IMG/VR virus record: IMGVR_UViG_3300045988_133735
Source of the DNA: a virus
Strand: one strand, 5' to 3'
DNA: 64,000 bases
In this document: positions 1-64,000 of the stretch, piece after piece
Numbering within the stretch: position 1 is the stretch's first letter
How the letters are laid out: every line of letters starts with the position of its first letter
Position numbers and translations under genes: made by a program
Notes under the pieces: model-generated
The model's input: the letters and a program-made list of their open reading frames with translations, nothing else
What the model was told of the DNA's origin: nothing
Database searches by the model: none

Positions 1-2
1 GG

Positions 3-116
3 AACTCCGGTGGCATAGGGCGTAAGTATGGGTTTGAAATCACTCGTATTCTTTTGGTCCCACACGGTGGCTGGCACAATGATACGATTTGCACAGTTGA
101 AATAAAAGTAGCATGA
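3..116 (+). CDS. 3' end of an ORF that starts upstream of the window (function unknown)
   Basis: Frame 3 is open from the window edge to TGA at 114-116. No family recognised. Confidence 0.25.
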   Translation, partial: NSGGIGRKYGFEITRILLVPHGGWHNDTICTVEIKVA

Positions 117-131
117 AAGGAGCACGGTGGT

Positions 132-410
132 ATGACAATTGAACGCGCAATTGAAATCCTTGACCCAGAACATCGTGAACATTACGAATCTATTGACCCT
201 GTTAACGATGCTTGTCGTATGGGAATGGAAGCACTTGAAAAAGAAATCCCTATGAAGCCAGAACACCTTGGTCCTGTAAATGATTGGATTGAGAATCTGT
301 ATTGTCCAAGGTGTGGGAATTATTACGATATATACAATGCTGTGAAAATGCCAAACAAACGTTGTGGCACATGCGGACAAGCAATAGATTGGAGTGAATA
401 TTATCATTAA
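132..410 (+). CDS. small zinc-ribbon protein (CPRCG...CGTCG)
   Basis: 92-aa ORF with GGAGCACGGTGG upstream of the ATG and two CxxC pairs near the C-terminus. Confidence 0.55.
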   Translation: MTIERAIEILDPEHREHYESIDPVNDACRMGMEALEKEIPMKPEHLGPVNDWIENLYCPRCGNYYDIYNAVKMPNKRCGTCGQAIDWSEYYH

Positions 411-424
411 AGGAAGTGATGTAA

Positions 425-625
425 ATGTTAGCTGATATTGTTTGGTTTATGACCAAAGCTTATATTATTTTGATTTTCACAGCAGCTGTGATTCGCTCTG
501 AACAGATTCTGTATAATACTTCTACATATGTTTTCCGAGGCGACAAAAAGAATGGAATGTATGGCTGTGTCGCACTGAATGTTTTTATTATCGCTTGTGC
601 GAGTCTATGGACGGTGATGTTTTAA
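425..625 (+). CDS. small hydrophobic protein (doubtful)
   Basis: 66-aa ORF that fills the gap between neighbouring genes, with two hydrophobic stretches. No family recognised. Confidence 0.3.
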   Translation: MLADIVWFMTKAYIILIFTAAVIRSEQILYNTSTYVFRGDKKNGMYGCVALNVFIIACASLWTVMF

Positions 626-904
626 ATGAACTATATGAAACTAGTTAATGCTGATGGATTAAAGGATTGTCTTTTGCTGGAAGGAAATCTTGGACATATC
701 AAAACTCTAAAAGATGTTGAACGAGTTATTGATTTTCAAGTAGATCGCCAGCCAACAACTGTATTTGAGTTCGTAGATAATTGTGAGAGCTCGGCATGGG
801 TGTGTGATTATTGTGGTGGCGGAATTAAAGGGCAAGAGTCGCCCGAAAGCCTTGGCTATAATCGTTGCCCGTTCTGCGGTCTTTTAATCGAGGTGGGAAA
901 ATGA
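626..904 (+). CDS. small zinc-ribbon protein (CDYCGG...CPFCG)
   Basis: 92-aa ORF with two CxxC pairs. Its stop overlaps the nrdG start (ATGA). Confidence 0.55.
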   Translation: MNYMKLVNADGLKDCLLLEGNLGHIKTLKDVERVIDFQVDRQPTTVFEFVDNCESSAWVCDYCGGGIKGQESPESLGYNRCPFCGLLIEVGK

Positions 905-1395
905 ATTACATGAAAATCATCCCTTGTGATATAGCCAATGGCGAAGGTGTGCGTGTGACTATTTTTGTTTCTGGATGCAATCATCATTGCCCCGGTTGTC
1001 AGAATCCTACCACATGGGATGCAGCTGCCGGCAATCCGTTTGTTGAAGATACAATGCAAGAACTGCTTGATCTGCTTCGGCCTGATTATATTCGCGGTTT
1101 GACGTTCAGCGGGGGAGATCCACTTTTCATTCAGAACCGATTGATTGTTGGCTACATCTGTGAGCGAGTTCGCAAAGAGTTTGGATACACTAAAGACATC
1201 TGGACGTGGACTGGATACGAGTGGGATCAAATCAAAGACTGGGATCACTTGCATTATATAGATATGCTTGTGGATGGTCCATATGTCGAAGCCGAGCGCG
1301 ATATTTCATTGCCGTGGGCTGGAAGCCGAAATCAGAGAGTTATTGATGTAAAGAAAAGTCTTGAGAAAGGAGAAGTTGTGTTATGGCAAAAATGA
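901..1395 (+). CDS. nrdG: anaerobic ribonucleotide reductase activating protein (radical SAM)
   Basis: N-terminus MNYMKIIPCDIANGEGVRVTIFVSGCNHHCPGCQN carries the CxxxCxxC cluster and the NrdG-type size and layout. GAGGTGGG RBS precedes ATG 901; the track start at 865 has no RBS. Confidence 0.85.
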   Translation: MNYMKIIPCDIANGEGVRVTIFVSGCNHHCPGCQNPTTWDAAAGNPFVEDTMQELLDLLRPDYIRGLTFSGGDPLFIQNRLIVGYICERVRKEFGYTKDIWTWTGYEWDQIKDWDHLHYIDMLVDGPYVEAERDISLPWAGSRNQRVIDVKKSLEKGEVVLWQK

Positions 1396-1622
1396 AGTAT
1401 GAGGCGAAAATAACAATCGAACTTGATATCAATGAACATTTGCTAGATGGTGAAACTCTGGACGAATTTATCAAACATTATGGGTTAACCGAATTCGTTC
1501 TGGCTAACGATTTGGAGTCTTATATCAAAGATGAAGCGGAATATTATCCAAATGTCGAGTACGATAATCCGCGAATCCGTGTTGAAACAATCAAATTGAA
1601 TATTGAAAAGGAGAATAAATAA
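1383..1622 (+). CDS. hypothetical protein
   Basis: 79-aa acidic ORF, tightly packed in the operon. Confidence 0.5.
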   Translation: MAKMKYEAKITIELDINEHLLDGETLDEFIKHYGLTEFVLANDLESYIKDEAEYYPNVEYDNPRIRVETIKLNIEKENK

Positions 1623-1623
1623 T

Positions 1624-2112
1624 ATGTCATCTAAAAAAGAATACGTTTATTGTATTTGGGCACACAGTAAAGTGAATGGCCCAAGTCCATACATTTATCG
1701 AATGGTTGCCACAAGTAAAGCAGATGTGAAAAGAAAATGGGCGGAGTCATTTTATTGGCATTTGACGATTGATCATATTGAAAAGGCCGATATTACTCCG
1801 GAATATTTGAATCGCCCATATGACTTTGATGATGATAACGATGATAGACTTATTGGTCAATATATCACTGTTGATCCTAATGAGTCACCACGTCGTACAG
1901 AATTAAGGGATTACGATAAAATGCTTGTTAAAATGTATGAAGATAGTATTAAATCAACATTTGATAATCCTGAAAAAACAGCTTTAGAAACAGCAAAGGC
2001 TTTTCATTATGGAGAACTTATAGATGAAATTTATGAGAGTTGCGGGTTGAAATATACTGGTAATTATGGTCTTGACGATGAAATGCTGGATAAAATGTTA
2101 AAAGGAGAATAA
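1624..2112 (+). CDS. hypothetical protein
   Basis: ORF with AAAGGAG RBS before ATG 1624. The track start at 1603 is a TTG without an RBS. Confidence 0.5.
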   Translation: MSSKKEYVYCIWAHSKVNGPSPYIYRMVATSKADVKRKWAESFYWHLTIDHIEKADITPEYLNRPYDFDDDNDDRLIGQYITVDPNESPRRTELRDYDKMLVKMYEDSIKSTFDNPEKTALETAKAFHYGELIDEIYESCGLKYTGNYGLDDEMLDKMLKGE

Positions 2113-2116
2113 AATT

Positions 2117-2650
2117 ATGGATTTAGGAAATACGGATATTCATATTAAAGATGGTGGCATTCATAAAGCATATCATCCGCAAGTGAAAATCAACAAGATC
2201 TATGATGATGCACATCTGCCGACCTATGGTTCTAAGTGCGCTGCGTGTGCTGATGTATATGCTTATATTCCTGCAAATCAAGCCGATCTGTTTGATGAGC
2301 ACGGCAATCCCATCATCTATATGCGTCCGCACGAGACTCGTATGATTGGCACTGGCTTGCGTTTTGCTCCGGCTGAAGGTTGGGCAATTCTTGGTTATGC
2401 ACGCAGCGGTCTGGCTACTAAGAGGGGGTTGGCACCGGCAAATTGCGTTGGCGTTATTGATCAAGACTACCGGGGAGAGGCTATGGTTCCACTTCATAAC
2501 CACTCTGATATGCCGCAAGAGATTGTTCATGGTGACCGTATTGCCCAGTTTATGTTCGTTCCGTATTATCAGGCGCAGTTTAATGTGGTTGAGGAACTGG
2601 ATGAGACGGAGCGTGGAGTCGGAGGGTTTGGAAGTACGGGAGTGAAGTAA
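2117..2650 (+). CDS. dut: dUTP diphosphatase
   Basis: Trimeric dUTPase motifs: ARSGLATKRGL, GVIDQDYRGE, GDRIAQ and a C-terminal GGFGSTG. Confidence 0.85.
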   Translation: MDLGNTDIHIKDGGIHKAYHPQVKINKIYDDAHLPTYGSKCAACADVYAYIPANQADLFDEHGNPIIYMRPHETRMIGTGLRFAPAEGWAILGYARSGLATKRGLAPANCVGVIDQDYRGEAMVPLHNHSDMPQEIVHGDRIAQFMFVPYYQAQFNVVEELDETERGVGGFGSTGVK

Positions 2651-3123
2651 TGGAGGAAGTTATGGGAAAGACGATTGATACGTCAGAGCTTCTGTATCGG
2701 ATGGGCAAGTACGCAGAAATCGATGTCGGAGAAGAAAGCCATGATGCGTTTATGCACTTCATGCTTCTTTTGACTCGCACAATTGAGAAGATGCCGAATG
2801 CTGCGCTAACGCATAAGAATCCGATTGATGATGAGATTATGAAGAATCAGTACAAGCTGGTGAACGCAATCTCACTGGTAACCGGTCGCACTCGAAACGA
2901 TGGCTGGTATCCTACTTGGATTGGCATGACTATGAAAATTGTGCGTCTGAAGGTCGATGAGTCTGCTGGTTTCCGGTACATCAAAGACAATGAAGGGCAT
3001 GACTATCCGGGCGCAATGCATACGTCTCATGTTACCGATTATTACATCTCGGATGACAAGAAGAATGTTATTGTTCAGACCGAAAACACTATTTTTAAAT
3101 TTGAAAAGGTTGAGGAGGACTAA
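2650..3123 (+). CDS. hypothetical protein
   Basis: 157-aa ORF whose start overlaps the dut stop (TAATG). Confidence 0.5.
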   Translation: MEEVMGKTIDTSELLYRMGKYAEIDVGEESHDAFMHFMLLLTRTIEKMPNAALTHKNPIDDEIMKNQYKLVNAISLVTGRTRNDGWYPTWIGMTMKIVRLKVDESAGFRYIKDNEGHDYPGAMHTSHVTDYYISDDKKNVIVQTENTIFKFEKVEED

Positions 3124-3126
3124 ATT

Positions 3127-3432
3127 ATGGCTAAGTATTTTTACGTTTACAATATCGCCGGTGTAGAGGATTCTATTGTAAAGATGTTCAACACTGATAC
3201 TGGTGCAATGGGCGAGAAAAGCGTCAAGAAGGATCATATGGATGGGTTTATTGATGGTATCAAGACGAGCGGCTTTGTTTTGAACAAGGAGCTGGCAGAT
3301 GCTGATGTTGCAGAGGCCGAAGCAAAGCGTGTTCTGGCAGAGAAAATGACCGCTTATCAGGCAGCTCGCGATAACTATCATAGCAAGAGTGAAACCTTGA
3401 AGAAGGTCAAGGCTAAGTACGGCATTAAGTAA
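3127..3432 (+). CDS. hypothetical protein
   Basis: 101-aa ORF with a GAGGAGGA RBS upstream. Confidence 0.5.
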   Translation: MAKYFYVYNIAGVEDSIVKMFNTDTGAMGEKSVKKDHMDGFIDGIKTSGFVLNKELADADVAEAEAKRVLAEKMTAYQAARDNYHSKSETLKKVKAKYGIK

Positions 3433-3462
3433 AAGATGAATTTTACGGAGGATAGTATGATT

Positions 3463-3927
3463 ATTGTTGGATATCCGTGCATCGGGAAAAGCACATACGC
3501 TGTTAGTCACAAATACAAGGCAATCGACCTCGAAAGTAGCAATTTTATCAAAGACGGCAGTTGGGTCGAATCATATTGTAATGTGGCTATCGGTTTATCA
3601 GAACAGGGTTATGATGTGTTCGTATCTTCTCATGATGATGTTCGTAAGCAGCTTTTAAAAAGTGGTTATAAGAATATCTTTGCAATTTATCCATCACCTG
3701 AAATCAAAAACAAATGGCTTGAGAAGCTTAGTTATAGATTTTGGATCACAGACCTTGACAAGGACTATCGTGCATGGCAGAGGGCTTTGCATCACTACGA
3801 TGAGGATGTTGCTTCCTTTAAGGAAGATGCGAAACACTTCTATGGATTTTATGAAATCGGTCATGAACCAGAAGGTGAGTCGTATGACATTGCATCCGTT
3901 CTTGATGAATTTAAGTATGGCTGTTAA
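3463..3927 (+). CDS. P-loop NTPase / nucleotide-kinase-like protein
   Basis: Walker A motif GYPCIGKST lies at the N-terminus. ACGGAGGA RBS precedes ATG 3463. Small kinase-like size. Confidence 0.55.
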   Translation: MVGYPCIGKSTYAVSHKYKAIDLESSNFIKDGSWVESYCNVAIGLSEQGYDVFVSSHDDVRKQLLKSGYKNIFAIYPSPEIKNKWLEKLSYRFWITDLDKDYRAWQRALHHYDEDVASFKEDAKHFYGFYEIGHEPEGESYDIASVLDEFKYGC

Positions 3928-3966
3928 TTAAAATTTAACGGGTGGGTGGGAGGAATAAAAATTATT

Positions 3967-4197
3967 ATGCATAAGACTGATAGTTTGAAAAATCCAGTAA
4001 TCGTATTTCCATGCAAGAACTGTGGTTGTACAACTAAGATTCGAGTAGCCTCTTTTGAAAATCCTGATTTGGATATTCCTGAGAATAATGTGATTGCGTG
4101 TTATAGATGTAGAGCGGAAGTTGCTGGATCTGAGTTTGTTTCTTGGAAAGAAGCAACAAAAACTATTTTTACCGTGGAGGTGCCCGATGGCAATTAA
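3967..4197 (+). CDS. small zinc-ribbon protein (CKNCGC...CYRC)
   Basis: ORF with two CxxC pairs and a GGGAGGA RBS upstream of ATG 3967. Confidence 0.5.
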   Translation: MHKTDSLKNPVIVFPCKNCGCTTKIRVASFENPDLDIPENNVIACYRCRAEVAGSEFVSWKEATKTIFTVEVPDGN

Positions 4198-4417
4198 AAT
4201 TATCAAACATAAAATAGAACAAGAAAAACTGGCTTATAAATTTTCATGTGATTGTGGTTGTGAGTTTTGGTCTGACGCAGATAGCGTGATAGAAGTTAGC
4301 TCATGCGGACATATTTTTCTTTATCAAACCAAATGTCCAGAATGTGATTGCACTGTTAGTATGGTGCCGAATCTTGGGCTTAATATAATGCCTAGAAATA
4401 AGATTTTCGAAGAATAA
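4187..4417 (+). CDS. small zinc-ribbon protein (CDCGC...CPECDC)
   Basis: In-frame ATG at 4187 preceded by GGAGG, with Cys pairs. Confidence 0.5.
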   Translation: MAIKIIKHKIEQEKLAYKFSCDCGCEFWSDADSVIEVSSCGHIFLYQTKCPECDCTVSMVPNLGLNIMPRNKIFEE

Positions 4418-4446
4418 AATTGTATGTTTTAATGAGGGTAAATAAT

Positions 4447-4782
4447 ATGACTTATACGCTTATGTCTGTTCCAGAAGATAAAGAAGTCTGGTGCACTGGA
4501 TTTCGATTTGATGATATGAAGGCCGGCATCAATTGTAAGCCGGTACAAGGGACTATTCATGACAATGATTATTGGAAGTCGAAGTTTAAAACAAAAAATC
4601 GCACAATCAGTGTGAATACAAATCAATCGTATTATGCGTTTGCTGATACTTACGAAGAAGCCGCACATATTTATAATGAGATGATAAACACATTTCTTGT
4701 TGAGCTTGATAATAGATACCACAAAATTGCAAGCTCATTAGAGGGCTGCTATCTATCGAATGATCACGGTATTATGTTTTAG
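4447..4782 (+). CDS. hypothetical protein
   Basis: ORF with a GAGGG RBS before ATG 4447. Confidence 0.45.
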   Translation: MTYTLMSVPEDKEVWCTGFRFDDMKAGINCKPVQGTIHDNDYWKSKFKTKNRTISVNTNQSYYAFADTYEEAAHIYNEMINTFLVELDNRYHKIASSLEGCYLSNDHGIMF

Positions 4783-4810
4783 AAACCAGACTTTTATGAA
4801 GTGGTGAATT

Positions 4811-4999
4811 ATGATTGAACGCGAAGAATTTTATGTGGTAAATAATCTCATGGTTGTTGCACACGACTATGAACGTATAGATGGGTATGGCCGTATGTGG
4901 AGCAGACTGCCCGTAGATAAGAATTGCCTTGAAACTTATTGCCAAGCTCTAAAAGACTGTGGATATAAAGATACTACGGAGAATTTCAAAAATGATTGA
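4811..4999 (+). CDS. hypothetical small protein (paralogue of 5247-5417)
   Basis: 62 aa. Its C-terminal YCQALKDCGYK motif recurs in the 5247-5417 ORF as YCQCLNDLGYK. Confidence 0.45.
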   Translation: MIEREEFYVVNNLMVVAHDYERIDGYGRMWSRLPVDKNCLETYCQALKDCGYKDTTENFKND

Positions 5000-5216
5000 A
5001 GAATATATAAAAATTATATGTGATCGGTGCTGCAAAGATACGTTTGTTAAAAAGAATGGATTCCCAAACAATGTCGCAAGTTATTACGTTCCTGATGATA
5101 AAAAATGGAGCTTGAAAGGCGAAGATGCTATCTCGGATTTATGCCCACAGTGCCGACGCGAATACGAAGAGATGCTCCATAAATTCTTTTGCGAGGGACT
5201 AAAACATAACGATTGA
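4992..5216 (+). CDS. small zinc-ribbon protein (CDRCC...CPQC)
   Basis: ATG 4992 follows a GGAGAA RBS. Cys pairs at both ends. Confidence 0.5.
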   Translation: MIEEYIKIICDRCCKDTFVKKNGFPNNVASYYVPDDKKWSLKGEDAISDLCPQCRREYEEMLHKFFCEGLKHND

Positions 5217-5246
5217 AGAATTAGGGTTTTATAAAGGAGAATGCTA

Positions 5247-5417
5247 ATGAAGGATTTTGACTTTTATAGAGCTAAATATATTCGCGATGGGAAATGGCGA
5301 ATTGAGTTTTTTGATAAAGACAAAAAGTACGTTGGCTCTATTTATAAAGTAGAGTCGGACGGCGTCCGTGGGTATTGCCAGTGTTTAAATGATCTTGGCT
5401 ACAAAGCAATTTTATAA
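5247..5417 (+). CDS. hypothetical small protein (56 aa, below the ORF-track cutoff)
   Basis: My own translation gives MKDFDFYRAKYIRDGKWRIEFF...GYCQCLNDLGYKAIL. AAAGGAG RBS at 5233-5239. Shares the C-terminal motif with 4811-4999. Confidence 0.45.
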   Translation: MKDFDFYRAKYIRDGKWRIEFFDKDKKYVGSIYKVESDGVRGYCQCLNDLGYKAIL

Positions 5418-5446
5418 AACTTGGATTCTTATAAAGGAGGTTCACA

Positions 5447-6274
5447 ATGATTATTGATTGCAAATCTATTGCACAAGATATCAAAGATAAAATCAAGAAT
5501 ATTATCGCAGAAGCTGACTATGCTCCTGTTTTATATATTTATCAAGTAGGGGACAACCCTGCGTCTAACGCTTATATTCGCGGCAAGTTGCGTGACTGTG
5601 AAGAGGTGGGAATCGAAGCAGAACTTATCAAACTGCCGGAAGATATTACAGAGGATGAATTAAATAACAAGATACTAGAAGATTATAATTGGGAATATGT
5701 GGACGGCATCATTGTCCAACTTCCGCTTCCAAAACATATCAATCCCAAAAACATCTACATTCCAGACGCAGTTGATGTTGATGGTTTTAATTCTACCTCT
5801 CTGTTTCAGCCTTGCACTCCGCTGGGCGTTATGAAGATTTTCGACGCGATTGATTACGATCTGGATGGCAAGAATGTGCTTGTGTGCGGTCAGTCTGATA
5901 TCGTAGGTCGTTCGTTGGTCGATATGCTGATTAAGCGGCATTGCAATGTTATCTCTGTGAATAGTACAGGTTCCGCCATGAAAGCCACTGCCATCGGATT
6001 TGGAATAGTCAATGTTATTATTTCCGCCGTTGGTAAGCGTGACTTTATTTCGACGTTTGATTTATTTGATACGGATGTTTGCATCGACGTTGGTATCAAC
6101 TATGATGAGAACGGAAGGCAGCACGGCGACTGCACTGATGCTGTTTATGATATGAAGGATGTCAAAGTAACACCTCGTATCGGCGGAGTTGGCCTTATGA
6201 CTCGCGCTATGCTCTTATATAATGTATGTGTGGCGAAATACGGGGCAGAGAAGATGGAAGAGGTGATTGAATGA
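5447..6274 (+). CDS. folD: bifunctional methylene-THF dehydrogenase / methenyl-THF cyclohydrolase-like protein
   Basis: FolD signatures along the full length: GDNPASNAYIRGKLRDCEEVGI, DGIIVQLPLPKHI, DVDGF, PCTPLGVMKI, GQSDIVGRSLVDML, IGGVGLMT. Confidence 0.8.
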   Translation: MIIDCKSIAQDIKDKIKNIIAEADYAPVLYIYQVGDNPASNAYIRGKLRDCEEVGIEAELIKLPEDITEDELNNKILEDYNWEYVDGIIVQLPLPKHINPKNIYIPDAVDVDGFNSTSLFQPCTPLGVMKIFDAIDYDLDGKNVLVCGQSDIVGRSLVDMLIKRHCNVISVNSTGSAMKATAIGFGIVNVIISAVGKRDFISTFDLFDTDVCIDVGINYDENGRQHGDCTDAVYDMKDVKVTPRIGGVGLMTRAMLLYNVCVAKYGAEKMEEVIE

Positions 6275-6501
6275 AAGAACAGAAAATTCCGCTTGAACAG
6301 CAACTTGTATATAACGTAGAAGAAGTAGCAACCATCTTGAAAACTACACGCCCTGTGGTATACTCTTTAATAGAAAAGGGTTATCTTCCGAGCATTGTTC
6401 TTGGCAGACGGAAAGTGACGAGGAAGGCACTACTTACATTTCTTGATAAGAACGAGAACACTAATTTTAGCCAAATCTTGAAATCAAAACAACTATCGTA
6501 A
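6271..6501 (+). CDS. xis: excisionase-family helix-turn-helix DNA-binding protein
   Basis: YNVEEVATILKTTRPVVYSLIEKGYLPSIVLGRRKVTRKALLTFL matches the excisionase / MerR-like HTH_17 pattern. Sits immediately next to attP and int. Confidence 0.7.
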   Translation: MKEQKIPLEQQLVYNVEEVATILKTTRPVVYSLIEKGYLPSIVLGRRKVTRKALLTFLDKNENTNFSQILKSKQLS

Positions 6502-6512
6502 GCCATTTGGTC

Positions 6513-6564
6513 GTGCCCACAAAATTGCCCACATTTTATTTTCTGTGGGCAAACCGTGGGCAAA
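6513..6564. repeat. attP left arm: four copies of the (T/C)GTGGGCAA(A) motif (two inverted, two direct)
   Basis: TGCCCAC at 6514-6520 and TTGCCCAC at 6525-6532 are inverted copies. TGTGGGCAAA at 6544-6553 and CGTGGGCAAA at 6555-6564 are direct copies. Confidence 0.7.
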
Positions 6565-6613
6565 TCGACAATTTGTTTCCAAAGAATGACGTACACACGC
6601 CAAAACTTTATAG

Positions 6614-6688
6614 ATGGCAAAGGATGAAGCCCGTCACGGCCGCGGCTTCGAGGGCCTGCTGAAGCGTTACTTCAACACCGAAGTCTGA
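6614..6688 (+). other. orphan 24-codon gene 3' end (MAKDEARHGRGFEGLLKRYFNTEV*), candidate attP core and host-gene reconstitution segment
   Basis: About 59% GC by hand count, in a roughly 40% GC context. Uses C/G-ending codons unlike the phage genes. The ExxH-containing terminal helix resembles the C-terminus of rubrerythrin / ferritin-like diiron proteins. Lies between the two arm-repeat clusters. Confidence 0.55.
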
Positions 6689-6756
6689 CGAAAAACACTA
6701 AAAAATACAATTGCACAACGCGAAATTTTAAGCTGTTCACGGAATAATCTGTTCAA

Positions 6757-6800
6757 ATCTGTTCTTAACTGTTTTTATCGGTTGAGAACAGATTTTTTTG
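6757..6800 (+). terminator. rho-independent terminator following the orphan gene end
   Basis: Stem ATCTGTTCTTAAC (6757-6769) pairs with GTTGAGAACAGAT (6781-6793), followed by TTTTTTT. Confidence 0.7.
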
Positions 6801-6802
6801 TA

Positions 6803-6939
6803 TTGTGGGCAAATTGTGGGCAAACCCTGCCGATTTGGCCGCTTTTTACCTCTTTTTTTGAAATTGCCCACAAAAAGTCTGAAAGTTGGCTTGTGGCCTA
6901 GAAAAATCGGCTGTTAAAAATTTTTTTTATGTGGGCAAA
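6803..6939. repeat. attP right arm: four more GTGGGCAA copies
   Basis: Tandem TTGTGGGCAAA at 6803-6813 and 6814-6824, inverted TTGCCCACAA at 6864-6873, and TGTGGGCAAA at 6930-6939. A degenerate TTGTGGCC sits at 6891-6898. Confidence 0.7.
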
Positions 6940-6943
6940 TTAT

Positions 6944-6972
6944 TTGACGGTTAAAACAATATGTGGTAAAAT
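6944..6972 (+). promoter_or_regulatory. sigma-A-type promoter of int
   Basis: TTGACG (6944-6949), 17-nt spacer, TAAAAT (6967-6972), with a TGn extended -10. Sits 40 nt upstream of the int ATG and next to the last arm repeat. Confidence 0.6.
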
Positions 6973-7013
6973 CATGTTGTAAGAATAGAACTCTTTGACG
7001 AAGGAGTAAAAGT

Positions 7014-8336
7014 ATGGGTACAGTCAGAAAAAGAGGCGGCAAGTGGTCATATCGCGTTGACTTCACCGGGACCGATGGGAAACGTGTCCAAAAAGAAAAA
7101 GGCGGGTTTGCGACCAAGAAGGAAGCTAACGCCGCGATGACGGCTATTGAGAACGATCTTTTAAAGACGGGTGAATATATAGAACCTAATCAAAGAATCA
7201 CCATGCAGCAGCTTTTTGAGGAGTTTATAACAGAAGAAGCTCCTGTAACTAGAAAGTACGCAACGATTGTTAGATACAAATCACTCTATCGAAATCAGAT
7301 TGGTCCTGAATTTGGAGTGAATTATCTCTATCAAATATCGACCGATCGAATTCAAAAATTCCTCAATTATAAAATACAAGAAGAAAAAAGCAAAATGTCA
7401 GGACATACAGAGCAGGGACTTAGTGCCTCATATGTACGCAGCCTTTATAATTTTCTTCTCGTGCTTTTCACTTATGCTAGAAAAAAGAAAAAATATATTC
7501 GCAACGATCCCATGGAAGAAGTTGTTCCTCCAAAAGATTATCGCGCTTACGGTAAGGAAATAAGATATTATACACAAGATCAGATTGAATGGATGGATAA
7601 GAGATTTCAATCTACCAACTTATATACGGCTTATCTTCTTGGATTATATCTTGGCGTTCGCGTAGGAGAATGTTTTGCCTTGCGGTTTAGTGATATCGAT
7701 TGGAATAAAAGGACAATCAAAGTTGGAGCACAACTTCAATTCCAAAACAAAGTGTGGAGTCTGGTATATCCTAAAACGCCCAACTCTATACGCGAAGTGA
7801 AGATGAATCAAAAGCTGGTTGACTATCTGAAGAGCCTTCAAAAAAAATATAGTGAAAACAAGGAGTTATTTGGAGGCGGTTGGAAAGGCGAGAATAAGGT
7901 TATGGATCGACGGCCTGAATTTTATGGTAATCCGGGAGTAATGCTAACCGTAGAAGATTTTATCAACGTTAAACCTAACGGTGAAATGTATGTAACCAGT
8001 TCGGATAAAACACTCTCTCGTATATGTAAAAAAGAAGCGGGATTTGATTTCAAATTCCATTATCTGCGTCATACTCATGCAACTATATTGGCAAGTAAAG
8101 GCGTTAATCCTCGATACGTTATGGATCGCTTAGGGCATGGCAAAATTGATGTCACTCTCAAATACTATACGCATGTAACGGACGAGATGCACGACCAAGT
8201 GGCTGCTATTATGGATACCGTTATGGGTGATCAAGAATTGTATGATAAAAATAATATAATTCAAGATGGTACGGATATTTCTCAAATGGCTGTCTTAGAG
8301 GGCACAGAAGACGCCGGTGAAGATAACGAAGAATAA
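7014..8336 (+). CDS. int: tyrosine recombinase / phage integrase with N-terminal arm-binding domain
   Basis: N-terminus MGTVRKRGGKWSYRVDFTG is arm-type (AP2-like). The C-terminal catalytic box HYLRHTHATILASKGVNPRYVMDRLGHGKIDVTLKYYTH carries the R..H-x-x-R...Y pattern. Confidence 0.9.
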   Translation: MGTVRKRGGKWSYRVDFTGTDGKRVQKEKGGFATKKEANAAMTAIENDLLKTGEYIEPNQRITMQQLFEEFITEEAPVTRKYATIVRYKSLYRNQIGPEFGVNYLYQISTDRIQKFLNYKIQEEKSKMSGHTEQGLSASYVRSLYNFLLVLFTYARKKKKYIRNDPMEEVVPPKDYRAYGKEIRYYTQDQIEWMDKRFQSTNLYTAYLLGLYLGVRVGECFALRFSDIDWNKRTIKVGAQLQFQNKVWSLVYPKTPNSIREVKMNQKLVDYLKSLQKKYSENKELFGGGWKGENKVMDRRPEFYGNPGVMLTVEDFINVKPNGEMYVTSSDKTLSRICKKEAGFDFKFHYLRHTHATILASKGVNPRYVMDRLGHGKIDVTLKYYTHVTDEMHDQVAAIMDTVMGDQELYDKNNIIQDGTDISQMAVLEGTEDAGEDNEE

Positions 8337-8361
8337 TATTTACAATACACTTGAACACGGA

Positions 8362-8389
8362 TTGAAATCAATATGTTGTAAATTATAAT
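8362..8389 (+). promoter_or_regulatory. sigma-A-type promoter
   Basis: TTGAAA (8362-8367), 16-nt spacer, TATAAT (8384-8389). Confidence 0.5.
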
Positions 8390-8395
8390 AATAAA

Positions 8396-8632
8396 ATGAG
8401 GGGACTTGCAAAAACAATGAATAATCCAGCAATACTTGATATCGCACTTGGTTTCGTTCTGCATAAACATAGCAAGGACGAATTTGGTCGTAAAAATAAT
8501 AAAACGCAAGCCATCCGTGAATTGTCTGACGAAGAACTTGCCGCACTCTTAAGCGAGCTTGTCGCACAGCAGGATAACTGCCCAAATACTGTGAGCGGAT
8601 GGAAAGAATGGCTCAGTGAAGAAATAAAATAA
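8396..8632 (+). CDS. hypothetical protein (true start may be ATG 8417)
   Basis: 78-aa ORF downstream of the promoter. A GAGGGGA RBS favours the MNNPAIL start. Confidence 0.45.
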   Translation: MRGLAKTMNNPAILDIALGFVLHKHSKDEFGRKNNKTQAIRELSDEELAALLSELVAQQDNCPNTVSGWKEWLSEEIK

Positions 8633-8641
8633 AATGCTAAA

Positions 8642-8681
8642 AAATGGGGTACTGGTCCAATTAAAGATCAATACCCCATTT
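8642..8681. terminator. bidirectional hairpin between convergent genes
   Basis: AAATGGGGTA (8642-8651) pairs with TACCCCATTT (8672-8681). T-runs follow on the + strand and A-runs precede it. Confidence 0.5.
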
Positions 8682-8685
8682 ATTT

Positions 8686-9438
8686 TTATTCTGCTATTGA
8701 GTCAAGAACTGCGTTTACAACATCTAAGTTTATCTGCCCGGGAGCACTCGAGTCTCCAACACTTGCAAAAGTCATTGCAGACCCAAATACTTCTCCACAC
8801 AATCGGCTGGCGACACCAAGCTTTCCCATACTGATTGTAATAATAGGAGTAGCAAAATATTTGTCTTTCATTTCAACCGTAGCGGCCAGTAAAGTCAACA
8901 CATCCGTGCTGTCGTGCGGCATAACTGCTACTTTTGGCAAATCAGCGCCAACCTGTTGCATTTTAACCATACGAGAAACGAGCTCATTTTTATCAGGCGT
9001 CTTTTGGAAATCGTGACTTGAACATACAACCACAACTCCAGAAGAATGTGCATTGTCTATCAGTTCACGAATATCATCTCCGGCTGTAAAGAACTCAATG
9101 TCAATAAGGTCAGCACAGTCCGCATCTATTATCATGTTGATGAAATCCAAATATTCTTGGTGAGTCAGAGACGCTTCTCCGCCTTCGTTTTCGGTGCGGA
9201 ACGTCACTAACAAAAGCTTGTCCTTTAATGCCACACGAAGTTTTTGCAAGCAAGACACCACAGAACGTGCATCAATGCATTGCTCAAACCAATCAACACG
9301 CCACTCCACACAGTCAATACGAAGCCTTGAAAACTCAAATGCGCGTTCTAAAATCTTTGACTCGGTTTTTTCAACGATTGGAATTATGACCTTGGGTCTA
9401 CCTTCGCCAATATGACAGCCACGAACAACAATAGACAT
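8686..9438 (-). CDS. aroD: type I 3-dehydroquinate dehydratase
   Basis: Full-length AroD-like sequence: KVIIPIV, DCVEWRVD, VVVCSSHDFQKTP, and the Schiff-base lysine context LPKVAVMP. AAGGAG RBS precedes ATG 9438. Confidence 0.8.
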   Translation of the reverse strand: MSIVVRGCHIGEGRPKVIIPIVEKTESKILERAFEFSRLRIDCVEWRVDWFEQCIDARSVVSCLQKLRVALKDKLLLVTFRTENEGGEASLTHQEYLDFINMIIDADCADLIDIEFFTAGDDIRELIDNAHSSGVVVVCSSHDFQKTPDKNELVSRMVKMQQVGADLPKVAVMPHDSTDVLTLLAATVEMKDKYFATPIITISMGKLGVASRLCGEVFGSAMTFASVGDSSAPGQINLDVVNAVLDSIAE

Positions 9439-9463
9439 GATATCACTCCTTGGAATAATAATA

Positions 9464-9733
9464 TCAATGTCCATTCGTATTGTCAACTAATTCAATATCG
9501 CTCGGTTCAACATAACCCGATACATTTACTGAAATTGGATACTTGCCAATGCGGCTCCCAAGGTTTGTCACTCGATAGCGACCATTGACTAGTTTTCCAT
9601 CATAGATAAACCATTCTCCCCGGCGGCGCATACCGCAGTGAGTCTGGCTGTTTGAAAATAATACTCCGTCTAATTTAATTTTGTCTCCTGCACGAAATGT
9701 ATTCTGGTTGCCTGCCATCAAAACGAACTCCAT
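9464..9733 (-). CDS. stand-alone SH3b-like cell-wall-binding protein
   Basis: GDKIKLDGVLFSNS...WFIYDGKLVNGRYRVTN...VSGYV resembles bacterial SH3 targeting domains. The start overlaps the endolysin stop; the alternative ATG at 9718 overlaps it as TGATG. Confidence 0.5.
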   Translation of the reverse strand: MEFVLMAGNQNTFRAGDKIKLDGVLFSNSQTHCGMRRRGEWFIYDGKLVNGRYRVTNLGSRIGKYPISVNVSGYVEPSDIELVDNTNGH

Positions 9734-10365
9734 GTTGCCATTCCGCAGATGCCGTCAGCCGCCAATCCATGTGCTTTCTGCCATTCTACCAGCTTAGCTT
9801 TTGTGCCAGCGCCAAAGATGCCATCTACCTTCAAACCTAAATGCCGTTGCAATACAGTCACAGCATAAGACACGCCGCCAGTGCAGTCCTTAGAGCCCTG
9901 ACGAATCGTGGGCATGATTTTACTCACGACCTGATATGCAGTACCACTTTTACTGACCCAACGGCTATGAGTCTCACGCACATCAACATGAACAAAGCCA
10001 CCCGTCACCTGTGCTCGACTATAATAGCCAATACCGCCATGTTTCTGGAAGTAGGGAAGGGAGGCCACGTACAGTGCAATACGAATTGGGTCAACACCAT
10101 TGATGTGAATATCCGCTGCTGTGCCCAGACAATGCTGACTGCGAGAACTGCCCCCGATTGAAATGTTATATGCAGGAGTACGGTAGGCAGAGCTGATTAG
10201 AACCGGCTTTCCAAAGTGGTCACGAATCTGCTGCAGAGTCTCTACCAGCTCAGTTGCCACCTTGAACTCATCGCTCCGGTCATTGCAAGCAAATTCATAG
10301 GCACAGAAGTTCTTGGACAGCTTCTTGTTCCAGTCCTTCTTCATAGAATATGTAATAATGCTCAT
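9718..10365 (-). CDS. endolysin: peptidase M15 (zinc D-Ala-D-Ala carboxypeptidase fold) plus PG_binding_1 domain
   Basis: SAYRTPAYN...SQHCLGTAADI...FVHVD carries the H-x6-D and H-x-D zinc ligands. The C-terminal LQRHLGLKVDGIFGAGTKAKLVEWQKAHGLAADGICG is a peptidoglycan-binding repeat. Confidence 0.85.
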   Translation of the reverse strand: MSIITYSMKKDWNKKLSKNFCAYEFACNDRSDEFKVATELVETLQQIRDHFGKPVLISSAYRTPAYNISIGGSSRSQHCLGTAADIHINGVDPIRIALYVASLPYFQKHGGIGYYSRAQVTGGFVHVDVRETHSRWVSKSGTAYQVVSKIMPTIRQGSKDCTGGVSYAVTVLQRHLGLKVDGIFGAGTKAKLVEWQKAHGLAADGICGMATWSSF

Positions 10366-10377
10366 AGAGCCACACCT

Positions 10378-10698
10378 TCAATCCTTCTTAAGTTCTGCAT
10401 TGATTTTCTCGTTCTGGATATCCATCTCCTTGACTGCGGCCTCAATCATCATCTCGATAGTGGGAGTAATCTTGATATTCATCTTCTCCAATGCAGCAAT
10501 AACATACTTCTTCTTGTCAGCTTTCTTGATTGCGCCGGTAACACCCAACTTCTCGGCGGCACGCACAGCCATCTGGACAATCTTATACATACCGATCTGC
10601 TTCAGGTAGGGGATGCCATAGGTCATAAATGCGGTGCCAGCAACAGTGATAACCAGCTTCACAATAACAGAGACGATCTCATTAACAATACTTGCCAT
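10378..10698 (-). CDS. holin (LL-H-type)
   Basis: 106 aa: an N-terminal TM segment then the charged tail KKADKKKYVIAALEKMNIKITP...MIEAAV, typical of the LL-H holin family. AGGAGG RBS before ATG 10698. Adjacent to the endolysin. Confidence 0.7.
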   Translation of the reverse strand: MASIVNEIVSVIVKLVITVAGTAFMTYGIPYLKQIGMYKIVQMAVRAAEKLGVTGAIKKADKKKYVIAALEKMNIKITPTIEMMIEAAVKEMDIQNEKINAELKKD

Positions 10699-10758
10699 AG
10701 TAATACCTCCTGTTTTGAATAAAAAATAAAGCCCGGCACACACGTACCGAGCTATGTA

Positions 10759-11265
10759 TTAAATGTCTTTTAGATTTTGTCCGTCAATCAGGTAACTTTC
10801 AAGAGCAGCCTTAGCTTCCTTCATGGGGTCGATAGCATTACCATCAATACCGTGACTGAGTAGAGCCAGTAGGGCTTTCATCATAACATTGATACCATGT
10901 TCACTCTTATTTACACGCTGTTCCACGCCAGCGATTTTTCGTCCATGGTCTTCAACTACAATGTCCTGTTCCTTCTGGTGCTCTTCAATAGACAAAAGCT
11001 TGGAGCGATATAAATCCAAAACCTCTTTATCATTCTTGAGCTTGCGGTCGATATCTTCCAAATGCTTATCGTGTTCAATCAACTTCAGGTTCTGTTTCGT
11101 GTCGGGCTCTTTTACCTTCTTGATTGCATTTACAATAACAACAACAGCAGCTGAAATAGCCGTAATGCCACCAGCAATACTTAAAATCATTTTCCAAAGC
11201 TGTTCTATTGTAAAGCTGATAACACCCGGAGCATGAGTTGGTGCGGCAGTCAACAAACCAATCAT
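10759..11265 (-). CDS. membrane-anchored coiled-coil protein (possible lysis accessory, XhlA-like)
   Basis: One TM segment (ILSIAGGITAISAAVVVIV) followed by a long charged coiled coil. GAGGTGA RBS before ATG 11265. Located in the lysis module. Confidence 0.45.
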   Translation of the reverse strand: MIGLLTAAPTHAPGVISFTIEQLWKMILSIAGGITAISAAVVVIVNAIKKVKEPDTKQNLKLIEHDKHLEDIDRKLKNDKEVLDLYRSKLLSIEEHQKEQDIVVEDHGRKIAGVEQRVNKSEHGINVMMKALLALLSHGIDGNAIDPMKEAKAALESYLIDGQNLKDI

Positions 11266-11285
11266 TTCATCACCTCGATTCTGTA

Positions 11286-11314
11286 TTGACAAAAAATTCA
11301 CACTATGATAAAAT
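11286..11314 (+). promoter_or_regulatory. near-consensus sigma-A promoter on the strand opposite the late genes
   Basis: TTGACA (11286-11291), 17-nt spacer, TAAAAT (11309-11314). Confidence 0.55.
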
Positions 11315-11320
11315 AGGTAT

Positions 11321-11418
11321 GTCAAAAATTCATCGAGCGAATTTATGACGTCCTATCTTTGTATAGGTGTGTGGCGGGAGAGCTCTGGGTGTAACAGCCC
11401 GGGGCTCTTTCTGTTTTT
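11321..11418 (+). ncRNA. candidate ~100-nt small RNA (promoter to intrinsic terminator)
   Basis: Bounded by the promoter above and the terminator at 11379-11418. No RBS-preceded ORF inside. Lies in the only sizeable gap of the lysis module. Confidence 0.35.
11379..11418 (+). terminator. rho-independent terminator (strand-specific)
   Basis: AGAGCTCTGGG (11379-11389) pairs with CCCGGGGCTCT (11398-11408), followed by TTCTGTTTTT. The two non-Watson-Crick positions are G-U on the + strand but C-A on the - strand. Confidence 0.6.
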
Positions 11419-11437
11419 ACATATACTTTTAGTTTGT

Positions 11438-11896
11438 TTACTGCTTCGGCTTACATACCTTACACCAGTGATAGTGCGGCTTGTCCTCGTGAAACATGAT
11501 ATAGCGCATCCAGTCATCTACATAAATGCACAACAAGGCAAGGAAAAACCATAGTACAGTAAATGGCAGACAGATTTGACCAAGCAGATTGAATGGCATG
11601 GAAGAGTAGTCCCAGATGTGTAATCCCATCATCAGATTCAATGGAATGCCGACAACAAGCTCCATACCAGTCACAAATAACGCACCGACAAAACCCTGTT
11701 CCCACATGGGCATTTCCCACGGAATATAATTGTTCAACCCACCAATGACCACAAAGCAAATGCCGCCTACTACAGCCATAGTCCAGTGTGAGTGACCACG
11801 CCATAAAATCTCGATGCAATAATAAAGCGCTCCTCCTATCAAAAATAGAAGCGCACATTTCAATAATTCTTTATACTTCTTTACGATTTTGCTCAT
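11438..11896 (-). CDS. polytopic membrane protein (CmpB / 'putative ABC-transporter type IV' family-like)
   Basis: Four to five TM segments and the motif CIEILWRGHSHWTM..GG that I associate with Pfam PF06541. Confidence 0.5.
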   Translation of the reverse strand: MSKIVKKYKELLKCALLFLIGGALYYCIEILWRGHSHWTMAVVGGICFVVIGGLNNYIPWEMPMWEQGFVGALFVTGMELVVGIPLNLMMGLHIWDYSSMPFNLLGQICLPFTVLWFFLALLCIYVDDWMRYIMFHEDKPHYHWCKVCKPKQ

Positions 11897-12513
11897 TCAG
11901 CGGCCTCCTTCTGCCCGGCGGTCTCAAGATATTGCTTCAGAACAGGGTCGTAGTTGATTTCAATTGCGTTCAGCTCTTCCATTGTAGTACAAGCCTTGAT
12001 AGCAATTTCTAATTCCTGCTGACGCGATACAAAGGGTTTTACATATGTACCGATTGCCAATGCAAGTGCAGCCAGTTCTTCATAAGTCCATTCTACACAT
12101 TCGTCGCCGGTTGAGTTCCATGTCAGCTTGAACGGTTGCCCGGCGGATGCAGAAATTTGATACAGCGCCAAATTCGAAGTCAACAATGCCTGTTTTTCAC
12201 TGGTAACACTGTAGTACTTTCCATCGGACCATTGAAGCGGATGCGAGGCTAGATATGCGGAGAGAGCAGTCTTAGACTCAGAAATTTTATTGTTTTTGAT
12301 TGGTTCCAAACTTTGTTCTTCACTTGGAACAGTTCCGTCCGATACGACTTCGTAGCAATCTTCTTGTTCCTTAACAGTCCACAATTCTTCACCCGGTTTT
12401 GCTGCGGCATTGTGATTACTCAGTTCTTCAACCATTGATGAATACAACTCACACTCTTCTGTCGTAATTATTGGTTTAGATATCTGATATCCAATTTTTA
12501 TTTTTTGATTCAA
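11893..12513 (-). CDS. tail-fibre-associated protein (DUF4376-like C-terminal domain)
   Basis: The C-terminal half (LTSNLALYQ...EWTYEELAALALAIGTYVKPFVSRQQELE) resembles the DUF4376 domain found downstream of fibre genes. Directly follows the fibre gene. Confidence 0.45.
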   Translation of the reverse strand: MNQKIKIGYQISKPIITTEECELYSSMVEELSNHNAAAKPGEELWTVKEQEDCYEVVSDGTVPSEEQSLEPIKNNKISESKTALSAYLASHPLQWSDGKYYSVTSEKQALLTSNLALYQISASAGQPFKLTWNSTGDECVEWTYEELAALALAIGTYVKPFVSRQQELEIAIKACTTMEELNAIEINYDPVLKQYLETAGQKEAAE

Positions 12514-12524
12514 TTGTATTCACC

Positions 12525-15500
12525 TCATTTCCATCGACCAATTGCAATATAAGAGTTTTCATATCCACTCCATTCAACACCAACTGTAAAACCAGTAGTC
12601 GTTCTATTATCTATGTTCAACCAACAATAGCCGCCACTAAAGGCTATAGCATAATTTATATCAGCAAACGGAAGTAAGAAAGTTCTGTTTCGAGTCCTTT
12701 TCATTGTAAACCAGCAAATCTGTACTCCGTTACCAAAACGAACTGCACCAAAATAACCATCGGTAGTAACCTTTGTTTGGAAATCGACAGTACCATTTCC
12801 CGCCGTCGTGGCATAATTCACATTGAAATTGCTCGGATTGTATACATACATATCACCAGAGTCATTGCCGCCCCATAGCCATGTGGGTTGACCTTTCTGA
12901 CCAGACCAGTGGAACTTCATATATTTATCATCATTATTCAAACACTGGGCATTTGTAGCCAATCCCGCACTCGTAGCATAATTCACACTTTTATTTTTGT
13001 CCGCAGTATTATCTACGTTACCAAGCCCAACCTCAGCCTTGGTGTAGCTTGGTTTTGTAGCTGCTTTAGCCCATGCATATACATCACTTGCAGGCATAGA
13101 ACTTGGAAAATCCGTTATTTGAGACTTTGTATGCTTATGTGAAGTAGGTGCTTTACCATCAACTAATGCTTTCAAAGCTTTACCCTGTGCCGCACTAAGG
13201 CTCTGATCTGTACTATCACTTGTCAAATTATTCTGGATTCCGCGCCATGTGTTTGTATCAGTAAACTTAGCATCCGCTGGGACACTCTTGGCGATTGTGT
13301 ACCCGATTGCAACGGGCTTACCACCAGAGAAGTAGACGGGTTGATTATTGGAGCCAGCATTAGAGGAAAGCTTTGTAGCTGTTGTAGCGTTTGTTGCATT
13401 CGTTGCGTTCGTGGCATTTGTAGCGTTCGTGGCATTGCCCGCCCTATTAGCGTAATTAACAGACTGACTGCCGATAGTAGCACTTGTAATGATAGTACCG
13501 GCTTGAGCGGGGAGATAGACTTGTTCAGTGCTGTTATTGCCAGCATTATAGTTCGCGTCAGTTGAATAATTGAAAATCAGGTTCTCATTGCCGCCAAGGT
13601 TACCCATAGTCCAGTAACCGTTCTTTGTCGCCATAGCAGCAACGGCACCATAAGAATTATCACCCGCATAGCTACTCTTTACTGCAGCGCGGTCCCTATC
13701 ACCAATCCAAGAGCCGCCAGTGGATTTTGTAATTTGACCACTCATCGTACCACCGATAAGAGGTAGATAATTCCCCAAACCAATCCAACTTTTCAGAACA
13801 TCCTTGGACACATCTTTGATTTTTGTGCCATTGTCTGTATAGCCTGCAATATGAGTTAAATTTTCTGAAGTCAAGCCAGCGCCAGCGAAACCAATTTGGA
13901 TAGTTCTATTAGCGTCGTTGTAGTCTTTTACACCGTTGGAGGTTGTCGCGCTATCAGCAGTACCGGAACTTGTGGCGTACTTGACCGATTTGTTTGCGTC
14001 GGCCGTGTTATCCACATTGCTAAGACCTACTTGTGCTTTTGTATGAGTATGTGAAGCTTTTGCAAAAGTTCCTGTTGACATCGCCTTTATCTTCTTGCCA
14101 TCGGACGACCAAGCTGCGAGCCATGAACTACTGTTTAAATCAACAGAACCGCTCCATTCGGGTGCCACTCCATTTGCACTTCCTGCATTCGTTGCATAAT
14201 CAGCTGAGCTTGCATGGTCGGCGTTTGGGTGGTAGTTTTCAGTATAAAGTCGATTCCATCCATTCCATTCCGTTGAGCCATTTCTCCAATAAACGCCGGT
14301 GTTGTTGAATGCTAATTCGTGTGAATTACCACCAGACGAATCATTCCATCCACGAAGACCTAATAGGTACGAATATGTATCAGAAGACGGAGAGTTGATT
14401 TTGCTATTATCTTTTAATCCTTGGAAAATGAACGTATTTCTATAATCATTCGGCGTTGTGTTAGTATTTCGGTTGTCTGCTACCGTTGTGATACTATAAT
14501 GAGAATGATTTGAATTTGCTTTTCCGCTTAATTTCGAGTCGATCTCACTTTCCGTGTAATAACGATCATCGTGGGTATGCCCAGTATTTGATTTACCATC
14601 AAGTTTAGCATTTATCTCCGTCTCGGTATAATAGCGATCGTCGTGAGTGTGCGCTGAAGGAGTATAGGTAGATGGTTTACCTGTGATAGAAGCAAAAGAA
14701 TGAGTGTGTCCAGCAGTTGCATAATCTCCACTATTCTTAGTCACAATCGTGCCAAATCTACCACGGTCACAGTATTGCAGATTAGAACTTCCACTACCGC
14801 TAAAAGCACCATTCCAGAACGCCATGAAAGCCATTGTAGGGACGTAACCATCGTCGGTGGATTGATTTTGCCAGTCGGAATGTCCTACAGCGGACAGGCT
14901 CTGAACTTTCTTGTAGGCAGATGCTCCTAAATCTAGCCAACTTTGTAACACACCCTTTGAGACGTCTTTGATTACCGTCTGGTTGCCGTCTTTTGCGTAC
15001 CCAGCAATATGCGTTAAGTTGTCCTTTGTCAAGCCAGCACCATTAAATCCGACTTTTATAGTTGCGCCAGCAGCATTCCCATAATCTACAATGCCGGTAG
15101 AACTACCATTAAACTTTGTCGCAGTCACCTGAGCTGGAAAGTGTACGTTTTGATTTGCGTCCCAATTATAAATATGGTCTTTTTCCATCATACTATTAGG
15201 TACACCCCATGCGCTTGGTCCGTACATACGAATATCCATTACGCTAACAGAACCTTTGCCATCTGCTTTATTCTTGAACGTAAAGCGATAAGCATAAGCA
15301 TTGCTTGTTTGCGTTGAGCCGCCGCCAAAAGTTCCACCACTAAATCTAATTTCATTTGGACCACTCCAACCAGAAATTGGAACGTCTGTGCGAACGTCTG
15401 TAAAAGTTTCCTTGGCACCAATAGTAGAACGCGAAATATTCACAGTTGCTGATGTACCAGCAACAGATACCCAAAGATAAAGCATATTTACAGACGCATA

Positions 15501-16382
15501 TCTGTCAACCGGTGTGACCGTAACTCTAAGCTGATCTTTTGTTGTACACTCGTCTGCTTTTGTATGCTTGCCAGTATAAAATGAAGCAGCAGAACCCATC
15601 CGCATTGCAAATAGTGATGCTTTTTGAGCGTCGTTGGCACCATAATCAACCCATGTTGTACCACCATCAACAGAATATTCAACCTTAACGCCAGATGCCG
15701 GTAAAAATGCAAGACGGTTTGCACGTAAAACATCGATGTGAGCAGATTCAATAGGACCAGCATAACCGGAATAGTTCACATTGCCGCCATAAATTTCCGA
15801 AGTTGGATGGGCATGATCTGCGATAGCAAACTGGTTTTTATTGACAGCCCTCAGCTCATATCCATTCCAGCCTGCAAGCCAACTGTAATCTCCATAATTC
15901 ATACCGTCTTTTGAGTAGGCAAATGTAGTAGGTTTATTACTTCCAATATCATTCACATTTTTATGCGTATGATCTGTATTGCTTTTCCCGGCGAGTTTGG
16001 TATTCATCTCGGCCTCGGTATAATACCTGTCGTCATGGGCGTGTCCACTCGCCGCGTAACTACCCTTTGGCTGATATACTCCATCTGCTTTACCTTTGAT
16101 GTAGCTCCATATCGTAGAAAACTTTACGCGACCAAAACTGTTTCCTCCTCCTGTATCTTGCCGCATAAAATAGGTGTCATCAGTAGGAGTGGCAGTCCAG
16201 ACAGAGAGCTTTGAAAGCAGTCCATTTGCTCCAGCTTCGTTATTGTTCACCTTGCTGTTCAGCTTACCATCCATCTCGGATTCCGTATAATACCTATCAT
16301 CGTGGCTGTGGCTCTTCGGAGCGAACTTTTCTTTCAGCTTGCCCCACAGATACTGTAAACCAGCATAATCTAAATATCCCAT
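12525..16382 (-). CDS. tail fibre (1285 aa) with HxH-DDRYYTE repeats
   Basis: At least five copies of (S/T)H(S/A/T)HDDRYYTE(S/T/A)E(M/I)..KL.GK. Two copies of VGLxNVDNTAD.NKSV.YATS. Its N-terminus MGYLDYAGLQYLWGKLKEKF is shared with the next fibre gene. Confidence 0.8.
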   Translation of the reverse strand: MGYLDYAGLQYLWGKLKEKFAPKSHSHDDRYYTESEMDGKLNSKVNNNEAGANGLLSKLSVWTATPTDDTYFMRQDTGGGNSFGRVKFSTIWSYIKGKADGVYQPKGSYAASGHAHDDRYYTEAEMNTKLAGKSNTDHTHKNVNDIGSNKPTTFAYSKDGMNYGDYSWLAGWNGYELRAVNKNQFAIADHAHPTSEIYGGNVNYSGYAGPIESAHIDVLRANRLAFLPASGVKVEYSVDGGTTWVDYGANDAQKASLFAMRMGSAASFYTGKHTKADECTTKDQLRVTVTPVDRYASVNMLYLWVSVAGTSATVNISRSTIGAKETFTDVRTDVPISGWSGPNEIRFSGGTFGGGSTQTSNAYAYRFTFKNKADGKGSVSVMDIRMYGPSAWGVPNSMMEKDHIYNWDANQNVHFPAQVTATKFNGSSTGIVDYGNAAGATIKVGFNGAGLTKDNLTHIAGYAKDGNQTVIKDVSKGVLQSWLDLGASAYKKVQSLSAVGHSDWQNQSTDDGYVPTMAFMAFWNGAFSGSGSSNLQYCDRGRFGTIVTKNSGDYATAGHTHSFASITGKPSTYTPSAHTHDDRYYTETEINAKLDGKSNTGHTHDDRYYTESEIDSKLSGKANSNHSHYSITTVADNRNTNTTPNDYRNTFIFQGLKDNSKINSPSSDTYSYLLGLRGWNDSSGGNSHELAFNNTGVYWRNGSTEWNGWNRLYTENYHPNADHASSADYATNAGSANGVAPEWSGSVDLNSSSWLAAWSSDGKKIKAMSTGTFAKASHTHTKAQVGLSNVDNTADANKSVKYATSSGTADSATTSNGVKDYNDANRTIQIGFAGAGLTSENLTHIAGYTDNGTKIKDVSKDVLKSWIGLGNYLPLIGGTMSGQITKSTGGSWIGDRDRAAVKSSYAGDNSYGAVAAMATKNGYWTMGNLGGNENLIFNYSTDANYNAGNNSTEQVYLPAQAGTIITSATIGSQSVNYANRAGNATNATNATNATNATNATTATKLSSNAGSNNQPVYFSGGKPVAIGYTIAKSVPADAKFTDTNTWRGIQNNLTSDSTDQSLSAAQGKALKALVDGKAPTSHKHTKSQITDFPSSMPASDVYAWAKAATKPSYTKAEVGLGNVDNTADKNKSVNYATSAGLATNAQCLNNDDKYMKFHWSGQKGQPTWLWGGNDSGDMYVYNPSNFNVNYATTAGNGTVDFQTKVTTDGYFGAVRFGNGVQICWFTMKRTRNRTFLLPFADINYAIAFSGGYCWLNIDNRTTTGFTVGVEWSGYENSYIAIGRWK
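13383..13436 (-). repeat. imperfect 9-bp tandem repeat x6 encoding (Asn-Ala-Thr)6
   Basis: Minus strand reads AAT GCC ACG / AAC GCT ACA / AAT GCC ACG / AAC GCA ACG / AAT GCA ACA / AAC GCT ACA. Confidence 0.9.
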
Positions 16383-16413
16383 AATCGACCTCCTGTCTCA
16401 GTAAAAACTGAAA

Positions 16414-17457
16414 TCAGCTTGCCAAAACAGTGTCGATTTCAGTATTTGTGATCTTTGTAATAGTAAAAATTTCGCCCAACGCGTCCCATGCAGAACCATT
16501 CCATGCATAGTTCATACCATTGCCAACGTCATACACGTCACCAATGGTCTGACCGCTCGTGGGCAGCTTGTCCGTAGAAGCGACGGAGCCCTTATAACGA
16601 TACATTGCGGTAATGTCACTCTTGAGTGCATAAGTGCTTGCCGCGCCAAATCCATCTAGCTTTTGTTTATCGGCAGTACTCATCAGGCCGTGGACGCTCT
16701 GTGTTGCGTCATTGTATGTTGTATTGGTTGGAGTAGCCCAAATACCATCGCCACGCAAATATTGACTCTGCTTGCCAGCCGCCGGAGCAGGAACCAGACC
16801 AGAACCACCAGCAGCCGAAGCAGTAGCGGCTTTAAAATCAGAATAAGTAGTATTATAGTCGGGTCCCCAAGTAGCAGAACCATCACCACTCCATCTTAGA
16901 ATTTGACCAGACTGACCGCCAGCCGGAATATGTTTATTGCCAGCAGAAGTCGGGTGTGTATAGTTGTTTGCGTTTGCAGCAATACCATCCAGCTTTGCTT
17001 TATCTCCGGCGCTCATCAAGCCAGCAGATCCAGAGGTTGCGTTGTTATAGGTTGTATTTAATGGGGTTGCCCATGTACCATCGCCCTTCAAAAACTGACC
17101 AGCATTATTAGCAGCAGGGGCGGGGACAAGGCCTGAGCCACCGGCTGCGGCACTGGTTGCACCCTTAAATGCACTATAAGTTGTGTTGTTATCAGCGCCC
17201 CACTGTGCTTCACCATCTTTACTCCAACGCAGAATCTGACCAGCAGAACCACCAGACGGAATATGCTTATTACCAGAACTTGTCGGGTGAGAATAATTGT
17301 TTGCGCCAGCCTCGATACCAGCCAGCTTATTCTTTTCGGCGGCAGTAAAATCATTGGAGGACAGCCCCTTGCCTTCGACTTTATCAACCTTGTCATTTAG
17401 CTTTGCCTTTATCTTTTGCCAGAAGTAAAGCAGGCCGTCATAATCTAACCAAGCCAT
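16414..17457 (-). CDS. tail fibre (347 aa) with two ~110-aa tandem repeats
   Basis: N-terminus MAWLDYDGLLYFWQKIKAKL. The unit NNY(S/T)HPTS.GNKHIP.GG..GQILRW...GGSGLVPAPAA...L.GDG.WATP.NTTYN.AT...GLMS..DK.KLDG occurs twice. Confidence 0.75.
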   Translation of the reverse strand: MAWLDYDGLLYFWQKIKAKLNDKVDKVEGKGLSSNDFTAAEKNKLAGIEAGANNYSHPTSSGNKHIPSGGSAGQILRWSKDGEAQWGADNNTTYSAFKGATSAAAGGSGLVPAPAANNAGQFLKGDGTWATPLNTTYNNATSGSAGLMSAGDKAKLDGIAANANNYTHPTSAGNKHIPAGGQSGQILRWSGDGSATWGPDYNTTYSDFKAATASAAGGSGLVPAPAAGKQSQYLRGDGIWATPTNTTYNDATQSVHGLMSTADKQKLDGFGAASTYALKSDITAMYRYKGSVASTDKLPTSGQTIGDVYDVGNGMNYAWNGSAWDALGEIFTITKITNTEIDTVLAS

Positions 17458-17469
17458 GTGTTTCCTCCT

Positions 17470-17940
17470 TTATGTTGAAAGTATCTTGTCTATATCTGAA
17501 TTCGTTAAAGCCTCCATGTACATAGATGGATCGCCAGTATTCACAACCAACTCGCCATTCTCATCTGTCATAACGGTGGTGATACCCGTGCCCTTGATGG
17601 ATACAGAACTTTGTTTTGCACCATCCAGCGTAATTTTTGCTTTGCCATTAAGTGCGCTCTTATTTGCACCTAGTGAGAAATTGTTGTCGTTTAACAGTGT
17701 CCAGTTGCCGCCCAAGTACGCATACAGCTTATCAGGTTTCAGATAATAGATTTTTTCGGCTAGAGGAGCCAATGGTAAGTCGCTCACAACCTCTAAATCG
17801 CTTCCGATTTTTACGTGAGCCGTAGCAGTGTCTCGATAGGCGTTTCCGGTGTCAAGGCAGACAATAAGCTGTCCGTCGATCACTGGAGTCTTGTCGAGTT
17901 GAGATTGTGCAATCTCTAAAAGTGATAATTTTGACATCAT
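17470..17940 (-). CDS. structural protein (fibre/baseplate accessory)
   Basis: 156-aa ORF inside the fibre block. Family not recognised. Confidence 0.45.
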   Translation of the reverse strand: MMSKLSLLEIAQSQLDKTPVIDGQLIVCLDTGNAYRDTATAHVKIGSDLEVVSDLPLAPLAEKIYYLKPDKLYAYLGGNWTLLNDNNFSLGANKSALNGKAKITLDGAKQSSVSIKGTGITTVMTDENGELVVNTGDPSMYMEALTNSDIDKILST

Positions 17941-18006
17941 GAAACTCCTTTTCGATAAAAATAACCCTGCACTCTGTAATGGAGTGTAGGGATTTATGTT
18001 AGATTA

Positions 18007-19113
18007 TTATGTCTCAGCGTTTGCGCCGGAATCATCAATAGCCTTCCAAGTCAGAGCACCTTCGACACTCTTGACACGATTATCCATAGCAGTATTCAGA
18101 CCATCTGCATAGGTTTTAGCAGTATCGCGAGCGGCATCCGCCTTTTTAGTAGCATCGGCAGCAGCGGCAGAAATTACTTCTGATTTCGCGGCGGTCAGCT
18201 CATCCTGAGATACCTTTGCATTCCAAGTGTTGCGCTCTTCGGCGGTAATGTGCACCACGGCATCCTTGGAATGACCGTCTAGCTGGTCTTGCACCTTTTT
18301 GATTTTTGCGTCAGTCTCAGCCTTGGTATAAGCATCAGGCACAGCCACATACAAGCCATCCTCTTCAATTGTAATAGAGTTATTGGCTTTTGCGGACACA
18401 CGCACATCAACACTGATTTTATTATCATCAGAAACGGTCACAGTTGCAGTAGAAGTTGCCACGCCGATATAAATATCAATCAGGGAGCCAACAGGAATCT
18501 TAATGACCTCGCCGGTGGTAATAGTCAGCTCGATCTCATGAGTCTCGGTGTTATAGATACCACTCTTTACAACCAAGTCCTTGCCCAACGCAATCGTCAG
18601 AGTGTCGCCGCCAAATACAGGCAGCTTGATAGTGCGAGTTTCTACATCATAAGTAGGCTCATGAACAATACCAGTCATGGTAGTGGTAACAGGTTCGTCA
18701 CCCTTTGCCACACTCAACACACCAGCATTATAAGTAACATCTGTAACAAACTTACCTTTAATACCTTCCACCGCTGCAACCTTGGCATTAACATAGTCAG
18801 CGACAGCCTTGGTGGTCGGAATATCATCGTTGGTAGCATCTGCAGGAATCTGAGTAACGGTTGTTTTGTTCAGCTGCACAAACTCCACACCATTCCAAAT
18901 ATGCATGGTGTAGTCTGTCATGCGGAAATAAATAATGCCCTGCACCTGACCCGCTGCGGGCAGGGAAGACACCATCTTAGTGCTCTTAGTGTACTCAGTT
19001 GTACCCTTAAACAATTGCAACGTATCGGTCGTAAAGTACAGTGTGTCCATGTCTTTTGGAGCAAGGGCATCGTACCGTGCTTTCGTACCATACGCAAATT
19101 TTACTTGTGCCAT
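18007..19113 (-). CDS. fibrous structural protein (368 aa)
   Basis: The N-terminus MAQVKFAYGTKARYDALAPKDMDTLYFTTDT is of a kind seen in fibre and head-fibre proteins. Ala-rich coiled-coil C-terminus. Confidence 0.55.
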   Translation of the reverse strand: MAQVKFAYGTKARYDALAPKDMDTLYFTTDTLQLFKGTTEYTKSTKMVSSLPAAGQVQGIIYFRMTDYTMHIWNGVEFVQLNKTTVTQIPADATNDDIPTTKAVADYVNAKVAAVEGIKGKFVTDVTYNAGVLSVAKGDEPVTTTMTGIVHEPTYDVETRTIKLPVFGGDTLTIALGKDLVVKSGIYNTETHEIELTITTGEVIKIPVGSLIDIYIGVATSTATVTVSDDNKISVDVRVSAKANNSITIEEDGLYVAVPDAYTKAETDAKIKKVQDQLDGHSKDAVVHITAEERNTWNAKVSQDELTAAKSEVISAAAADATKKADAARDTAKTYADGLNTAMDNRVKSVEGALTWKAIDDSGANAET

Positions 19114-19127
19114 ATTTTTCCTCCTTA

Positions 19128-19490
19128 TTAGAATTCAGTCCATTGGAAATTTGTAGATTGAGTTTGAAAAGGCTCGACGAAGAACCGACCTGACTCCGCA
19201 CTTTGCTGCACGACCCACGGTTCATATTTGTCGTCTTTGCCTCGTATCATTACGGTCTGACCTGCATAAGTCGCGTCATTCTGGTTGATTGCCTCATTTG
19301 CCGCCGGAATACTATCAAAACAAAGCGTCCGAGGCGCTACCTTTTGAATAGATAAGTCGTCCCGGACGTATATGAATTCTGATGTATCTTTTGTGATAAT
19401 AATGTCTTTGCCATCAATCAACCCAAGCGCAATCGCGGCTTCTACGTCTTCTGCGTTACCGTAACCAAGCTTCGAGTATTTGTATGCCAT
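19128..19490 (-). CDS. structural protein
   Basis: GAGGTGA RBS before ATG 19490. Position in the tail block. Confidence 0.45.
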   Translation of the reverse strand: MAYKYSKLGYGNAEDVEAAIALGLIDGKDIIITKDTSEFIYVRDDLSIQKVAPRTLCFDSIPAANEAINQNDATYAGQTVMIRGKDDKYEPWVVQQSAESGRFFVEPFQTQSTNFQWTEF

Positions 19491-19516
19491 TCTTTTCACC
19501 TCGCTTTAAACGATGG

Positions 19517-20152
19517 TTAGAATGGGACAACACGCATACTACCATCTTCAGTTTCCACAGTTTCAGTCGTAATCTTAATAGCGTTACCAATGGGTTTGCC
19601 CTCGGAGGTAAGCTGAATACGATGCTCTTCATCGTAAGTGATGTTATCAGCCTTGTTAGCCAGACTAGTGTTGAAGCGGTCGGTCATTGCCTTGTTCAGA
19701 GCCTCCAGCGCAATAATACGCTGATCCAGTGTGCTCAGTGCTTCATCAGGGATCAAATCAGACCACTTGCTGATAGGAATAATATGTACAACGCCAGGGC
19801 CAGCCTTACGCACGCGCTGAATCGTCTGTCCTTCAGAGTCCATCTCGACATGAATGAAGGTCAGCTGGAATTCAATGTCTCCAGCCTCACTAGTCAAACC
19901 CGTATCAAATGGCAGAAGATATTCCAACCGGTTCTTGTACAAGTCTTTTGACTTTTGTAGAATTTCAGTTTTATAGCGTTTGCTTACAGGCAAAACATAC
20001 TCCAGCATAACAGTGTAATCGCTAATATCTACACCCTTGTAAGTCTGGTCGGCAAGAAAGTGCAGATTATCCACCAGCTTGCTCCGCTGCATGATGCGCT
20101 CAGTCAGACTCGCTGTGATAGTGTTATCCTCGTTAATCAAAAAGGTATACAT
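19517..20152 (-). CDS. structural protein
   Basis: 211-aa ORF with a GGAAAGGAGG RBS, in the tail block. Confidence 0.45.
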   Translation of the reverse strand: MYTFLINEDNTITASLTERIMQRSKLVDNLHFLADQTYKGVDISDYTVMLEYVLPVSKRYKTEILQKSKDLYKNRLEYLLPFDTGLTSEAGDIEFQLTFIHVEMDSEGQTIQRVRKAGPGVVHIIPISKWSDLIPDEALSTLDQRIIALEALNKAMTDRFNTSLANKADNITYDEEHRIQLTSEGKPIGNAIKITTETVETEDGSMRVVPF

Positions 20153-20153
20153 A

Positions 20154-20303
20154 TCACACCTCCTTTCCGTTCACGATGTACAGGTAGTCATCCAAAGAAA
20201 TCTTCTTTTGTTCAAGCAGGTTCTCCACGAACTTATCCTGTACCATTCCATTCTTATAGAGTCGATGCATACTCTCGACGAACTCAGTAAAAATCTTCTC
20301 CAT
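20154..20303 (-). CDS. small protein (49 aa, below the ORF-track cutoff)
   Basis: My translation gives MEKIFTEFVESMHRLYKNGMVQDKFVENLLEQKKISLDDYLYIVNGKEV. Its start overlaps the upstream stop (ATGA) and it fills the gap exactly. Confidence 0.45.
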   Translation of the reverse strand: MEKIFTEFVESMHRLYKNGMVQDKFVENLLEQKKISLDDYLYIVNGKEV

Positions 20304-20626
20304 CACAGCAGACCTCCTTGAATTAACGTCAAAGTATAAGCATCAATAATAGCCTCGGGAGTTGTACCTCCCAAGGCTTTGATTTGGTCATATTCATATT
20401 TGTCAATCGGCTCAAGCGTTACAGTGTCATATTCCGGGGATGGAATCAGGTAATAGCCTTCAACGTGCCAGATATACTTGCCGTTGCTGCTGATAATACC
20501 CTGTGCGTCATCTTCGGTGCAATTCACCATAATATCGTGCTTAGGCTGATACTTTACAAACTGAAGGCGGTCAAGAGCATCGATCACTCGACCGTCTTTA
20601 AGTACCTTATAATACACTCTCAACAC
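20303..20626 (-). CDS. structural protein
   Basis: 107-aa ORF packed between the 2267-aa gene and the small ORF. Confidence 0.45.
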   Translation of the reverse strand: MLRVYYKVLKDGRVIDALDRLQFVKYQPKHDIMVNCTEDDAQGIISSNGKYIWHVEGYYLIPSPEYDTVTLEPIDKYEYDQIKALGGTTPEAIIDAYTLTLIQGGLL

Positions 20627-20630
20627 CTCC

Positions 20631-23600
20631 TTAAATACTGAACATAATGGTTACACCCAGCTGCTCGGACGGATAGTGGAAGCCATACAGCTCACCAGTC
20701 TCCTCGATTGCATAGAAGTATCCATCGTAAGTTGCAAACGGGGTACGCAACCAATACTTAGTCGGCTTGCCCTCTGCATTGTGCTTAATGCGAGACTCAT
20801 TGCCAGTCATGTAGCTGATGGTCTGACCTTCGTAGATATAAGGCTCATCGATCATTGCAGAGTTCACTTCAATCGCAGAAGGAATGAAGAAATAACAATC
20901 CGAAGTCACGATTTCCTTGCTCTTATTACCGGCAGAGCTTGGCACTTTAACTTTCTTGATAAGCTGTTTCCAACCAATGGGCAAAGCATCAACCAACCGA
21001 GAATCAAGATACTCGCGCAGGGAAGTGTTGCCCCAACCGCCAGCATTGTTGGAAGAAGAACTCAGCATCATATCCTGACCCAGAGTGTCTTTTTGCAAGA
21101 ACGTCATGGAACAACGCTTATTGGAATTGTCACTCAGGTAGTAGTTCTTAAAGCTTGCTACTTCAACAATCAGATTATCGTGTGTCCATGCAGCCAGCTC
21201 ACGGCAAGCAGCATCACCAAGGTCTGCGTACCAAAGCTTAGACCAATAAACCGTACCTTTAGCGTGGCGCTCGTAAGCACCATCGTCTGCCTTTGCACAA
21301 CCAAACACCAGTGTAGCGTTCGTCTTTGTGGAGCGGGTGCGAGTAATCTTTGTGTAATTCAGTGCGGAGCCATAGATATTAGAAGAGTAGACATACAAGC
21401 CATTGTCGCCCTTGATGTGCCGAATAACAGTCATATCGCGAGTGCCAGCTGCCACCCCATTTGCAGAGTCGATACCCCAAGTTGTCTTCACGCCAGTAGA
21501 ATTCCACAGCCGGATACCATTCATGCCGTTCTGCTCAAAGCACTGCATCAGAACAGTGTTATTTGCATTTGTGACATCCATCTTATAGTCAACAGCCAGC
21601 ACAAAATCTCTGTCCTCTTCAAACAGCTGAATGTTGGTGTCAATATAGTTCTTGCCATCAAACACCTGCGGCTCGCTGACAAGAATCTTTTCAGTGATAT
21701 CCTCATAAGAGAAATCATTGCCAAGCTGGATGGAGACTGCATCCTTTGCCGTAGCAATGTTCTGTTCAACACCAACCTTGTTCATTGCATAGATCTCAAC
21801 AGGGCGAAGCTGACCGATTTCCTTACCATCAAAGTAGGTAGAAGAATATTCACAGCTATCATAAACAGCATTGATATCCTTATCGCCGGTGACGTAGCCG
21901 CCCTTGTCCCAACCACTGAACAGGTAATACTTAAAAGCACTTTCCTCAGAGGTGTAAGTGGGAGTGTCACCATCATACAGAACCATAGAGCCATACGGAG
22001 CAACAGTTTCCTTCAGCACGGCTCCACGATTCATGTAGCGAACAGTGTACTTGCGCACTGATTCGGTATAGGTTGCTGTAATAGTCTGATTGCTGAAAAC
22101 GGCAACAAATTCAGTATCCCAACCGCTGAAAGTAAAGTCCGTAGAAATCGTACTCTCGGCAGTAGGTGTCTGGATCGGATTCTCTTTGCGTGTAACAGGA
22201 TCAACTGCCTTATCACCCTTATCAATGTACTGAACATCCAGCACCGTGCCATCCTTATTCACGAATGTCCAGACGAACTGTTGAACCAGCGTGTTATAAG
22301 TAATATTCAAGTCAGGCCACTGTGCGTTATAATCAGCCAACTGACGCTCACGCATAATGGGCACATGAACGCTGCCCTCGATAACAGAGTGGTCAGTATT
22401 GTAACCATTCTCGTCCAAACCGGTCATCTTCAGCAGACGTTCCAGCAGGGAAGTATCATCCAGTTCCCACTTTACGCCAGTCAGACGCACACGGTTCAGG
22501 CTCGTACACTTTGCCAGCATTCCAATCAGGTCGATGGTTGGGCAGTTCTCAACTGTCAGTGTGGTGATATTCTTATAATCTGTAACCTTCAGGTCGGTCA
22601 GATAATTCAGGTTCTTAGCGCTCAGACTGGCAATCGCAGGCAGCTCAGCCTTCTTAATCTTGCCGCCCTTAGCAAACGCGACACCAGTAATACCAGAGCC
22701 ACCAGCATAGAACTCTTCCAGATTCGTACAGCCAGTCAAACTGATGGACTTCTTCAGGTTTGGCACGTTTTGCAGGTTCAAATGCTCAAGCAGTGTGTTG
22801 TTACCAACCGCGAAGTCAGTCATATTCGTATTCTTGTAACCCTCGACGGCGGAGCCAATCTTCAGGTCAGTCAGTTTTACACCATGGCTGAAATCAACAT
22901 AGCCTGGATAGAAGCCAGAGATATCACCAATACTCTGGATAATAGAAGCATTGTAAACGTAAACTTCGGTATCGTTCATTGCCGCAATCGGGCACTGAAT
23001 CTCGTAAGTTTGACCACGCTTACCACGCACCTTTACAGGGTTAGAACCATACCGTACAGAGACATAAGTATCAGCGTAGGGGACAATATGGAAAGTACCA
23101 TCGGGCTTCACGCCTGTCCAGTTTGTCGGAGTGTAACCACGAATGGTCATATCATCAGAGGTGCAAGCAGCGCCTGTATACTTTGATGCCATGTATTTTT
23201 CCTGATAACGCTGGAACTGACGCCGCTGGTGGCGTTTATTGCCGTGCATCATAGGCAGATAGCTAGTTGTGCCATTGTCCTCATAAGTACGGAAATACTT
23301 GCGCCGCATATCCATAATCCACAGCTTTTCAGGCTTTACATCCTGATAGTCTTCGAACTTCTTCAGGATACGGGTAGAGCTCCATGCCAGAGCACTCTCA
23401 CGGCTCAGGAACATCTTTGCGAGATCGTCTGCAAACAGGTCACGAATCTTACACCACAGCTTAGAATCATGTGCGTTAAACACACTCTTTGTGCCGATAG
23501 TGTCCATGTCCTCGTAGCCGTAACTCAGGGTCAGACCACCTTCATTGTCGTTACCCATAGCGGTATCGTTGTCGTAGTCAAAACAAAAATCCCAGTGTAC

Positions 23601-26600
23601 GAGGTCAGTAGTGTGTGGGAATACGTTCTTTGCACGGTTATCAACCATGGTATGGCGCTCAGTAAACAGATAGTGGAACAGGGCAGAATCCTTGATAAAG
23701 TAGTTTTCAAAATTCTTCTTGAACTCAGCATCATCTGCATTCACGACCCAGTTCTGTACCCGAATCCATGCGTCTTTAGCTGCCTGAACCTCTTCCTCAG
23801 TACAAGCCTTATTGATGTAACGGAATTCAAAGCTGTGGTCGCCATCCCAAGTCTCCTCGGAGAAGTCGCCACTCAGGAAGCGTGCCTGTGCATCGGTGTT
23901 ATTGTCAATCTCAATGATAACTTCCTTGTGATTGTTCGGGTCCATACCCATGGTGTCACTATTCTTCTTTGAGTTACCAAAATCGCCGCAAGCATAGAAA
24001 TGCCACTGACCATCCTTGAAGACAGTTGCGTTTGTGGTGTCGGTCTCCTGAATAAAAACGACACAGGGGTAGAATGCCATGGTGTCGCGTACCTTCGGGT
24101 TGTCCTTGCGAGCTTGGCGAATGTACGGGTTGAACTCATTAAACTCGTCTGCCAGCAGAGCGTTATTTGCATTCTCAGAAGAGGCAACATTGACTTTGAT
24201 GTTAAAATACTTCTCACCAACACTGTTTTCTGTAAATGCATACTTGCTGCCAGTGCTCTCATCACCAAAGGTGAAACCACCAGAGCAGTTGATATCAATA
24301 TTACGACCAGATTCACCGTATGCATTAGAGCTAGTGCCCTGTCCCTTGTGTGAACCAATGGCGATCCAGTTGTCTTCCACAGCGCGGCCATTTTTGTAAA
24401 TGTGCTGGATGGTCGTATTCGGAACTTCGTTCTTTTTGCCAGTCGTAAAGGTTGGAGCAGAGATCTTGATAATGCGCAGGTCTGGGCACTTCTCAGCCAG
24501 TAGGTCAGGATTCAGCTCGCCGCTCACATCCGTAATATCATTGCGGGTGTAGCGCTCAATCATTTCCTCTGCATTCTTTGCGTCTGCAATAAAGTTATCA
24601 AGGATCTCGTCGTCCGTCAGATTCATCATATAGGACTTCATGCGGTAAACCAGCACGTCACAATCAGGAGAACCAATCGTAATGCCTACCGGAGAAGCCT
24701 GTGTAAAGTTGTCGCTTGCGTCATACAGCTCAACACGACAGGGAATACCATCCAACCATAGAACCATTTCCTTATACTGACTGTCTGGCAGAATGTTGAA
24801 TTCGAACTCCATAAAGTCATCTTCACAGGTCGGCAGGGAAATGCTATTCTGCTCACTGGTCAGTGTGACTTTTTGTGCCTGAATGTTCAGACCGATGCCG
24901 CCGTTCAAACAGGTCAGCGCCGTAGCATCGTAGTTCTTGACATTCGTAGTCTTAAACACAAGTTTAAAGTTCTTACCTAACTTCTTTGCGTCATCACCAA
25001 ACAGCTTGTAGCTGATATTTGCAGTCGTGCCAGCCTTTACACAGAAGTAGGTATCACCATCTTCATCCAGCTGATAACCACCATTAGACCAGTCGAAGTT
25101 GTTGCTGACGGTCAGCTTTGTATTGCCGTCAGTCCACAAACGAGTCTCGTCAGCGTTTGTCTTGCCAGCTGGATTGAAGTCAAAAGCCAGATTTGTCTTA
25201 ACAGGTTCAATCGTAATGCCGAGCTTTTCAATGTTAACTTTGATTTCTTTACTCACAGAACCACAGACGATCTTCAGCGTATGAGCACCGATTTCAGCGG
25301 ATTTCCATGTCCAAGTCTGCATTGTGCGTCCAACGGTCAGAGTAGCAGCCTTAGTGCCATCGACTTCCAACGTCACGGTGGTTGTAGAGCTGGAAGGGTC
25401 ATAAACGGTATAGTTAATTGCGACGTTGCTGTACTGCTTTGCACTTGCTGTCTTTGTGGCACAGCTGATAATGGGAGTTGTATTGCCTTCGACCGCCCAC
25501 ATGATATCCTTTTTAATTGTGTTGCTGGTCACGGTTTTTCCATTGATTTCTGCGGTCATGGAGACTTCTACCAAATGTGCGCCGTGGGTCTGTGCAGGAA
25601 TAGCATAAGTCAACTGTCTGCCGGTAACGCTGCTTGTGGTAGAGCCAAGAATCTTTCCATCAATCGTAAAGTTGATAGTTTTTGCAATATTGCCATACGG
25701 AGTGTAGCGGAAGGTTACCTCTCCACTATAAACCAGCGTATCATCAAAAGAACTCTCCAGATAGAACTCAACAACATTGACAGTCCAAGTCTTTGTACCA
25801 ACACTGCCCACGCTATCGGTCACCTGTAGCTTAACAGTATTGTCACCGCTGTGCAGATACTGGGTTGCGTCAAAGCTGTTCTTTCCCTGGATAACGGTCT
25901 GCGTGCCAACTTTTGTATTGCCGACATACCAGACGCCAGTAGCAGAACCAGTGTCATCGCCAGAATTGTCCACAGAAGAGAACTTGAAATTGATAATAGC
26001 TGAGTCACCAGCAATCACAGTTAGCGCAGAGCCATCCAGACGCTCGATCTTGATAACACTTGTACTGCCGCCAGTGCCACCGCCTCCACCACCTTGGATG
26101 ACAACTTGTGTTTTCACAGTGCCATTTTCCAACAGGCTCAGCTTTGAATCCTCGTAAGTAATATCATACTCACGCCCAGAATTCGGGTCAGGCTTCACAT
26201 TTTTCAACTGCTCCTGAATTTCAGAAATATCGCCATTGATAGTGTCAATACTATTCTGCAAACCAGAAGCAGTATTTTTTACCACAGTCAAATCATTTGC
26301 CACGGTCTCAACGCTGGTCTTTTCAGCCTTTGCTTCTAACAGCTTGTTGATTGCCTGTTTGTTGTAATAATCACTTTGCAAGGTCTCAGGCAAGTTACCA
26401 ACGCTATCCTGTAGATTTTTTACAGCAGCATCATTGCTGGTCTTGTACTCGGTCAGTTCAGTCTTAACGGGCGCAATCTTCTCATCAATTTTTGCTTCAA
26501 CGGTCTTATTAAAGGCTGTCACCCATTCAGCACTCGGGTCGGTGTTCAATGTAATGGTCTTGATAACCTTTTCGCCATTTAAGAACTTGACCGTCTGTGT

Positions 26601-27434
26601 TTCAGCATCATACTGGACATCAAACTTTGCCAGACCGTCAACCCTGGCGATATCATCCCGAAGCAGGGTAACAAAACCGTCAACCTGTTCCTTGGTGTAG
26701 TAGTTTGCCAGTGTGTCAGCCAGACCATCTACGACAGCCTGTGCTTCTTGTGCGCTCTGTGCAGCCTGAGTGGCAGCAGTCTGTGCCTCACCAACCTTCT
26801 GGCTCATCGTAGCCAAGAACTGAGTATACCAGTCATCGCCGGTCGGATCGGTCATTGCGGTGCCGGTAAGTGCTTTCAAAACATTCAGCTTTTCGTTCGG
26901 CTTTGTACGCCACAGATAATTCTTCGATTCACCGCTGCTAGGTACGGTAATTGCACCAGTCGCCATAATTTCAAACTTCAGCACACCCTCTTTGATGGTG
27001 GCATAGTTGCTGACCATCCAGTAGAACCGGATTCTATCACTGCTATAGCTCACATTGATAGGTGCGGTATAGTTTTCAGCATTATTGGCGTTTACATAGT
27101 GAATTTGAATCGTCATAGTCATCAAGTCAACGCCATCGTAATAACGCGGCATCTCAAACGGAATTACCTGACTGTTGTTTTCCTGTGTGATATTTACCTG
27201 AGTCGGACTCAGTGTGATTTCTTTATTGGTATCAACCGTAGAAAAATCATTGTCCGAGAAGGTATCAAACCACGTATAGTTACCACTTCTAGTGAAATTC
27301 TGGTCTTCCACAGAGAAGGTTGCCACATCCTCATCACAATCAACCACTGGACTAGCATCTTCCACGGAAGCCTCCATCGTCATTGCGGGGCTTGCAGCGA
27401 CCATACGTTTGGATTCTTCAAATGATAATGCCAT
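20631..27434 (-). CDS. giant multidomain tail / host-recognition protein (2267 aa)
   Basis: Domain order read from the translation: coiled coil, poly-Gly linker plus Ig-like repeats, CotH-like region (VDNRAKNVF...WDFCFDYDND), leucine-rich repeats (LEHLNLQNVPNLKK...), two Listeria-Bacteroides-type repeats (Y.V.F...F.GWD), then a C-terminal KYWLRTP-type module. Confidence 0.75.
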   Translation of the reverse strand: MALSFEESKRMVAASPAMTMEASVEDASPVVDCDEDVATFSVEDQNFTRSGNYTWFDTFSDNDFSTVDTNKEITLSPTQVNITQENNSQVIPFEMPRYYDGVDLMTMTIQIHYVNANNAENYTAPINVSYSSDRIRFYWMVSNYATIKEGVLKFEIMATGAITVPSSGESKNYLWRTKPNEKLNVLKALTGTAMTDPTGDDWYTQFLATMSQKVGEAQTAATQAAQSAQEAQAVVDGLADTLANYYTKEQVDGFVTLLRDDIARVDGLAKFDVQYDAETQTVKFLNGEKVIKTITLNTDPSAEWVTAFNKTVEAKIDEKIAPVKTELTEYKTSNDAAVKNLQDSVGNLPETLQSDYYNKQAINKLLEAKAEKTSVETVANDLTVVKNTASGLQNSIDTINGDISEIQEQLKNVKPDPNSGREYDITYEDSKLSLLENGTVKTQVVIQGGGGGGTGGSTSVIKIERLDGSALTVIAGDSAIINFKFSSVDNSGDDTGSATGVWYVGNTKVGTQTVIQGKNSFDATQYLHSGDNTVKLQVTDSVGSVGTKTWTVNVVEFYLESSFDDTLVYSGEVTFRYTPYGNIAKTINFTIDGKILGSTTSSVTGRQLTYAIPAQTHGAHLVEVSMTAEINGKTVTSNTIKKDIMWAVEGNTTPIISCATKTASAKQYSNVAINYTVYDPSSSTTTVTLEVDGTKAATLTVGRTMQTWTWKSAEIGAHTLKIVCGSVSKEIKVNIEKLGITIEPVKTNLAFDFNPAGKTNADETRLWTDGNTKLTVSNNFDWSNGGYQLDEDGDTYFCVKAGTTANISYKLFGDDAKKLGKNFKLVFKTTNVKNYDATALTCLNGGIGLNIQAQKVTLTSEQNSISLPTCEDDFMEFEFNILPDSQYKEMVLWLDGIPCRVELYDASDNFTQASPVGITIGSPDCDVLVYRMKSYMMNLTDDEILDNFIADAKNAEEMIERYTRNDITDVSGELNPDLLAEKCPDLRIIKISAPTFTTGKKNEVPNTTIQHIYKNGRAVEDNWIAIGSHKGQGTSSNAYGESGRNIDINCSGGFTFGDESTGSKYAFTENSVGEKYFNIKVNVASSENANNALLADEFNEFNPYIRQARKDNPKVRDTMAFYPCVVFIQETDTTNATVFKDGQWHFYACGDFGNSKKNSDTMGMDPNNHKEVIIEIDNNTDAQARFLSGDFSEETWDGDHSFEFRYINKACTEEEVQAAKDAWIRVQNWVVNADDAEFKKNFENYFIKDSALFHYLFTERHTMVDNRAKNVFPHTTDLVHWDFCFDYDNDTAMGNDNEGGLTLSYGYEDMDTIGTKSVFNAHDSKLWCKIRDLFADDLAKMFLSRESALAWSSTRILKKFEDYQDVKPEKLWIMDMRRKYFRTYEDNGTTSYLPMMHGNKRHQRRQFQRYQEKYMASKYTGAACTSDDMTIRGYTPTNWTGVKPDGTFHIVPYADTYVSVRYGSNPVKVRGKRGQTYEIQCPIAAMNDTEVYVYNASIIQSIGDISGFYPGYVDFSHGVKLTDLKIGSAVEGYKNTNMTDFAVGNNTLLEHLNLQNVPNLKKSISLTGCTNLEEFYAGGSGITGVAFAKGGKIKKAELPAIASLSAKNLNYLTDLKVTDYKNITTLTVENCPTIDLIGMLAKCTSLNRVRLTGVKWELDDTSLLERLLKMTGLDENGYNTDHSVIEGSVHVPIMRERQLADYNAQWPDLNITYNTLVQQFVWTFVNKDGTVLDVQYIDKGDKAVDPVTRKENPIQTPTAESTISTDFTFSGWDTEFVAVFSNQTITATYTESVRKYTVRYMNRGAVLKETVAPYGSMVLYDGDTPTYTSEESAFKYYLFSGWDKGGYVTGDKDINAVYDSCEYSSTYFDGKEIGQLRPVEIYAMNKVGVEQNIATAKDAVSIQLGNDFSYEDITEKILVSEPQVFDGKNYIDTNIQLFEEDRDFVLAVDYKMDVTNANNTVLMQCFEQNGMNGIRLWNSTGVKTTWGIDSANGVAAGTRDMTVIRHIKGDNGLYVYSSNIYGSALNYTKITRTRSTKTNATLVFGCAKADDGAYERHAKGTVYWSKLWYADLGDAACRELAAWTHDNLIVEVASFKNYYLSDNSNKRCSMTFLQKDTLGQDMMLSSSSNNAGGWGNTSLREYLDSRLVDALPIGWKQLIKKVKVPSSAGNKSKEIVTSDCYFFIPSAIEVNSAMIDEPYIYEGQTISYMTGNESRIKHNAEGKPTKYWLRTPFATYDGYFYAIEETGELYGFHYPSEQLGVTIMFSI

Positions 27435-27450
27435 CTACTCACTCCTCTCA

Positions 27451-30258
27451 TTAAGTATCTTTCTTATTATCGATATATTTTTCTTTGAGGACATTCTCAT
27501 AAGTGATATAGGGATAATACGGATAATAGCGGCTCAATGTAACATTCATTGTGCCTTCTCCAATGTTTTTATCTATCTTTTTTATAATCCACTCAACTGC
27601 AATATCAGACTTTAAGTACTTTGCTGCATACTTTACCTTTTCATTTACGTCAAGCCACGGAATCATGTGCATACTTAATGTGATAGAATCCGTCAGTCGG
27701 CAATTTTTCCATAGCGTGTATTTACATACCGTCATGGTTGATTCGTCCGATGTATATCCGTCAAACTCACTACCCGAGCACACAAGGTTTCTTCGCCCGA
27801 TTTTATCAATCGTCAACCGACTATTGTATAAGTCATCAATGCGGTTTGGGTCATTTACGACAACGTACTCAAGGTTGTCACATGCCTCCGCAATCTTGTC
27901 TGCCTCAATTTGTTTTGCGGTCGGCATTGCATCCACAAACTTCGTCATAGCATGAGACTGAGACTGACCAATAAAATAGACCCGGCTCTCAATAAGAAGA
28001 GCAGGGTCTGATATCTGGATCTCTGTATTCGTTGCTGGATTATACTTCACATACACGGTGTCATAATTTTTCGTGGATGGATTATAGATTTGTTTCGGGT
28101 AATAGCGCACCTGTGGATCACGCTGTTCTTTTTCGTATTTGCCTGTAAGTGCGTTAAACTTATATGTGAATGCACCATCAGTTGCCTGATTTAACCAGTG
28201 CTCACCATATTTTATGACGTAATAACGCCCTTTCTTTAGTAGAGAGGTATCTTCTGGTTCGTCCTCTCCTTTTTCGTTGGTAACAGCCTTAAACAACATC
28301 ATAGGTCCATACACTGCACGTGTCGTTTCCCGATACTGTCCTTCTCCAGTCGGATTCGATTTAATTGTCGTAACAAGGTTCTCAACACAGATTCTTGCAT
28401 TTATCGCAATATCTTCTGGGCAAATAAACGAAAATCTTGTACCGTCCTGAATACTTGCTTGTTTTAATTTTAACAATAAAATAGACGCGCCGGTATCATT
28501 TGGGTTCATGTTGTAGCTCATATTCAATTTATTATCTTTAAGCAGCGTAACAACATCATTCCATTCTTTTGTTCCTTTTTTACAATACACGACCTCGCCA
28601 GTACCGTCTGGGTCATTTTTTTCAAGTTTATCCTTACAGAAATAGTCGCTGGAGTTTGATGCACCCCATACCTCTACACAGTTATGGATCTGACCGTAAT
28701 CGACGCTGGCATCTTCGCTGATAACCATACTCTTAAATGTATCCTCGTCCAGAACAACGGGGTCGTCGTAGCCAGATGGAATTTCTTTGCACACAAAAGT
28801 ATCGTCGTCAAAATACATCTCGAAAGGAAAGTAGAGGTCTCTCAACTCCGTCAAAATGTTCCAGATGGTCGTGCCAGTATTATATTCTAGGTCGTGCGGA
28901 ATTCGCCGCACCCAGTAATCTACCATACTCTTTGTCAGTCCTGAAAGTTCAAATGTCTCCTTAATGGAATCGCGAACATAGTGCGGCTTCTTTTTGTCAT
29001 CTTCGTAATAGTTGACCCCATCCTTAACCACGAGCTTGCGGTCATACATCGGAATGCGCGTTGCGTATCCGGTCAGTGTTCCACCAAGCGTGCCGTCAAG
29101 CAAACAGGTCATATCAAGGCAAGAAAGGCTTAGTTTGTTCGTTGTGGCATCATAACTGTATCCATTTTGCTGTATTGCATATACGCCAGCGCCATACCAG
29201 TGTACACCATCTGTATCCACAAAGTTCGTGCCAGTTCGTATTTCAGCCTCACCAGAGTATAAAGCGTGATAGAAGTTATATATCTGAGTTAAACCATCTT
29301 TCAATTCCCATATCGTTCCTTGAATATCGTGCATTGAATAGCCAACAAATACACTTGTGTCATGGAAATATTTATCAAGCTCTTCTTTGGTACAGCCAGC
29401 AATCGCTGCAACATCGGCTGCAGATAATATCCTTCCTGCTGCGATACCACCCTCTACAGCAGCAATCATATTCTTTACACGTATTGTTTTCCCATAAATC
29501 GTACAGTCAACACCAAAACTATCAAGTTCAAGTATTTTACTTTGTAAAGTTGAACCATCTCTTTGAACTGCATCACAAGCTGCATTGAAAATCACTTCAA
29601 TATAAGACCTGATATCTGCATTCAGCAGCGGAATAACAACATCTCCTCCGCCTATCAGTAGTGGAGTGTATGCAATCTCATACGTCTTGCCATTTGTTGT
29701 ATAACCATCTGAAGATGCAACAACGGTCGAATATGTTCCAACATCTCCTTGCTCTTTCACAAAAGATGCATATTTCTCTTTATTTTCATCTGTCCAAATA
29801 ATACGCTTACGGTTTATATTTTCGATATTGCCATACTGTTCATAACCGCCAACCTTATATCTCCACTTTGCTTGCCTTAACTCTGTGTCCTTTTCTTTGT
29901 ATATCGCACTATTTTTGATTTTTGCATCGATCTCTTCTTCTGGTATTCTTACCGCGTCCGCCCCAACAAGCGGCATACTTGTTGGAGCTTTCATACCAAT
30001 CTGTAAGCGCAGCATCTTGCTCGTCCACTCCTCTGTGGAGAACTGAGAAATAGAGAATCCACTCTTCGGGAAGATATCAAGATTAAAAGTGCGCCGTGTA
30101 TCTGAGTCTGCGTCAATCGAGTTAGAACCACTTAACGCAAGTCCTTCGATCGTATCAATAATCTGGTAGTCTTTATTCAGCAGTTCAATACGACAATATA
30201 ATCTTTTTGACCGGCTTTTCAGTAAGGCCAGATCTTCTTCTGTAGGTAAGTAAGTCAT
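27451..30258 (-). CDS. baseplate / tail-tip structural protein (935 aa)
   Basis: Assigned by size and position between the distal tail genes and the receptor-binding protein. Family not recognised. Confidence 0.5.
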   Translation of the reverse strand: MTYLPTEEDLALLKSRSKRLYCRIELLNKDYQIIDTIEGLALSGSNSIDADSDTRRTFNLDIFPKSGFSISQFSTEEWTSKMLRLQIGMKAPTSMPLVGADAVRIPEEEIDAKIKNSAIYKEKDTELRQAKWRYKVGGYEQYGNIENINRKRIIWTDENKEKYASFVKEQGDVGTYSTVVASSDGYTTNGKTYEIAYTPLLIGGGDVVIPLLNADIRSYIEVIFNAACDAVQRDGSTLQSKILELDSFGVDCTIYGKTIRVKNMIAAVEGGIAAGRILSAADVAAIAGCTKEELDKYFHDTSVFVGYSMHDIQGTIWELKDGLTQIYNFYHALYSGEAEIRTGTNFVDTDGVHWYGAGVYAIQQNGYSYDATTNKLSLSCLDMTCLLDGTLGGTLTGYATRIPMYDRKLVVKDGVNYYEDDKKKPHYVRDSIKETFELSGLTKSMVDYWVRRIPHDLEYNTGTTIWNILTELRDLYFPFEMYFDDDTFVCKEIPSGYDDPVVLDEDTFKSMVISEDASVDYGQIHNCVEVWGASNSSDYFCKDKLEKNDPDGTGEVVYCKKGTKEWNDVVTLLKDNKLNMSYNMNPNDTGASILLLKLKQASIQDGTRFSFICPEDIAINARICVENLVTTIKSNPTGEGQYRETTRAVYGPMMLFKAVTNEKGEDEPEDTSLLKKGRYYVIKYGEHWLNQATDGAFTYKFNALTGKYEKEQRDPQVRYYPKQIYNPSTKNYDTVYVKYNPATNTEIQISDPALLIESRVYFIGQSQSHAMTKFVDAMPTAKQIEADKIAEACDNLEYVVVNDPNRIDDLYNSRLTIDKIGRRNLVCSGSEFDGYTSDESTMTVCKYTLWKNCRLTDSITLSMHMIPWLDVNEKVKYAAKYLKSDIAVEWIIKKIDKNIGEGTMNVTLSRYYPYYPYITYENVLKEKYIDNKKDT

Positions 30259-30269
30259 GGCCCACCTCC

Positions 30270-31625
30270 TTAAATCAAACCAGCGTTCTTCATGTCATCG
30301 CTGCTATTCAAATCGCCAGTCTCTACAAAATCAAATGAGATTTCTACCTTATCCGGATGCTCATCATCTGAGTAAGAAACATTTCCATTCACATTCATCA
30401 GCCATGCGCGGCCATCGTACATCTTCAATGCTTTTGGCTTTTTGTTCGTTAGCCAATTGATAAAAGTCTCCCGATAGTCAATAGACCCATCAAAATCAAA
30501 CTCATCATTGTTGCGATCCCACTTGATAATAACACCAGAGAAGTTGCCGCTATAATAATTTGCCTCACTACCATAGAATACGATGGGATACTTGCTTCCC
30601 AATGTCGTCTCCACAGACGCTTCTTGATTGCGCGTAATATTCGTGACAGCTGGCTCAAGACCAACATAATATGATATGTCTTTATCCATTAGCCATGCTC
30701 CGTCAAAATCGCTTACGGCACTTGTAGATGTGTACACTTGTTCAATTTCATCCACAACAGGAACTGCCATATACTGATACTTCGTTTTTCTGCCACGTGC
30801 GAATTTGTCATAGCATACAATCAAAATAGGTTCAACGGAACTTATGATCTTCTTTTCATAAATCGTAATCCAGTCGTATTTGCCAAACTCTCTACGTTTT
30901 ACGCGAATAGAATCAAAATTATTAGGCTCGTCCGCGCTTTTCGTAACGGTAAGCTTGATTCTACCTTCTCTTTTTTCATTCTCTGCCACAATTTTAAGTT
31001 TCTGCAGTTGTCCGTCATACTCAATTCTGAATGCGCAAAAATCCGTGTCCAGAACATATCCATTCACAGTTTCTCCAACCGCTCGCACATAATACACCTT
31101 ATTATTATCAAGGCTTTCTACGTTGAACGCATGTGAAATAGATCCGTGGTATATCTCCTCATGTAGCAAAGTCTTGTCTGAATCATAAAGCTGATATTTA
31201 TAAAGATTCAGTGTCTCGCCCTCTTCTTCGATGTTTTTATACTCGACATTAAAAGAAAAAGCAGGGAAGGGAATTGTCTTTTCAGCGCGCGCTTCCACAT
31301 CAACAAACTTTAACACCGGTTTTTCATGGCAATAAAAAAGAACGGCATCGCTTAAATCACTTGTCTTGCCGTTCTGATTTGTTACTGCAATTTTAAGATA
31401 GTAGGGGAGTAGTCTGTTGCGTACAAGGTTCGCTGGCAGCATAAACATACGTACAGAAGATGAACCACTGGTTTTCACTGTCTGGTCAACAATACTATTG
31501 CCGGAGGCGTTGTCGTAGATAATATACTCCACTTCATTGATCGTGTCATCGTAACATGTGTACCGCACGATATTTTCCTGCGTAGCGTCTATTACGGAAA
31601 ATTTTGAAATTATCGGTTTCGCCAA
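30270..31625 (-). CDS. baseplate / distal-tail structural protein (451 aa)
   Basis: Assigned by position downstream of the tape measure. Confidence 0.45.
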   Translation of the reverse strand: MAKPIISKFSVIDATQENIVRYTCYDDTINEVEYIIYDNASGNSIVDQTVKTSGSSSVRMFMLPANLVRNRLLPYYLKIAVTNQNGKTSDLSDAVLFYCHEKPVLKFVDVEARAEKTIPFPAFSFNVEYKNIEEEGETLNLYKYQLYDSDKTLLHEEIYHGSISHAFNVESLDNNKVYYVRAVGETVNGYVLDTDFCAFRIEYDGQLQKLKIVAENEKREGRIKLTVTKSADEPNNFDSIRVKRREFGKYDWITIYEKKIISSVEPILIVCYDKFARGRKTKYQYMAVPVVDEIEQVYTSTSAVSDFDGAWLMDKDISYYVGLEPAVTNITRNQEASVETTLGSKYPIVFYGSEANYYSGNFSGVIIKWDRNNDEFDFDGSIDYRETFINWLTNKKPKALKMYDGRAWLMNVNGNVSYSDDEHPDKVEISFDFVETGDLNSSDDMKNAGLI

Positions 31626-31637
31626 TTTAACACCTCC

Positions 31638-33485
31638 TTATTTTACGCCATATATCTCACATGGAATAATCAAATCGTTGTTTGTTGTAATGGCCGTCTC
31701 ACCAGAGCTTTGTGCGTCAAAGAATGTAATTTCAGTGCAATATTTATTATTCTTTTCATATGCTTTTACATAGAACGGACGGAAAGCGCTTTTTATATTT
31801 GTGTCAGAATTGTATGATACACTTGGAGTAGAATTGTCGCCAGCGCTCAAATCATAAATCATACACAGCTTCGGCGTATTCATAGTGACGCAGTGATATT
31901 CTGCACCACTCCATTCACCTGCGACCGGTTTCGACACAATAACAGAAACTTTGCTCAAATATTCGAGCACCCGTTTTGTTGCGGCACTCTCTGGATCAAT
32001 CTCAACAACTTCTCTCTCTTTGTAGCCACGGAAGATAAAAATATATCCTGAATAATCGCTGTCCGCTTCAAAAGTCAACTTGTTCTCTTCGCCAACGGCA
32101 GAGTATGCATCTTTTGAATCGTTCTTCCATAGTAGCTGGAAAATCTGTCCAGCCTTCAACTTGTCCACAGTAATAGTATCAGTGGTGATTTTATCCCCAG
32201 AAACTTGCGTAAGGCTGTTGTTTACAGAAGTGGAATCAAGCGCCACTTTACCGTTTTTGTCAATGGATATAGCACCAGTCAAGTTAAGCTTTGTCGCCTT
32301 GATTTTTACAGTATTTGTACTCTGGTTTATCAAAGTAGCAATGTTTTTTCCGGTATAATCCGTCTTAGCCACCTTTGAATCAATACTTTCAGTTGCTGTT
32401 TTAATGTGCTCTTCAAGTTTTTTATTTGCATTTAATTCTGCAGCATCCGCATACTTTTGAGCTTCAGTTTTTGTGGCACACAGTATGATGGCATTCTCAT
32501 TTTTTGAAATTCTAGATTCTGCAAGCGAAATTTTTGTATTTAGTCCGCTCATGTCCTCATTGTATTTTTTAGTGGTTACGCGGGCTTCAATCTGCTGCTT
32601 TGTACTCTCCAAATCAGAATTATATTCCGTTTTAAAGCTTACAAGGTCACCATCTATTTTGCCAGCGGCATCCAGTGCCTCGTTTGCTTTTGTATCATCC
32701 GTGTATTTTAGCGCCACAGCCCAGTCAGTCCGACTAAAGCTTTCAGTTATAGGACGCGCTGTCTGACATACAAGAACTTTATTATCACCAGAACTACTTG
32801 CCCAGACATCACCACGGTTATATGGGGTTGAAGGCTTTGTGAAAAAAACACGTCTTGATCCATTTGCTGTATCGGTTTCAAGGCTTGCAGCTCTCAAAAC
32901 TTTCAATAAATTCTTGTCACTAAGAGTCTCCCATATAAAAGTGTCCGTCCACCTATACGCATCATCAGCCTTCATGTCATAATAAAGGTCGCCAATGTGC
33001 ACTCTCTTTGCATCTTCCGTTACCCAATTTACTGTCGGAGCCGTATCAGTAGATGGTACACCACTATAAAACCATAAGCTGAGTTGTCCGTCTCCCTGAT
33101 CTTTCAGCGTTAAAAATTCACTGACATCCGTGTATTTAACAATAGTGTCAGCAAAATCTGTATCAATAATGGACAGCTGACTGCCAACCACGTTGACTTT
33201 GCTGTCCACTGTTTTCATTGTACCAATATTATCGGGGGAACATACCAGTCGCTTCATATCACCCTGCAATGCAGTCACAACCACACTCTGTCCAACCGTG
33301 TAAATCTGGTCAGATGTAATGTTATACTGGCTTCCAAACACGGATATTGTGTATGTATTCCCACTCACCGCAGTTACCACACCAGTCTGCGATTTGTCAA
33401 ACTTTGCGTCATTGAGCTTCTTTTCAATCGTGTCTACGATGACTTTACTCAACACGTCAATTGCATCTTGACTATTTTGTGACAT
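31638..33485 (-). CDS. tail-tip / baseplate hub-like protein (615 aa)
   Basis: First gene after the tape measure. An N-terminal small beta domain (TGVVTAVSGNTYTISVFG...) is followed by a coiled coil. Confidence 0.45.
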   Translation of the reverse strand: MSQNSQDAIDVLSKVIVDTIEKKLNDAKFDKSQTGVVTAVSGNTYTISVFGSQYNITSDQIYTVGQSVVVTALQGDMKRLVCSPDNIGTMKTVDSKVNVVGSQLSIIDTDFADTIVKYTDVSEFLTLKDQGDGQLSLWFYSGVPSTDTAPTVNWVTEDAKRVHIGDLYYDMKADDAYRWTDTFIWETLSDKNLLKVLRAASLETDTANGSRRVFFTKPSTPYNRGDVWASSSGDNKVLVCQTARPITESFSRTDWAVALKYTDDTKANEALDAAGKIDGDLVSFKTEYNSDLESTKQQIEARVTTKKYNEDMSGLNTKISLAESRISKNENAIILCATKTEAQKYADAAELNANKKLEEHIKTATESIDSKVAKTDYTGKNIATLINQSTNTVKIKATKLNLTGAISIDKNGKVALDSTSVNNSLTQVSGDKITTDTITVDKLKAGQIFQLLWKNDSKDAYSAVGEENKLTFEADSDYSGYIFIFRGYKEREVVEIDPESAATKRVLEYLSKVSVIVSKPVAGEWSGAEYHCVTMNTPKLCMIYDLSAGDNSTPSVSYNSDTNIKSAFRPFYVKAYEKNNKYCTEITFFDAQSSGETAITTNNDLIIPCEIYGVK

Positions 33486-33580
33486 CTCGTCCCTCCTTTA
33501 TAAATGTATACTCGATCTCAACCTACCCAACCCACCCTGAGCCAAGTATACTTCGTATTTATTTTTGCTTATTGTACTGC

Positions 33581-36500
33581 TTAACGTCTATTCAGTTCCT
33601 GTACAACCTTGTTCGGCAGACGATTTACCAACTCACGAGCCAGTGCATCGCTATCACCAACGGGATTGTTCACATTCACATCACCAATAGACAGGGAAAT
33701 ACCACCAGCGTCGCGGCTTTGCACCATAGAAGCAGAACTATGTTTTGCCAATTGATCGCTGAACCACTTGTCTGGATTGCCGCCCATCTCAAACAGGCGA
33801 GAGGTAATATCAGCAGGAACAACACCATCGCCAGTCTCAAGATATGTATAACGTCCAGAAGCTGGCTTACGAACAATAAGTTCTGAACCTCTTTCGTCAA
33901 CGTTTGCAAAATGATTCGTTTTAGAAGATTTAAGACCATTCGCGTGACCACCCAAAAAGAAACCAGCAAAACCTCCCAAAAGAGTACCAATCAATGCTCC
34001 TACAGGTCCACCTATTGCCATACCCGCAGCTGCGCCCAGACCAGCACCAGTAAGAGTTGTAGCAGCCGTTTTGACTGTTTTATCTTCATTGGCGGTTGCG
34101 TCATTCTTTTTGTCTGTTTCGTCAGTTGCTTTATTCTCTTCTTTAGATACGATCTGTGTAGCGTTAATTGTGAGATTTGTTGCGCTCTTTTGTGTGTTTT
34201 CGGCAGTTTCAGAACTACTATTCGCAGTGTCTTTTGTATTCTCGGCAGTTTCTTTACTCTTGCCGAAAATATCCTTACACAGATTTACGATTCCACCAAT
34301 AGGACTTATGTCCCAGAAGAACGAAGCAACGGACTTTATTGCCTTCTTACCAAAGCCATCTTCTTTATTGGACCAGATTTTCTTCTGATTCTTCATGGCC
34401 TTTGTGCCGCCATAAATACCAAGCCCGCCAGCTGCAAGAATCGGAATCGCAGCGGGCCCAGCAGCAGCCAAGGCGCTTCCAGCTGTACCAATAAGTTTTC
34501 CAGCACCAGCAAGCAACTTACCTCCGCCACTAAGTAATGTAGTTCCAACCTTACCAATCCCGCCAAGAATCGTGGAACCAATCTTGCTCTTACTAACAGC
34601 ATTACCGACAGCCTTAAATCCGTTTACAACTGTGGAAACAATGCCGCCGCCTTCGCCGGAACCGCCGAATAGGCTTTGAGCGCCACCTTTGATCGTGTTC
34701 CAAATATTTGTAAACGCATTGATAATTCCATTGCCAGAACTTACAACCTGTTTTGTAATATTGTTATTCGCGGTTGTTAATATGTTCTTTAATGCGGTTC
34801 CCGTTTCTGTTGCAGTATCAACGAGCGTGGTTTTGACAGCGTTGACTGCCTGCTTGGCTGCATTAACATAAGATGTGCCAGAACTTGCAGCCTTTTCGCC
34901 ACCATTATTTAAGAATCCTTTTATCGTATTCCACAGACCTTTTGTGCCGAGATCTTTGTACTCACCAGTCTTAAACATGGAATACAGATTATTTAGTTTT
35001 GTTAGCGTATTTATCAGTGATTCAAGGTTTGTAATCAAATTCTGGATGCCGGTGATCGCGCTGCCAGTATTTAGACTTGCAATGATCTTATTGTGATATC
35101 CGTCCAGTGAGCCTTCCATCTGAGATAGACTCATCTTCTGGATCTGCGCAGTGTACTCAAGCTCCTTCTGGTAATCCTTCCAGCTCTTGCCGATATCATC
35201 CATGACCTCAGACAACTTGTCCTTGAACTCATTGTACTTCTTGATCTGGTCGTCAATAGCCTTTTCAGCGTCTTTATTATTCCATTCACGCTGCTTGTCG
35301 GCAAGGTCTTCGCGTGCAGTACGCACATCTTCGGCGTTTGCCTGCCACTCGTAACCATTCTCAGTGTACACACGGGTCGTGCGCTGTTGCTGGGCACGGG
35401 CGAGAGCATCTTGTGCCTTGGAAAGTTCAATGGCGCGTTCAGTAGCCTCATTATTTTCTTCCAGAGCTTCCTTCTGCTTATTCAGGGCTTCAATCCGCTT
35501 GTCGATGACTTTGCCCATAGCATCGCCCCAAATCTTGAGGTCGTTATTAGATTTGTCATTTGCGGACGAAAGGAGAGAGAGGAAAGAAGAAAGGATGTCT
35601 TTTGCATCAGATAGAGCAGACTTGAAACTTTCGACCGCATTTTTCGCGTCCTCCCAGTGAGCAATCAGTTTCGCCATCACTTGGGCATCGGTTTCTTGAA
35701 CATCTTGATATTTCTGATTATAAACAGCAGTCAGTTCATCTAAAGCTGCTTTCTTGGCAGCTTCTTTATCCTCATCAGATGCGTCAGAAGAATCAATACG
35801 ACCAACTGCACGGTCATATTTTTCTTTTGCAACCTTATATTCTAAAGTCGCCTTAACCAATACGTCGTACTCTTCTTCGGTAGGAGCACGTACAGCATCG
35901 TACATCTTCTTGAGATAATCACCGTATACAGTTCCATCAAATTCCTTCATTAGTGGTTCAAGCTGCTTCACATACATATCACGCAAACCAGTTGCGTTGA
36001 TTTTATATGTTCCATCATCTTGTATGAACTGATCGAGGAAAGACTGGTCAATTTGACCGAGCTCTTGAAGAGTATCTTGACTTTTAAGACTTCCGGTTTC
36101 CTGAATCTCTTCCAAAGCGCTACGGAAAGCACTAAATGTACTCTGGAATTTATCAATTTTAGTGTTTGCATCTTCGATGTCCGTGCCAAAACCGTTCCAG
36201 AAATCAGTCATGGAGATATCGCCTTTATTCAGTTGTTCAAGGCGATTTGACCACAGCTTAGCCAGACCGGTTTGCCCACTATCATTGGCAGCATTGATAA
36301 TTTTCCCAACAAGAATTTCAGCGGCCTTCTTGATCTTGTCATCATCGACATTGAGATTTCCGTTCTCATCAAGGAAAATGCCATCGAGTTCTGGGTGCTT
36401 GGTAACTAGTTCGGTGACTTTCTTTAGTGTATCGTAATCCGCAATCTGTTCTCCATTTGCATTATCAATTTTAGACAGATCATGAAGGATCTCCATGCCA

Positions 36501-39262
36501 GACTGGAATTCGTCTGTTTTACCAGTTGCTTCATCCAGCGCGGTATTTACACCTTCAATTGCATCCTTCAGTTGATTGAGCGAAATAGTCCCGTTCTTAG
36601 CGTGAGTGTCAAGATATTCAAGGACTTGATTGTACTGTCCGATCTTACCCGTGCCATCATTTGTAGCGGCAGCATGTTTTAGTTCTGCCTGAATCAGATC
36701 TCGACATGCAGTGGCATCTACAACCAATTCATTTCCTTGCTTTTTTAAACAAGAAGTATATTTGGAGTCAAGCCCCATGAGGGATTTCATCGTGTTAAGA
36801 CTTATGCTACCCCACTTGTTGTACTCCTCCATAGCAGAAGTCAGAGTGGACCATGCGTCAAGAAGTGTTTTAGAAGAATCCGCTGCCTTGTTCGAAGAAT
36901 CAGCGGCCTTTTTCGAAGAATTGCTAAACCCATCGAGCTGATTGCGTAAACCGGCAGCACCATTCATTGCGGCAGACATATTATTTCCAATAAGCGTTAA
37001 TCTGGTGTTCAATGCGTTCATAACACCGTCAATTTTAGCTTGAACAGCGTCAGCATCTTCTCCATTGGCTGCTCCCTGTGCAGCGGCTAATGCGGCAGCA
37101 AGTTCGCCTGTTCCGACAGTGGCATCTTTCAAAGCTGGGCATAAAGCAGTAAGCTTATTCTTTTCATCTTCAGTTGCTTCAGTAAATGTCTCGGCTTTTT
37201 CTGCAGCGTCTCCCTTTGCAATCGCATTTAGTTCTGATATCGCCTGAGAAATAGCTTCCATTTGAGCTTCTGCATATTGAGTTGCCAACAAATCTGCATA
37301 CGCACTTTGATTGACTTGGAGCTTTCCATTAACAAGTTCAAGAGTATTAAGATACTGGTCATCCATTTGTAAAAGAGCCTGCAACGAATCAACGCTCATG
37401 TACCCATACTGGTTGTATTCTTCAACAGCGCTAGAACAGGCTTTGTATGCTGATTGAATATTATCGATGACGCCCATTGTTTTTTCGAGTTTATCGGCGT
37501 AATCGTCAGCAGCTGCAGAGTTACTAATTTGCACAAGACCGAAACTTTCAAACACACCAATTAGAGACTCAAATGATATTTTATTCTCGTCTGCAGTTTT
37601 ATGGAGTTTTTCAAGCGCAGCTGTTTCGGTCTCAGTTTGATGAGAAGAGTCCTTATCAATGTTGATTATTGCCTCGCCACTCATTCCACTAAATGCATCA
37701 AGCCCATTGAATGTTTTCCAATCGCTTTGCTGAGAATCACCATTGTCGATATCATTCTTGATTTGTTTTATTTTTTCTGAGAATATATCAAGATTGGTAG
37801 TGTCAATACCTGTATTATCCTGTGCATTCGCCAGAGCTTTAGTGGCTGCAGTCATTGCGTTCGTGCCGGCAACATATTCGTCCTTGTACTGAGTGAAACT
37901 GTCAGCGTCAGTCTCGTAGCTGTTCATTTGCTCAGACACGGCAGAGGAAAGCTCTTCAACCTTGGTTTTCTGGGATTTAAAAGTTTCATTCAGAGCATCG
38001 AGTTCTTTCTTTTTATTTGCATACTCTTCAGAATCTTTTCCGCTAGAAGCTTCAATTTGGTCAAGTTCAACCTGAAGATTACGACGTTTTTGAGTAGTAT
38101 CTTCGAGTGCTGCTGCATACTCATGGAGAGATTCAGTCTTAGAAACTTTCTCTGCAACCTGATGAGTGCCAGCATTTGCACCACCCTCGGCATAAGAAAC
38201 ATTTACTGTGCGGGATTTCACAATACTGTCTTCTGTTTTATCATTCACAACAGCACTTGTGTCGGCATTTGCTTTATCGTTCGCGTCCTTCTCCAGTTGC
38301 TTCTTGAGTTCGAGTTGAGCCTGCAACATATCGTTGATGGCTTGTAACCGCTCGCGCTCGGCAGGATCAACGATATCCTCGATCTTTTTAACACCAGCGT
38401 CCTTCAGAGATTTGTTAAGCTCGTCAATCTTGGACTGAATCTCTTCAACATCCTTAGTGGCTTGCTGTGCAGCATCGTGAGAATCATTCATTGCAGCGAC
38501 AAGTTCTTCAGAATGCGTTTTTAGGTTCATAAGATAATCGACAATTTTAGTTGCGATAAAGGCAACAGCAGCTACACCAAGAGAGAGGAGAAGTTGTTTG
38601 CCATATTGAGCTACTACATTCCAGGCCTTTTGAGCCGCAGTAAGAGCTACTGTGGCGACCGTGCTCATCTGTTTAACGCTAATTTCTTTCAAGAATGCTT
38701 GAGAAAGTTTATAGACACCATTTTCTTGTTCTAAAATTCCAGCGTTGAACAGTTGTTGCGTTTTACTTGCATCGGAACAATGATTGGCGTAATCTTCCAT
38801 CAAAGCAATAGCATCTTGTGTGTTTGGAAGTGCGAGTACCCCTTTAGCGTCTTTTAACCCGCCTGCCTTCATGAATTCGTTCAGAACACCATTTGTAATG
38901 CCGTCTTTTTGAGATGCTATTTGTTCAAATAATTGAGAATTGAATTTTTCACCTGTTTGAACAGCATTTTTTGTATTTTCAATATAGTCCTCTAAGCCTT
39001 CATCAAAAGAAGACAAACTGAGAAATGCTTTTTGTTGAGCTTCGTCAAGATTTACAAATTGCGCAATAAATCCATCAATGCTTCCAATATCGTTAAAAAT
39101 TGAATGACTATCAAATTTTTTTGCATTTCCGATTTGATAATTTCCCAAGAGCATATATTTCTGAAGGATTTGCGGCAAATCTTTAAGCTGCTCTGACGCT
39201 TTTAATGTTTTATCAAGAGATCCATCTAAGGTCGTTAATTCACCTATTGACTTGTTGATTGT
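33581..39262 (-). CDS. tail tape measure protein, exon 2 (1893 codons)
   Basis: No RBS or ATG at its 5' end, and the frame is open 30 codons upstream of the TTG. Shows TMP-type coiled coils, the Gly-rich hydrophobic block GGKLLAGAGKLIGTAGSALAAAG, and repeated YN(Q/K)(Y/W)G..S...(L/M).(A/S)L. Joined to exon 1 by the predicted splice. Confidence 0.8.
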   Translation of the reverse strand, partial: TINKSIGELTTLDGSLDKTLKASEQLKDLPQILQKYMLLGNYQIGNAKKFDSHSIFNDIGSIDGFIAQFVNLDEAQQKAFLSLSSFDEGLEDYIENTKNAVQTGEKFNSQLFEQIASQKDGITNGVLNEFMKAGGLKDAKGVLALPNTQDAIALMEDYANHCSDASKTQQLFNAGILEQENGVYKLSQAFLKEISVKQMSTVATVALTAAQKAWNVVAQYGKQLLLSLGVAAVAFIATKIVDYLMNLKTHSEELVAAMNDSHDAAQQATKDVEEIQSKIDELNKSLKDAGVKKIEDIVDPAERERLQAINDMLQAQLELKKQLEKDANDKANADTSAVVNDKTEDSIVKSRTVNVSYAEGGANAGTHQVAEKVSKTESLHEYAAALEDTTQKRRNLQVELDQIEASSGKDSEEYANKKKELDALNETFKSQKTKVEELSSAVSEQMNSYETDADSFTQYKDEYVAGTNAMTAATKALANAQDNTGIDTTNLDIFSEKIKQIKNDIDNGDSQQSDWKTFNGLDAFSGMSGEAIINIDKDSSHQTETETAALEKLHKTADENKISFESLIGVFESFGLVQISNSAAADDYADKLEKTMGVIDNIQSAYKACSSAVEEYNQYGYMSVDSLQALLQMDDQYLNTLELVNGKLQVNQSAYADLLATQYAEAQMEAISQAISELNAIAKGDAAEKAETFTEATEDEKNKLTALCPALKDATVGTGELAAALAAAQGAANGEDADAVQAKIDGVMNALNTRLTLIGNNMSAAMNGAAGLRNQLDGFSNSSKKAADSSNKAADSSKTLLDAWSTLTSAMEEYNKWGSISLNTMKSLMGLDSKYTSCLKKQGNELVVDATACRDLIQAELKHAAATNDGTGKIGQYNQVLEYLDTHAKNGTISLNQLKDAIEGVNTALDEATGKTDEFQSGMEILHDLSKIDNANGEQIADYDTLKKVTELVTKHPELDGIFLDENGNLNVDDDKIKKAAEILVGKIINAANDSGQTGLAKLWSNRLEQLNKGDISMTDFWNGFGTDIEDANTKIDKFQSTFSAFRSALEEIQETGSLKSQDTLQELGQIDQSFLDQFIQDDGTYKINATGLRDMYVKQLEPLMKEFDGTVYGDYLKKMYDAVRAPTEEEYDVLVKATLEYKVAKEKYDRAVGRIDSSDASDEDKEAAKKAALDELTAVYNQKYQDVQETDAQVMAKLIAHWEDAKNAVESFKSALSDAKDILSSFLSLLSSANDKSNNDLKIWGDAMGKVIDKRIEALNKQKEALEENNEATERAIELSKAQDALARAQQQRTTRVYTENGYEWQANAEDVRTAREDLADKQREWNNKDAEKAIDDQIKKYNEFKDKLSEVMDDIGKSWKDYQKELEYTAQIQKMSLSQMEGSLDGYHNKIIASLNTGSAITGIQNLITNLESLINTLTKLNNLYSMFKTGEYKDLGTKGLWNTIKGFLNNGGEKAASSGTSYVNAAKQAVNAVKTTLVDTATETGTALKNILTTANNNITKQVVSSGNGIINAFTNIWNTIKGGAQSLFGGSGEGGGIVSTVVNGFKAVGNAVSKSKIGSTILGGIGKVGTTLLSGGGKLLAGAGKLIGTAGSALAAAGPAAIPILAAGGLGIYGGTKAMKNQKKIWSNKEDGFGKKAIKSVASFFWDISPIGGIVNLCKDIFGKSKETAENTKDTANSSSETAENTQKSATNLTINATQIVSKEENKATDETDKKNDATANEDKTVKTAATTLTGAGLGAAAGMAIGGPVGALIGTLLGGFAGFFLGGHANGLKSSKTNHFANVDERGSELIVRKPASGRYTYLETGDGVVPADITSRLFEMGGNPDKWFSDQLAKHSSASMVQSRDAGGISLSIGDVNVNNPVGDSDALARELVNRLPNKVVQELNRR

Positions 39263-39275
39263 CAAACTGTATACT
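39247..39275 (+). promoter_or_regulatory. sigma-A promoter for the + strand intron cassette, straddling the 3' splice site
   Basis: TTGACT (39247-39252, inside exon 2), 17-nt spacer, TATACT (39270-39275, inside the intron). Confidence 0.55.
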
Positions 39276-39323
39276 AATCTTAGTGGTCGGCAAAGATTAT
39301 TTGTGAAATAGGTGATAAGAATT

Positions 39324-39929
39324 ATGAGAATTGGTGAAATCGAAGCAGATATTGACTATAGACACGGCAAAGCGAATAAATGGGGCTTTTGGACAATAGG
39401 AGCTTTAACTGCTGAGGGAAAAAAGATTCTGAAAAAGTATCCAGACTATAAAATCCTAAAAGATGATTGGAGAGTAAAAAATGATGACGAATTTTTTGCA
39501 TCAGTTGTTTATGCCTATATGGTTGATTGTATTTTACAAGAATACAGCGACAACGAATATTTAATGAATGAATATGTAAAAGCAACCGAAGATAAACTAG
39601 CGACTCGCCCAAGCGGAAAAGGAGAGATGTCTCGCAAAGGTATAAACGAAGCATTCTTAAAGTCGTTCGAAGATTATATAAAAGAACAAAATAATCCCGG
39701 TATACTTAAAAGAGAACAAGAACAAGAAGAAAAAGAAAGAGCAGTAGCGCGAGCGCTTTCAGCCGAATACGAAGCAAAACATCCTCATATCACTTGTCCC
39801 TACTGCAAATCCACGAACACCGAAAAGATCAGCACCGTGAGCCGCGCTGTGTCTGTGTCCCTCGTGGGCGCTGCCAGCGGGAAGATCGGCAAACAGTGGC
39901 ACTGCAAAAACTGCGGCAGTAATTTTTAA
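39324..39929 (+). CDS. intron-cassette protein C: unknown N-domain plus C-terminal zinc ribbon
   Basis: AGGTGA RBS before ATG 39324. C-terminus reads CPYCKSTNTEKISTVSRAVSVSLVGAASGKIGKQWHCKNCGSNF. Confidence 0.55.
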   Translation: MRIGEIEADIDYRHGKANKWGFWTIGALTAEGKKILKKYPDYKILKDDWRVKNDDEFFASVVYAYMVDCILQEYSDNEYLMNEYVKATEDKLATRPSGKGEMSRKGINEAFLKSFEDYIKEQNNPGILKREQEQEEKERAVARALSAEYEAKHPHITCPYCKSTNTEKISTVSRAVSVSLVGAASGKIGKQWHCKNCGSNF

Positions 39930-39941
39930 AGGAGAATTAAA

Positions 39942-40277
39942 ATGAAAGTCAATCAGGACATTATGAACCTCATTTGCAAGCTTGAATACAGAATTGGCGA
40001 CACATGTGCAAATAGCGACTCGTACAACGGATGGACTGATGAATGGGGCGCTGATTTTCGGTATCCTGTAACCGTTGACGGCCATGGGAAATTCAGAGGT
40101 CGAATTGACGATCTTGGACTTGAACCGGAATCGCTTGGCGATATCTATTATAAATTTGGCGCAAACGAGATGCATATTGGGTACGGTATCAAGCATGTCC
40201 TAGAAGAGCTTGAAGATTTATATGGTCTTGATTTTGTAAAGCTTGAAGCAGAGCGGAAAGCAAAAGCGCAGAAGTGA
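39942..40277 (+). CDS. intron-cassette protein D (hypothetical, 111 aa)
   Basis: AAAGGAG RBS 8 nt before the ATG. No family recognised. Confidence 0.5.
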   Translation: MKVNQDIMNLICKLEYRIGDTCANSDSYNGWTDEWGADFRYPVTVDGHGKFRGRIDDLGLEPESLGDIYYKFGANEMHIGYGIKHVLEELEDLYGLDFVKLEAERKAKAQK

Positions 40278-40353
40278 TTGTATTACCAGCAAAACCTAGT
40301 AAACAATTCTATCGTAAGAACTGTGGGTATGAATGGTAAGGATGTGAACCAAG

Positions 40354-40920
40354 TTGTCTTTGGTGATGGCAATTGTATGCACTGACGGAATCGTTGTATC
40401 TGGCGATTTTAGAAGATCGAGATCTATCACAAATCCACAAACAGGGGATAAACAAGTTGTAGAATTTTACGACGATACGCACAAATTGATTAAAACAAAA
40501 TCCAATCGTGTAGTTGGCCATACTGGAGACTACTCTTTCAACAGCGGAGAATTAGTAGAAGACACGATATGCAGTGTGCTGCAATTGACAGACGCACTGA
40601 ATTCTCCAATTGATAGTGAGTTTGCGTATCTTGTTAGCTCCATTAGACATAACAAAAACTCACTCATTGAAGCTGGTATTATAAACGGACATAGAATTGT
40701 ATTGACATGGAAACAAGGCGAACCAATTAAACAGATAGTTATAAAAGGATGCGCAATTGGAGATATTGATGTATTCGAAAAATATAAAGAGGAATTCGAA
40801 TGTGAAATACAAGATATAACAATTAAAGAAGCTGTCCCTTTATTGCAAAAATATAACAGACTGATTGCGAGCGAAACGCCTACGATTAGTCCAGACTGTG
40901 AAGTAATGATCATTGAATAG
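40354..40920 (+). CDS. intron-cassette protein E: HslV / proteasome-beta-like Ntn-hydrolase homologue
   Basis: MSLVMAIVCTDGIVVSGD aligns by eye to HslV MTTIVSVRRNGHVVIAGD, placing Ser2 at the Thr nucleophile position with the GD at 17-18. HKLIKTKSNRVVGHTGD fits the Lys33 / AG.A.D region. TTG start. Confidence 0.45.
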   Translation: MSLVMAIVCTDGIVVSGDFRRSRSITNPQTGDKQVVEFYDDTHKLIKTKSNRVVGHTGDYSFNSGELVEDTICSVLQLTDALNSPIDSEFAYLVSSIRHNKNSLIEAGIINGHRIVLTWKQGEPIKQIVIKGCAIGDIDVFEKYKEEFECEIQDITIKEAVPLLQKYNRLIASETPTISPDCEVMIIE

Positions 40921-41088
40921 TTATGCTTGCCACCCGGAACAAACACATTTTATATAGTTTGCCCCATCTTTGGATAAAATATAATATTCGTCTTCATGCG
41001 GCTCGATACAGTTAATATTTTCTTCTTTTTCAAGTTCAACAAAACCTTTTTGATTACTTTCGCGATAATAAAATTTCTTATATGTCAC
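40921..41088 (-). CDS. intron-cassette protein B (small, start uncertain)
   Basis: GGAGGAG RBS 5-7 nt before the in-frame GTG at 41088. The longer track ORF (to 41160) would have to encode the terminator hairpin. Its stop abuts the stop of gene E. Confidence 0.3.
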   Translation of the reverse strand: MTYKKFYYRESNQKGFVELEKEENINCIEPHEDEYYILSKDGANYIKCVCSGWQA

Positions 41089-41107
41089 TGTATCTCCTCC
41101 TTCCATC

Positions 41108-41154
41108 GAAATATAGCAAAAGCCCGGCCTCCCAGCAATAGGGAAGTCGGGCTT
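41108..41154 (-). terminator. strong hairpin terminator after gene A (may act in both directions)
   Basis: AAGCCCGACTTCCC (41154-41141) pairs with GGGAGGCCGGGCTT (41133-41120) at 13 of 14 positions, followed by TTGCTATATTT on the - strand. Confidence 0.55.
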
Positions 41155-41179
41155 GTTCATTATGATGACTGCACAGCAG

Positions 41180-41512
41180 TTACTTCAGAAGTTCAGCAAT
41201 CTCTTCAGCAGTCATACCGCTGGCCAGTGCATTGGCAACAATATCTTCTGCCTTTTTACGATTCAGCTCTGCCGCAATCTTTTCGTCAGCATCAGCCTTT
41301 TTCTTTTCGAGCTTTACAATCTCTTTGTTGAGTTTTTTCAACTCTGCTTCTTTTGCTTTACGCTGGGCGTTCAATGCAGCGATATTATCACCAATAGTTG
41401 CAATCTCCTGAGCAATAGATTCTGCGGCAGTATTCTTTTCAGCGATCTGTGCTGCGTAATCGATACCATCGAGAACCTTTGCTTTATTCTTGCTTCCTTT
41501 AGTACGTGCCAT
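41180..41512 (-). CDS. intron-cassette protein A: Lys/Ala/Glu-rich coiled-coil protein (110 aa)
   Basis: GGAGG RBS 9 nt before the ATG. Has its own consensus promoter and terminator. N-terminus MARTKGSKNKAK is basic; C-terminus is SGMTAEEIAELLK. Confidence 0.6.
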   Translation of the reverse strand: MARTKGSKNKAKVLDGIDYAAQIAEKNTAAESIAQEIATIGDNIAALNAQRKAKEAELKKLNKEIVKLEKKKADADEKIAAELNRKKAEDIVANALASGMTAEEIAELLK

Positions 41513-41566
41513 AATAAAATACCTCCACTACATGCGTTTTGTTTACATGTTGTTTTTAATATTTTT

Positions 41567-41595
41567 ATTATAGCCAGAAATACTAAGATAGTCAA
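41567..41595 (-). promoter_or_regulatory. consensus sigma-A promoter inside the intron (drives gene A)
   Basis: Minus strand reads TTGACT (41595-41590), 17-nt spacer, TATAAT (41572-41567). Confidence 0.65.
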
Positions 41596-41611
41596 CAAAA
41601 ATATTTTTCCA

Positions 41612-41988
41612 CTTTTGACGGCAGGGGAAAGACCGCCTGTAATTTTTCCGCTGGAGCGTGTTGCGCCAGCAGTGATTTGGAGCACCCCATAGTGAATCTG
41701 CGGCGTTGTTACGCACGTAGTTCCACTCCGACATTATGCTCTCTGAAGCGTCTCTGGCAGTGCCTATTATAATAATGTAGGCGCATGCAGAGCTTGCCTG
41801 CGGATTCCTTTCGGTTCCCGGACGAGAATTACCCAAACTCGCCGTGGCTAGGCCACCATGTTCGTCGGTTTTACTAAATACTCCCTCATGCTTCGCAATG
41901 ATATAATAAAATACCTGCGGAGCACTTGTTCCGTGTCACCACCCGGAGTATTGCTGGGCACAATCATGAAACCCGTCATTTTGGGTTT
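41612..41988 (-). ncRNA. group I ribozyme core (P1 to P9)
   Basis: CATTGCGAAG (41900-41891) resembles the P element. AATCCGCAGG (41806-41797) resembles Q. TTCAGAGAGCATAATGTCGG (41747-41728) resembles R (Tetrahymena GUUCACAGACUAAAUGUCGG). P7 is G(A)GAGCA (41743-41737) with TGCTCC (41684-41679) and a bulged A. P9 is GCTGG/CCAGC (41670-41650). The segment is GC-rich relative to its flanks. Confidence 0.7.
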
Positions 41989-44900
41989 ACCCAGCTGAGT
42001 TGCAAATGCTGTGATGCCCAGTCCAGCAGGAAGGGCACCAGTGAGATTAATGATTTTATCAAGAAGTTTAACAATGGATGTGAGGAAAGATACGCCGCCC
42101 TTCACGAGGCCAGAAGAGAGAACGTCTTGAGAAAGGACTTGGAAGCTTGCATCGAGCTGTGCGAGACGGCCATTGATACTGTCGAGATACTTCTCGTTCT
42201 CTTCCCATGCCACGTTGGCGCTGTTAGCAGCGGATTCCATAGCAGATTCAGCAACGTCAAAGTTGTTTAGAATAGCACTAACTGCATTTGCGTTTCTCTT
42301 TCCGCCAATCATTTCAGTAACATTTGCCTGCGTTACATCGGACAGACCACTCCATACTTGAGACAGCTCTTTCATGATTTGATATGTACTCTTGAAATTT
42401 TTGCTATCCAGCATGATGTCAACGCCAGTCAGAGATTTCAGTTCACTGCGGAGCTCAGACACAGAATTGGCCATACCGTCAACTTCAATACCTGCATTCT
42501 CTGCGTCACTTTTAGCAGCACGGAGATACATTGACAAACTTTTTAAAGTTGTACCGACCGTATCTGCATCTTGGATAACTGCGTTTGCAGCAGTACCAAG
42601 CGCGATAGTTTCTTCCAGCGTATTATTAGCGGCCGACATAGCAGCAGAACTGCGAGTCAAGATTTCGCCAAGGTCTTTTGCAGTAACGGGCTGTGTATTT
42701 GCGACAGCGTCAATTTTATTAACGACATCTTCTGCTTGATCGGCTAACAGTCCAAAGCCTTGTAAAGTAGAAATCAAATACGAAGACGAGGTGTTAACGT
42801 CATCGATATTATCGCCAACGTTACGAAGTAGGGTAGAGTAGGTTGCTAAATTCTCGGCGTCTTCATCAGAATAACCAAGCCGCTTCCAATCTGCGGTTGA
42901 ATTAACATAGTCACTTATAGATACGCCTAACTTTTGAGCCTGTTCTGCGGCACGTCCCATATACTCTTCAAGGGATTTTCCTGTATACTCACTGACTTTT
43001 CTTAACTCAGTTACTGCCGTATCAATTTCGACCACATTCTGATACACGATCCGCAACGCGTCTTGCATCTTGTGCAGTGCTGCCATAGTGATCATAGTAC
43101 TCAAATGCTGGCCAAACAGTTTTTCGAACACATCAAGCAGATTTTTTGATTCGAGACCCAACTTTTTAGATTCAGCGCGAAGCTCTGCATATTTCTTTTT
43201 CAGTTCACCAATTTTCTCTGGTGCGTCACTTTGATTCAATGCTTCAAGCAACTCATAGAGAGACTTTCCAACGTCTGTTCCGTCAAGCTTTTTATGTTCT
43301 GCAATATAATCATGAATAGTTGCCTTCAGATTAGCGACTTCCATTGATGCCTTATTTATAGATTTTTCACGAGAGGCTTCTTTATTGAAATCTTTTGCTT
43401 CTTGTGTTGCTTCTCTATAGGCGAGGTGTAATTGATTTATTGCATCCGTTACAGAATTAATTTTATCTGGAGATATACCAAGGTTATTCTGTGCCCATCC
43501 TTTGGCAGCTGATACCGGATCTGAAGATTCGTTTATCGTATCGAGTAAAGTTTTGAGCTTTGAATCTTTTTCTTGTAGTTTGCCATAAAAAGAATAATCA
43601 GTACCATAATTCTTCTGGACATCCTTCATTGTGGCCCTATTTTGAGATATTGCATCGCTGACAGATTTTAAGTTTGATATCTTTGTACTTTCTCGTTTTG
43701 CGGCTTGGTTTTCCGCCTCTTCGACGGCTTTAACTTTTCTTTCGATTTCTTCCCAAATCTTTTTGACTTCTACAAGTTTTTCTTTATAAGCGTCAGTTTG
43801 AGGCTCAAGCTCATTTAACTGCTTGAGAAGATTATCGATACCATCAAATTTGACATTCTGGAGACTTCCATCGGCCTGCATCTGTCGAGCAACTTCAACA
43901 CCCTCGGCAATTTTGATACCTTCGCGTTCAAGTTTCTTATAATTGCTCTTCCAAATGGTGTATTGCGCGTTGGCTTTGTAAGATTCACGCTTTAGCTCAT
44001 TATAATCAACTGCATAATTCTCGTATGTGTTTGGATTTTGAGCGCTAAGTGTGGCCGCTTTGGTGATAACTCCATTAATAGAATTCTTTAATTTCTCGTT
44101 AGAACTGCCAGAGGCTTCTTCTGCAAGCTGATAGAACTTCTTTTCAATACTATCAACGGCTTTCGTAAGGTCTTTTTGCTTCTTTTCTACGGTATCTATA
44201 ACTGCCACAACAGATTTCCAGTTTTCTTCTGCGGCTTGAATTGCGTTGTTGTACTCTTCTGTACCAACCTTTGCTTTAGCGATCTGTGATACAAGTTCTT
44301 GCTGCTTTTGAAGCGCGACTTGGATATCCGTCGCCGTTTTACCCTCCGCTGCGGCTTCTTCTACTGTTCCATAAGTTTTTTGAGCGCCGGACAGTTGATT
44401 TACAAGATTTTGATATTGGTCGTTGCGTTTATTTTCTACGGCACGATTAGATGAACGGTATTCCTTTTCAGCCAAATCTGCTATATCGCGAACGTCTGTA
44501 AACTGATAGGGATTTACACCAGTGGAATCTTGGAAATTAAACATCAATTCAGAAAGACGAGTTTCTTCTTCTGCCAACTGCTTGTTTACTTCATCCAAAT
44601 CCTCTTTATCTTTTGCATCAACAAATCTACCTCTTTGTTTTTGCAGAGATATGATTTTCTGATAACTTGAAACAATATCGTCGATAGCTTTACTTCCATC
44701 AGAATTATCCTTCTTCTCTTGTGCAATAATATCGCGGGCAAGAAGTTTATTTTCTGCTTCTTCTTGCTTTTTGGTTGCCTCAGCGGCTTTTTCTTTCGCT
44801 TCTGTTTCTTCTTGTAATGCTTTTGTCGCTTCTTGTTGAATCTTTATGGCTACCTGTTGTTTTGCAATATCAAATTTATTATCAGAACTTGCTTGTGCAT

Positions 44901-47481
44901 AATAATATTTAAGTGCCTGTTTACGAATACTAGTGACTTTTAATGGATTATATCCAACTTCGCTTGCAGAAAGCATTTTTTCATTAAGCTCTGCTTCATC
45001 GGCAGAAATTTGATCTTCAATTTGGTGTAAGTCAAATGCCTGCTCTGGCTTTGTATATCTTCCACGTTTGCTTTCTAAACTAGTAAGTTCTCGATAGATA
45101 GATTCAATGGCTTTTAAATTATCTAACTCTGCTTGATCATATTTCTTCTGTGCAGTAACTACATCTCGATTAAAAGATCTATTTTCAGCATCAGCCTTTT
45201 TTTGAGCAGCATCAGCGATTTTTTGTTGAAGCTGTTCTTCTTGCTGCAACAATCTATTAGCTTCTTGTTGTGCTTTTACGTCTATAATGTTTGAATCTAT
45301 TTTGGATTTTGTGGTTCCCTTCTTCTTGGATTCTTTGCCAGCCGCTTCTTTAATTGCATCAACAATCTTCGCATTTTTCAGAATCAGATTGCCCGCGATA
45401 TCGAATTCCTTTTTCGAAATCTCAACATCATCAATCTTGACATCAGCTGCTTTGATTTTTACAGAGCCATTAAGTTTCAGGGGATCTGGTCTCTTGATAT
45501 CTTCATCTTTGAGTTCGACCTTGCCCTTTAAATCAATGACATCAGGTTTTTTAACATCATCCTTTACGTTCTTCTTTTTGCCCTTGGCGGTATCGTTAAC
45601 CGTAACGTTAGACACTTTGCCTTCCAGTTCGACTGCCGTTTTCGGAGGAGTGATGTCAGAAACCTTAAGTTCAACCTTACCGGGGATTTTCACAGATCCC
45701 TTCGGAGGAGTTACGTCTTCTACTTTAAGAGTTACCTTGCCGGGAATATTAACCGGTGCAGTCGGATCAACCGTGACAGTTCCGGGAATAGACACAGGAT
45801 TTTTGACATCCACGACAACGTCTGCATCTGTGATAGTAACTTTACCACGTATCGGCACAACATCATTAGCATTACTTTGATTATCATTCTTAGGGATATC
45901 TGGTTTATCAGGTTCATTTAACGATTTATTCAACTCATCTTTAACATGTTTTGCTGCATCTTTTTTAAGATGGAGATCAATAGGGGCTGAAATATCTTTA
46001 AACGCCTCATCAACTTTAAGCTGAAGAACGGCCGGATCAATATCGAATTTAACGTCTTTTACATTATAGACCCCGTCTTCAATCTGATTTTTTCCACCAC
46101 TATTTTGAGCGGCTTGCATTTTAATTTCTTGATTCTTGATAAAATCTGCGAGGTTTGTTGTTTCTGCAAATTTTGCAATTTTATCTGTATCAAATTTCTT
46201 GAAAAGGGCTTCATATTGCATGAGTTCATTCGAAAGTCCTTCGCGTGTTAGCACTGTTGCGGCGAGAATGCTTTTTTCTAAATCCACAGCAGTTTTACGC
46301 GCATCATTGATTGCATTCTGTTTATCTGCAATATTGCTCAATACCTTATCGAGTTTTTGCCCATACGTTTCAATAGTCGAAGCGTCTAAATGCCCAGAAG
46401 TGTCTGTTTTTTGTGCAGCGTTCGCTTCTTTTTGGACGTCTTTTATTTCTGCCTTAACAGCCTTTGCACTAGAGTTAATTTCTGATATTTTAGCATGGAC
46501 ATTCCCAAGCTCACCTGATACATTGTCCAGGACAGAATTGAACGATATTTTATTATCACCAGTTAATCCGTTTATTAACTTGGAAAAATCCATGACTTGG
46601 TCAGTTGTTTTAAATGCGTCTTTTGATTTATCAATAATCTCATCTAAAAAATCATCGATGGACATGAATTCTTTCAGCTTTTTGTTTAAATCAAAACCCT
46701 GTGCATTAAAGACATCCAATTTATCTTTGAATTTGTCTGAATCAAATGCAGAATATACAGAATCTAAAATTGATTTTAATTCTTTTGCCTTACTTCCAAG
46801 CTGAGTAAATTGATCATTAAATGCATTTATATTAATTTTATCGTCATCTAACCAATTGTCTGCATATAATCCAGCCCAAATATCTTTTATTTCATTTACA
46901 AGATTTTCGACTTGAGATAAATTTCTTTTCTTTGTTGTATCTGAAATTTTATAATTCAATAAATCGTTGATATTAAAAGTCCCAGATAAACCACCAACAA
47001 ATTCATCACTTACCTCATTCGCAACTTGTTTAGCAATTGTTTTGAATTCTTTCGTAGGGAATATATCATTTACAAAAGAACCCAATCGATCTGTATTACT
47101 TGTTAAATTTTTTAGATAATAACTTAATTGTTGATTGACTTCTTTTAGTTGATTTTTTAACTGCTTAGTCAACTCACTCGAAAAATCATCAACGTTAACA
47201 CCAACAGTAACTTTCGGAATATCGCCAATGCCGTTAATTTGCTGTTGAATATCAGTTTTTAGTTTTTCAGTATCGACAACAGGCGTTATACTTGCAGTTG
47301 CCTTGATGTTTTTTAATTTATCTTCGACCTTCTTTTTTATGCCATCAACATTAGGGTCAATATCAATCTGTGGCTTTTCACCGCTTTGTTTTACTTTTCG
47401 CTCAATGCTCGTCTTTAACTCTGTTGGTTTGATTTGTGGATCTACCTTAACTTTGATACTCAGTTCTGGTTCACGCGCCAT
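41989..47481 (-). CDS. tail tape measure protein, exon 1 (1831 codons)
   Basis: Long coiled coils, then a TP901-type TMP core (ALRIVYQNVVEIDTAVTELRKVSEYTG...ADWKRLGY...STLQGFGL). The 47 codons after ...ATQLG in the track ORF are intron read-through. GGAGGAATATAAT precedes ATG 47481. Confidence 0.8.
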
Positions 47482-47508
47482 ATTATATTCCTCCTTTGGA
47501 GCCGAATC

Positions 47509-47538
47509 TAAAAAAAGCAGGCTTTAATAAGTCTGCTC
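47509..47538 (-). terminator. hairpin plus T-run upstream of the tape-measure start
   Basis: Minus strand: AGCAG...CTGCT stem followed by TTTTTTT. Confidence 0.45.
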
Positions 47539-47548
47539 ATCTTTTTAA

Positions 47549-48013
47549 TTATTTGTCGTGCTCGATTCGATTTTTTAGTAGCTTTACAATATCAGCGTAT
47601 CGATAATCGATGTCGTCTTGTGTGTTTTCCATGAATGGACGTGGTTTTGTCCACTTATATTTTCTATAATTCCACGGATTGTAAGCGCCTTCTTCGATTA
47701 TACGTGCCAAACTATCTGGTTTGTTTTTGAAATTTGGAGCGTCTAAGCGTGGTCCATCAATGGGAGCTTCTTCATACACATATAGCGTGTGATCTCGAAC
47801 TTTGTGTTTTAGATTTTTATCGTCTACTAAGCCACCAGATCCCTCGCGCCGTTCATATTCGACGGGGGAGTAGGTTGAATACACGTCTTTCTGTACATGA
47901 GATTTAAGCCGCTCTTTTACAGTGCTTGCAATTTCGTTTTTTAGTGCAAGATTTGCACGCCTCATGATTTCAGTCTGAAGAGCATCCACCGTGGTAGCTG
48001 TAAACTTTGCCAT
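47549..48013 (-). CDS. tail-module protein (154 aa)
   Basis: GGAG RBS before ATG 48013; the track start at 48085 lies inside the upstream gene. Position just upstream of the TMP. Confidence 0.45.
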   Translation of the reverse strand: MAKFTATTVDALQTEIMRRANLALKNEIASTVKERLKSHVQKDVYSTYSPVEYERREGSGGLVDDKNLKHKVRDHTLYVYEEAPIDGPRLDAPNFKNKPDSLARIIEEGAYNPWNYRKYKWTKPRPFMENTQDDIDYRYADIVKLLKNRIEHDK

Positions 48014-48017
48014 AATC

Positions 48018-48539
48018 TTACTCCTTGTCTTTGGTGACCACTGTGGCGTGAATTCCATCAAGTACGCCTTCTGGAGTTTTAACATTATAGCTGTTATCGA
48101 AAACGGGCTTTGTCATGTTCTCTTCAGAAATAGTTTTAATCATTTCTTTCATATTAAACTGCTCGCCAATACCATTCAGCACATCGGCTGCTAACTTCAT
48201 CAACTCCTCAAACGGCTGATTCTTTGCAGTTGCCTCGAACAGCGCCATATACTGCTGACGTTCAATCTCGATCTTCTCACGGCAAGCCTTGTTCAGCGTA
48301 CCAAGAATATACTTGCGAGGAGCTTCGTTCATCATCTTTGTGGTCTCATCAGAAAATGCCAGCTCGCTCAGCGCGTTCTGATCCATGCCGGTTGTATCAG
48401 TGTCTGTAAAGTAGACAACAGCAGCAATACGGAAAGCATAATCATATAGTGCGGGATCATACTTGCCATTACGCTTTGACAGGTCTACAACACCATCAAC
48501 AAACTGGATGCGCTCTTCTAGGTTCAGATTATATTTCAT
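48018..48539 (-). CDS. probable tail assembly chaperone
   Basis: Acidic 173-aa protein between the tail tube and the TMP. Confidence 0.4.
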   Translation of the reverse strand: MKYNLNLEERIQFVDGVVDLSKRNGKYDPALYDYAFRIAAVVYFTDTDTTGMDQNALSELAFSDETTKMMNEAPRKYILGTLNKACREKIEIERQQYMALFEATAKNQPFEELMKLAADVLNGIGEQFNMKEMIKTISEENMTKPVFDNSYNVKTPEGVLDGIHATVVTKDKE

Positions 48540-48544
48540 AATTA

Positions 48545-49096
48545 TTAGTCCTCCTGTGTAATTTTATTTCGTTCAAGTCTCATCAGTGCGGCAGTCGCAA
48601 TACACATCGCGTCAGCTTCATCAGAAGAGACATTTTCACCATAGTGTTCGGCTACATAGTCAATAGCCTGCTGTTTTAGTTCGGGGCGTTTTACTTGCCG
48701 CCCCTGTTTGAAATCGAGCATTTTGCGCCATTCAGTCGGCTTTATGATTTCATATGGGATATTGAATAGTTCACACGCTCCAATAATCGCCCCCTGCAAC
48801 TGCGCAAGCTGAATTACTGTCTTGGCTGATGCTTGCAGCGCCACGTCTTCAATTACGACAAGATCGGGATTGTTGGTTTTGATGCGGCTCTGTATCATCT
48901 GGCGCATAATGGCGCGACGCTCAACTGGGTCTTTGGTTTTACTTAAATCAATTAGCGAGTGATATACAGTGCCGTCGTCTAATGTACAAACACCGGTCTT
49001 TATTAGCGCTTGGTCAAAAGCTAAGATTTTTATAATAAACACTTCCTTTTTGTTTTGGAATATGGTAGAATTCAAACTTGAAGAACACCTGCACAC
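48545..49096 (-). CDS. RuvC-like Holliday junction resolvase (start uncertain)
   Basis: Acidic catalytic residues in the RuvC order: ILAFDQ, VVIEDV, SSDEADAMCIA. Confidence 0.7.
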   Translation of the reverse strand: MCRCSSSLNSTIFQNKKEVFIIKILAFDQALIKTGVCTLDDGTVYHSLIDLSKTKDPVERRAIMRQMIQSRIKTNNPDLVVIEDVALQASAKTVIQLAQLQGAIIGACELFNIPYEIIKPTEWRKMLDFKQGRQVKRPELKQQAIDYVAEHYGENVSSDEADAMCIATAALMRLERNKITQED

Positions 49097-49186
49097 CCCT
49101 CTTGGGGCTTATTCAATCATGTGGACGTTATCGTAGGGGCTTCCCGGAAATCCAGTAGTTCGGCTGCTGGTAGAAAGGAGGACCCT

Positions 49187-49288
49187 ATGGAGTTTAACTT
49201 TGCGACTCTGCGAGAAATCGTTGGTTTTGTAGCTGATTTGACAGTCATTGTCTTGTTCACTATGAAAGTAAGCCAGCGCCGGGCGTAA
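49187..49288 (+). CDS. 33-codon hydrophobic peptide, type-I-toxin-like (below the ORF-track cutoff)
   Basis: My translation gives MEFNFATLREIVGFVADLTVIVLFTMKVSQRRA. AAAGGAGG RBS 6 nt upstream. It is the opposite-strand ORF in a ~375-nt noncoding gap of the - strand tail operon. Confidence 0.4.
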   Translation: MEFNFATLREIVGFVADLTVIVLFTMKVSQRRA

Positions 49289-49420
49289 GCGGTGCCATCT
49301 GTCCGAGTTTTTACTGAAGCCTCTATGCAAATTAGAGAGCTGGTCCGCTGTGTGGGTGTTCTTCTTATTTGTGAGTTTCCTCATATCAACGCATGACTGC
49401 TCAAGCGGTCGTGCGCTCAT

Positions 49421-49450
49421 AAAAGGGGTAGAGCCCCGAAAGACTCTACC
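49421..49450 (-). terminator. rho-independent terminator after the tail tube gene
   Basis: Minus strand: GGTAGAGTC, loop TTTCGG, GGCTCTACC (one G-U pair), followed by CCTTTTAT. Confidence 0.65.
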
Positions 49451-49470
49451 TCTGATTTACTATTCGACAA

Positions 49471-50196
49471 TTACTCACCATCAAAGACCAAGTCGAACAT
49501 GTTGCCATCAGCATCAGCCAGAACGTCGAAGGTCATGGTCAGGGAAACTGGATCGCCGGTATTCTGCCAGGACAGCTCGAAACCAGCCTGCGGAACAGCC
49601 TTATACCAAATCGGATGGGCCTCGATAATGACATCGTCTTCGGTCTTGTAGGGAATAGAACCCTCGACACGATATGCCTTGGGGAAGTGCTTGGAATCGA
49701 GGTGCACCACCTGAGGCTTAGCAGACTTCTTGTAGTAATACACAATATAGTCAACGCCGCTCTCGACGGTAACGGTGACTTCCTTCTCAGACACGGTAGC
49801 TGTCAGCTCGGTACCCAGATCGTCGTCGGCCTTGAAGACCTGCACGTAATCACCAGCAGCAGCCTCGCTCAGAGTCAGCTTGGCAGTGTCGGCAGCGGTA
49901 ACCTTCTCGCGCTTCAGGAAGTTTGCAGTGGTACCCAGATCGTTACCAGACAGCATCTGGAAGACCTTGACGGGATACACCTGAGCCTCGATGGTCAGAG
50001 TGCCGGTACGAGAACCGTCGAACTGCACGCGGTTGGGAGCTCCCTGACCGCCAGTAGCAAACACACGGTCACCTTCGAAAGAAGTAGAGGTGACGTTAGC
50101 CCAATCGACATTTAGGAACATCTTCTTGGTGGAATAGTTCTTCAGCATCAGGTCAGCAACTTCGCGGTTGGCAAAATTAGCATTCTTGTTAGCCAT
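49471..50196 (-). CDS. major tail (tube) protein
   Basis: 241 aa. Assigned by position, by codon usage typical of highly expressed genes, by the following terminator, and by a C-terminal pattern (KAYRVEGSIPYKTEDD...WYKAVPQAGFELSWQNTGDPVSL) typical of siphovirus tube proteins. Confidence 0.6.
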   Translation of the reverse strand: MANKNANFANREVADLMLKNYSTKKMFLNVDWANVTSTSFEGDRVFATGGQGAPNRVQFDGSRTGTLTIEAQVYPVKVFQMLSGNDLGTTANFLKREKVTAADTAKLTLSEAAAGDYVQVFKADDDLGTELTATVSEKEVTVTVESGVDYIVYYYKKSAKPQVVHLDSKHFPKAYRVEGSIPYKTEDDVIIEAHPIWYKAVPQAGFELSWQNTGDPVSLTMTFDVLADADGNMFDLVFDGE

Positions 50197-50201
50197 AATT
50201 G

Positions 50202-51002
50202 TTATCCTCCTATGTTTTCATCTTTTTTATCGATGCGTTCTATCCACTGTGACGGGTCATACTTTCCGCCCCAAACTGAATAGTTCATCTCTGCGATATT
50301 TAATTGTTTTGCCTTCATCAGTTGGGAGAACGTGTCTCGTATCTGACCAATGGTGAGGGCACAAATATTTGAATAATTCAGGCTCTGATGAAATGTACAC
50401 AACAACGAGATCATATTAGGCAACTCCAAATTGGGGTCGCCTTTTTTTGTTTTTGCGAACTCTTTCTTCTTTTTCTGAAATTTCTCCCAAAACAGCCGGT
50501 CTTTCTCGGTTTTAAACTTTGGATTCTCTTCGGGCATATCGTCATCCGCAATATCAAGTAGCTGCAAAATTACTTGAACAACTGTCTTGTAATTTGATTT
50601 GTTAACAAAGCCGCCAATTGACGCATTGCCTTTTGAATCGACTTGTTTATCAATCAAAATTGCGCGATATTTTTCATCCCACTCCAAATTACCGAAAATA
50701 AAAAGAGCCAAACCCGAAATCAATTCGGATCTGGCTTCTTCGGTGGCTGTTAGGATATCAAACATTGTCATTTCATTTTTTTGTTCATTTGTGAACTGAT
50801 TCCACGGATTTTCTATCTTGGCATCTGTCGAGAAGTCCGTGAAATATTTTTCTGGTGTATACAAAAATAAAGTCAATACCCGCTGATACTGGTTGTAGCC
50901 GAGCTTCAAAATATCTCCAAGAATAGGGGAGTGAATTCGACCTACTTCGCGCAGCATGACCCCATAAGGGCTGATATGGTCTATATAATTTAATCGAATC
51001 AT
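50202..51002 (-). CDS. neck / tail-completion region protein (266 aa)
   Basis: Assigned by position between head-completion genes and the tail tube. Family not recognised. Confidence 0.4.
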   Translation of the reverse strand: MIRLNYIDHISPYGVMLREVGRIHSPILGDILKLGYNQYQRVLTLFLYTPEKYFTDFSTDAKIENPWNQFTNEQKNEMTMFDILTATEEARSELISGLALFIFGNLEWDEKYRAILIDKQVDSKGNASIGGFVNKSNYKTVVQVILQLLDIADDDMPEENPKFKTEKDRLFWEKFQKKKKEFAKTKKGDPNLELPNMISLLCTFHQSLNYSNICALTIGQIRDTFSQLMKAKQLNIAEMNYSVWGGKYDPSQWIERIDKKDENIGG

Positions 51003-51499
51003 CGCCTTGCCCTCCGAAAAGTTCCAACGCGATAAACAAGCATACGACCATAATAGGGCTGTGCTGGTTTATAAATACTGCTACCCACCCATTCAAGTGG
51101 ACCAATTCCAAATTCAGCGTTGCCGTTTAAAATCTTATCAACGTCACTTACGAGAACATCGATCCGAGTACCGGCTTGTCCTTTGCGGCGATAGGTCTGC
51201 ATGAGATTTTTGCTGCAATATGCAAACACATAGATCGTCATGTCTGTAATCGTGTCGCCATTAGTTTCTTCCGGCACCACCTCAACGCACAAAAATGTCT
51301 TGGAATTCTCTTGGGTGTCTGGAACAAACTCATATTTGAACACACAGCCGCCCTTTCCTGACCCATCCTTACCAAGCAGGGCAGTTTCAGGATCTTCAAT
51401 ATCGTCAACGTCCCCTAGAAGAACATCGAGAATATTATCATCGTTTATCAGCTTTGATATTACTTTGTTTTTGAAAGAACCGATCTCTTCCAAATTCAT
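50999..51499 (-). CDS. neck / tail-terminator-like protein
   Basis: 166 aa. Assigned by position and overlapping start/stop coupling. Confidence 0.4.
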   Translation of the reverse strand: MNLEEIGSFKNKVISKLINDDNILDVLLGDVDDIEDPETALLGKDGSGKGGCVFKYEFVPDTQENSKTFLCVEVVPEETNGDTITDMTIYVFAYCSKNLMQTYRRKGQAGTRIDVLVSDVDKILNGNAEFGIGPLEWVGSSIYKPAQPYYGRMLVYRVGTFRRARR

Positions 51500-51500
51500 A

Positions 51501-52523
51501 TCAGATCACCTCCAAATCAATATCGGCGGTTAATTTACCTGACTGAACTGTCAAAGATACAATGGTTCCAATCAGCTTGGGATTATCAGCGCAAACTACT
51601 TTACATTTTGCGCTAGACACAGAATCCTCCGCGTTCTTAAAATGGATCTCATCAGGAACATGATCGCCCTGTAAAGTCCAATTTGCCATCTCACACGTTT
51701 CGCCATCGATTTTCGCTGTAAACAGCTTACCGAAACCGCCGGCTTGAACTGTCGGAGTTCCAGTAAAATCAATACTGAGAACATATTCTGGCTCAGCCTC
51801 CTGCGGTGGATAGACGACCTCTGGCGGAATTTCTTCTGTATCTTCAATAGGAACATAGTCACATATCATCTTCTCAGCGTTGTCAGTCTCTGGATTATAT
51901 AGATCCTGTTCGACGTTAAAAGAGAGAAATCCGACTTGTTCGTTATTGTAGTCAATGCGGCTTGTCATCTGGTCGACCGAAGTAATACGATATGTTTTAG
52001 GCACATCGTTAATAATTTCCAGCATTAGTCGCTTACCAATATTAAGATTGGCAGAGTATTCATCGAAAGGCATCTGGATACGGAATTCACGAGTAGAATA
52101 ACTCATCTGCTTGTTCTCTTCCAAATTGGAATAATACGGCTTTTCAACTGTAGCCCACAAAGAATGAATTTCGTGAGAATTATCGTCTTGCCATTTGATT
52201 TCCTTTCGACAAATCTGAATACGTCCACGTACTGTAATCTCATCTTCCGGGTCTCTTTCTGTAATCAACCAGTGGCTCTTGCTCCAATAGACGATGCTTC
52301 CAATAGAAAAGTCTTCACCCGGTAGAGTATGGATGATCTTTTGATCCATAACAGTTGAAGAAATAATATTCAGTTTACGCGGGATATCATCAATCGTCAC
52401 ATCTTTAAAAGAAGGACTGACTGGAGCCAACTTGTTTTGGTCATGAATTGACTTGTTAATTATTCTGTCACGCTGGGTTAGTCCATTAAGTTTAAGCATT
52501 TTTCTATATTCTGATCGAGTCAT
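51501..52523 (-). CDS. neck-region structural protein with C-terminal Ig-like domain
   Basis: 340 aa. The C-terminal ~90 aa is beta-rich and Big-like (TVQAGGFGKLFTAKIDGE...KVVCADNPKLIGTIVSLTVQSG). Confidence 0.4.
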   Translation of the reverse strand: MTRSEYRKMLKLNGLTQRDRIINKSIHDQNKLAPVSPSFKDVTIDDIPRKLNIISSTVMDQKIIHTLPGEDFSIGSIVYWSKSHWLITERDPEDEITVRGRIQICRKEIKWQDDNSHEIHSLWATVEKPYYSNLEENKQMSYSTREFRIQMPFDEYSANLNIGKRLMLEIINDVPKTYRITSVDQMTSRIDYNNEQVGFLSFNVEQDLYNPETDNAEKMICDYVPIEDTEEIPPEVVYPPQEAEPEYVLSIDFTGTPTVQAGGFGKLFTAKIDGETCEMANWTLQGDHVPDEIHFKNAEDSVSSAKCKVVCADNPKLIGTIVSLTVQSGKLTADIDLEVI

Positions 52524-52534
52524 AAGCCACCGCC

Positions 52535-52969
52535 TTACTCAGTCAACTCAGAAACCTTGTTTACTCTGAACGAGTAGCCATTCATTTCGGCTTTCAATTT
52601 CCGTTCTGAATACTGTAACAAGTCTTTCATCTGCTCCAATAGCTTAGCGGGGGAGAACATAGAGAAATCTTTTGTACTCATGGCATTTTTTAGTGCGTCA
52701 GAATTAAAGACGTAAGGCTCTAACCAGTGAACAATCATACTCAGGGCGAGAATACTCTGCTCCTTGCGAGACAGCGTAATGTTAAACATCTCAAGCTCTT
52801 CATCATAATCAGTCAGGTCTTTAGCACAGATATCTGCAAAATCGTCAATTGCTGCCTGAAGCAGGTCTTTTTCGACGGCAGCAAACATTTCGTCTGTGTA
52901 GCCTTCTTTGTCATAATCTTTGATTCGCCCACGACAGCGGGCATAGATACTTTCAAAAGTGGTTGCCAT
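52535..52969 (-). CDS. head-tail connector / adaptor-like protein
   Basis: 144-aa helical protein downstream of the capsid genes. Confidence 0.4.
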   Translation of the reverse strand: MATTFESIYARCRGRIKDYDKEGYTDEMFAAVEKDLLQAAIDDFADICAKDLTDYDEELEMFNITLSRKEQSILALSMIVHWLEPYVFNSDALKNAMSTKDFSMFSPAKLLEQMKDLLQYSERKLKAEMNGYSFRVNKVSELTE

Positions 52970-52985
52970 AGCCCGCCTCCTTTAT

Positions 52986-53519
52986 TTAGATGGTATCTTC
53001 CAGTTCAACATCCAGAGAGTCCTCCAGCGCCTTGATAGCACTGCGACTGTCCAGCTCGCCAGAATCAATCTTCTTCTTAGCCTCAGATGCGATGGCGTCC
53101 TTGGTACCGCCCGGCAAAGTGGGCACGATCTCCTTGATTTCGTCGGCGGACATATTAAATACATCCTCGAAGTCATCAGTAGACAGACTGTTCTGATAGT
53201 AACGACCAACACCCAGCTTCTTAATAACTGCGGGGTCATCAATCAGAATCCAATTCTCCTCAAAGAAGCGGCGCTGATTACCACGCATAGAAACGAGCTC
53301 GCGATACTCCATCTCCTGAATTTCACCTAGACCGCTCCACTCGACCACATAGCCGGGGTTCAGTGAGGACTTATAGATCAGGTTGCCAGAGACACCACTT
53401 CGGCACTCAACCATAGTTTCATTTGTAATCTCTGCGGTAGAAACAACGGGCTGCTCAACGGGGGTTTTTGCAGTAGTTGCCTTGGGAGCCGCAGCTTTTG
53501 TAGTTGCACGTCTTGCCAT
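52986..53519 (-). CDS. head-associated protein (177 aa)
   Basis: Directly follows the major capsid gene. Ala/Thr/Lys-rich N-terminus. Confidence 0.4.
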   Translation of the reverse strand: MARRATTKAAAPKATTAKTPVEQPVVSTAEITNETMVECRSGVSGNLIYKSSLNPGYVVEWSGLGEIQEMEYRELVSMRGNQRRFFEENWILIDDPAVIKKLGVGRYYQNSLSTDDFEDVFNMSADEIKEIVPTLPGGTKDAIASEAKKKIDSGELDSRSAIKALEDSLDVELEDTI

Positions 53520-53534
53520 TATTTCCTCCTATAT

Positions 53535-53564
53535 AATAAGAAGCGGCAGGGAAGCCCCTACCGC
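53535..53564 (-). terminator. hairpin terminator / attenuator after the major capsid gene
   Basis: Minus strand: GCGGTAGGG, loop GCTT, CCCTGCCGC (one G-U pair), followed by TTCTTATT. Confidence 0.55.
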
Positions 53565-53588
53565 CCATGTAACATTTTAATTTGATGA

Positions 53589-54584
53589 TCAGGACAGCTT
53601 GTACACGCCAAAGTCACGATCAAAGATAACGGCAATACCGGTGCGCTTCATCATCAGGAATTCCTGAGTCATATCAGCGTTGTCCATGGGGTTGCCCATC
53701 AGCATAGTGACGTCGCCCTCGGTAACGCGCTTAATGGGCTTGGTATCGCCAGCAAACACGTAGATGACATCGTCGCTCAGCAGGAAGTCGTCGGTGCCGT
53801 CCTTGTGACGCTGCTTCACAGCCACCAGAGGAGTGCCGGCCAGATGACCAATATAGCCCATTGCGTAAACATCTTCCTTAGCGGAATCAGACATGGTAGC
53901 AGTCTTGATCTTGCGCAGAGCCTTCTTAGTGCCGATAATAACAGCAGACTCACCAGTAGAAGTCTCAACGTGCTCGATCAGATCCAGCAGCTTCTCCTCG
54001 TCATAAGTACCGGTCACAGTATAGGGAGCCTGCAGCTTGGAGAACATGCCGGTGAAAGCAGCATATGCAGCATCCAGCTCCTGCTTGGTGAAAGACTTGC
54101 CGACCAGATCAACGAACTTGTTAAAGTCGATACGGCCAGCCAGCACGCGGTTCAGTTCCTCATAGATCTTCACGGCACGCAGCTGAGTATTGACAGTGAT
54201 GTCCTGACCACCCTCGATGCGCTGACGACGAATGCCCTGAGTACCTTCAGCGATATCAGCAACAGCAAACAGGCACTCCTTCTCGATATGGAACTTGTTG
54301 GTGTCGCCCAGAGACATATTGCGATCCTCGACCATGTTCATGAAGAACTCGTCGCCCTTCAGACCTTCCTCGTGGATAACATTCACCAGTTCCTCAACAA
54401 TTGCGAAAACCTGAGCGCACTTGCCGTCGCGAACAGCCTTCAGATCCAGCTTTGTGGAGCCACCATTTGCCTCAATCAGAGCCTTGCGCAGAGCCTCCTG
54501 AGTATCATTAACAGAGTAATCACCGGCGACGTGACCCTTGTAGCCATCAACAGCCAGCTTGATCAGATTAGAATCAATAGCCAT
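53589..54584 (-). CDS. major capsid protein
   Basis: 331 aa, placed after the protease/scaffold and decoration genes. Shows highly-expressed codon usage and is flanked by terminator hairpins. Confidence 0.65.
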   Translation of the reverse strand: MAIDSNLIKLAVDGYKGHVAGDYSVNDTQEALRKALIEANGGSTKLDLKAVRDGKCAQVFAIVEELVNVIHEEGLKGDEFFMNMVEDRNMSLGDTNKFHIEKECLFAVADIAEGTQGIRRQRIEGGQDITVNTQLRAVKIYEELNRVLAGRIDFNKFVDLVGKSFTKQELDAAYAAFTGMFSKLQAPYTVTGTYDEEKLLDLIEHVETSTGESAVIIGTKKALRKIKTATMSDSAKEDVYAMGYIGHLAGTPLVAVKQRHKDGTDDFLLSDDVIYVFAGDTKPIKRVTEGDVTMLMGNPMDNADMTQEFLMMKRTGIAVIFDRDFGVYKLS

Positions 54585-54602
54585 GGTATAAACCTCCTAT
54601 AA

Positions 54603-54634
54603 TAAAAATGGCCGCCCGCTATTGCACGGACGGC
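54603..54634 (-). terminator. hairpin terminator / attenuator after the decoration-like gene
   Basis: Minus strand: GCCGTCCG...CGGGCGGC stem followed by CATTTTTATT. Confidence 0.55.
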
Positions 54635-54661
54635 GTTATGTTAATTTCTTGAACTTTGGGA

Positions 54662-55174
54662 TCACTTCAGGCTAATGTAGAAGTATGTATACTTGCCATC
54701 GCCAAAGCCGACAGTCTCCTTCTCCAGAATGGTGCCGAAAGTGGTGTCATCAGCGGCATCGGTCTGAACGGTAATCTTGGTAGAACCAGCGGTATAACCA
54801 ACAGTCTTGCCAATCTCGGGAGTGCCCTCGAAAGCCTCAGCGGTCACAGAGAAGCCACCCTTAGAGTCCAGAGAATATGCGCGAATGGTCTTACCGGCTT
54901 CATTGACCCACTCAGTCAGATAGTGAGCGACAGTCTGATCATAGAACAGCTCTTCCTCTGCAATCACATACAGATCCTCCTTCACGGCACCAGCTGCGGG
55001 AGCAGTTGCCTTATAAGCCTCACGACCCAGCTTCTCGCCCAGAACAACGATATTACCGTTATCAATTGCTGCGGGAGCATCGCTAGAATAGAAAATCACA
55101 CTTGCCAGCTGCTCACCATTCTTGGTGCCACCCAGATTATCAGTGCGCACAACAGCATGCTTAATATTTGCCAT
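54662..55174 (-). CDS. capsid decoration / auxiliary head protein
   Basis: 170-aa beta-rich protein immediately upstream of the capsid gene. Confidence 0.45.
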   Translation of the reverse strand: MANIKHAVVRTDNLGGTKNGEQLASVIFYSSDAPAAIDNGNIVVLGEKLGREAYKATAPAAGAVKEDLYVIAEEELFYDQTVAHYLTEWVNEAGKTIRAYSLDSKGGFSVTAEAFEGTPEIGKTVGYTAGSTKITVQTDAADDTTFGTILEKETVGFGDGKYTYFYISLK

Positions 55175-55204
55175 AATTATGTACCTCCTAAAATTTTGAA
55201 TTAT

Positions 55205-56839
55205 TTACTTGCCGAGATAGTGTTCCATCAGGCCACCATACGCGGCGTCTGAACCGTTCTGGGTGCCACCCACGCCAAAGCGGACAGTTCCTCTATTGTT
55301 AGTAGTGGGAACATAAGAGAACTCAGCGGACTGACGACCAACCAGCGCATAGCACTTAGTCTCCAGCTCGGCATAAGTAATCTCCGTGTTCTCCTTCAGT
55401 GCGGTATATTCCGCATTTGCGCCCAGCTTTTCATCCATAATAGAGAACAGCTCGTCGCGCTTAGCCTTTTCTGCTGCGGCGACTGCCTCAGCTTCGGCCT
55501 GCTGATATGCTTCCAGCTTAGGTTTGATTTCACTAACTTCATTAGCTGCTTTAGTAAAGCTGTCAGACAGCTCAGCGATTTTGTCAGTCAGAGTAGTAAA
55601 GGCGGCAATAGTGCCAGGCATCACTTCACCCTCATCCCAATCCTCATATGCAACCTTCATGCGCTTGATATTCTCATAATCCAGAACAACATTGTCGCCA
55701 TTCATAGAGTAGGGAATGCCCATCAGCTGCCATGTCTTGGAGCAACGAACCACCACTGTCTCAGGCATCAGATCTTCAAAATAGAAATCTGGAATCATAT
55801 ACTCAGAATCCCAACTAGAAGGATGAGTGTGCTCGGCAAGCTTAGTACCGATCTCGTCCATCAGCTGAACTGTAGTTAGAGTAAACTCATTGTTTTCAGT
55901 AGCGGTGGGCTCATCTTCAAATGCCGGTGCTGTATTTTCAGTCGGAACAGATTCACCCTCGCCCTCATTTTCTGCAGCATTTTCAGCCGCAGGAGTCTCA
56001 CCTTCGCCATCTGCCGAAGTAGTATTCTCAGCAGTCTGGACGTCGGGCTCCTGTACTGTATTTTCTGCCGGAGGAGTCACGGTTTCAGGATTTTCGACCA
56101 CGGTCGTATTCTTCTCGTTTTCATTCATTGGTGTTTTATCTCCTTTCTCCTCATCGGATGGATTTTCATTTTTTGCAGAATAATTCTGCTGGAGAGCCTG
56201 ATACTCATAGAGACGCTCTCGAATTTGAGATGTGATATCGTCAACAGAAAAATTGGCGGTTACACAGCTCCCAGTCATTGCGGGCTGAATCTTCGGATCG
56301 GTGGTCGACAGAATGCAGCAACCATCAAACTTAAAAGACGAAACGGGAGTGATTCCGTCATCGCGTTTCGCCTCGCAAACCATATCGGTCAGTTCAACGC
56401 TGTGGTTTTTTGTCACATCGCGAGTGAAGATATCTACTGGGTCGCCAAATTTTGTCCAGATCAAACCATCGACACGCAAATATTCACGTTCTGTGCCGGT
56501 TCCGTCATCTTTAATAATCCAACGCGGGTTACAAGATTCAGGAATCACACCATAAGCCTGCCCTGCATACAGATATTTGACATCGGTATCGGTGATTCGT
56601 AGCTCGTGCTCATGCCCTTTGAAGTCTTTATCTTCATCGTCCAATTCATTCACTACATAACCAAGAATCGGCATATTGGCGATAGTCGGGACAGCTTTGT
56701 TGATAACATCTTTCGTGAAACTGGTCTTATTAAGATTTGCTCCTGTGTGCATCACATCAATACAGACATCTATGAAGCGAAAATCAGAAGTTTCATATTC
56801 ATTCTTCTTTGAAAAAGAGATTGGATATCGTTGATTCAT
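55205..56839 (-). CDS. putative prohead protease - scaffold fusion
   Basis: A ~200-aa N-terminal globular domain, an acidic low-complexity linker (PETVTPPAENTVQEPDVQTAENT...), and a C-terminal coiled coil. Lies between portal and capsid. Confidence 0.4.
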   Translation of the reverse strand: MNQRYPISFSKKNEYETSDFRFIDVCIDVMHTGANLNKTSFTKDVINKAVPTIANMPILGYVVNELDDEDKDFKGHEHELRITDTDVKYLYAGQAYGVIPESCNPRWIIKDDGTGTEREYLRVDGLIWTKFGDPVDIFTRDVTKNHSVELTDMVCEAKRDDGITPVSSFKFDGCCILSTTDPKIQPAMTGSCVTANFSVDDITSQIRERLYEYQALQQNYSAKNENPSDEEKGDKTPMNENEKNTTVVENPETVTPPAENTVQEPDVQTAENTTSADGEGETPAAENAAENEGEGESVPTENTAPAFEDEPTATENNEFTLTTVQLMDEIGTKLAEHTHPSSWDSEYMIPDFYFEDLMPETVVVRCSKTWQLMGIPYSMNGDNVVLDYENIKRMKVAYEDWDEGEVMPGTIAAFTTLTDKIAELSDSFTKAANEVSEIKPKLEAYQQAEAEAVAAAEKAKRDELFSIMDEKLGANAEYTALKENTEITYAELETKCYALVGRQSAEFSYVPTTNNRGTVRFGVGGTQNGSDAAYGGLMEHYLGK

Positions 56840-57051
56840 TCTGTTTTCACCTCCTCGCCCGCAAAATAAAAGCCCTGACGAATTGCAATCTGCAACTCAG
56901 CCAGAGCATTTTCAAATACATTATCATTGATAAATACATAGTTGTTCGGCGGATCTTTTCGTAGCAGGAGAGCGCCGTGTTCTATCAAAAACTTCGACAT
57001 CCCGGCGGCGTGAGAACCATGCACGACTATTTCACATAGATATTGTGCCAT
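56836..57051 (-). CDS. hypothetical small head-module protein
   Basis: 71-aa ORF coupled to both neighbours. Confidence 0.4.
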   Translation of the reverse strand: MAQYLCEIVVHGSHAAGMSKFLIEHGALLLRKDPPNNYVFINDNVFENALAELQIAIRQGFYFAGEEVKTE

Positions 57052-57052
57052 G

Positions 57053-58573
57053 TTACTCCTCCTGTCTATCTGCTGTTACTTCGCCAGCGTCACTTAATTG
57101 CTTGCCTTCACTTGCATTAGATGGGCGTCCGCCCTCGTTTACAGCGCCAGATTGTGTATTAGAACTTTTAAGCGGAACTTCAACATTATTTAAGCCGAGT
57201 ACATCATTTTCAAGATAAGCCATATTTTCATAATCCGTACCAGCAAACCCGGCGGTTGCAAGGATAGCGCTACGTGTTGGAATGCCATATTGGGCGTCCT
57301 TTAGATATCGCTCATGCATTTCGGCACGGTTGTAATGTGTCACCGGCAGGAAATTGATACGGAATTTATAAGAACTTGATACGCTCTTGAGTTTACGATT
57401 TACCCAACGCTCCAGCTGACGAATCACCGCGAATACAATCATTTGGTCATTTACAGTACACAGATTCAGCGTTGAAGCAGCCGGATCGTCACCGCCGCCA
57501 AACAAGATTTTGTTTACACCAGCCTGCGCAAATAGTGTTGCTTCGGCCTTTGCAACCTCGTTCGTATCACTATTTACACCGCTTTTGTCAAAATTCCAGT
57601 CAGTTAATTTCATGGGCGTCAAAATCGCACCAATATTCGGCGGCAACACATTACTCATCATGTCGTAGAACTCTTTGGCAGTTTCATAGTCAATCAGGAA
57701 CGAACCATCTTCGTCACTGATAGGGATTTCCATCGCAATGGCTTTGTAGTTGTTGGCTTCGCTTGCGTTCTTGCTAATGGCGCGGTAATCCTCAATATCC
57801 GCCAGAGCACTAAATAGACTCACAAACGGCGGAATGGGGATATAGTCATGTTCATTTACCTTAATACAGATTGACTTAGAACTATCCAATTCTTGCCATT
57901 TATATAACTGAGTATTGGTTTTATAGGTGTTATACATGGTTTGGAACTCAGGCGGATAATTCAGTAGCTTGTCTTGGTTTGAATCAAAATATGAAAAGTT
58001 AAATGCAAAGTTGTATACACCATCTTCAATGCTGCTGATTTTACAATAGTCTGCATCTAGGTTCTGGAAAGCAAAACTATCATTTGTCTCCCATGCGTAT
58101 CCATAATAAACGTCGTCGCGAAATGCAATCGTCAAAATCTTGGTTGCTTCGTGTGGAATATTCATCAGTTCAACAGCTGTGGAGCTTGCGTAGTATGCTT
58201 TCTTAAACTTATTCTGATTGATGCTTTTAGATCGATCAAGACCGTAGGGAACAAGCTCATAAGAGAATGTAGACATATTCGCAAAATATTGAATCAGCCG
58301 ACGATAGTAGTTTGAAATATTGAACAGATATTTGCTCATATTCCGCAGTTGCTTTTCGTAACTAGCTGGATTAGCAAGATACTTCACGATTTGATCCTTC
58401 GTATACTTGGTATATGTCGGATTGGTCTCTGATGTGGATTCAAGATTACGAATACCGATTTTTGATAAGTTAGCATAGACACCACTTACCAAATCAGAAT
58501 ATGTAACATAAGAGGTTTTTCCACTTTTGGAATTCGTGACCATGACCTTTTTATTCATTATATTTTCAGCCAT
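57053..58573 (-). CDS. portal protein
   Basis: 506 aa, immediately downstream of and overlapping terL. Confidence 0.65.
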   Translation of the reverse strand: MAENIMNKKVMVTNSKSGKTSYVTYSDLVSGVYANLSKIGIRNLESTSETNPTYTKYTKDQIVKYLANPASYEKQLRNMSKYLFNISNYYRRLIQYFANMSTFSYELVPYGLDRSKSINQNKFKKAYYASSTAVELMNIPHEATKILTIAFRDDVYYGYAWETNDSFAFQNLDADYCKISSIEDGVYNFAFNFSYFDSNQDKLLNYPPEFQTMYNTYKTNTQLYKWQELDSSKSICIKVNEHDYIPIPPFVSLFSALADIEDYRAISKNASEANNYKAIAMEIPISDEDGSFLIDYETAKEFYDMMSNVLPPNIGAILTPMKLTDWNFDKSGVNSDTNEVAKAEATLFAQAGVNKILFGGGDDPAASTLNLCTVNDQMIVFAVIRQLERWVNRKLKSVSSSYKFRINFLPVTHYNRAEMHERYLKDAQYGIPTRSAILATAGFAGTDYENMAYLENDVLGLNNVEVPLKSSNTQSGAVNEGGRPSNASEGKQLSDAGEVTADRQEE

Positions 58574-60330
58574 TACAGCCCTCCCTTCTTCAATATTGGC
58601 GCACGGAAGTTAAAATCAAGCAGCTTCGGTTTGTTATGCCGTTTCTCCATGCTGCGCTCAACTTGCTGCGCAATATAATAATTGTAGGACAGGGAAGAGT
58701 AACGGTCTTTGCGACATCCAGATTTCTCCTTGACCTTGATTACGTTATTTACTGTTTCGTAGCCCAAATTAACAAGTTCGTTCACTGCAAGACCGGTGTT
58801 GATATATGGCATTTGTAGAGCAGCTCGTTCGCTGGGTGACATTTTATCATACCCTTTATACAACTTGCGTAGCTGATCTTCGCAGCTATACTCGCTTTGT
58901 AAAAGGTGGATTCGCCCCTGCTGGAAACCACTACGTAGACCAATAGCAACATCACTATTAAATTGTGCGCTACCCATAATAGCCCAAATGACCTTCTTAG
59001 CGGCCTTATCAGAACAACGATCAGCAATTTCTGAATTGTTGCAGCAGCTGATTGCCGGATAAGTTTCGCCAGTTTCAGGATCGTAGATATCACGCATAAG
59101 TAGGTCGATCAGCGGAATACCAACTGAGCGAGCGTCGATGCCGAGATAATCACAGTTAAAATATTCAAAGTAGCGGCGCAGTTTCAGTGCTTGATCTTGT
59201 ACGCTCATACCTTCAACGTTCTCTGAGTAAACGAAATTACTTGTATAACGTCCAGATTTGTTTGGTATCATACAATTAAGGAAGATACTTGTTGCGTCAT
59301 TGTCATTTTTCTTGGAACTCATCAATGCGATATCGGCAGTTAAAATGCGAATCTCTCCGTTTTTCTTTTTGGGGATATCTGTTGCAGTAGGGGAGAGCAC
59401 GATATTTGGCGCGTAGTATGCTTTTTCGATAACGCGAGTTTTGTTGATGTCGTCGAACTGGAATAGCCCACCTTCAATTGAGCCAATCCATTCAGTCAGC
59501 ATTTCCATTGAGAACTTCAGGTCGGAAAAACTTGATTCGGACATTTCATCTTCGACGGCCTCTTTCAACAACAAACCTTCTTTGATACTCATTCTGTAAT
59601 CAAAAGCACAACAATAATATTTTTTACTACGATCAATCATATTTACAAAATAGTCCTTACATTTTTCGTAGCTCCAGTGATTCTGGAACCATGCAGAACT
59701 AAGATAAAACTCTTGATTTCGTTCAGCCATGTGTTTATATTCTGGTTTGTCTAAATATCCGGGATGGCGAACAATATTTAGGAATTTTTTCAAAACCATA
59801 TTGATGATATCTTCATCCATCATGCGGTATTCGTCGACCAAAATTAAATTTGCTCGTGCACCACGCGCAGAGTCGGTAGCCGTCACAACTTTAACGTAAC
59901 TGCCATTTTTGAATATAATTTCTGCTTTCTGATTGTTGATGTCGACTTTTTTGATTTCGGATTGTAATAAAGGACTGTTTGGTACAAGTTCCTTCATTAT
60001 TTTTTCGTCCAAAATATTGATAGATTGTGTTCGCACTTTACATGCAATAATACACTTCGTGCCCGGCCACAATAGGCATTTAATCACAATAAAGACAGCG
60101 GTTAAAAAAGATTTGCCTAGACCGCGAGCAGCAATGAAACAAAAGCCTGTACTTCGAACCATTAAATACAACAAAATCTGCTGAAATAATTTCAAATTCA
60201 GATTCAAATATTCTTTGGCGAAGCGTTGCGGATTTTTTCTATAATATCCACAATACCAAGCAACTGCATTCATTATTTTTTCTGATTTACTATTTGCTAC
60301 TTCTTTGTCTGTTAATTTTTCTTTTGTCAA
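58573..60330 (-). CDS. terL: terminase large subunit
   Basis: Walker A-like AARGLGKS and Walker B ANLILVDEY, followed by a C-terminal nuclease-sized domain. 585 aa. Confidence 0.8.
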   Translation of the reverse strand: MTKEKLTDKEVANSKSEKIMNAVAWYCGYYRKNPQRFAKEYLNLNLKLFQQILLYLMVRSTGFCFIAARGLGKSFLTAVFIVIKCLLWPGTKCIIACKVRTQSINILDEKIMKELVPNSPLLQSEIKKVDINNQKAEIIFKNGSYVKVVTATDSARGARANLILVDEYRMMDEDIINMVLKKFLNIVRHPGYLDKPEYKHMAERNQEFYLSSAWFQNHWSYEKCKDYFVNMIDRSKKYYCCAFDYRMSIKEGLLLKEAVEDEMSESSFSDLKFSMEMLTEWIGSIEGGLFQFDDINKTRVIEKAYYAPNIVLSPTATDIPKKKNGEIRILTADIALMSSKKNDNDATSIFLNCMIPNKSGRYTSNFVYSENVEGMSVQDQALKLRRYFEYFNCDYLGIDARSVGIPLIDLLMRDIYDPETGETYPAISCCNNSEIADRCSDKAAKKVIWAIMGSAQFNSDVAIGLRSGFQQGRIHLLQSEYSCEDQLRKLYKGYDKMSPSERAALQMPYINTGLAVNELVNLGYETVNNVIKVKEKSGCRKDRYSSLSYNYYIAQQVERSMEKRHNKPKLLDFNFRAPILKKGGL

Positions 60331-61325
60331 GGAGAACCACCGCCCTCACTGATACCAAAGATGGTTTCACGTAAGCTGGTGTCTGCGGTGTCGTCTTCTA
60401 TAGCTTCTGGTTTATGCGCGGTATACTTTTCCATTTCCTCATCAAATTCGGTTTGATATGGATTGTTTAAATGAAACATTTTTAAAAGTGAACCAAGTAC
60501 CCACACTCTAAAATACTTTCCAATCCCATCGACATCCTGCCATTCAGGCGCGGGTTCTGGAATTGGTCTCTCTTCCTCCCATTTTTGAATCAATGTTCCG
60601 AAAGTGTTAGTTTCAGCCAGCGCGTTATCGTTCGTCTGATTCGGTTTAATCTGAGCTGAACCCATTAGATTCTGAAGGTTGTCGTTTGCCTCTTTTATTT
60701 TCTTTGTGTCGCCTGTAGCGTCTGCCTTTTCACAATTGAGTTCACCCTTTGCAATGCGCTTGAAGAGAATTTCCTGTGCAGCAGTTTTACACTCGTGGCG
60801 AGTAATTAGATTCTGATAGTGATCCTCGAGAAATAAATAATCTTGTTCATCCAGACCAGCGCCCCAGAAATTTCTCATTTTTTGTGTCACTTTTGTATTT
60901 GCAACACGACCAGCAGCCAAGGCTTCTTTTTTCTTCCGATCGATCACATCGTCATAAGATTTTCCTGCATGCTGCTTCATATTGAGTCGTCCCATATAGG
61001 TATTGATTTTTGGAGTATATGTTTGAGCATGATCAGAAGCTTCAAGTATTTTATCATCTACATAAGTATCAAACATCATAGCTAAACGATCGATCGCTTC
61101 ATCTTCGTTGTTGTATTTCTTTGCATAGAAATCAAACATTTGCTCACGGCACTCGTTACACCATGGCAGATATCCATCGTTACCCATAAACCACTGACTC
61201 TGCGTTTTTGAGAAATTTCCCTTGCGCACATCATAGATCTTTCCGCAGCACATACATTTACCACCACTCCATGAGGCAGGGACCTTAATGCGTGGCGGTT
61301 TCTTTTCAACGGCGGTTCTGGCCAT
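60327..61325 (-). CDS. possible terminase small subunit / DNA-binding protein with zinc-binding N-terminus
   Basis: Overlaps the terL start. Contains CMCCGK...CNEC Cys pairs. Confidence 0.4.
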   Translation of the reverse strand: MARTAVEKKPPRIKVPASWSGGKCMCCGKIYDVRKGNFSKTQSQWFMGNDGYLPWCNECREQMFDFYAKKYNNEDEAIDRLAMMFDTYVDDKILEASDHAQTYTPKINTYMGRLNMKQHAGKSYDDVIDRKKKEALAAGRVANTKVTQKMRNFWGAGLDEQDYLFLEDHYQNLITRHECKTAAQEILFKRIAKGELNCEKADATGDTKKIKEANDNLQNLMGSAQIKPNQTNDNALAETNTFGTLIQKWEEERPIPEPAPEWQDVDGIGKYFRVWVLGSLLKMFHLNNPYQTEFDEEMEKYTAHKPEAIEDDTADTSLRETIFGISEGGGSP

Positions 61326-61566
61326 AGTCCTTCACCACCGTTCCGTCATCTGACATATTGTCGAAGCGATACTTGATATCATCCCACAGTTTTAAAATTT
61401 CATTGAGCTTCTTTGTCTTGTGGAACTTTGTATATACAGAGCCCGTAGTTGGATGCTCTCCGATCTCCTCATAAAAAATTCCCATTGCACGAATAAAGAA
61501 CGCGCAGCGGCGGGAATAACAGTAGAAGTAATCGCCTCCTAAATCTTTATGAAATTTTTCTTCCAT
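61306..61566 (-). CDS. hypothetical protein
   Basis: 86-aa ORF. Confidence 0.4.
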   Translation of the reverse strand: MEEKFHKDLGGDYFYCYSRRCAFFIRAMGIFYEEIGEHPTTGSVYTKFHKTKKLNEILKLWDDIKYRFDNMSDDGTVVKDYGQNRR

Positions 61567-61603
61567 CTCCGAATTTTGGAACCCCCTTTACAATTTAATT
61601 TCA

Positions 61604-61693
61604 TGGGTACAGGTATGCGAGTCGAACGCATCTAAGATTTCTCTTTTGTCTCAGCTTATGAGGCTGGCCAGCACACCGGCGCTGTCACCTGCG
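61604..61693 (-). tRNA. tRNA-like gene, anticodon CAU, long variable arm, encoded CCA
   Basis: Hand-folded cloverleaf. Acceptor CGCAGGT/ACCTGTA (C1-A72 mismatch). D stem CAGC/GCTG. Anticodon stem CAGC/GCTG with loop CUCAUAA. 19-nt variable arm with an AAGA-GAAA-TCTT hairpin. T arm ATGCG-TTCGACT-CGCAT. Discriminator C plus CCA. Confidence 0.5.
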
Positions 61694-61696
61694 ACA

Positions 61697-61731
61697 TATA
61701 AAAACGCCCTGAGCAGTTAAGCCCAGAGCGT
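61697..61731 (-). terminator. rho-independent terminator after the metallophosphoesterase gene
   Basis: Minus strand: ACGCTCTGGGC, loop TTAACT, GCTCAGGGCGT (11 bp including two G-U pairs), followed by TTTTTAT. Confidence 0.65.
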
Positions 61732-61740
61732 CTAAATCTG

Positions 61741-62940
61741 TTAAATTACTATCTTTGCTGGCTTTTCAAGCTTCACATCATACAGACAAGTCAAACCATC
61801 ATCAGCAATAACGGCTACGGCTTGCTGTGGGATATCATTCTTACGAATACCGACAGCGTAACCATCAGTACCGCATACGCAGCCGCTTTCAATAACCTTT
61901 GTCCCGTGCACAGTTGTCATTCCGTTTGTGTGGCGATGCCCGAGGAAGACTAAATCAATCGGCTGTTTCACCATCATGGTCAAGTGTTCGACGACGTTGG
62001 CAGGGGAGTCTTTATCTCCATGTGCATACATCACCAGACTATTACGAGCCTTAAATCCACCAAACGTAGGATCAAGCTTCTCTGTTTTTACTTCAATGCC
62101 AGCCAGATTCTGTAGCCGTGCCTTCATATAGAACGGAATCAGCGCTTCGAGTTCGTCTCCGGCAACTTGTTCTTCCTTGTTGGGAAAAACCCGTGAATGA
62201 TTGCCGCTGACCGAATACACATCAATGTGTTGGCATACTTCGTACAGTTCTGCTACAAAGTTGCTCACCAACTCTGCGGCTGTCATAACCTGTTCGATAC
62301 TATTTTCATTGTTCTGAACTCGAGTGTTGATATGAATATGGCCATTGATAAGATCACCAAGCAACAGCACATGAATCTTTTCAGCGGCATGTCTCTCAAC
62401 AATGTTAAATACCTGAGTGACATAGCTTTCCAGCCTTGCCTTTAAAATTTCCTTATCAAACTTGTTCCATGCGGAGTCAATGCCAACGCCTGTATGTAAG
62501 TCAGATAGGCACACAATTAAGTCATGTCCGCTGCCTTCGTACTGTACGATATTCAGAAAATCATTCTTGTCGTAGGGCACAACAGCACTTGCGATCATTT
62601 CCTTGATGGATTCAGCACGCGCAATATCACGATAAACCTTGTTTGTTGCCGCCCGCTCGTCTCGCATCTTGACCTGTTCTATCTTCAACCGCTGCAACTC
62701 GTCTGCCACAGTGCTACCGCACATATGTTCAAGCGCGTAGTCGTAGCCGGCTTTCCACGATTTGTACTTTTTTCGATAAGCACATTCCCCAAAATTGGAA
62801 TTTGTAGCTTCGTTCAAAACTACGGCTGCTTGATCCCATGTTAATTTTCGCTCAGAGCACGCATTGCCAATACGCATCATGTACTCGTCAAAGGATTCGT
62901 CATCCGTCTTTCTGAATTCATTCTTTTTAATTTCGTCCAT
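61741..62940 (-). CDS. calcineurin-like metallophosphoesterase (Mre11/SbcD-like fold) with an N-terminal helical domain
   Basis: Motifs in the canonical order: LSDLHTG, LLGDLINGH, SGNHSR, LGHRH. Confidence 0.7.
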   Translation of the reverse strand: MDEIKKNEFRKTDDESFDEYMMRIGNACSERKLTWDQAAVVLNEATNSNFGECAYRKKYKSWKAGYDYALEHMCGSTVADELQRLKIEQVKMRDERAATNKVYRDIARAESIKEMIASAVVPYDKNDFLNIVQYEGSGHDLIVCLSDLHTGVGIDSAWNKFDKEILKARLESYVTQVFNIVERHAAEKIHVLLLGDLINGHIHINTRVQNNENSIEQVMTAAELVSNFVAELYEVCQHIDVYSVSGNHSRVFPNKEEQVAGDELEALIPFYMKARLQNLAGIEVKTEKLDPTFGGFKARNSLVMYAHGDKDSPANVVEHLTMMVKQPIDLVFLGHRHTNGMTTVHGTKVIESGCVCGTDGYAVGIRKNDIPQQAVAVIADDGLTCLYDVKLEKPAKIVI

Positions 62941-62948
62941 TCTGCACC

Positions 62949-63146
62949 TCAGATCTCAAAATTAGAGTTGGTGCGATGAGTGCGATTTAGCTCGCGCAAT
63001 GCCTTCTCGGCTTCAACATTGCCGGGCAGCTGGGTTAGAACAGACTTGATTTCTTCCGCGTACCATTTATGAGTAGTGCGAGTAATATGCACATTAGGGA
63101 TGATCTTCCGCAGGTAAGTTGCTTCGTTCTTAGTAATTTCAATCAT
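62949..63146 (-). CDS. hypothetical small protein
   Basis: 65-aa ORF. Confidence 0.4.
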   Translation of the reverse strand: MIEITKNEATYLRKIIPNVHITRTTHKWYAEEIKSVLTQLPGNVEAEKALRELNRTHRTNSNFEI

Positions 63147-63234
63147 ATGTATTAAATCTCCTTTTAAATTTAAAGTTGAAAGAGATATACCCTTTCATAT
63201 ATTAAGAAAATAAAGTTAATTTCGTGTATCTTCG

Positions 63235-63996
63235 TCAATTCCGTTTGATTTTTGCTAACCGTGCCTTCTCTTTGTCTGTAGCACACTCTTTGCAATATAG
63301 ACTGGCATTCGGTCTCTTTGCGATATACTTTTCACCACAAACAGTACAATAACATTCTTTGGGATCAAACAATTCCCGTGCCACTTTACTGAGGTTCAGT
63401 CGGTTGTTCTCAAGTGTTACATTGAAGGTGTATGCAATTACGTCATCTTTATCAAGTGCAAAATTCGGATATGTATATAAGCAGCCAATATCGTCTGTTC
63501 CAGTTCGATAGAGTAGATGATGCACATCAGACAGTTCGTACATGCCGCGTACTGTGTTATATCCATCGTCCCAGTTGGACCCACCGCGATACATGATTTC
63601 GGTCTGTTCATCAAAACATTTCCCAAACCGCTTCATTTTAAAATCAGTGTCTAATGCCACCGTGTCACTGCCATACAATCGGCAGAAGAAGATAATTCCA
63701 AGCAAGACTCTAAGTTGTGCCCAGTTGATGTGATAGCGGCGACGAGCGTCGGTGATATAATCTAAATCTTTCTGATATAAAACAACTTGATGTACGTCAA
63801 GTATTGGTGCGTTATTTTTGCGCCCTCGGCTGAATGTTTGAATCAGATGGCTGCGATCATAACTGACAGACTCGGGGTTTCGCATTCGTTCATAATAAAT
63901 CGTGGCACATTCAATAGGGGAGAGGCTTGTCCGCTTTAATAAATTACGCAGCATCAGGTTTGACTCGTGATAGTATTTCCAATTGTCAAGAAGCAT
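63235..63996 (-). CDS. hypothetical protein with C-terminal zinc ribbon (CTVCG...CKEC)
   Basis: 253-aa ORF. The start is near the window edge. Confidence 0.45.
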   Translation of the reverse strand: MLLDNWKYYHESNLMLRNLLKRTSLSPIECATIYYERMRNPESVSYDRSHLIQTFSRGRKNNAPILDVHQVVLYQKDLDYITDARRRYHINWAQLRVLLGIIFFCRLYGSDTVALDTDFKMKRFGKCFDEQTEIMYRGGSNWDDGYNTVRGMYELSDVHHLLYRTGTDDIGCLYTYPNFALDKDDVIAYTFNVTLENNRLNLSKVARELFDPKECYCTVCGEKYIAKRPNASLYCKECATDKEKARLAKIKRN

Positions 63997-64000
63997 ATTT

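Follow-up and report, generated by a model that had tools for sequence, protein, structure and literature searches.

A putative group I-type intron carrying a variable gene cargo within the tape-measure gene of a gut-phage lineage

Group I introns residing in the tape-measure protein (TMP) gene have been described in prophages of the Bacillus cereus group (TMP-IVS1/2/3) and were reported to be of the IA1 or IA2 type (Tourasse & Kolsto 2008, PMC2504315). A second comparable class, the IStrons (CdISt1, BcISt1, CboIStron), consists of a group I ribozyme fused to an IS605/IS607 element; their ribozymes match the Rfam group I model, and related introns associated with 'uncharacterized accessory factors' are mentioned in the same work (PMC10690162). 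In the 64,000-nucleotide stretch of viral DNA analysed here (hereafter the window), the minus-strand segment 39263-41988 very probably constitutes a group I-type self-splicing intron dividing the tail TMP gene, as judged from the comparative evidence presented below. Michel et al. are said to have described in 1992 another arrangement of this kind, the T4 nrdD (sunY) intron, with its core at the 5' end and its 3' splice site far beyond the intron ORF, a layout that requires the 3' end to return to the core.

The present intron resembles the Bacillus introns in its group I character, in its location in a siphophage TMP gene of Firmicutes-type phages and in having P1 and P10 fitted to the insertion site and, like several of them, is devoid of a complete homing endonuclease gene. 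Unlike the IA-type Bacillus introns, it has a single hairpin (P8) between P3' and P7' and no P7.1/P7.2, which are features associated with IA introns. It differs further in a four-way junction inside P4, a 3' pseudoknot, a cargo of several genes spanning 1-5 kb, the failure of Rfam to recognise it and its presence in every relative found, whereas the Bacillus introns are patchy in distribution. With the IStrons it shares a ribozyme at the 5' end followed by kilobases of coding cargo before a remote 3' splice site, Clostridia-type genomes and a silent position inside coding genes; unlike them, it has no TnpA, TnpB or omega-RNA and no Rfam group I match in the window, and its cargo is hypervariable, partly antisense and equipped with its own predicted promoters. 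The 5' catalytic core and the remote 3' splice site are likewise common to the sunY intron, which is about 1 kb long and carries one sense-strand homing endonuclease gene, in contrast to the five genes on both strands and no endonuclease found here. The original prediction had been aware of no described tape-measure intron, a view superseded by the 2008 report on the Bacillus prophages (PMC2504315). Introns in the TMP gene are thus already known, and what is unusual is the structure of this intron and its variable gene cargo, namely a hypervariable segment of 1.3-5.2 kb with predicted promoters on both strands, no homing endonuclease and a universal antisense zinc-ribbon gene.

The divided tape-measure gene and its guide pairings

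The principal features of the divided gene are as follows.

41989-47481, minus strand: exon 1 of the TMP gene, 1,831 codons; the closing heptanucleotide, GCUGGGU (41995-41989), supplies the P1 5' strand
39263-41988, minus strand: putative intron of 2,726 nt, beginning with the base that follows the U·G pair and ending with the terminal G (omega-G, 39263)
41953-41965, minus strand: internal guide sequence; GAUUGU (41965-41960) is the P10 guide and GCCCAGC (41959-41953) the 3' strand of P1
33581-39262, minus strand: exon 2 of the TMP gene, 1,893 codons and a stop; the initial hexanucleotide, ACAAUC (39262-39257), is the exon strand of P10, opposite the guide

The exon ends, the guide and the terminal G were each confirmed on the minus strand at the predicted positions, with CUGGGU at 41994-41989, GAUUGUGCCCAG at 41965-41954 and G39263 followed by ACAAUC at 39262-39257. 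The intron starts with AAACCC and finishes with UUUG. Joining 41989 to 39262 reproduced the anticipated junction (...AFATQLG/TINKSIGELTT...), with both junctions on codon boundaries, and yielded a single ORF of 3,724 aa; the predicted spliced RNA reads ...CAGCUGGGU joined to ACAAUCAACAAG. In exon 1, the TIGR01760 tape_meas_TP901 domain spans residues 1483-1829 of 1831 (PF10145 matches too), and the intron thus lies exactly at its C-terminal edge. Unspliced, the exon-1 frame continues into the gap as far as a UAG at 41850-41848; the foreign tail noted earlier at this point does exist, with a length of 46 codons rather than 47 residues. Exon 2 behaved as expected, its frame being open for 30 codons upstream of a TTG that has no Shine-Dalgarno sequence, while AAGGAGG precedes the neighbouring genes.

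The locus was compared among about 60 gut phages related to this one, which fall into four clades, and the same ribozyme was found at the homologous TMP site in all four. Homology to exon 1 ends exactly at residue 1831 in all the relatives, and the gap that follows, 1.3-5.2 kb in length, has conserved ends and a variable middle. The first 63 intron nucleotides, taken in the exon-1 frame, show diversities of 0.023/0.024/0.028 by codon position, as against 0.145/0.12/0.336 in the neighbouring exon sequence, and this lack of periodicity indicates that the constraint acts at the RNA level. Alignment to intron-less TMP genes, suggested at the outset, was informative in part: in more distant homologues a single ORF continues for more than 1,000 aa beyond the homologous point, whereas no intron-less close relative or empty-site allele was present among the relatives found, so that there is no 'empty site' for comparison.

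Pairing of both exon ends with the guide, as derived from the window, is borne out by compensatory changes across the four clades. P1 occurs as GCUGGGU/GCCCAGC, GGCGGGU/GCCCGCC and GGUGGGU/GCCCACC, and P10 as GAUUGU/ACAAUC, AAUUGC/GCAAUU and GAUUGC/GCAAUU, with one relative (L253) having a 10-bp form of P10 with a 2-nt bulge. Two pairs of P1 and likewise two of P10 are altered on both sides between clades, and such covariation of the guide with the exons shows that the pairing is more than chance. The U·G wobble at the 5' splice site is retained in 57/57 sequences. Omega-G is invariant as the last intron base (46 introns, four clades), and the two bases before it vary, the last codon being TTG, ATG, ACG, TCG, TAG or AAG; in one locus a TAG stands immediately upstream of the 3' junction.

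These data bear on the possibility that a gene for a TMP core protein and a separate gene for another large tail protein lie around an accessory island, with the RNA acting as a non-splicing 3' UTR, processing site or regulator. Such an organisation would accord with a split at a domain boundary that recurs in every close relative, with a cargo having its own predicted promoters and with Rfam seeing no intron in the window. It is nevertheless very improbable, since an in-frame start codon with a Shine-Dalgarno sequence was found for exon 2 in 0/43 loci (codon 6 being ATA in the window's subclade), both exon ends pair and covary with one 13-nt guide, each of the four clades gives an in-frame join and the more distant homologues are undivided. 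Annotation of these ~145-kb gut phages would be expected to list two 'tail proteins' of ~1,850 aa and a block of orphan genes, where the evidence points to one TMP of 3,724 aa, which is among the longest tape measures of which we are aware. The usual tape-measure ratio is ~1.5 Å per residue; if it holds here, we estimate a tail of roughly 0.5 µm.

A further alternative accepts the ribozyme and proposes that splicing is purposely partial or alternative, the intron setting the ratio of two isoforms, an unspliced protein of 1,877 aa (the entire TP901-type TMP core plus a 46-aa tail) and the spliced one of 3,724 aa. The position at the domain edge is compatible with this, as is a second G followed by GCAAUU directly behind the core (+331) in clade 2, a possible alternative 3' splice site; the second step should be slowed by the 1-5 kb that separate the 3' splice site from the core and by antisense transcription, and published splicing efficiencies of IStrons vary widely (PMC10690162). 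However, the 46-codon extension has no coding signature and varies from 31 to 67 codons among the loci, the proximal decoy site is limited to one clade and a functional truncated TMP is without support, which makes this alternative unlikely compared with an intron spliced to give a single product.

Architecture of the putative ribozyme core

The following elements were assigned, in the order of the transcript.

41606-41988, minus strand: ribozyme core, intron nt 1-383, from the P1 loop hairpin to the 3' pseudoknot; conserved blocks alternate with wholesale-replaced hairpins
41877-41952, minus strand: P2 (nt 37-44 with 105-112), with two compensatory pairs, enclosing an invariant 18-nt stretch and a variable hairpin
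41728-41868, minus strand: P3 (nt 121-126 with 256-261), enclosing J3/4, P4-P5, P6 and the P7 5' strand
41799-41858, minus strand: P4-P5 region; in P4, UG (41858-41857) plus CGGG (41820-41817) pair with UCCGCA (41804-41799)
41746-41798, minus strand: P6/P6a, a variable extended hairpin of at least three sequence types, with a G-C to C-G base pair change
41679-41743, minus strand: P7 (G246 plus 248-252 with 305-310), J7/3, P3', P8 (41726-41692) and J8/7
41606-41673, minus strand: P9 variable hairpin (41673-41647; at least four sequence types), then the pseudoknot (41639-41606)
39263-39300, minus strand: predicted 3'-terminal hairpin (39299-39275, loop ..GACCAC..), then UAUAC-N4 and omega-G

The model comprises 72 pairs, of which 98.0% are canonical and 20 are changed in both partners; shuffled controls average 12.5 such double-changed pairs with 0/500 reaching the observed number, and slid controls give 38-46% canonical pairs with 1-4 double changes. 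A separate count over 57 sequences gave 99.2% canonical and 23 double-changed pairs. Covariation is seen in P2, P5, P6, P7 and P8, whereas P3 (invariant in all 57 sequences and also predicted by RNAalifold) and P4 never vary, and covariation therefore speaks neither for nor against these two helices. A rival to the P3 pairing, ACUCCG/CGGAGU, was discarded as it is not conserved in clade 2. The covariation weighs against a decayed, non-splicing intron, that is, a TMP pseudogene or an element excised at the DNA level before expression. The lack of a homing endonuclease or other mobility gene and the great length would fit decay; but a core under strong purifying selection with compensatory changes in more than 60 phage genomes of ~140-150 kb, exons open for about 1,830 and 1,890 codons and the absence of any recombinase or flanking repeats seen make it the least probable of the explanations considered.

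The elements Q (AAUCCGCAGG) and R (UUCAGAGAGCAUAAUGUCGG), the bulged A of P7 and the P9 hairpin, all recognised earlier from the window, hold in the alignment, and only the P element was misassigned: CATTGCGAAG is the 3' strand of the variable hairpin enclosed by P2 (nt 64-102, 41925-41887), which occurs in three unrelated sequence types replaced wholesale among the relatives. The actual P4 (UGCGGG/UCCGCA) is interrupted in its 5' strand by hairpins A (41856-41844) and B (41843-41821), which create a linker-free four-way junction; J4/5 and J5/4 are both AA, and P5 (41814-41807) has a GAAA (GNRA) loop. Hairpins A, B and P5 all covary, and in clade 3 G146-C168 is replaced by U-A, which fits the four-way junction better than the pairing picked by Rfam's model. 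The AA flanking P5 is invariant in all clades except for one clade-1 variant (L012, with GA in J4/5). We know of no two-hairpin insertion inside P4 among the described group I subgroups.

In P7 (G(A)GAGCA/UGCUCC), A247 is bulged before G248-C309, which at the sequence level is a candidate guanosine-binding pair; in clade 4 one C-G pair of P7 is changed to U-A, and two pairs of P8 show compensatory changes. Insertions were found in the P6 loop of clade 3 (~270 nt, including a small antisense ORF) and in P8 of one relative (L010, 40 nt), at places where group I introns tolerate them. The pseudoknot loop UCUYUCC varies jointly with the downstream GGARA. For the 3'-terminal hairpin, over 24 distinct variants are predicted, their stems being replaced wholesale; neither P9.0 nor a consistent tertiary partner for the hairpin loop was identified. 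The overall topology is group I-like, with two domains (P4-P6 and P3-P7-P8) and a P3/P7 pseudoknot.

Class assignment and proposed mechanism

A covariance search with RF00028, proposed earlier as a check, gave no match in the window, either at the gathering score or, on 451 nt, at E<=10. In a compact relative (L088), a sub-threshold local match of 17 bits (gathering score 50) to model positions 60-145 places P4/J4/5/P5/J5/4/P4', P6 and J6/7 on the same bases as the manual model. The failure of RF00028 is likely due to the 36-nt two-hairpin insertion in P4, and similar introns have thus probably been overlooked in metagenomes. A group II intron is not indicated, there being no GUGYG start or AY end, no reverse transcriptase domain in the cargo and no Rfam group II match. 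As regards an IStron, no transposase or TnpB domain occurs among the scanned cargo families of 45 distinct introns.

According to the mechanism that we propose, late transcription of the TMP gene would first yield the ~383-nt ribozyme. P1 would arise from pairing of its guide with the final 7 nt of exon 1 and would position the U·G wobble where cleavage is to occur. The attack there would come from a free guanosine docked at the G-C pair of P7 beside the bulged A. The next ~2.3 kb of cargo would be transcribed before the conserved terminal hairpin and the terminal G could reach the core; P10 would be formed between the remaining half of the guide and the opening 6-7 nt of exon 2, the exons would be ligated and the mRNA would encode one tape measure of 3,724 aa (...AFATQLG/TINKSIG...). 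As the exon-1 frame remains open for 31-67 codons into the ribozyme, coupled translation could disturb its folding.

The gene cargo and its predicted promoters

The intron body carries five genes, two sense and three antisense, listed here with their promoter-like sites.

41567-41595, minus strand: predicted promoter-like site, TTGACT-17-TATAAT, just past the ribozyme and upstream of the first cargo gene
41180-41512, minus strand (sense): gene for a 110-aa lysine-rich coiled-coil protein, RBS GGAGG
40921-41088, minus strand: small ORF, ~55 aa if it starts at the GTG after GGAGGAG; the listed ORF reaches 41160
40354-40920, plus strand (antisense): gene for a 188-aa protein; family in 9/45 introns
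39942-40277, plus strand (antisense): gene for a 111-aa protein; family in 32/45 introns
39324-39929, plus strand (antisense): gene for a 201-aa protein with a C-terminal zinc ribbon, CPYC...GKxWxCxxCGSxF
39247-39275, plus strand: predicted promoter-like site, TTGACT-17-TATACT, spanning the 3' splice junction with its -35 box in exon 2

The minus-strand site is the best consensus match of the region (11/12), and the coiled-coil gene behind it is followed by a hairpin and U-tract (about 41152-41115) that reads as a terminator. The plus-strand site points at the zinc-ribbon gene, and its -10 box is TATAAT in most clade-1 relatives. With sense and antisense cargo each behind its own predicted promoter, the former of sigma-70 type, the cargo probably does not depend on the TMP transcript for its expression. 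Exon 2 opens with 17 nearly invariant nt, beyond which it is highly variable; in clade 1, this near-invariance could partly reflect the plus-strand promoter.

Homologues of the coiled-coil protein occur in 40/45 distinct introns, and the zinc-ribbon gene, present in 45/45 and in all four clades, is the sole gene common to every copy. The coiled-coil protein has no Pfam family at cutoff and no PHROGs match, the ~55-aa ORF no family match in Pfam or PHROGs, and the 111-aa and 188-aa proteins no Pfam family at cutoff and nothing in PHROGs or PADLOC. No homing endonuclease or other mobility gene was detected in the window's cargo (Pfam, PHROGs, PADLOC) or in that of the relatives (Pfam, PADLOC), and the only domain matches in these scans were zinc-ribbon and retropepsin-like.

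An intron without an endonuclease, fixed in a lineage and holding fast-changing genes on both strands, suggests that introns may offer accessory genes a safe place within essential operons. Tentatively, and with rather less assurance than its assignment as a group I-type intron, the element may represent a distinct structural subclass (four-way junction in P4, 3' pseudoknot, remote terminal hairpin) that has become fixed in this gut-phage lineage as a carrier of accessory genes, its conserved ends permitting a promoter-bearing cargo of 1-5 kb inside an essential late gene, with the cargo being swapped by recombination and the intron marking the exchange point of the variable C-terminal half of the TMP.

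The cargo set of such a subclass always includes the antisense zinc-ribbon gene and often a retropepsin-like protease; functional work might well begin with the universal zinc-ribbon gene and the recurrent gene for the aspartic protease. The AF2 model of the 201-aa zinc-ribbon protein (pLDDT 82.5) has no fold match in the PDB. The protein has 251 homologues, one of which sits in a bacterial chromosome between clpB and groESL.

Predicted exon junction and pairings of the internal guide sequence

The original prediction, a group I intron splitting the tape-measure protein (TMP) gene on the minus strand, named three elements that would fix the splice junction, and all three were read from the sequence at the positions claimed for them:

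41989-47481 (-): exon 1, ending in CUGGGU (41994-41989)
39263-41988 (-): intron, 2,726 nt
41965-41954 (-): internal guide sequence, GAUUGUGCCCAG
33581-39262 (-): exon 2, beginning with ACAAUC (39262-39257) after G39263, the terminal intron G

Joining 41989 to 39262 yields a single 3,724-codon ORF with the in-frame junction ...AFATQLG|TINKSIG... that had been proposed, the predicted spliced RNA carrying the exon 1 end ...GCAACTCAGCTGGGT joined to the exon 2 start ACAATCAACAAGTCAATAGG. Left unspliced, the exon-1 frame stays open for 46 codons of the gap before a UAG stop (41850-41848), and the exon-2 frame has TTG as its sole start and lacks a Shine-Dalgarno sequence, as had also been noticed, AAGGAGG being present at neighbouring genes.

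A search of IMG/VR with a junction-spanning protein query returned 58 loci, on contigs mostly of ~75-150 kb, and found no intron-less relatives. In 53 close relatives (79-99% identity) the proposed splice sites mark precisely where homology to exon 1 ends (5' site) and where it resumes (3' site) in those exon-2 matches that begin at the first residue; 2.0-5.2 kb separate the two exons. The other five loci are homologues with 45% identity; four of them, like the distant TMPs of Enterocloster phage CB473P1, Brevibacillus phage Sundance and Bacillus phage Tsamsa, are continuous ORFs that extend >1,000 residues beyond the homologous point. No junction-crossing protein was found among 5.8 billion protein clusters, each match covering at most 53% of the junction-spanning query.

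In clade 1, the window's own clade of close relatives, the codon preceding the junction is TTG, ATG, ACG, TCG, TAG or AAG, with the G alone conserved. Nucleotide diversity by codon position is 0.145/0.12/0.336 in the last 300 nt of exon 1 and 0.023/0.024/0.028 in the first 63 intron nt, taken in the exon-1 reading frame; the constraint on the intron start is one of RNA, not of protein.

Three further, more divergent clades, whose TMP genes contain this ribozyme at the corresponding position, were identified by pattern searches. A blastn search of the ribozyme core against a phage database gave one unannotated faecal contig as its sole match, a 17-mer scan of genome contigs gave ~120 matches in unrelated phyla, roughly the chance expectation, and no second ribozyme copy was found within the window.

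Exon junctions, intron lengths and guide pairings (P1 with the exon 1 end, P10 with the exon 2 start)
Window (clade 1): P1 GCUGGGU/GCCCAGC; P10 GAUUGU/ACAAUC
Clade 2 (L088, L089, L119): ...NKAAG|AIKPTVDAIR; 1,325 nt; P1 GGCGGGU/GCCCGCC; P10 AAUUGC/GCAAUU
Clade 3 (L084, L101, L250, L251): ...LNATAG|AIMPVVEALR; 1,388 nt; P1 GGCGGGU/GCCCGCC; P10 GAUUGC/GCAAUU
Clade 4 (L249, L252, L253): ...SAFAVG|TINKSIKN; 1,803 nt (L253); P1 GGUGGGU/GCCCACC; P10 in L253 10 bp long, with a bulge of 2 nt

As a comparison of sequences, clades 2-4 provide the decisive test of the guide-exon pairings. A U·G pair lies at the P1 cleavage site in the window and in clades 2, 3 and 4 in every case, and the predicted 3' exon is always preceded by G, falls on a codon boundary and opens a long downstream ORF. 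The comparison places the junction where the original prediction had put it, and a group I-type intron is very probably real.

The first 17 nt of exon 2 are near-invariant in clade 1, to which a plus-strand promoter-like site spanning the 3' splice junction (TTGACT-17-TATACT, 39247-39275) may contribute; in clade 2 a comparable promoter-like sequence sits within the intron, and P10 covaries nonetheless. This site and TTGACT-17-TATAAT on the minus strand (41595-41567), directly after the ribozyme, are the two best in the region.

A second G|GCAAUU (+331), the sequence also present at the predicted 3' splice site and not seen here in other clades, was observed in clade 2 directly after the ribozyme pseudoknot (L088 intron nt 325-337, plus-strand ~11451-11463) and may serve as an alternative 3' splice site or be left over from an ancestral short intron.

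Modelled architecture of the ribozyme

The covariance search with RF00028 suggested with the original prediction was negative on the window, both for the whole window at the gathering threshold and for segments of 3.3 kb and 451 nt at E<=10. The sole Rfam matches in the window are chance ones, SNORD87 on the plus strand mirroring the P1 inverted repeat. The compact clade-2 core gave a local RF00028 match (17 bits, E 0.044; gathering score 50), in which P4, J4/5, P5, J5/4, P4', P6, J6/7 and the start of P7 are aligned on exactly the modelled bases; the failure elsewhere is probably because of an insertion in P4.

Elements of the ribozyme model (intron numbering, nt 1 = 41988)
1-6/15-20: P1 loop hairpin
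37-44/105-112: P2, surrounding an invariant 18-mer and a variable hairpin (64-102)
121-126/256-261: P3, followed by J3/4, AAC(A)
131-132 + 169-172/185-190: P4, UG·CGGG/UCCGCA, which we take to be the classical P/Q pairing
133-145, 146-168: hairpins A and B, a linker-free insertion in the P4 5' strand that gives a four-way junction
175-176/181-182: P5 with GNRA loop; J4/5 and J5/4 are AA each
191-243: P6/P6a
246, 248-252/305-310: P7, with bulged A247 preceding the G-C pair
263-297: P8
P9: variable hairpin
350-383: pseudoknot

In an alignment of 12 sequences the 72 modelled pairs are 98.0% canonical, and 20 of them show changes on both sides, a number reached by none of 500 shuffles (mean 12.5); the covariation score is 0.283 versus 0.152, and slid controls gave 38-46% canonical pairing and 1-4 pairs. 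Among 57 distinct sequences 99.2% of pairing is canonical, with double changes in 23 pairs. P3 and P4 are invariant.

The segment originally likened to the P element is actually the 3' strand of the variable hairpin 64-102, and the P/Q pairing proposed with it (UUGCG/CGCAG) was rejected, this strand having no positional conservation. An alternative P3 (ACUCCG/CGGAGU), absent as a conserved pairing in clade 2 and competing with the covarying P2, was also rejected, as was Rfam's extension of P4 (U167-A190, C168·C189) in favour of the four-way junction, positions 146/168 changing from G-C to U-A in clade 3.

The 3'-terminal hairpin is predicted in >24 variants, whose loop conserves GACC(A/C) and whose stems are exchanged as entire units. 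A putative loop-loop contact, pairing of this loop (GACCAC) with GUGGU (nt 48-52), works in clades 1, 3 and 4 and fails in clade 2.

Peripheral insertions were also observed. Clade 3 carries ~270 nt in the P6 loop (L084 ~1470-1745; also L101, L250 and L251), containing an antisense ORF for a 27-aa hydrophobic peptide (MAEYINIIVLNLISMALYDAILSRRDR), with GGAGG as its ribosome-binding site and a hairpin resembling a terminator. The clade-1 locus L010 carries a 40-nt palindrome in the P8 loop (...ACGATTTTGTTGACGTCAACAAAATCG..., alignment columns ~292-331), apparently another peripheral insertion that the ribozyme tolerates.

Cargo genes and known systems

Five plausible protein genes, two on the minus and three on the plus strand, occupy the intron gap:

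41180-41512 (-): cargo gene
~40921-41088 (-): cargo gene
40354-40920 (+): cargo gene
39942-40277 (+): cargo gene
39324-39929 (+): cargo gene

Across 45 distinct introns (1.3-5.2 kb) the sole universal cargo gene encodes an antisense zinc-ribbon protein and adjoins the 3' splice site; a sense coiled-coil gene is present in 40 and a 111-aa family in 32. No function for the zinc-ribbon protein was obtained from Pfam, PHROGs or PADLOC, or from its AF2 model (pLDDT 82.5), which had no fold match in PDB with Foldseek. The family has 251 homologues, one of which (49% identical) is a gene on a bacterial chromosome (L254/L255 8001-8663, GCA_041328755.1), flanked by clpB/diacylglycerol kinase on one side and groES-groEL on the other, so the family is not restricted to the intron. 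Genes for retropepsin-like aspartic proteases (PF13650/PF13975; PF13650 38 bits in L253) recur in the cargo of clade 1 (21 introns) and clade 4, in differing orientations (L253 intron nt 866-1282, antisense; L042 of clade 1, intron nt 767-1279). Pfam and PADLOC, run on the cargo of the window and of relatives, and PHROGs, run on that of the window, detected no domain of a homing endonuclease, a transposase or a known defence system.

The original prediction knew of no described TMP intron; group I introns at three sites of the TMP gene were described in 2008 in Bacillus cereus-group prophages (PMC2504315), and therefore a TMP intron as such is not new. The ribozyme at the 5' end, the cargo behind it and the distant 3' splice site form a layout shared with IStrons (PMC10690162). 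What sets the present intron apart is its ribozyme architecture, the lack of any mobility gene, a cargo that is bidirectional and changes fast, and its fixation in all relatives found.

The tape-measure gene and its neighbourhood

Exon 1 contains the TIGR01760/PF10145 tape-measure core, the domain ending two residues before the splice site, and the neighbouring genes are virion and tail genes. Within clade 1 (L010-L056; window 33581-47481) exon 1 is 80-98% identical and exon 2 often only 28-39%; a recombination or mosaic boundary within the TMP gene therefore falls at the intron.

Just upstream, a gene for a RuvC-like Holliday-junction resolvase (48545-49096, minus strand; phrog_159, E 2e-25) lies amid virion and tail genes. 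Two minus-strand ORFs immediately upstream of the TMP gene (47549-48085 and 48018-48539) overlap by 68 nt; the position directly upstream of TMP is where the two tail-assembly chaperones produced by programmed frameshifting are usually encoded. A minus-strand ORF of 2,267 aa (20631-27434) was observed downstream of the tail genes.

Follow-up and report, generated by a model that had tools for sequence, protein, structure and literature searches.

The tape measure gene in the window, by which we mean the whole 64,000-nt stretch of DNA analysed, is interrupted by a 2,726-nt element (41988 to 39263, minus strand) that is probably a group I-type self-splicing intron housing an independently expressed accessory cassette; splicing and promoter activity are predicted from sequence. 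A ribozyme core lies at the 5' end of the element and a short structured element at its 3' end (39301 to 39263), and the cassette occupies the ~2.3 kb between them (41607 to about 39302).

The interruption of the tape measure gene

The coding sequence is broken between 41989 and 41988 and again between 39263 and 39262. The relevant features are as follows.

41989..47481, minus strand: tape measure exon 1, 1,831 codons, C-terminal end ...ATQLG
41608..41988, minus strand: ribozyme core, ~380 nt, at the 5' end of the intron
39273..39301, minus strand: 3'-terminal intron hairpin, an AU-rich covarying stem with the conserved loop YGACCAY
39263, minus strand: terminal G (omega G), with the 3' splice site between 39263 and 39262
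33581..39262, minus strand: tape measure exon 2, 1,893 codons, N-terminal start TINKSIGEL

Exon 1 carries a match to Pfam PhageMin_Tail at residues 1513-1727, and its open reading frame as listed overruns 47 codons into the intron, with a stop at 41848. Exon 2 has neither a ribosome-binding site nor a start codon of its own in the sequence at the junction. Joining the two exons on the sequence restores the reading frame (...ATQLG/TINKS...) to give a total of ~3,724 codons, and the ligated RNA junction would be expected to read ...CAGCUGGGU/ACAAUCAAC... In alignments, the joined exons are colinear with a single 1,509-aa tape measure protein from Enterocloster phage CB473P1, exon 1 aligning to residues 71-450 and exon 2 to residues 793-1456. 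All close relatives in IMG/VR (53/53) are interrupted exactly at residue 170/171 of the spliced-junction query, their matches ending at the last codon of exon 1 and resuming at the first codon of exon 2. The insertion codon is identical in all of about 60 phage contigs, which thus share a single site. The intron is absent only in relatives at about 44% identity, and in these distant relatives the frame runs on uninterrupted at this point. As a separate observation, the tape measure region of distant relatives is split elsewhere into two large ORFs with a 316-aa gene between them.

The core can be drawn, from 5' to 3', as P1 with its extension P1a, a small hairpin with a GNRA loop, P2.1, P3, two extra hairpins (H1 and H2), P4, P5, P6, P7, P8, P9 and P9.1. 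All of the helices P3-P9 expected of a group I core, with its P3/P7 pseudoknot and guanosine-binding P7, can be drawn, with the pairings CCGAC/GUCGG for P3, CGGG/UCCG for P4, CC-GAAA-GG for P5 and GAGCAU/GUGCUC for P7, and segments of the core resemble the classical Q (AAUCCGCAGG) and R (UUCAGAGAGCAU) elements. P1 is GCUGGGU/GCCCAGC with a U.G pair at the splice site (48/48 sequences); in the divergent member L061 it is UGUGGGU/GCCCACA, with two pairs altered on both sides. Directly 5' of GCCCAGC is the P10 guide GAUUGU, and exon 2 begins with its complement, ACAAUC. Together these form a 13-nt guide, 5'-GAUUGU-GCCCAGC-3', that can pair with both exon ends, namely the final 7 nt of exon 1 (including the U.G pair) and the initial 6 nt of exon 2. 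The P10 partner in relatives is ACA(A/G)U(C/A/U), as seen by sequence and not by a covariation test.

Comparative evidence supports the fold. RNAalifold, applied to 48 distinct aligned cores, recovered P1, P1a, P3, P6 and P8. In the named core structure, 92.5% of cells pair, as compared with 36-44% when the structure is slid along the alignment; 17 pairs have compensatory changes, and the observed covariation score was reached by 0/500 shuffles. Compensatory changes in P1, P7, H2 and P8 are contributed by L061, and the loop variants of the small hairpin (GUGA, GCGA and GUAA) are all GNRA. P3, P4 and P5 are invariant across the aligned data and are therefore untouched by the covariation test. 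The core is ~95% identical to that of the relative L001, whereas the adjoining ORF A is only ~70% identical.

In the 3' part of the intron, ~60 nt long, a covarying hairpin is accompanied by the terminal G and by the P10 partner. The hairpin sits 10-40 nt upstream of the terminal G and has compensatory changes in 7/10 pairs, with 88% of cells pairing as compared with 37-55% when slid, and with 0/500 shuffles reaching the observed score. Its antiparallel strand overlaps the -10 region of a promoter-like site described below (P_C); the excess of G.U over A.C cells (13 versus 1) suggests that the hairpin folds as RNA of the intron strand. The base preceding exon 2 is G in all 28 distinct 3' ends (28/28) found among 43 complete introns, and this G, together with the ACA(A/G)T that follows it, is conserved.

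Two properties of the core are atypical and count against a group I assignment: P3 and P4 are separated by two hairpins rather than by the expected short J3/4, and P5 is only 2 bp. Searches with Rfam RF00028, even at E <= 10, found nothing in the window, in the isolated 411-nt core or in the compact relative L061; since Rfam is blind to the element, its identity as an intron, which the first-pass annotation had assumed, had to be established in the present analysis. An alternative reading is that there is no intron, but rather two tape-measure-like proteins separated by a 2.6 kb accessory island behind some other conserved structured RNA. The silence of Rfam, the stop codon of the first ORF at 41848, the resemblance of a region with promoter-like sites and a terminator to an ordinary accessory-gene island, and the split tape measure ORFs of distant relatives all fit such an arrangement. 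However, it would leave unexplained the pairing of one 13-nt stretch with both exon ends, the preservation of the exon 1 pairing by two double changes in L061, the invariant G before exon 2, the missing translation start at the junction, and the agreement of the joined frame with uninterrupted homologues, and we consider it very unlikely. By contrast, the reading that the interruption carries the sequence hallmarks of a group I intron is supported, and the element would be removed by splicing.

Organisation and coding content of the cassette

The first-pass annotation had described five ORFs on both strands, in two convergent sets, each with a near-consensus promoter. The ORF listing of the window contains all five at the coordinates given there, and the two promoters proved to be the two best promoter-like sites in 39000-42100. 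The cassette consists of two convergent units, P_A-A-terminator-B on the intron strand and P_C-C-D-E on the opposite strand, as follows.

41567..41595, minus strand: promoter-like site P_A, TTGACT-17-TATAAT, 11/12, upstream of ORF A
41180..41512, minus strand: ORF A, 110 aa, in 43/43 complete introns
41113..41154, minus strand: intrinsic-terminator-like hairpin and U tract, after ORF A, in the direction of tape measure transcription
40921..41088, minus strand: ORF B, 55 aa, GTG start at 41088 after GGAGGAG
40354..40920, plus strand: ORF E, 188 aa, TTG start
39942..40277, plus strand: ORF D, 111 aa, in most related introns
39324..39929, plus strand (listed start 39312/39324): ORF C, 201 aa, in 43/43 complete introns
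39247..39275, plus strand: promoter-like site P_C, TTGACT-17-TATACT, 10/12, upstream of ORF C

ORF E stops at 40920 and ORF B at 40921, such that the two sets of ORFs converge and abut, as had been claimed. The number of promoter-like sites in 39000-42100 is not above chance (9 found versus 8.7 expected). The position of P_A is conserved, with a promoter-like site heading the sense-strand genes in relatives. P_C straddles the 3' splice site, with its -10 box in the intron and its -35 box in exon 2, where it coincides with codons 4-6 (AAG TCA ATx on the other strand); because P_C is built across the splice junction, these exon codons would double as a -35 box. Both AAGTCAAT and the -10 box of P_C (mostly TATAAT) are kept in 28/28 distinct 3' ends, in contrast to an exon 2 protein identity of only ~30-35% between subgroups. 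The terminator-like hairpin has a 13-bp stem (-24 kcal/mol, z = -2.4 in strand folding) followed by UUUUGCUAUAUUU, and is nearly unchanged in L001. With its own predicted promoters and terminator, the cassette looks autonomous. The same features, and the chance-level number of promoter-like sites, also count against our preferred explanation: the hairpin is a strong terminator-like structure in the sense direction within the intron, and predicted transcription from P_C, which converges on the late transcript, would oppose late read-through.

All five ORFs have protein-level homologues in related introns, and A, C and E also have homologues in a large protein collection. ORF A has, judging from its sequence, an AT-hook-like N-terminus (RTKGSKNK), a coiled coil and a C-terminal helix-turn-helix-like tail. 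Its 421 homologues include some named at source as DUF4315 or coiled-coil protein; in the family libraries (Pfam, PHROGs, NCBIfam and PADLOC) it gave only coiled-coil noise and a weak match to PHROG 686, and it had no sequence match in the PDB. ORF B has homologues at 49-64% identity in several related introns and no match in Pfam, PHROGs, NCBIfam, PADLOC or the PDB; an alternative ATG start at 41160 (listed ORF 40921-41160) would overlap the terminator. ORF D likewise had no match in Pfam, PHROGs, NCBIfam, PADLOC or PDB sequences.

ORF C adjoins the 3' splice site, antisense to the intron, in all 43 complete introns. It comprises a small beta sheet and a helical bundle followed by a C-terminal CxxC...CxxC zinc ribbon, and has 239 homologues, with a member of the family also found in a bacterial chromosome. 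Its AlphaFold2 model (pLDDT 83.6) had no Foldseek match, nuclease or otherwise, at E <= 0.001 in the PDB or BFVD. The AlphaFold2 model of ORF E (pLDDT 93.6) matched Anbu, 20S beta subunits and HslV in a Foldseek search of the PDB (E = 1e-8, probability 1.0, TM about 0.7), and the sequence has a weak Pfam match to the connectase N-terminal domain. All 30 homologues compared share Ser2 and a Lys, and an Asp is nearly invariant among them. ORF E is thus predicted to be an Ntn hydrolase of the proteasome beta-subunit / Anbu / HslV-like type, with an alpha-beta-beta-alpha sandwich, and Ser2 is the likely nucleophile of the modelled enzyme. None of the cargo genes matched known defence families, which likewise counts against the preferred explanation.

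Homing, cargo turnover and the prophage setting

The proposal that the intron carries these genes in place of a homing endonuclease held up. ORFs A-E have no homing endonuclease family match in Pfam, PHROGs, NCBIfam or PADLOC; specifically, LAGLIDADG, GIY-YIG, HNH, His-Cys box, PD-(D/E)xK and EDxHD families were not detected in A-E at E <= 0.1, nor were endonuclease families detected in the scanned cargo of relatives at E <= 0.05-0.1. C and E were assessed by predicted structure, and A, B and D by sequence profiles only. A cryptic endonuclease fold, which the first-pass annotation had named as the observation that would make this an ordinary endonuclease-bearing intron, was not found by these means, C being unmatched and E proteasome-like.

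A mobile intron with an endonuclease of an unrecognised kind, in which A or C cuts intron-less alleles and the other genes hitchhike, would account for A and C being the only cargo genes in 43/43 complete introns, always at the two ends. It would also suit the AT-hook-like N-terminus and helix-turn-helix-like tail of A, with its weak PHROG 686 match, the zinc ribbon of C, and the occurrence of an ORF A homologue with a second, different group I ribozyme. Nonetheless, neither protein matches a nuclease family, the confident model of ORF C matches no nuclease or other fold in the PDB or BFVD, and ORF C is antisense to the intron with its own putative promoter. An intact ORF C homologue is, moreover, retained in a bacterial chromosome in a cassette relic that lacks the ribozyme core. 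Finally, all 53 close relatives are intron-bearing, so there is no coexistence of alleles with and without the intron, the hallmark of active homing. We therefore regard this form of homing as unlikely.

The 43 complete introns, which range from 2,003 to 5,196 nt, have 24 cargo architectures. ORF A (sense) invariably lies on the 5' side, and ORF C (antisense) invariably adjoins the 3' splice site, with shuffled genes between them, and the strand order is constant, sense genes occupying the 5' side and antisense genes the 3' side. Each intron carries three to eight non-endonuclease genes on both strands; the shuffled cargo includes the proteasome-like hydrolase (ORF E), a retropepsin-like DTGA protease and a membrane protein. 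We found no cargo-free intron among the 43 complete introns and no intron-free phage among the 53 close relatives. These patterns agree with the earlier suggestion that the intron is a safe harbour for accessory genes: it is fixed in the lineage while its cargo varies. Arrival of the cassette as a separate IS-type insertion had also been raised, but no intron homologue is without the cassette, which has neither IS-type ends nor a transposase. A sister intron of different sequence (L127) lies at the equivalent point of the tape measure gene of a related phage, and its cargo includes an ORF A homologue with a SocA/Panacea gene as its neighbour. This sister intron matches Rfam Intron_gpI (RF00028) over the full model, with 24.9 bits and E = 7e-4, as compared with a gathering score of 50.

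A bacterial chromosome contains a fragment of the cassette, with SIR2, HicAB and Eco57I genes and an integrase remnant as neighbours. This relic consists, in order, of a truncated A, an intact membrane-protein gene that is 95% identical to a phage copy, an intact C, the 3' splice site and ~160 nt of exon 2, suggesting that hosts can capture cargo. The position of the fragment beside an integrase remnant, and the placement of foreign DNA just before the 3' splice site of a 5' ribozyme, which matches the layout of IStrons (PMC3984707; PMC4227781), could be taken to indicate an IStron-type chimera, in which the cassette, as an intact or remnant transposable element, had settled in the 3' end of a group I intron and would mobilise the entire unit. 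We consider this highly improbable. The relic extends through the 3' splice site into exon 2, and hence is torn-out phage DNA rather than a product of transposition; TnpA, TnpB and other transposases were not found among the scanned cargo families of the window and relatives; the same codon is occupied in all of about 60 phage contigs; and the cargo lacks flanking inverted repeats.

The window is the end of an integrated prophage, with the integrase flanked by folD and aroD, and expression of the cassette from the prophage is plausible on the basis of this setting; the cassette fragment in the bacterial chromosome likewise makes independent expression plausible. Under the preferred explanation of a self-splicing intron with an autonomous cassette, the late operon would be silent in the lysogen, while the cassette would be transcribed from its own promoters and would supply accessory functions. 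During lytic growth, late transcription would read through the entire element, and the ribozyme would excise core and cassette together, restoring the tape measure frame; because both are spliced out, we propose that an insertion that would otherwise destroy the gene costs nothing. The site would serve as a stable platform at which accessory genes are exchanged by recombination while the intron, ORF A and ORF C are retained. Our best guess is that the cargo consists of prophage-expressed accessory genes, which may act in phage-phage or phage-host conflict.

Relation to known elements and significance

The named IStrons, CdISt1 of Clostridioides difficile and BcISt1 of Bacillus cereus, are from Firmicutes. 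In IStrons, a 5' group I ribozyme is followed by kilobases of coding DNA upstream of the 3' splice site, and splicing spares the host gene (PMC3984707; PMC4227781); the present element has the same layout, with a 5' ribozyme and embedded coding DNA near the 3' splice site. However, IStron cargo is an IS200/IS605 or IS607 transposon (tnpA, tnpB) on the intron strand, whereas here there is no transposase, and genes lie on both strands with their own putative promoters. IStrons transpose to many sites, while the present intron occupies a single fixed site and its cargo is swapped between phages in many combinations. RF00028 detects IStron ribozymes, which belong to class IA2 and have the hairpins P7.1 and P7.2 (PMC4227781). 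By contrast, the present core lacks P7.1 and P7.2 and is missed by RF00028.

The homing introns of phages (T4 td, nrdB and sunY; SPO1/SP82; Twort) likewise combine an essential phage gene with a peripheral ORF. The T4 sunY ORF lies 3' of the core, and group I introns have been reported in phage tail and tape measure genes. Phage homing introns carry at most a single endonuclease ORF, on the intron strand, and their distribution among relatives is patchy; the present intron occurs in every close relative and bears three to eight non-endonuclease genes distributed over the two strands. Phage morons, such as lambda lom and bor, are accessory genes with their own promoter and terminator in late operons. 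The present cassette resembles them in that it looks autonomous, lies among the structural genes of a temperate phage, is probably expressed in the prophage state and varies among relatives, but morons sit between genes, whereas this island is inside a coding sequence and would be tolerated through RNA splicing. The group I intron of the fungal mitochondrial large-subunit rRNA gene that houses rps3 is likewise a stable home for a non-endonuclease gene; what it carries is one housekeeping gene, in sense orientation and within an organelle, in contrast to the variable, multi-gene cassette described here.

More tentatively, the tape measure introns of these large temperate gut phages may be long-lived, dedicated platforms for accessory genes, rather integron-like, with a two-part ribozyme (the 5' core, and the 3' hairpin with the terminal G) that tolerates 1.6-4.8 kb of exchangeable genes on both strands, every set behind a promoter of its own, with A, C and their promoters as a fixed recombination or regulatory frame, and with cargo (proteases, membrane proteins and, in the sister intron, a Panacea-type gene) that acts in phage-phage or phage-host conflict from the prophage; we hold this broader idea to be possible, though not the likelier outcome. 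Self-splicing introns of bacteria and phages are usually viewed as selfish DNA with at most a mobility gene of their own. Here, an intron appears to have been turned into real estate, accommodating changeable, independently expressed genes inside an essential gene at no cost. If confirmed, this would be a new way for phages to store and trade accessory genes, and a natural case of a group I ribozyme working across several kb of cargo on both strands, which would be of engineering interest. It would also mean that an entire family of such introns escapes the standard Rfam model, and that about a dozen uncharacterised, widespread gut-phage families, including a phage proteasome-like hydrolase and a retropepsin-like protease, are candidates for roles in lysogeny or in phage-phage conflict.

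Interruption of the tape measure gene

Two very large ORFs on the minus strand of the window are separated by a gap of 2.6 kb, with five ORFs inside it. A first-pass annotation had described this region as an intron carrying five ORFs in two convergent sets with abutting stop codons, each set with its own near-consensus promoter; the ORF listing and a promoter scan recovered all of these elements in place.

Features of the interrupted gene and its cassette (ORFs from the ORF listing)
41848-47481, minus strand: large ORF, tape measure exon 1 side
33581-39265, minus strand: large ORF, tape measure exon 2 side
41180-41512, minus strand: ORF A
40921-41088/41160, minus strand: ORF B, its stop codon adjoining that of ORF E at 40920/40921
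39324-39929, plus strand: ORF C
39942-40277, plus strand: ORF D
40354-40920, plus strand: ORF E
41595-41567, minus strand: P_A, TTGACT-17-TATAAT, upstream of ORF A and one of the region's two best promoter-like matches
39247-39275, plus strand: P_C, TTGACT-17-TATACT, upstream of ORF C and the other of these two matches
41113-41154, minus strand: terminator-like hairpin (13 bp, -24 kcal/mol, then a U tract), directly after ORF A and on the same strand

The first large ORF contains a PhageMin_Tail domain (Pfam), and both large ORFs are colinear with the single 1,509-amino acid tape measure protein of Enterocloster phage CB473P1, matching residues 71-450 and then 793-1456. We searched IMG/VR with a junction query consisting of the last 170 codons before the proposed 5' splice site and the first 170 codons after the proposed 3' splice site. 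Matches in 53 close relatives spanned residues 1-170 or 171-340, and the joint was crossed in none of the 53. In relatives with ~44% identity, a single open frame of >1,800 codons spans the equivalent point. Inspection of exon 2 at the junction revealed neither a ribosome-binding site nor a start codon, and joining the exons preserves the reading frame (...ATQLG from exon 1, then TINKSIGEL... from exon 2). The colinear halves, the break at the joint, the open frame in distant relatives and the lack of start signals in exon 2 together indicate that one gene has been split at one precise codon boundary. In these sequence comparisons, the split is specific to one lineage. Note that the 44%-identity relatives (loci L123, 4570-5755, and L122, 4205-4454) have no interruption at the intron site, but their tape measure region is split into two large ORFs at a point further upstream; in L123 a 316-amino acid ORF lies between the two, and Rfam gave no match at this division.

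Evidence for a group I-type intron

Exon 1 ends in ...CAGCUGGGU, and the predicted ligated junction is ...CAGCUGGGU-ACAAUCAAC.... The sequence 5'-GAUUGU-GCCCAGC-3' is located thirty nucleotides into the intron. The 3' half of this guide (GCCCAGC) pairs with the end of exon 1 to form P1, where a U.G wobble falls at the splice site, and the 5' half (GAUUGU) is perfectly complementary to the six bases that open exon 2 (ACAAUC), forming P10; the base preceding exon 2 is G. The first ~380 nt of the intron, which we refer to as the core, are ~95% identical to those of a related phage locus, L001, whereas the adjoining ORF A is only ~70% identical, and the core differences between the two concentrate as paired changes in stems. 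A 22-nt core motif was found in 57 IMG/VR contigs of 15-150 kb, most of them >75 kb, and a looser motif added 3; wherever the flanks were readable in these 57 + 3 contigs, the element was in the tape measure gene, always at the same site.

We aligned 48 distinct cores (452 columns). RNAalifold recovered P1, its extension P1a, P3, P6 and P8, and the full named structure comprises P1, P1a, P2.1, P3, two extra hairpins (H1 and H2), P4, P5, P6, P6a, P7 (a pseudoknot), P8, P8a, P9 and P9.1. Across the 48 cores, 92.5% of cells in this structure can pair, as compared with 36-44% when the partners are slid, and changes on both sides occur in 17 pairs (124 cells), with a score above that of all 500 of 500 shuffles. 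The catalytic helices P3, P4, P5 and P7 are invariant in these 48 cores, and the small hairpin after P1 always has a GNRA loop (GUGA, GCGA or GUAA). The core is atypical in having two hairpins where a short J3/4 junction is expected, and a P5 of only 2 bp closed by GAAA.

Part of the gap left by the invariant catalytic helices is filled by L061, a divergent and more compact member of the ribozyme family that was identified in a search for divergent core relatives with nhmmer. Its P1 (UGUGGGU/GCCCACA) has two pairs changed on both sides, a C-G pair in P7 is replaced by U-A, and H2 and P8 are changed yet still paired; H1 is absent. The L061 locus (120-1800) comes from the tape measure gene of a 130-kb contig assigned to Bacteroidales by binning and stops short of the 3' splice site. 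The intron contains an antisense 330-amino acid gene for a membrane and coiled-coil protein matching none of the cargo families.

At the other end of the intron, 10-40 nt upstream of the terminal G, is a hairpin with a conserved loop (YGACCAY) and compensatory changes in 7 of 10 pairs. It has 13 G.U cells and a single A.C cell, a bias consistent with RNA folding on the intron strand; we therefore judged it less likely that this inverted repeat is a DNA operator for P_C. We looked for covariation of GUGG stretches in the core with this loop (GACCAY), which might have explained how the distant 3' end is recruited, and met with no informative variation. One candidate core partner was rejected, as it proved to belong to the small hairpin, being its stem and GNRA loop.

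Rfam group I models gave no match at the gathering threshold or at E <= 10 for the window, a 3.6-kb segment, the 411-nt core or the compact relative L061. A SNORD87-like match at 41954-42021 on the plus strand (27.7 bits, E = 0.019) is an artefact, being the P1/guide hairpin region read on the opposite strand. The intron model must also accommodate a sense-strand terminator after ORF A and opposing transcription from P_C, both obstacles for late read-through. An arrangement with no intron at all strikes us as quite improbable. Membership of the group I family is probable, and the interruption very likely represents a self-splicing group I-type intron of an unclassified subgroup. A sister intron in a related phage with SPbeta-like tail genes (L127, 8930-15069), where a different sequence splits the tape measure gene at the equivalent point, was matched end to end by the Rfam Intron_gpI model (24.9 bits, E = 7e-4).

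Cargo genes and their turnover

Searches of ORFs A-E against Pfam, PHROGs, NCBIfam and PADLOC identified no endonuclease, transposase or defence family, and a Pfam search of the relatives' cargo families likewise identified none; comparison of the five ORFs with PADLOC, NCBIfam, PHROGs and PDB sequences yielded only coiled-coil and zinc-ribbon noise. ORF A (421 homologues) begins with an AT-hook-like segment, continues as a coiled coil and ends in a helix-turn-helix-like stretch. The model of ORF C (239 homologues), predicted with confidence (pLDDT 83.6), combines a small sheet with a helical bundle and a zinc ribbon, and had no Foldseek match in PDB or BFVD at E <= 0.001. ORF E (pLDDT 93.6) matched Anbu, 20S proteasome beta subunits and HslV (E = 1e-8, probability 1.0); Ser2 and a Lys are invariant among its homologues and an Asp is nearly so, at the positions of Ntn-hydrolase catalytic residues. 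ORFs B and D are orphans. The earlier proposal that the cassette lacks a homing endonuclease is borne out by the family profiles of A-E, with C showing no fold match and E resembling proteasome subunits. We consider it unlikely that A or C, the two ORFs retained in every complete intron, encodes an unrecognised endonuclease.

We delimited 43 complete introns using 6-kb flanks. They range from 2,003 to 5,196 nt and have 24 architectures with a fixed gene order: the core, sense-strand genes, antisense genes, and finally ORF C abutting the 3' element. The sense-strand set runs from an optional 90-104-amino acid ORF and a retropepsin-like protease (DTGA motif) to A, followed by B, a 185-amino acid membrane protein or a small ORF; the antisense genes ahead of C are E, D and a ~310-amino acid ORF. 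A and C were present in all 43 introns, and the arrangement in the window (A, B, E, D, C) in 5. Comparing related phages for introns with and without cargo, as the first-pass annotation had suggested, we found every intron loaded and the contents variable; among the relatives there was neither a cargo-free nor an endonuclease-bearing intron. Short copies of the zinc-ribbon tail of C (the last 19-29 codons, 89-97% identical to those of the window) lie between cargo modules in L008, L010, L015, L022 and other related loci, for example just upstream of ORF D. These remnants at module joints suggest scars of recombination-driven exchange at shared linkers.

The number of promoter-like matches in the region (9) is close to that expected by chance (8.7), so the weight of P_A and P_C comes from their position and conservation. 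P_C extends across the splice junction, and the complement of exon 2 codons 4-6 (AAG TCA ATx) forms its -35 box. All 28 distinct 3' ends retain both this octamer and the -10 box, the latter TATAAT in most cases, despite the exon 2 protein being only 30-35% identical between subgroups. In each variant, the sense-strand set is likewise preceded by a promoter-like site. The terminator-like hairpin at 41113-41154, nearly invariant in one relative, points the same way as tape measure transcription; as it lies inside the intron in the sense direction, tape measure expression needs late read-through. We propose that in the lysogen the cassette would be transcribed from P_A and P_C, and that during lytic growth the late transcript would traverse the 2.7 kb and the ribozyme would remove everything. 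The 3' hairpin may help to draw the distant 3' splice site to the core, as the flanking stem of an IStron does (PMC4227781).

Prophage context, relatives and known systems

The prophage-chromosome junction is marked by the following genes.

Features of the prophage-chromosome junction
5447-6274: FolD
7014-8336: tyrosine integrase with an arm-binding domain
8686-9486: type I dehydroquinase AroD, followed by minus-strand phage tail genes

Judging from this gene content, the window is a prophage end; there is no tRNA gene in 1-12000. Further very large minus-strand ORFs lie downstream of the tape measure gene at 12525-16382, 20631-27434 and 27451-30258 (1,285, 2,267 and 935 amino acids), and presumably encode tail or baseplate proteins. 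A genome-contig scan with the core 22-mer found only two MAG contigs (Bacteroidales and Peptococcaceae), both of doubtful binning, and hence no host is assigned. INPHARED contained only two similar entries, both unannotated metagenomic scaffolds.

On a 524-kb bacterial contig, a homologue of ORF C lies in a locus flanked by a diacylglycerol kinase gene and groES (L066, 9851-13135; GCA_041328755.1, JBGKPS010000001.1). This locus comprises the last 72 codons of A, an intact membrane-protein gene (95% identical to a phage copy) and an intact C, and continues through the intron 3' hairpin, the 3' splice site and ~160 nt of exon 2. It lacks the ribozyme core. By its sequence, the chromosomal copy is a torn-out piece of the phage region. 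An integrase remnant adjoins it, with SIR2, HicAB and Eco57I genes nearby, beyond groEL. The same flanks occur in two other assemblies, one with different genes beyond groEL. The relic genes presumably run from their own signals and have been retained for their usefulness, an arrangement compatible with autonomous expression and a role beneficial to the host, though no proof of either.

The L127 sister intron sequence is followed by an ORF A homologue (85% identical). Its cargo of ~5 kb includes a SocA/Panacea-domain gene, two proteasome-like genes and one retropepsin-like gene, and PADLOC found nothing in it. This phage also has a tyrosine integrase gene inside its tail module (4953-5942).

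In IStrons, as in the introns described here, foreign DNA occupies the 3' end of a group I intron; however, their cargo is a transposon and their sites are many (PMC3984707; PMC4227781). We regard a transposon-type IStron as a highly improbable explanation for an element that shares this placement but has a single site and no recognised transposase. Phage introns with a homing endonuclease share the logic of residing in a host gene, but each has only one mobility gene. Morons resemble the cassette in their autonomous promoter-gene-terminator design, yet sit between genes. Full-text literature searches turned up nothing on group I introns whose cargo is variable, two-stranded, self-promoted, multi-gene and non-endonuclease, although absence is not proof. 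The standard Rfam model misses the present family, L061 included, and what is new in this family is the cargo arrangement and the turnover of cargo at the population level.
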